This document shows positions 1 through 15,317 of a stretch of 15,317 nt of DNA, piece by piece. How positions within the stretch are numbered: position 1 is the stretch's first letter; the number at the start of each line of letters is the position of its first letter. The notes under the pieces were generated by a model. The model worked only from the letters and a program-made list of their open reading frames with translations. It was not told the DNA's origin and made no database searches. Origin of the DNA: a bacterium (GTDB lineage: Bacteria > Acidobacteriota > Blastocatellia > HR10). The DNA lies in the NCBI GenBank assembly GCA_041640655.1, contig JBEPZV010000056.1, forward strand, positions 1 through 15,317. Reading direction: 5' to 3'. The position numbers were made by a program, and so were the translations under genes.

Positions 1-1
1 C

Positions 2-154
2 GGCGCATCCTCGTTCGCCTCGCGCGTCGCGGGCGCGCGCCTGCGGTTGGCGGCGAGTATCGGCGAGTCGTTCTCCAATGGGCTGCTGCACATCCACCTG
101 GTGATCAAAGACCTGTCGGAGGCGCCCTTCGGAGGAGGCGATGAGATGGCGTGA
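2..154 (+). CDS. recJ: 3' end of an upstream gene, probably single-stranded-DNA exonuclease RecJ (C-terminal OB-fold); 5'-truncated by the window
   Basis: Frame 2 is open from the window edge to TGA at 152-154: [50 protein letters not shown]. The segment LAASIGESFSNGLLHIHLVIKDL resembles the RecJ C-terminal pattern (LAxxxxxNxWNGxxxLQLxIKDI), recalled rather than searched. It overlaps the next start by 14 nt. Only 50 codons are visible. Confidence 0.5.
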   Translation, partial: GASSFASRVAGARLRLAASIGESFSNGLLHIHLVIKDLSEAPFGGGDEMA

Positions 155-2384
155 GCCCACCTGGCCTCGGGTGACTCGCGCCCTGGCCGTCGCGCTCTTC
201 GTCGCGGTCGGCGCCACGCTCATTCTCTCCTCTCGCCAGCACCACGGCCTGCTTCGGCGGCGGAGCGAGGAAGCAGTGGGGGTGCGTCTCAATGCGCGTC
301 TGCTCTCGGTGAGTGAGAACATTCGTCACCTCCAAACTCAGGAAGGCCGTCCCATCTTTCTCCTCACGGCGGCGCGCGATGAGGCGTACGATGACGGGCA
401 TCACGAATTGAGCGATGTGAGCCTGACGCTTTATGCCCCTGACGGGGCGGAACGCGCGCGCATCACGGCTCGCCGCGCTGTCTATTATCAAACGACCGGG
501 CTCGTCATCTTCGCCACGGATGTCGTGGCGCGAACGCGCGAGGGCGTCTGCGTGCGCACCGATGAGGCGCGGTACGATCACGCGGCGGAGGTCTTGCGCA
601 CGGAGCGACCGGTCACTTTCGAACACGCCAGAGGATGGGGGGAGAGTCAGGGAGCGGAGATTCGCTTCGGGCGCGACCGGCGAGATCTCGTCCGGCTGCG
701 CGCGGTTCGCCTGACGGTCGCGCCGGAGACACCCGAACGGGCGTGGACCGCTCGGGCAGATTCGGCCTCTTTCGAGACCGCCACGCTCATGTTTCGACTC
801 GTCGGAACAGTCGTGATGACGCGCGGTGTGGAGGAGTTGCGCGCCGAGCGGCTCGAGGGCTCCCTCGATAGGGAACATCGGATCCGAGAGATCATGGCCG
901 AAGGGGACGTCCGTCTCCGCTCCCGCGATAATGCGGCGAGCAGCGAGATCACGAGCCATCGTCTTGCGCTCTCCTTCACGAGACGACGCGATCTGGCGCG
1001 CGCGATCGCGCTCGGATCGGTCGTCGCGCGTATGTGGAATCGGGCCGAGGAACACGAGGTGCACAGCCCTCGCCTGGAGATCGTCTTCGCGGAACAGCGG
1101 GGGAGGCTCATCCCTCGATCGGCATGGGCCGAGGGCGGGCGCGTGAACATCGTCATGCGGAGCACAGGACCTGAGCGGGCGCTCGCGGAGCGGCGCCTAG
1201 AGGCGAACCGCGTGGAGGCGATCTTCCGAACGAGGACCCGAGCGCTGCACCGCCTGCGCGCTTCGGGCGACGTTCGCCTGGAGATGCTCCCGACCGCTTC
1301 CGCGAGGGCCGCTGAGCGGAAGACGATCCTCGCGCACCAGATCGAGGTGGGGTTCGCGGCCGAACGCCTCCGGGCGACGGAGGCTCGCGCCGAAGGAGAC
1401 GTTCGCGTGGAGATCGAGCCGATGGCAGCACGCCCGAAGCGCGTGATGATGAGTCCCTCGTTGCTCGCCCAATTCGATCCGGAGACGCAGGAGATCACGC
1501 GCCTCCTTCACTCGGGGGGATTTCGCTACCTGGAGGGAGAGCGGGGCGCGCGGAGCGAGCGGGCGATCTACGAGGCCGATTCCGGATGGATTCGCCTGCG
1601 TGGAGGCGATCCGACTGTGTGGGATGCGCGCGGACGGACGCGCGCGGACGAGGTGGACGTGAACCCGCGAGAGGAACGGAGCGCGGCTCGCGGCCGCGTG
1701 CTGACGACCGCTCTCCCCCGCGAGGCGGGGGCCAGTGCGCTCCCCTTCGCCGCGCGCGACGCGCCCATCTTCATCGCGGCCGATCGCCTGGACGTTGATC
1801 ATCGCCAACGCCGCGCGCGCTACACAGGCGCGGTGCGCGCCTGGCAACAGGACACCTACCTCACGGCGGACGAACTGGAAGTGCGCGAGGCCGAGCGCGC
1901 GCTCACGGCGCGCGGGCAGGTCCGCTCGTTCCTCTTCCGCGCGCGCGCGGCGGAGACGCCTCAAGGAGAGACGATTCCCGTCGTCGTCTCGGCCGCGCGC
2001 CTGACGTATCGCGAAGCCGAGCGGAAGATCCTCTACGAGGGCGGCGCGCATCTGCGGCGCGGCGCGCAAGACCTCAGGGCCGAGTCGCTCGCGATCGTCC
2101 TCAAACCGGGTGTCGCGGAGATCGAGCGCGCTATCGCCGAGCGAAGCGTCACGCTCATGGATCCCGATCGCCGCGCGTACGCCGATCGCGCCGTGTACGA
2201 AGCCGGTGGAGAGCGAATCCTTCTTGAGGGCGCGCCCGCGCGCGTGGAGGATGATCGCCATCGCGTGCGTCAAGAGGGGGCTCGATTGACTTTCCTCGGG
2301 GGGAGTGATACAGTTGTGGTCGAGGATGGTGAAGGGGCGCGCCGGGTGAGGACCGTGAGGACGATTCCGAGGGGGCAACCGTGA
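141..2384 (+). CDS. lptC: Large LPS-export periplasmic protein: N-terminal TM anchor and LptC-like domain followed by multiple LptA/OstA-like beta-jellyroll repeats (747 aa)
   Basis: Strong RBS GGAGGAGG at 131-138. One N-terminal hydrophobic helix ([17 protein letters not shown]). LptC-like stretch ([12 protein letters not shown]...DVSLTLY...[10 protein letters not shown]...VRTDEARYD). Repeated AxGxV-type strands and an OstA-like C-terminus ([23 protein letters not shown]). The stop overlaps the lptB start (GTGA). Confidence 0.8.
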
Positions 2385-3184
2385 GCATGCTGATCACAGA
2401 GGCGAACGAGGCGGCACTCGGCCATGAGCCCTTGACCCGTCGCGCTCGGCTCCCTGTGGATGGAGCGGTCTTGCGCGCCTCCGGATTGACGAAATACTAT
2501 CGGGGGCGCTGTGTCCTCACCAACGTCTCCCTCGATGTGCATCCGGGAGAGATCGTCGGCCTGCTCGGTCCCAACGGAGCGGGAAAGACGACGACCTTCC
2601 ATCTGATCGTTGGGCTGGAGCGGCCCGATCGTGGCGCCGTCTTCCTCGATGGGCGCGAGATCACCGCCTTGCCCATGTATCTTCGAGCGCGGTGCGGCTT
2701 GGTCTACCTCCCGCAGGAGCCCTCGATCTTCCGTCGCTTGACAGTGGAGGAGAACATCCTCGCCATTTTGGAGCGGCGGAAGATGAGCCGCGCCGAGCGT
2801 CGGCGCCGACTCGAAGAGATTTTGGAGGAACTGGGGCTGGCCGCCGTGCGCCACGTCAAAGGCTACGCCCTCTCGGGGGGAGAGCGCCGGCGGACGGAGA
2901 TCGCGCGCGCGCTCGTCATGGAGCCGCGTTTCCTGCTTCTGGATGAACCGCTGACGGGGATTGATCCGCTGGCGGTCTTCGATCTGCAGCGTATCATCCT
3001 CGGGTTGAAGGCGCGAGGGATTGGGATCCTCATCACGGATCACAATGTGCGCGAGATGCTGCGCATCACCGATCGCGCCTATCTCCTCAGCGAGGGGCGG
3101 ATCTTCCGCGCCGGCACGCCGGAGACGCTGACGGCGGATCCGGAGGTGCGGCGTGTCTATTTGGGCGAACACTTCCAGCTTTGA
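2381..3184 (+). CDS. lptB: LPS export ABC transporter ATP-binding protein LptB
   Basis: Walker [11 protein letters not shown]-loop [12 protein letters not shown], signature LSGGERRR, Walker B LLLDEP, H-loop ITDHNVRE and the LptB-type C-terminus YLGEHFQL. Sits in the classic position just upstream of rpoN. The start could be GTG 2381 or ATG 2387. Confidence 0.95.
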
Positions 3185-3187
3185 GCT

Positions 3188-4663
3188 ATGCCGTCGGTCA
3201 AGATCGCGCCGGGACTGACGCAGCGTCTGACGCTGACGCCGCAGCTCAAGCAGCGCATTGATCTGCTGGCCATGACCAAGCTGGAGTTGCTCACCCTCAT
3301 TCGGCAAGAGCTGCGGGAGAATCCCGTGCTGGAGGAAGCGGTCGAGGTGGTTCCCTCGGCGGAGGCCGCGCTGCGCAACACTGAGCGCGAAGCGCGTGAG
3401 GAAGCCCATAGATCGTCCGAACCGGCGGAGCTGGAACCCAAGCCGCGAGATCCCTTCGAGGAAGTGGATTTCGAGGACTTCTTCCAGAACTATCTCGATC
3501 CGGCTCCGCGCACGACGTGGGCGGAGCCTCCGCCGGAGGAGGAGGTCTCGCTCCTGGAGAAGCTGACGCCGAGCCGTCCGTCCCTGTACGAGGCGCTGCT
3601 GGAGCAACTCCGCGTCATGGCCCCATCGGAGGATGAGGTGCGGCAAGCGGCAGAGGCGATCATCGGGTGTCTGAACAGCGACGGATATTTGGAGGCGACG
3701 CTGGAGGAGATCAAAGCCCTCGGGGGATGGTCCGACGAGGTCGTCGAGCGCGCGCTGGCGCTCGTGCAGAGCCTGGATCCGCCGGGCATCGGCGCGCGCG
3801 ATCTGCGCGAGTGTCTGCTGTTGCAGCTTCGCGCGCGGGGATGGGAGGATCGGCTGGCGGCGCGTCTGGTGCGCGATCATCTGTGGGATTTGCACCCGCA
3901 TCGGCTCCCGGAACTGGCCGAACGCCTCGGCCTCCCGCTGCAGACGGTGCGCGAGGAGGTGGAGGTGATCCGGCAATTGGACCCGCGTCCGGGACGGAAT
4001 CTCGGAGCCGCGCCGCCGATGTACATCGTGCCCGAGGCGAGCATCGTGAAGGTGGACGATCGCTACGTCATCCTCTTCAACGACGAGGGCCTGCCGCACC
4101 TGCGGATCAACCCCTACTATCGGCGCCTCCTCAAGAGCGGGCAGCTCCCGAAAGAGGCGCGGGATTTCGTGCGGGAGCGATTCCGCTCGGCCGTCGAGCT
4201 GCTGAAGAACATCGAGCATCGCCGCCGGGCGATCTACCGCGTCTGCGAGGCCATCGTCCGGCGACAGCGCGACTTCCTCGACTATGGCCCCGAATATCTG
4301 AAGCCGATGCTGCTCAAAGACATCGCGGCCGAGCTGGGCCTCTCGCTCTCGACCGTCAGCCGCATCGTGAGCAACAAGTACATTGACACCCCTCAGGGGC
4401 TCATCGAACTGCGCCGTTTCTTCACCGAAGGGGTGAGGAAGGAGAACGGCGAGCAGATCTCCACGCGCGTCCTCAAGCTGCGCCTTCAAAAGCTCATCGA
4501 GCAGGAGGATCCCCGAGCGCCGCTGACGGACGATGATCTGGTGCGCTTGCTGGAGCGCGAGGGCATCCGGCTCTCGCGCCGCACGGTGACGAAGTATCGG
4601 AAGCAGCTGGGGATTCCCAGCTCGCGGGATCGCGCGCTACTTCATGCGGGGAGGGGAGGATGA
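3188..4663 (+). CDS. rpoN: RNA polymerase sigma-54 factor RpoN
   Basis: Region I QRLTLTPQLKQRIDLL...ENPVLE, core-binding LDPPGIGARDLRECLLLQL, HTH LKPMLLKDIAAELGLSLSTVSR and RpoN box SRRTVTKYRKQLGIPSS. Confidence 0.98.
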   Translation: MPSVKIAPGLTQRLTLTPQLKQRIDLLAMTKLELLTLIRQELRENPVLEEAVEVVPSAEAALRNTEREAREEAHRSSEPAELEPKPRDPFEEVDFEDFFQNYLDPAPRTTWAEPPPEEEVSLLEKLTPSRPSLYEALLEQLRVMAPSEDEVRQAAEAIIGCLNSDGYLEATLEEIKALGGWSDEVVERALALVQSLDPPGIGARDLRECLLLQLRARGWEDRLAARLVRDHLWDLHPHRLPELAERLGLPLQTVREEVEVIRQLDPRPGRNLGAAPPMYIVPEASIVKVDDRYVILFNDEGLPHLRINPYYRRLLKSGQLPKEARDFVRERFRSAVELLKNIEHRRRAIYRVCEAIVRRQRDFLDYGPEYLKPMLLKDIAAELGLSLSTVSRIVSNKYIDTPQGLIELRRFFTEGVRKENGEQISTRVLKLRLQKLIEQEDPRAPLTDDDLVRLLEREGIRLSRRTVTKYRKQLGIPSSRDRALLHAGRGG

Positions 4664-5175
4664 ATCTGGAATTCACGACGCGAAATGTGGCGCTGACGCC
4701 CACGATCGAGAAGCGCCTTCGGCGGGCCCTGGAGAAGATCGGCCGCGTCCTCGATGACGCGGCCAAGGTGCACGTCATCCTCGCTGCTGAGAAGCATCGG
4801 TTCCTGACGGAGATCCTCGTCACCTGGCGGGATCATCAGTTCACAGGGACGGCCGAGACGGACGACCTCTACAGCTCGGTCACCGAGGCCATTGATCGCC
4901 TCCTGCGACAGACACTCAAGCAGAAGGAGAAGTTCGCGGCCCGCCGGCGGGCGACGCGCAAGCTCGTGAAGACGCTGCCCGCGGAATCTCCGGCGCCGGA
5001 GGTGCGCATCGTGCGCACGCCCCGATATTCGGTGAAGCCCTTGACGCCGGATGAGGCGGCCGAGCTGCTCTTGAAATCGAATGATCACTTCCTCGTCTTC
5101 CGCAATGCGGAGACCGATCGGGTGGCCGTCCTCTACAAGCGCACCGATGGTCACCTCGGACTCATCGAACCCTGA
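4660..5175 (+). CDS. hpf: Ribosome hibernation promoting factor, long form (HPF/RaiA family, sigma-54 modulation protein) with C-terminal dimerisation domain
   Basis: N-terminal HPF domain (DDLYSSVTEAIDRLLRQ..KQKEK) and C-terminal domain (VKPLTPDEAA..L....HFLVFRNAETDRVAVLYKRTDGHLGLIEP). ATGA overlap with the rpoN stop; RBS GAGGGGAGG. Confidence 0.93.
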   Translation: MNLEFTTRNVALTPTIEKRLRRALEKIGRVLDDAAKVHVILAAEKHRFLTEILVTWRDHQFTGTAETDDLYSSVTEAIDRLLRQTLKQKEKFAARRRATRKLVKTLPAESPAPEVRIVRTPRYSVKPLTPDEAAELLLKSNDHFLVFRNAETDRVAVLYKRTDGHLGLIEP

Positions 5176-5182
5176 GGGCGCG

Positions 5183-6145
5183 ATGACCGCTCCCCTCACG
5201 CCCGAGATCACCGTCGCCGAGCTGCTCACCGGCGCGCCGGCCGATCTGGACTTGCGCGTGATCGTCGGCGCTGAGGGGGTGACCAGGACGATCCGCTCGC
5301 CGCGCATTCAAAAGCTCGGGCTGGCGCTGGCGGGATTCACGCATTATGTGCACGCGGGGCGCATCCAAATCGTGGGGCAGAGCGAGGTGACTTTCCTGCA
5401 CCATCTCTCGCCGCCGGAGCGACACCGCGCCATCGAGCGCCTCCCCTGGGAGGCGATCACGTGCGTCCTCGTGACCAAGGGGCTCACTCCCCCGCCGGAA
5501 TTCCTTCACGCGGCCGAGCAGCATCGCGTTCCGGTCCTGGTCTCCTCGCGCCTCAGCTCGACAGCGATCCTGAAGCTCACGGAGTTTCTGCAGCGGATTC
5601 TCGCCCCTCGCCGCTGGATTCACGGCGTCCTGGTCGAAGTCTTCGGCATCGGCGTGCTGTTGCTCGGCGAATCCGGACTGGGCAAGAGCGAATGCGCGCT
5701 CGATCTCATTCAGCGCGGGCATCGGCTCGTCGCCGATGATGTCGTCGAGGTGCGCGCCATCGGATCGGATCGGTTGATCGGCCTGGCCCCGGAACGCGCG
5801 CGGGGGCACATGGAGATCCGGGGGCTCGGCATCTTGGACATTCGAGAATTGTTCGGCGTCGCGGCGCTCGCCGAAGAAGCCTCAGTGGATCTGGCCATCG
5901 CGTTTGAGCGCTGGGATCCGCAGCGAGAATACGACCATCTGGGTCTGCAGGAGGAGACGCTCCGTCTGCTGGACATCTCGATCCCCCTGATTCGCCTTCC
6001 CGTCACGTTCTGGCGCAATCTCACGACGCTCGTCGAGGTGGCCGTGCGCAATCATCTCCTGAAACGCCGGGGCATTGATGCGATGCGGCAGTTCGTGCGC
6101 GCGCACGATGCGCTGGTCGCCGGGGACGCGCTCGAATCCTCGTGA
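5183..6145 (+). CDS. hprK: HPr(Ser) kinase/phosphorylase HprK (about 320 aa; start reassigned to ATG 5183)
   Basis: RIQKLGLALAGF N-domain, HGVLVEVFGIGVLLLGESGLGKSECALDLIQRGHRLVADD (Walker A) and the HMEIRGLGIL signature. ATG 5183 lies 7 nt after the hpf stop; the ORF-track start at 5081 lies inside hpf. Confidence 0.95.
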   Translation: MTAPLTPEITVAELLTGAPADLDLRVIVGAEGVTRTIRSPRIQKLGLALAGFTHYVHAGRIQIVGQSEVTFLHHLSPPERHRAIERLPWEAITCVLVTKGLTPPPEFLHAAEQHRVPVLVSSRLSSTAILKLTEFLQRILAPRRWIHGVLVEVFGIGVLLLGESGLGKSECALDLIQRGHRLVADDVVEVRAIGSDRLIGLAPERARGHMEIRGLGILDIRELFGVAALAEEASVDLAIAFERWDPQREYDHLGLQEETLRLLDISIPLIRLPVTFWRNLTTLVEVAVRNHLLKRRGIDAMRQFVRAHDALVAGDALESS

Positions 6146-6148
6146 CGC

Positions 6149-7024
6149 ATGGCTTCCGCTTCCCCTCACATCCTCATCCTCACGGGCCTGAGCGGTTCGG
6201 GGAAGACCTCGGCGGTCAAGGCCTTCGAGGACCTCGGGTATTTCTGCGTGGACAATCTGCCGATTCACCTGATCCCCCCCTTCGTGGAATTGTGTCGCGC
6301 CAGTGCGGAGACGCTCCGTCGCGCCGTCATCGTCATTGACATTCGCGAGCGCCAGTTCCTCCCCGATTTCCCGCGCCTCTACGACGAGTTGCGGCGGCAA
6401 GGGACCAACGTGCGGATCATCTTCTTCGAGGCGAGTCCCGAGGTCCTGTTGCGCCGTTTCTCCGAGACGCGACGTCCGCATCCGTTGGCCGACGCCGAGA
6501 CGGACCTGCCCACGGCCATCGCGCGCGAACGGGAGGCGCTGCAAGAGATCCGCGCTCGCGCCGACCTCATCATTGACACGTCCGAGCACACGGTACACAC
6601 GCTGCGCCGCTACGTGATCGAGCGCTTCGGCACCGCTGATGCGCTGCTGGAGATGACGGTCACGCTCCTCAGCTTCGGGTTCAAGCATGGCGTTCCTCCA
6701 GGATTGGATCTGCTCTTTGATGTCCGCTTCCTGCCGAACCCGCACTTTGTCCCTGAGCTGCGCCCGCTCTCGGGACAAGATGCGCGCGTCATTGACTTCA
6801 TGCGCGCGCACCCGGATACGATGGAGACCATCGCGCACTTGGAGAACCTCCTTCGATTCCTCCTGCCGCGCTACCAGCGCGAGGGACGAAGCTATGTGAC
6901 GATCGGGATCGGCTGCACGGGAGGACGCCATCGTTCGGTGATGATCGTCGAGGAGCTGGCGCGCGTGCTGCGACGCGAGGGCTATAAGCTTCGCGTCACG
7001 CATCGGGATATAGACAAACTCTGA
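6149..7024 (+). CDS. rapZ: RNase adapter RapZ / YvcJ-family P-loop nucleotide-binding protein
   Basis: LTGLSGSGKT, FEDLGYFCVDNLP, RRFSETRRPHPL, SFGFKHG, FDVRFLPNPH and IGIGCTGGRHRSV are all hallmark RapZ motifs. Confidence 0.96.
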   Translation: MASASPHILILTGLSGSGKTSAVKAFEDLGYFCVDNLPIHLIPPFVELCRASAETLRRAVIVIDIRERQFLPDFPRLYDELRRQGTNVRIIFFEASPEVLLRRFSETRRPHPLADAETDLPTAIAREREALQEIRARADLIIDTSEHTVHTLRRYVIERFGTADALLEMTVTLLSFGFKHGVPPGLDLLFDVRFLPNPHFVPELRPLSGQDARVIDFMRAHPDTMETIAHLENLLRFLLPRYQREGRSYVTIGIGCTGGRHRSVMIVEELARVLRREGYKLRVTHRDIDKL

Positions 7025-7044
7025 GCACACGGCAACTCTCGATG

Positions 7045-7074
7045 AGGACACGAGCCGACGCCCTGGGGTACAAT
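7045..7074 (+). promoter_or_regulatory. Possible internal sigma-70-type promoter for the EIIA-HPr-EI genes
   Basis: TACAAT at 7069-7074 in a short AT-rich patch, with AGGACA (4/6 match to TTGACA) at 7045-7050 and an 18-nt spacer. It lies in the only sizeable gap (136 nt) of the housekeeping cluster. Confidence 0.4.
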
Positions 7075-7160
7075 AAAAGAGCATGGAAGGCACCTGAGAT
7101 CGAGCGCACGCGTCGGGGAGGCGAGCGGTTCGCCGCTTCGCCGACGCCGGAGGAAGAGGG

Positions 7161-7574
7161 ATGGGACTCATCGGAGGCGTCGTCATCACGCACGGACAAC
7201 TGGCCACGGAGCTGGTGAACGCCGCTGAGATGATCGTCGGTCAGATCGACCACATCACGGCCGTCTCCATCGGCTGGCACGATGATGTGGAGGTCGCGCG
7301 CGAGACGATCCGTCGGGCCATCGAGCGGGTCAATAGCGGGCGCGGCGTGCTGTTGCTGACGGATATGTTCGGGGGAACGCCGACCAACATCGCGGCCACC
7401 TTCCTGGGCGTCGAGCCGGTGGAGATCGTCACCGGCGTCAATCTGCCCATGATTCTCAAGCTCGCCAATCAAGACCCGAACGACGATCTGCTCACCGTCG
7501 CGCGCAAGGTCAAAGAACAAGGGCAGAAGAACATCTATTTGGCCAGCGAGATCCTCACGCCCACGAAGCGATAG
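7161..7574 (+). CDS. PTS EIIA component, mannose/fructose/sorbose family (stand-alone)
   Basis: GVVITHGQLA (phospho-His), GVLLLTDMFGGTPTN and EIVTGVNLPMILK motifs; RBS GGAGGA at 7149-7154. Confidence 0.93.
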   Translation: MGLIGGVVITHGQLATELVNAAEMIVGQIDHITAVSIGWHDDVEVARETIRRAIERVNSGRGVLLLTDMFGGTPTNIAATFLGVEPVEIVTGVNLPMILKLANQDPNDDLLTVARKVKEQGQKNIYLASEILTPTKR

Positions 7575-7580
7575 CCGGCG

Positions 7581-7871
7581 ATGCAGCGACGAACGGTGCA
7601 GGTGACCAACCGTCTGGGATTGCACGCGCGCGCCGCCGCCAAGCTCGTGCAGGCGGCCAATCGGTTTCGCAGCGCGATCACGCTCGCCCGCTCCGATACG
7701 GGACAGACGGCGGACGCCAAGAGCATCCTCGGCGTCCTGCTGCTGGCGGCATCGGCGGGGACGCATCTGGACATCACCACATCCGGAGAGGACGAGGTGG
7801 AAGCGATCGAGGCCATCTGCCGGTTGATCGAGTCGAAATTTGGTGAAGAGGAGGAGCGATTGGGATCGTGA
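7581..7871 (+). CDS. ptsH: Phosphocarrier protein HPr
   Basis: NRLGLHARAAAKLV (His15) and ADAKSILGVLLL (regulatory Ser46, the HprK target); C-terminal GEDEVEAIEAI..LIESKFGEE. Confidence 0.95.
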   Translation: MQRRTVQVTNRLGLHARAAAKLVQAANRFRSAITLARSDTGQTADAKSILGVLLLAASAGTHLDITTSGEDEVEAIEAICRLIESKFGEEEERLGS

Positions 7872-9715
7872 CGGCGAATTCGGAGATCGTGCTCCGCGGA
7901 CTGGGCATCTCGCCGGGGATCGGGTGGGGACCGGCCGTGCACTCGCCTTGGCGCGGGCGAGTGATCTTCCGCCGGCGACTCGCTCCTCAGGAGATCGAGC
8001 CCGAGGTGGCCCGGTTCCACAGGGCCGTGGGCATCGCGCGCGAGCAACTGCGCGTCCTGCGGCAGCGCATGGAGCACGCCCTGGGGAAAGAGCACGCCTA
8101 TATCCTGGATGCGCACGTGCTGATGCTGGAGGACGCGGGGATTCTCGGGGAGATTGAGACCCTCATCCGCACCAACGCCGTCAACGCCGAATGGGCGGTG
8201 AAGCTGGTCACCGATCGCATCCTGGCCATCTATGCGGAGATCAAGGACGATGATCTGCGCGAGCGTGGCAGCGACATCGAGGATGTGGCGAACCGATTGC
8301 TCAGGGTGCTCTCGGGAGATCGCTCCACCTGCGCCCTTCCGGAGGGCGCAGTTCTGGTGAGCGAGACGCTCCCGCCAAGCCTGCTTGGGGAACTCGATCC
8401 GCAGCGCATCGCGGGCTTGATCCTCGGCACAGGGGGATGGACGTCGCATGTGGCCATTCTCGCCCGTGGGCTGGGCATCCCGGCCGTATCGGGTCTTCGT
8501 GGGGCGCTCGCGCAGATCGAAGATCAAGCACTCGTCCTCGTGGATGGGACGCGAGGGCTCGTCCTCGTCCGTCCTTCCCCGGACACCCTTCAGCGTTACG
8601 AACGGCAGCGCCAGGAGCGCGAACGGCATTGGATCCGTTGGCAGGCGCGCGCCCCTCTCCCCACGACGACGCGCGACGGCGTCCCGATCACCATCCGCGC
8701 GAACATCGAACGCCTCTCCGAATTGGAGGACCTGCGCCGTTTCGGTGCATGCGGGATTGGCTTGCTCCGCACGGAATTCCTCTTCCTGCAGGCGGCTCCG
8801 GAGCTGCCCTCGGAAGAGATGCAACTGGAGGCGTACCGTCAGGCCGCGGAGGTGGCCGGGCACGAGGGGGCCGCCATTCGCACGGTGGATTGGGACGAAA
8901 ATCAGATGGCCGCGCTCGGCACCCTTCACGCGCTGCGTGACCGGCAGACGGAACCCGCGTCTTCGGAGCCGTGGTCCCCCGAGCGGAATCCGGCGCTCGG
9001 GCTCCGCGCCATTCGTTTCTCGCTGCGCGCGCCGGAAGTCCTCAAAACCCAATTGCGCGCCCTCGTGCGGGCCGCCGCCTTCGGGAATCTGCGCATCGTC
9101 CTCCCCCTGATCACGAGTTTGGAGGAAGTCGAGCAAGTCCGGTGCCTGCTTCAGACCGCGTGCCATGAACTGCGCGCAGAAGGGATCGCCATACCGGATC
9201 GTCTTCCCGTGGGCGTGATGATCGAGACACCTGCTGCCGTCTGGCTCGCCGATGAGCTGGCTGCCGTGGCGGATTTCCTCAGCCTGGGGACCAACGATCT
9301 CATCCAGTACCTCCTGGCGGTGGATCGGGATAACGATCGCGTGGCCTCGCTCTATGATCCACTGCATCCGGCCGTGCTGCGCGCTCTGCAGCACGTGATC
9401 CAGGCGGCCGAGCGCGCGGGCCGTCCCCTTGAAGTCTGCGGCGAGATGGCCGCGCATCCCCTGCATGCGCTGGTCCTGCTGGGTTTGGGAGCCCGTATCC
9501 TGAGCATGCGCCCGCGCGCGATCCCACTCATCAAGGACTTCGTGCGCGCGTGCGAGCTGACGCGCGTGCGCGAGATCGTTCGCACGGCGCTCGCCGCCTC
9601 ACGTTCTGCCGAAGTACGTGAGCTTTTGCTCGGAAGCCTCCACGAGCTCCGACTGGAGCTCCCCGACGACGTGCTCCTGAACGGGAGCGCGCCTCCTGTC
9701 CGAGAAGTCTCGTAA
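7868..9715 (+). CDS. ptsI: PEP-protein phosphotransferase (PTS Enzyme I), no N-terminal GAF domain
   Basis: GLGISPGIGWG start, GGWTSHVAILAR (phospho-His), GIGLLRTEFLF, ERNPALGLRAIR, GVMIETPAA, FLSLGTNDLIQY and VCGEMAA. The GTG start overlaps the HPr stop (GTGA). Confidence 0.96.
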   Translation: MTANSEIVLRGLGISPGIGWGPAVHSPWRGRVIFRRRLAPQEIEPEVARFHRAVGIAREQLRVLRQRMEHALGKEHAYILDAHVLMLEDAGILGEIETLIRTNAVNAEWAVKLVTDRILAIYAEIKDDDLRERGSDIEDVANRLLRVLSGDRSTCALPEGAVLVSETLPPSLLGELDPQRIAGLILGTGGWTSHVAILARGLGIPAVSGLRGALAQIEDQALVLVDGTRGLVLVRPSPDTLQRYERQRQERERHWIRWQARAPLPTTTRDGVPITIRANIERLSELEDLRRFGACGIGLLRTEFLFLQAAPELPSEEMQLEAYRQAAEVAGHEGAAIRTVDWDENQMAALGTLHALRDRQTEPASSEPWSPERNPALGLRAIRFSLRAPEVLKTQLRALVRAAAFGNLRIVLPLITSLEEVEQVRCLLQTACHELRAEGIAIPDRLPVGVMIETPAAVWLADELAAVADFLSLGTNDLIQYLLAVDRDNDRVASLYDPLHPAVLRALQHVIQAAERAGRPLEVCGEMAAHPLHALVLLGLGARILSMRPRAIPLIKDFVRACELTRVREIVRTALAASRSAEVRELLLGSLHELRLELPDDVLLNGSAPPVREVS

Positions 9716-9768
9716 AGCCTCCGCAGGCTCAAGGCGAATCGCCCCGTGGAGGTTCGTCCGTGGTCTGA

Positions 9769-9822
9769 CGCGAGAACCGTGCGGATCGGCGACGCGCCGA
9801 TCCGCACGCGCGCCCTCTCGCG
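9769..9822. terminator. Strong GC-rich inverted repeat between convergent genes (candidate bidirectional terminator or processing stem)
   Basis: Perfect 14-bp stem CGTGCGGATCGGCG (9778-9791) / CGCCGATCCGCACG (9795-9808) with a 3-nt loop, extended by CGCGAGA (9769-9775) / TCTCGCG (9816-9822). There is no clear U-tract on either strand. Confidence 0.5.
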
Positions 9823-9927
9823 ATTGAATAATCGGTCCTCCTCTCACGTCCCCCCCGCTGATGGCTGGCCTCAGCGGCGGAAGGTTCTGCTGTCGACGTC
9901 AAGCGCGAGACCCCACGTCCGGCGTCC

Positions 9928-10731
9928 TCACGGATGCGGCGCGTGGCACTGCGTGCAGTTCATCTTGGCCTTCACGTTGTCCAGCCCCTTATCCCCGTGA
10001 CACCCGAGGCAGGTCGCGATGGACTCCGGTGGGACGTAGATGCTCTGGAATTGGCCATCAGCCCATTGATTCAATAGCTCCACGGCGCGAGCGGCGACAT
10101 CACCTGTGAGCCTGCCGCAGCGTTCTTTGCGTTCAAGCGAAGAGGCCCTGAATCCCGAATGCTCGCACCACAAGGTCACCGAGATATGACACAGGGGTGA
10201 GCCCGCGGCATTTTGTGGGAGCGGTCGCGTGTACTTCTGGACGAAGAACTGCCCCGTCTGCGCGTACTCGTTGCTGATGTCCGTCGGCAGGAGCGCTTGC
10301 GTGTACCACCCCTGCAATTCATGGATGAGCCGATCGGCCGTCGGCTTATCGCATACGAGCTGAATCGCGGCGCAGGCTCCAAGGAGCGCCCCACACGTCC
10401 CGCCCCATCCGACGACTCCCCCGTGCCCCCAGATCATGAGCTCAGGGGGGATCATCGTGTAGGGATACCCGACCGCCTCGCGCAATGGGATGATGATGGC
10501 CCTGAAAGCGCCATAGGCGCAGCCGTATCCTTTCTCCCAATACCCCTCGTGCCCGAGCTTGCGCACGTACTCAGGATCAAGCTTTCGGTAAGGCCACGGC
10601 CACGGCGGAAGCTCCATCTGGGCGATCCCTTCCCTTCCGATGAGGCTCAGCCCAGCTGCACCGACGGCGGCGCATGTGGCGCATTTGGTCGTCAACGTGA
10701 GGAACTCTTTTCGCGTCAGCTTCTTCCTCAT
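9928..10731 (-). CDS. Exported split-Soret cytochrome c-like / C_GCAxxG_C_C-family redox protein with two C-terminal CxxCH haem motifs
   Basis: Tat-like leader LTRKEFL plus a hydrophobic stretch. Family motifs PWPYRKLDP, GYGCAYGAF, GGVVGWGGTCGALLG, SPLCHISV and RKERCGRLTGDVA. C-terminal CLGCH and CTQCH. RBS GGAGG 8 nt upstream. Confidence 0.85.
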   Translation of the reverse strand: MRKKLTRKEFLTLTTKCATCAAVGAAGLSLIGREGIAQMELPPWPWPYRKLDPEYVRKLGHEGYWEKGYGCAYGAFRAIIIPLREAVGYPYTMIPPELMIWGHGGVVGWGGTCGALLGACAAIQLVCDKPTADRLIHELQGWYTQALLPTDISNEYAQTGQFFVQKYTRPLPQNAAGSPLCHISVTLWCEHSGFRASSLERKERCGRLTGDVAARAVELLNQWADGQFQSIYVPPESIATCLGCHGDKGLDNVKAKMNCTQCHAPHP

Positions 10732-10777
10732 TGCTCATCCCTCCGTGATGAGATCGGTATTTCCGCCTTCTACTTCG

Positions 10778-10793
10778 TGCAAGCGGCATGCCA
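10778..10793 (-). promoter_or_regulatory. Sigma-54 (-24/-12) promoter for the split-Soret-like cytochrome gene
   Basis: The minus strand reads TGGCATGCCGCTTGCA, i.e. TGGCAY-N5-TTGCW with exact GG-N10-GC spacing, about 47 nt upstream of the ATG. Confidence 0.8.
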
Positions 10794-10845
10794 CAAGCAG
10801 GGACATTGATTCTCCTGAAGTTAGATCGGGAGGGAGTGCCCCGTG

Positions 10846-10862
10846 CGTTGAAGAATTCAACG
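10846..10862. promoter_or_regulatory. Palindromic operator / candidate enhancer (UAS) site, copy 1
   Basis: CGTTGAA-GAA-TTCAACG, a perfect 7-3-7 inverted repeat, with an identical copy at 10935-10951. Confidence 0.7.
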
Positions 10863-10867
10863 ATAGG

Positions 10868-10884
10868 TGCTGAATTCCTCAACA
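10868..10884. promoter_or_regulatory. Degenerate, inverted copy of the palindromic operator (copy 2)
   Basis: The reverse complement TGTTGAGGAATTCAGCA matches CGTTGAAGAATTCAACG at 13/17. Its centre is 22 bp (about two helical turns) from copy 1. Confidence 0.55.
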
Positions 10885-10934
10885 GGACTAAGCGCGCGAT
10901 GCGCTGAGACTTGCCCCACATGCTCTCCGGCTCG

Positions 10935-10951
10935 CGTTGAAGAATTCAACG
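10935..10951. promoter_or_regulatory. Palindromic operator / candidate enhancer (UAS) site, copy 3
   Basis: CGTTGAAGAATTCAACG, identical to copy 1 (18 nt identical including the preceding G). Confidence 0.7.
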
Positions 10952-11041
10952 GACGCAGCGCGAGAGGGCCGCTCCACAGATCAGAGCGTGCGCATGTTCT
11001 TCGGATCGAACGACTTCCCCGCCGTCGGAGAGGACATCGTG

Positions 11042-11057
11042 CGGCACGCCGATTGCC
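11042..11057 (+). promoter_or_regulatory. Sigma-54 (-24/-12) promoter for the GcvH-like gene pair
   Basis: CGGCACGCCGATTGCC, i.e. YGGCAC-N5-TTGC with exact GG-N10-GC spacing, followed by RBS GAGGGAGGG (11072-11080) and ATG 11084. Confidence 0.7.
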
Positions 11058-11083
11058 CTAAAGGAAGAACTGAGGGAGGGACG

Positions 11084-12016
11084 ATGAACGAGGTGCGGTC
11101 GAGAGAACCGATCGAGGTCACCGGCCCTGGAGCTGGTCCGCGCTCCATCGAGCGTGAGGGTGCCGCTCCTGCGCTCCGGTGCGTGTGGATGTTGGCAGGG
11201 ATTGTGGACTACAAGCTGTGCGACCGCGACTACGAATGTGACCGTTGCCCTTTTGACCGTGCCCTTCGGGAGCGGACGAGGGAGATCGCCGGTGAGGAGG
11301 GAAACTCACGATCTCACGGTGAGCGCACGGCGCCTCACCACCTCTTCGCCCGATGGGGCTTCCACATGGCGGAGGCGCTCTTCTACCATCCGACGCATTT
11401 ATGGGCGCGCATCGAGCGGCGGGGGGACGTGCGAATCGGACTGGACGATTTCGGACAGAGGCTCCTCGGGCGGATCTATCAGGTGAGCTTTCCGGAAGTG
11501 GGCGCGCGCGTGATCGCCGGACACCCGCTGGGCAAGCTGGTGCATCAGGCCGGGGAGATCGTTCTGTCCGCCCCCCTGACGGGGATCATCCTTCAGCTCA
11601 ACGAGCGGCTCACGCGATACCCCTCCCTCATCAATCACGATCCGTATGGAGAGGGATGGTTGCTGCTGTTGCGACCGGAACGCTTGCGGGAGAGCTTGAA
11701 GCACCTGCTCTATGGGGAGCAGGCACGTTCCTGGTATGAGCGGGAGATTTTGAAGCTGCACCGAGCGGTTCGCGCGGCCATGCGCGCTTTGGGGACGCCC
11801 CCGGAAGTCCCGGCAGCAGGCCGCACGCTCCAAGATGGGGGCGTTCCCCTTGAAGGGGAGCGTACAGCGCACGAGATGCTGCCGCTGGCCGCGATGGGAC
11901 CGCTCATGGAATTCCTCGGTCCCGCGCGATGGGAACAGGTGATCGCGCGGTTCTTACAGCCACGGATCGGGCGCACGGCGAGTGCGCCCCGAAGGAAATC
12001 TTCGAAAGGGAGGTGA
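11084..12016 (+). CDS. GcvH (glycine cleavage H-protein)-fold protein with an N-terminal Cys-rich motif; lipoyl-lysine absent (about 310 aa; start reassigned to ATG 11084)
   Basis: H-protein fold motifs FYHPTHLWAR, VRIGLDDFGQRLLG, FPEVGA, LSAPLTG, LNERL and INHDPYGEGWL. N-terminal CVWMLAGIVDYKLCDRDYECDRCPFD. There is a good RBS at 11072-11080, whereas the ORF-track TTG start at 10937 lies inside the operator palindrome. Confidence 0.82.
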   Translation: MNEVRSREPIEVTGPGAGPRSIEREGAAPALRCVWMLAGIVDYKLCDRDYECDRCPFDRALRERTREIAGEEGNSRSHGERTAPHHLFARWGFHMAEALFYHPTHLWARIERRGDVRIGLDDFGQRLLGRIYQVSFPEVGARVIAGHPLGKLVHQAGEIVLSAPLTGIILQLNERLTRYPSLINHDPYGEGWLLLLRPERLRESLKHLLYGEQARSWYEREILKLHRAVRAAMRALGTPPEVPAAGRTLQDGGVPLEGERTAHEMLPLAAMGPLMEFLGPARWEQVIARFLQPRIGRTASAPRRKSSKGR

Positions 12017-12019
12017 ACA

Positions 12020-12712
12020 ATGGTCGCTCTCTTTGTCATTCTCACGATCATCGGATTCATCCTCGTGGATTCCGTCGTCCAATGGGCTGAGGCCCGACGC
12101 GGACGCCCTGTGAGGCGACCGGCGCTGCGTCCGACGCTCGCCTTCGAGACCGTCTCCATCCCTGCCGGCCTCTTCCTGGACGAAGGACACACGTGGGTGC
12201 GCCTGGAACCGAGCGGACGGACATTCATCGGCATGGATGAGTTCGTGCGTCGAGCCATCGGGCGCGTGGACGCCGTGGAATTGCCGAAAGTCGGCGCCAT
12301 GGTGCGACGGGGCGATCCGCTCTTCGCCATCACGCAGGGGGGCCGACGGGCCGTCTTCCGCGCCCCGCTCGATGGGGTGGTGAGTGCGGTCAATGAGAAC
12401 CTCATGCGCCATCCGGAGACGGGGCGAATGGATCCGTATGAGGATGGATGGATCTGCACGCTGACGCCGAAGAACCTGGCGGCGCACTTACGCCATCTGC
12501 TGGTCGCCGAGGAAGCGCGGGCGTGGCTCCAGGGCGAGATCGAACGCTTCAAGGAGTTCCTCACGTGGCGGCCGATGCCGCAGGCAGCTCTCGGACACGT
12601 CCTGCAGGACGGCGGGCAGTGGACCGATGGCGTCCTGGAGGCTCTGGATGAAACCCGTTGGGAGGAGTTCACCCGAACATTCCTGCGCAGCCCGCATCCA
12701 GCCGAGGGATGA
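12020..12712 (+). CDS. Second GcvH-fold protein with an N-terminal transmembrane helix; lipoyl-lysine absent
   Basis: MVALFVILTIIGFILVDSVV hydrophobic anchor. Fold motifs FLDEGHTWVR, IGMDEF, LPKVGA, FRAPLDGVVSAVNE and DPYEDGWI. It starts 3 nt after its paralogue's stop, with RBS GGAGG. Confidence 0.82.
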   Translation: MVALFVILTIIGFILVDSVVQWAEARRGRPVRRPALRPTLAFETVSIPAGLFLDEGHTWVRLEPSGRTFIGMDEFVRRAIGRVDAVELPKVGAMVRRGDPLFAITQGGRRAVFRAPLDGVVSAVNENLMRHPETGRMDPYEDGWICTLTPKNLAAHLRHLLVAEEARAWLQGEIERFKEFLTWRPMPQAALGHVLQDGGQWTDGVLEALDETRWEEFTRTFLRSPHPAEG

Positions 12713-12929
12713 GGCGAGCGAAGGAAGGCGCGTTTCCGCCGGCTCTCGCTCTGCGGGGATCGAAGCCTCATCGGATGCGCGAATCGCGCCTCCGGAAGCG
12801 AGTGATTTGCCCCACCCCTCTCTCGCGCGCGTAGCGGCGAGGGGTGAGGCGGGGAAAGCCCCCACCGTAAGTGCTTGACCTGACGGCTCTCGGCAGCCGA
12901 CTGCTGGAGGCGACCTCACGATCTCTGTG

Positions 12930-12945
12930 TGGAATGGGAATTGCA
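12930..12945 (+). promoter_or_regulatory. Probable sigma-54 (-24/-12) promoter for the Fe-S / NrfD-family genes
   Basis: TGGAATGGGAATTGCA has exact GG-N10-GC spacing and TTGCA at -12, with one deviation in the -24 element (GGAA for GGCA). RBS GGAGGA at 12958-12963 and ATG at 12969 follow. Confidence 0.6.
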
Positions 12946-12968
12946 TCACTTCATAATGGAGGACGCGT

Positions 12969-13808
12969 ATGGGCAGCAAAAAGGGCCTCCTCTTTGACGC
13001 GACCCTGTGCATCGGCTGCGGCGCCTGCTACCAGGCGTGCAAGGAGCGCAATCGGCTCCCCCCGACGGCGACGCACTTTTTGGAGGATCGGCTGTCGGAC
13101 CAAACCTACACGGTCGTGAAGAAACGTGGGGGACGATTCGTCCGCCAGCTCTGCATGCACTGCGAGGTCCCGACGTGCGCGTCCGTCTGTCCGGTCGGCG
13201 CGTTGGAGAAGACGGTTGCCGGCCCGGTCATCTATCACGAAGAGCGGTGCATCGGATGCCGCTACTGCATGTTGGCATGTCCCTTCGGGATCCCGAAGTA
13301 TGAGTGGCGGAAGATCCTGCCGCGCGTCCGAAAGTGCGATCTGTGTGCCGATCGCCTCGCGGTAGGGCGACCGACGGCTTGCGCCGAAGTCTGCCCCACG
13401 GGAGCGACGAAGTTCGGGGATCGTCAGGAGCTGATCGAGGAAGCCCGCGCGCGACTCCGCGCTCACCCGCAGAAGTACGTGCCGAGAATTTACGGCCTGG
13501 AGGAAGTCGGCGGAACGTCGGTCCTGTTGCTCTCGGATGTCCCGTTCGAGCGCCTGGGCTACCGAACGGATCTGCTTCGGGAGCCGCTCCCCCTGCTGAC
13601 GTGGCAGGTCCTGCAGAAGATCCCCAACTTCGTCATCGTCGGGGGCGTTCTGCTCGGGGGCATCTGGTGGATCACCAATCGGCGCCAGGAGGTGCAACGC
13701 CGAGAGCGCCAGGAGCGAAACCGACGACGAGACATCGAAGAACCGTTGCGCGATCTCCCGGAGCCATCAGGATCACCCCCGACGCCTGACTCGACGGATT
13801 CGTCATGA
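12969..13808 (+). CDS. 4x[4Fe-4S] electron-transfer subunit, HybA/FdnH/HmcB-like, with a C-terminal TM helix and no signal peptide
   Basis: Four cluster motifs: CIGCGACYQAC, CMHCEVPTCASVCP, CIGCRYCMLACP and KCDLC...ACAEVCP. Also IYGLEEVGGTSVL and a C-terminal hydrophobic helix IPNFVIVGGVLLGGIWWI. Confidence 0.9.
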   Translation: MGSKKGLLFDATLCIGCGACYQACKERNRLPPTATHFLEDRLSDQTYTVVKKRGGRFVRQLCMHCEVPTCASVCPVGALEKTVAGPVIYHEERCIGCRYCMLACPFGIPKYEWRKILPRVRKCDLCADRLAVGRPTACAEVCPTGATKFGDRQELIEEARARLRAHPQKYVPRIYGLEEVGGTSVLLLSDVPFERLGYRTDLLREPLPLLTWQVLQKIPNFVIVGGVLLGGIWWITNRRQEVQRRERQERNRRRDIEEPLRDLPEPSGSPPTPDSTDSS

Positions 13809-13887
13809 CGGCTCAACCCAAAAGAAGATCCGGCTTCCTCGCGCACGTCAACCGCTCGACAGATACGGTCCGGCGAAGGAGGGATGT

Positions 13888-15317
13888 ATGAGGTGGAGCA
13901 TTCGGCGGCCCGGTTTTTGGCAACTTGTGTTTCTGGTCATCTTGGGCTCCGGCCTCTACAGCACGGTCGTCCGGTTCACTGGAGGATTGGGGGCGAGCAC
14001 GGCCTTGAGCGATGCCTTCCCATGGGGCTTGTGGGTGGGCTTTGACGTCCTCTGTGGGGTCGCGCTGGCCGCCGGAGGATTCACCATCAGCGCCGTCGTC
14101 TACATCTTCAACATCGAGCGATTTCGACCGATCATTCGCCCGACGATCCTCACGGCCTTCCTCGGATACCTACTGGTTATCGTGGCCCTGCTCTTCGATC
14201 TGGGGCGCCCCTATCGCATCTGGCATCCGCTGGTCATGTGGAACCCCCATTCGGTGATGTTCGAGGTGGCCTGGTGCGTCATGCTCTACACCACAGTGCT
14301 CGCGCTGGAATTCAGCCCGATGGTCTTCGAACGCTTGAGGCTCCACAGACCGCTTCGGATCCTGCACGCGCTGACGGTGCCGTTGGTCATTCTCGGCGTC
14401 ATCCTCTCGACGCTCCATCAATCCTCGCTCGGCTCGCTCTATCTGATCGTGCCGGAGAAGCTGCATCCGCTCTGGTACTCGCCGCTTCTGCCCGTCCTCT
14501 TCTTCATCTCGGCCATCGCGCTCGGGTGCGCGATGACCATCTTCGAGTCGTTCCTGAGCTACCGGGCGTTCCGGAAACGACTGGAGATTGATCTGCTCAC
14601 CGATCTGGGCAAGGTGATCGTCGTCGCGCTGGCCGTGTATCTGGTGCTGAAGGTTCAGGATTTGGCCGGGCGCAATGCGCTCACTCGCGTCTTCGAGCCG
14701 ACATACGAGGCGCGGATGTTCCTGGCCGAGATGATGCTCGGCGTGATCGGTCCCATGCTGTTGCTGAGCGTGCGCCGCATTCGGACGGATCATTTCGGTT
14801 TGTTCGTCTCCGCCCTTCTGGTCGTCCTGGGCTTCATCATGAACCGGTTGAATGTGAGCATCACGGGGATGGAGGCCTCCTCCGGCGTCTCGTACTTTCC
14901 GAGCTGGACCGAGCTTTCGGTGACCTTCATGATCGTAGCACTGGGATTCGCCCTGTTCGGGTTGGCGGTGAAATATCTGCCCGTCTTTCCGGAGATGGAG
15001 CGGGAGGTCGCAGTCCCACCGGCCGTCGCCGTTCTCCGAAGACCGTGGATCGGGACGACACCTCTGATCCTGATCCTCGGCGGAATCGTCTTCTTCGGCG
15101 CCCTCGGCGTGGCCTACAGCGGCCTGTCCTATCGCGAGCGGGCTCTCGCCGCCCCGCCTCGCCTCGAAGAAGAAGAGCCGGACATTGCCGAAGGACTGGA
15201 GCGCTTGAACATCCCACCGGACGTCACGTTCCCGCAGGGGGAGGGGAGCCCGGGGCCGGTCACGTTCCGACATGCTTCGCACATCAACTGGGAGCGACCG
15301 GACTGCACCGTGTGTCA
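13888..15317 (+). CDS. hybB: NrfD/PsrC-family integral membrane subunit (HybB/HmcC-like) with a C-terminal extra TM helix and the start of a c-type cytochrome domain; 3'-truncated by the window
   Basis: Not in the ORF track because it has no stop in the window. Manual translation from ATG 13888 (RBS AAGGAGGG) is open for 476 codons: MRWSIRRPGFWQLVFLVIL...LSDAFPWGLWVGFDVLCGVALAAGGF...DLGRPYRIWHP..MWNPHSVMFEVAWCVMLYTTVLALEF...LSTLHQSSLGSLYLIVPEKLHPLWYSP...NRLNV...YFPSWTE...KYLPVFPE, then TM PLILILGGIVFFGALGVAYSGL and ...SPGPVTFRHASHINWERPDCTVC(H/Q). Confidence 0.88.
   Translation, partial: MRWSIRRPGFWQLVFLVILGSGLYSTVVRFTGGLGASTALSDAFPWGLWVGFDVLCGVALAAGGFTISAVVYIFNIERFRPIIRPTILTAFLGYLLVIVALLFDLGRPYRIWHPLVMWNPHSVMFEVAWCVMLYTTVLALEFSPMVFERLRLHRPLRILHALTVPLVILGVILSTLHQSSLGSLYLIVPEKLHPLWYSPLLPVLFFISAIALGCAMTIFESFLSYRAFRKRLEIDLLTDLGKVIVVALAVYLVLKVQDLAGRNALTRVFEPTYEARMFLAEMMLGVIGPMLLLSVRRIRTDHFGLFVSALLVVLGFIMNRLNVSITGMEASSGVSYFPSWTELSVTFMIVALGFALFGLAVKYLPVFPEMEREVAVPPAVAVLRRPWIGTTPLILILGGIVFFGALGVAYSGLSYRERALAAPPRLEEEEPDIAEGLERLNIPPDVTFPQGEGSPGPVTFRHASHINWERPDCTVC

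Follow-up and report, generated by a model that had tools for sequence, protein, structure and literature searches.

The DNA analyzed here, a window of 15,317 nucleotides that makes up the complete contig C56, is the first half of a widely conserved gene cassette. We favor, at about an even chance of being correct, the reading that this cassette is a cytochrome:quinone module of Hmc/Nhc-like type that controls itself by phosphorylation, in which the GcvH fold serves as a cytoplasmic output domain.

Genes of the window and conservation of the cassette

A first-pass annotation had placed five genes in three transcription units, each with a -24/-12 element; all genes and sites were confirmed in the window, and relatives have kept the sites. 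The genes are as follows:

9928..10731, minus strand: split-Soret-cytochrome-like protein with a Tat-like leader, a C_GCAxxG_C_C domain and two CxxCH motifs
11084..12016, plus strand: soluble protein of the GcvH fold bearing a four-Cys motif at the N terminus and a QDGG extension at the C terminus, with neither a lipoyl lysine nor a transmembrane (TM) segment
12020..12712, plus strand: membrane-anchored GcvH-fold protein with one N-terminal helix, a domain predicted to be cytoplasmic, the QDGG extension and no lipoyl lysine
12969..13808, plus strand: HybA/HmcB-like four-[4Fe-4S] protein (FeS subunit) that ends in a membrane tail and lacks an export signal at the N terminus
13888..15317, plus strand: HybB/HmcC-type NrfD carrying a fused trihaem cytochrome of c7 type, truncated where the contig ends and full-length in locus L021

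The contig stops within the NrfD gene, at the first CxxC. Past this break, the sequence of relatives goes on with the trihaem c7 tail and then encodes a kinase that has two haem motifs, followed by a sigma-54 response regulator and an archaemetzincin. The regulator and archaemetzincin of the source genome were found on another contig (C69), together with a convergent pentahaem gene; the L021 archaemetzincin is 94% identical to the C69 copy and scores 175 bits against the NF033823 cut-off of 145. Downstream lie kinase, regulator and protease genes; the Hyb or Fdh operon that would have refuted the first-pass reading is not there, and the kinase and sigma-54 regulator match the neighboring NtrC-type two-component system that had been predicted. 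No gcvT/P, hydrogenase or Mo-enzyme gene was found in the window, as first annotated, or on C69. The genome's own gcvTHP sits on contig C24, and no NiFe large subunit was found in this genome (90% complete).

To survey conservation, gene neighborhoods were compared in two samples, and in both the GcvH-like genes co-occur with FeS/NrfD, kinase and regulator. Among 35 loci of at least 18 kb, the FeS subunit and NrfD were each present in 27, and kinase, sigma-54 regulator and protease in 29 each. Of 251 Acidobacteriota genomes sampled, 61 carry the tethered GcvH-fold gene; in 20 loci hand-picked from these 61, FeS and NrfD were found together in 16, the kinase in 13, and regulator and protease in 11 each. 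The cassette also appears in records labelled Myxococcota, Calditrichota, Eisenbacteria and Gemmatimonadota. Across 87 loci, a hydrogenase large subunit was seen in 4, a Mo-enzyme in 2 and GcvT/P in none, in keeping with the claim that a catalytic subunit is lacking. In one family (f37), the cassette is reduced to a four-gene operon, FeS-NrfD-kinase-TM/receiver/GcvH, in 12/12 fetched loci, with no multihaem cytochrome within 8 to 10 kb (12/12) and no sigma-54 activator; the only encoded electron partner there is therefore the kinase haem domain. A distance-matrix comparison over 36 loci gave r values of 0.65 for GcvH-kinase and 0.59 for GcvH-NrfD, which are not counted as evidence, as the rows are related and f37 fell below threshold.

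The conserved core is the GcvH-fold protein, FeS subunit, NrfD and kinase, whereas the split-Soret gene and the rpoN neighborhood are lineage-specific. The module does lie beside the sigma-54 operon here, as first noted, but we rejected any meaning for this adjacency because the lptC-rpoN-PTS neighborhood recurs in just 5/67 loci, which are all closely related. The split-Soret cytochrome, proposed as a core member, did not hold that place: its gene occurs in 5/67 loci, 0/20 loci of the second sample and 6/36 genomes, and is a lineage-specific member under the common enhancer. Its closest solved structure is split-Soret cytochrome c (1H21; E 3e-44, residues 44-264), and it scores 191.5 bits for NF047622, below the cut-off of 400.

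Predicted sigma-54 promoters and the upstream palindrome

The regulatory elements are as follows:

10778..10794, minus strand: -24/-12 element of the split-Soret-like gene, score 11/14 (4 of 5 upstream regions score at least 11)
11041..11057, plus strand: -24/-12 element of the GcvH-fold pair, score 10/14
12929..12945, plus strand: -24/-12 element of FeS-NrfD-kinase-regulator-protease, score 11/14
10847..10861, no strand: palindrome GTTGA-N5-TCAAC, copy 1, perfect, conserved, joint top matrix score
10869..10883, no strand: palindrome copy 2, two mismatches here, near-perfect in relatives
10936..10950, no strand: palindrome copy 3, perfect, conserved, seen in the matrix scan
12800..12815, plus strand: G/C-rich box some 130 bp 5' of the third promoter, kept across all 8 sequences of the alignment, though weakly in the most distant one

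About 1.9 sites scoring at least 11 are expected by chance per 15 kb, and scores alone are weak evidence. Control by sigma-54, as originally claimed, is nevertheless supported at the sequence level by conserved -24/-12 elements, the upstream palindrome and a cognate activator. The GG and TTGC letters are kept in 6/6 and 8/8 aligned sequences, and scores of at least 11 were reached 5' of the Cys-type GcvH gene in 15/27 regions (shuffles, 0.7%) and 5' of the FeS gene in 8/46 (shuffles, 1.6%). The genes inside the units were at background (NrfD, 1/43; kinase, 1/35; regulator, 0/35; protease, 1/34), and a scan for sigma-70 promoters and terminators gave background levels only. An IHF-like site, judged by the IHF consensus, precedes the third element at 12868-12878.

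GTTGA-N5-TCAAC is a likely enhancer to which the activator would bind. Perfect copies number only two in the whole genome, both at the locus. The shorter form GTTG-N7-CAAC was found upstream in 19/42 loci with the regulator compared to 2/32 without, although the reversed-motif control was not clean (positive in 7/42 loci), probably owing to tandem palindrome copies. A matrix scan of the source genome found no distant regulon; in five other genomes, single palindromes occurred near control counts and paired copies only at the locus. The G/C-rich box, whose exact sequence occurs nowhere else in the genome, is a possible second activator site.

The membrane module and the GcvH-fold proteins

The NrfD protein has 10 predicted helices and one linker helix, and its cytochrome tail, as read in a relative, is a trihaem c7. 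A profile search returned no solved structure related to the cassette NrfD. Eight HybB residues (D58, R89, Y99, D109, E133, H184, E228 and R329) are kept in 21 to 23 of 23 rows; PMC8076601 and PMC13059093 assign these to the quinone site and proton path. The FeS/NrfD/cytochrome part is likely to be a periplasmic cytochrome c:quinone oxidoreductase.

The FeS subunit has 16 invariant Cys. No Tat or Sec signal was found in it; an in-frame TAA lies at 12954, 15 nt upstream of the gene start, and upstream RRxF is absent in 41/41 leaderless copies. Its C-terminal tail nonetheless predicts a periplasmic location, with a positive-inside pattern in 36/41 copies. The proposed periplasmic Fe-S/quinone conduit is therefore left without an export route for its leaderless FeS subunit. 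Three candidate routes were rejected: the split-Soret protein as a general Tat carrier, given its presence in only 6/36 genomes; NiFe hydrogenase in the same role, as a periplasmic-type small subunit was found in 13 of the 36 genomes surveyed (incomplete MAGs among them) and 0/7 in the source's family; and a twin-arginine motif at the NrfD N terminus, where RR spacing is not conserved. Such a tail-anchored protein challenges the rule that a Tat signal is needed on the protein itself or an operon partner.

Both GcvH-fold proteins match Pfam GCV_H (PF01597), which is the H-protein fold (rmsd 1.4 A to 1ONL; Z 17.9 to 1DXM). They fall below the cut-offs of TIGR00527 (71 and 67 bits; cut-off, 115.85) and GcvH_rel_desulf, NF045810 (31 and 26.7 bits; cut-off, 150). 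Ala156 and Gly108 occupy the position of lipoyl Lys64 in the genome's own GcvH. Soluble, Cys-type homologues carry the Cys motif in 107/120 cases and Lys at the lipoyl position in 0/120; Lys does occur there in 8/120 homologues of the tethered protein and in 13/150 relatives, without the ESVK context. The Cys-rich N terminus is predicted with pLDDT below 50. An atlas look-up returned one weak unnamed match (0.75) for the Cys domain and GCV_H clusters only for the tethered protein, whose anchor is flanked by more K/R on its C-terminal than on its N-terminal side in 118/119 proteins.

TM-receiver-GcvH fusions (Pfam confirmed 2/2 tested; acceptor motif in 14/14) are encoded beside the same kinase, and binding-protein-TM-GcvH fusions occur in 9/150 representatives. 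Two other fusions were set aside: GcvH-kinase in L047, whose junction looks as though FeS, NrfD and the sensor domain had been deleted, and Cys-GcvH/TM-GcvH in L048, a single case in a long-read-like assembly. The tethered protein is tied strictly to neither part of the cassette, since it occurs with FeS/NrfD but no nearby kinase in L067, L100, L101, L106 and L110 and alone in at least L065, L066, L091 and L107-L109; L042 and L102 have GcvH, kinase, regulator and protease without FeS/NrfD. The kinase accompanies the GcvH folds no less constantly than FeS/NrfD does, and this points to a signaling role for them. We conclude that the two lysine-less proteins are likely cytoplasmic signaling adaptors and not electron or lipoate carriers; the earlier view of them as repurposed is supported as far as a nonenzymatic role goes.

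Proposed mechanism, alternatives and known systems

Under the favored reading, the kinase's periplasmic haem domain would sense a redox or ligand signal and phosphorylate the NtrC-type regulator, which would bind GTTGA-N5-TCAAC and fire the divergent sigma-54 promoters of the split-Soret-like gene and the GcvH pair. The third promoter would drive FeS, NrfD-c7, kinase, regulator and archaemetzincin, and because kinase and regulator would be expressed from it, the loop is proposed to be autoregulatory. The tethered GcvH-fold protein may tune FeS/NrfD activity or assembly from the cytoplasmic side, in f37 directly through its fused receiver domain. Several observations weigh against this reading: the leaderless FeS subunit with no Tat carrier, the f37 operon with no multihaem cytochrome nearby, the loose ties of the tethered protein to either part of the cassette, the lysine at the lipoyl position in some relatives, and the unclean enhancer control. 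A bolder version, which we advance only tentatively, is a redox signaling machine: the NrfD/FeS quinone module would be wired to the kinase's two haems, the lysine-less lipoyl-carrier fold would be a response-regulator output switching the membrane complex, and placement of FeS without a signal peptide or Tat-bearing operon partner would imply either a route of export not yet described or an NrfD partner that faces the cytoplasm.

It is also conceivable, though unlikely, that the cassette is a sensor rather than a bulk conduit, with NrfD/FeS sampling the quinone pool and electrons passing, via c7 where present, to the kinase haems and on to the sigma-54 regulator or a receiver-GcvH fusion. The minimal f37 operon fits this, as do the kinase gene directly 3' of NrfD in most leaderless-type loci and the invariance of both kinase haem motifs (CxxCH and Cx4CH in 34/34 and 14/14 copies). 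Against it, kinase and FeS/NrfD each occur without the other (two and five loci); strong enhancer copies map to the cassette locus only, so that no distant output was found; the kept proton-path residues suit turnover; and large multihaem clusters flank L040, L043, L049, L058, L061 and L063.

Two further readings of the cassette, both improbable, were weighed. If the GcvH-fold proteins, with the archaemetzincin, were biogenesis factors, they might act as chaperones or delivery factors for the signal-less FeS subunit, or retain it at the cytoplasmic face. Leaderless FeS proteins do group together on one side of a 100/100 branch (30 rows), their genes usually directly 3' of the tethered GcvH gene; TatC is present, and a HypA-like gene follows the protease in close relatives. 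However, GcvH-fold genes are found with FeS subunits that have a Tat leader as well, neither GcvH-fold protein shows a twin-arginine leader, the receiver and binding-protein fusions fit signaling better than chaperoning, and the positive-inside tail argues against this reading. More improbable still is that the pair is just a spare HybAB/HmcBC anchor of the usual kind, serving a Tat-exported hydrogenase or Mo-enzyme encoded elsewhere, which would also export FeS and leave the GcvH folds incidental. PMC10924467 (section 12) provides a precedent, a leaderless tail-anchored FeS/HybB-like pair adjoining a Tat [FeFe] hydrogenase, and in L058, L063, L085, L088 and L145 the cassette has a hydrogenase nearby. 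Yet the periplasmic-type NiFe small subunit is absent from all seven family genomes and from 23/36 overall (MAGs incomplete), the source genome's two exported-type Mo-enzymes have their own FeS subunits, and GcvH, kinase and protease are kept with the FeS/NrfD pair across phyla.

If the favored reading is true, the cassette would provide a new type of receiver output domain as well as an NrfD module under phospho-control. The four-gene version is compact enough for whole expression and testing. The database names "glycine cleavage H protein" and "hydrogenase subunit" inflate predictions of glycine cleavage and hydrogen oxidation. As to the claim that no characterized system has such a composition, the FeS/NrfD/cytochrome core is already in print, while the GcvH/kinase/protease layer was not found in the literature searched.

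HybA/HybB of E. coli hydrogenase-2 (38% and 35% identity) share the four-cluster FeS protein with its C-tail and all eight quinone-site and proton-path positions examined. In contrast to hydrogenase-2, the cassette has no HybO/HybC, its FeS subunit lacks the twin-arginine leader of HybA, NrfD is fused to c7, and kinase, regulator, protease and GcvH folds are added. HmcBC/NhcBC of Desulfovibrio likewise combine cytochrome c, FeS and NrfD without a catalytic subunit, and the best NCBIfam matches are HmcB (257 bits; cut-off, 420) and HmcC (349 bits; cut-off, 550), both below threshold; the cassette differs in having only the trihaem c7 fusion in place of a 16- or 9-haem cytochrome, no HmcE/HmcF, a leaderless FeS subunit, and added GcvH-fold and signaling genes. 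Stand-alone tail-anchored ferredoxin/HybB-like quinol oxidase/c-cytochrome modules unlinked to hydrogenase, described in the same section of PMC10924467, have this three-part core but carry a Tat signal and, as described there, no conserved flanking genes, whereas the cassette FeS is leaderless and its flanks are strongly conserved; the leaderless pair of that report sits beside its hydrogenase, a partner that the leaderless FeS here lacks. Split-Soret cytochrome c of Desulfovibrio desulfuricans (1H21) is homologous to the cassette protein, with Cys motifs and both C-terminal CxxCH aligned, but the latter falls below the equivalog cut-off and is joined to the enhancer in one acidobacterial lineage only. 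With GcvH and GcvH-L the cassette proteins share the fold; they lack the lipoyl lysine, the ESVK motif and T/P partners, add an anchor or four-Cys domain and the QDGG helical extension, and their fold is also found as a receiver output domain.

Layout of the locus and its downstream continuation

The window comprises contig C56 in its entirety, from an Acidobacteriota genome; the closest named homologues belong to Blastocatellia. The five genes considered here sit behind a run at 141-9715 in which rpoN and enzyme I of a PTS-like segment were assigned by Pfam; the other genes of this run, ordered lptC-lptB-rpoN-hpf-hprK-rapZ-PTS-like, are presumably lptC, lptB, hpf, hprK and rapZ. The five genes are as follows.

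9928-10731, minus strand: split-Soret-cytochrome-like protein (match to 1H21, E 3e-44; score under the equivalog cut-off)
11084-12016, plus strand: soluble GCV_H-domain protein with a four-Cys motif (Cys-GcvH)
12020-12712, plus strand: membrane-anchored GCV_H-domain protein (tethered GcvH)
12969-13808, plus strand: HmcB/HybA-like FeS protein
13888-15317, plus strand: HmcC/HybB-like NrfD protein, interrupted by the end of the contig

In a genome of the same genus, the NrfD protein ends in a C-terminal trihaem c7 domain, and its gene is followed by those of a histidine kinase, a sigma-54 response regulator and an M54 archaemetzincin. A second contig of the window's own genome, C69, begins with the C-terminal two thirds of the regulator (98% identical to the relative) and the protease (94%) and is colinear with that relative, while about 2.3 kb, the kinase included, is missing from the assembly between the two contigs. 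The first-pass annotation had named an ordinary Hyb hydrogenase or formate dehydrogenase operon downstream as a finding that would count against its proposal; the kinase, regulator and protease in the relative, together with the regulator and protease on C69, show that the downstream region is neither.

Convergent with the protease on C69 is a pentahaem cytochrome gene (G000:C69:1657-2475, G000 being the home genome), which also occurs nearby in several same-genus loci and is a possible electron partner. A HypA-like gene lies 3' of the protease in close relatives (L023:9632-10015, L028:8011-8376) and is found as well in genomes with no detected NiFe large subunit.

Co-occurrence and predicted transcriptional control of the cassette

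A scan with an alignment of tethered GcvH yielded 67 loci, many of them truncated, which contained FeS (51), NrfD (47), kinase (39), regulator (39) and protease (36) genes. Among the 35 loci of at least 18 kb, FeS and NrfD were each present in 27, with frameshifted pieces of both in one more (L095), and kinase, regulator and protease in 29 each; the split-Soret gene was found in 4. The tethered GcvH gene was detected in 61 of 251 genomes of a phylum sample, and 20 loci from 19 of these, selected for contig size and family spread, carried FeS with NrfD in 16 cases, kinase in 13, and regulator and protease in 11 each. The proposed association of GcvH-like and redox genes is thus conserved. Two other elements of the original proposal proved to be local: split-Soret genes accompany 5 of the 67 loci and none of the 20, and the rpoN neighbourhood is restricted to five close kin.

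Across all 87 loci, a hydrogenase large subunit was found in four and a Mo-enzyme in two, both lacking FeS/NrfD, and GcvT/P was near the cassette in none. The cassette is also divisible: GcvH, kinase, regulator and protease occur without FeS/NrfD (L042, L102), GcvH and FeS/NrfD occur with no kinase nearby (L067, L100, L101, L106, L110), and tethered GcvH stands on its own in, for example, L065, L066, L091 and L107-L109. Same-strand clusters of large multihaem, Rieske/cytochrome b and barrel-like genes flank the cassette in L040, L043, L049, L058, L061 and L063, with a NiFe hydrogenase 3' of it in L058 and L063.

The three -24/-12 sites predicted in the window are weak on score alone, yet they are positionally conserved in relatives. 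Using the -24/-12 consensus, scores of at least 11 were obtained for 15 of 27 regions upstream of Cys-GcvH (shuffles, 0.7%) and 8 of 46 upstream of FeS (shuffles, 1.6%), and internal cassette genes scored only at background. The interval separating the divergent promoters contains GTTGA-N5-TCAAC three times, two of these copies being perfect and the only perfect ones in the 3.1-Mb genome; both ranked top in a scan with a matrix trained on other loci. Of 42 loci that have the regulator, 19 carry a relaxed palindrome 5' of cassette genes, as against 2 of the 32 that lack it, counts that are not independent given the kin among these loci. The reversed-motif control was positive in 7 of the 42, probably through tandem palindrome copies. 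These patterns suggest that the palindrome is the putative enhancer of the regulator and that the regulon is local.

GcvH-fold proteins and their fusions

Predicted models of both proteins adopt the H-protein fold (rmsd 1.4 A to 1ONL; Z 17.9 to 1DXM). The two are paralogues sharing a QDGG helical extension (probability 100), with the motif retained in 119/120 Cys-GcvH and 115/120 tethered homologues. An alignment with the GcvH encoded elsewhere in this genome places Ala (Cys-GcvH) and Gly (tethered GcvH) at the lipoyl position. Lysine occupies it in 0/120 and 8/120 homologues, respectively; among 150 distant representatives, 4 of which were not aligned, 13 have it. In each case the ESVK context is lacking. 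The four-Cys motif, kept in 107/120 Cys-GcvH homologues, falls in a region left unfolded by the structure model. Tethered GcvH has a single N-terminal helix followed by basic residues in 118 of 119 proteins, from which its domain is predicted to be cytoplasmic.

Several variants were encountered. A single chain (L085:9821-10831) combines tethered GcvH, a second helix and a trihaem c7 domain, joining a cytoplasmic fold to a periplasmic cytochrome; it is the one such case. In Myxococcota-type loci (L071:7279-7512 and 10 others like it), the Tat-bearing FeS gene has 5' of it an unannotated gene for a protein of about 75 aa with four Cys and no Pfam match, which may take the place of the Cys domain seen in Cys-GcvH. 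P0276 (1391 aa) carries three GCV_H domains with FAD-linked oxidase and CCG/FeS domains.

Domain fusions point to a signaling role for the GcvH fold. A periplasmic-binding-protein-like domain precedes the helix in 9 of 150 representatives, as indicated by Pfam in 1 of 9, by a nine-sequence profile against phosphate-binding protein (E 4e-6) and by consistent source names. A family of about 560 aa (P0342, P0344, P0347, P0357, P0365, P0369, P0375, P0388, P0389, P0391-P0395) consists of a phosphate-binding-protein-like domain, one helix and a lysine-less GcvH fold with QDGG, and is a candidate one-component sensor. In family f37 and others, a receiver domain sits between helix and GcvH fold. Twelve extra loci, chosen by receiver-GcvH match pattern rather than at random, were combined with L103 and L104; the phospho-acceptor motif is intact, and the QDGG loop missing, in all 14 fusions. 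All 12 f37 loci examined, out of 18 positive genomes, hold a minimal operon of leaderless FeS, NrfD, kinase and TM-receiver-GcvH; the 8-10 kb around it contain neither a multihaem cytochrome gene nor one for a protease or a sigma-54 activator. On the opposite strand beside this operon are lipoyl synthase genes (L103:11531-12427, above cut-off; L140:7334-8218, a look-alike N terminus) and 2-oxoacid dehydrogenase E1 subunits (L139:9143-11278, L141:2259-3215), neighbors that are probably there by chance, though curious given the lipoyl-carrier fold.

The FeS/NrfD pair, its possible roles and known systems

The NrfD protein is 35% identical to Escherichia coli HybB, and the FeS protein 38% identical to HybA. 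HybB residues D58, R89, Y99, D109, E133, H184, E228 and R329 are kept in 21-23 of 23 NrfD rows, with E228 presumably belonging to the HybB-type quinone site/proton path. Most of these positions are described as quinone-site or proton-path residues in PMC8076601 and PMC13059093. The c7 fusion sets NrfD in its normal orientation, and the C-terminal tail of FeS shows a positive-inside pattern in 36 of 41 proteins, so that its FeS domain is predicted to lie outside.

The FeS protein of the window starts 13 residues before its first Cys, and 15 nt 5' of the start there is an in-frame stop codon. Among 58 FeS proteins (L075, cut by a contig end, excluded), 17 have a leader and 41 do not, and no upstream in-frame RRxF was found in any of the 41 leaderless genes. 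In a midpoint-rooted tree of 45 rows, in which long branches meet, a 100/100 branch separates the 30 complete leaderless proteins from the other rows. The L035 FeS protein, from a record labelled Clostridia, nests among Blastocatellia-type sequences, and the label is likely wrong. TatC is present, and no general Tat carrier for leaderless FeS was found in the genomes examined, many of them incomplete. The split-Soret-like protein, which has a Tat-like leader and shares its putative enhancer with the GcvH pair, could be such a carrier, in the window's lineage only. PMC4215793 reports split-Soret mutants with no fitness phenotype.

The absence of a general export carrier is the main weakness of the most likely reading, which we put at about an even chance, namely a putative Hmc/Nhc/HybAB-type cytochrome c:quinone oxidoreductase that is self-inducing. 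The kinase, which has two haem motifs in 34/34 and 14/14 copies, would turn the module on through the sigma-54 activator, placing it under its own control. The signal would reach the membrane module by way of the GcvH folds, acting as adaptors in the cytoplasm. Alternatively, FeS/NrfD may be the quinone-redox input of the kinase, for which the cytochrome-free four-gene operon is the best support; we consider this unlikely but worth keeping in view. It is rather improbable that the GcvH folds are biogenesis factors, and we give slightly less credence again to FeS/NrfD as a spare anchor of a distant Tat enzyme.

In PMC10924467, stand-alone FeS/HybB-like/cytochrome modules are described as Tat-bearing, with one leaderless FeS case, beside a Tat [FeFe] hydrogenase. 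Searches of open-access full text in PubMed Central and bioRxiv gave no account of GcvH-fold proteins that occur together with NrfD modules, with haem kinases or with archaemetzincins, although Table S3 of PMC10924467 could include such loci. Overall, we conclude that the regulatory layer is real, conserved and apparently undescribed, and that the redox core beneath it is of a known kind.
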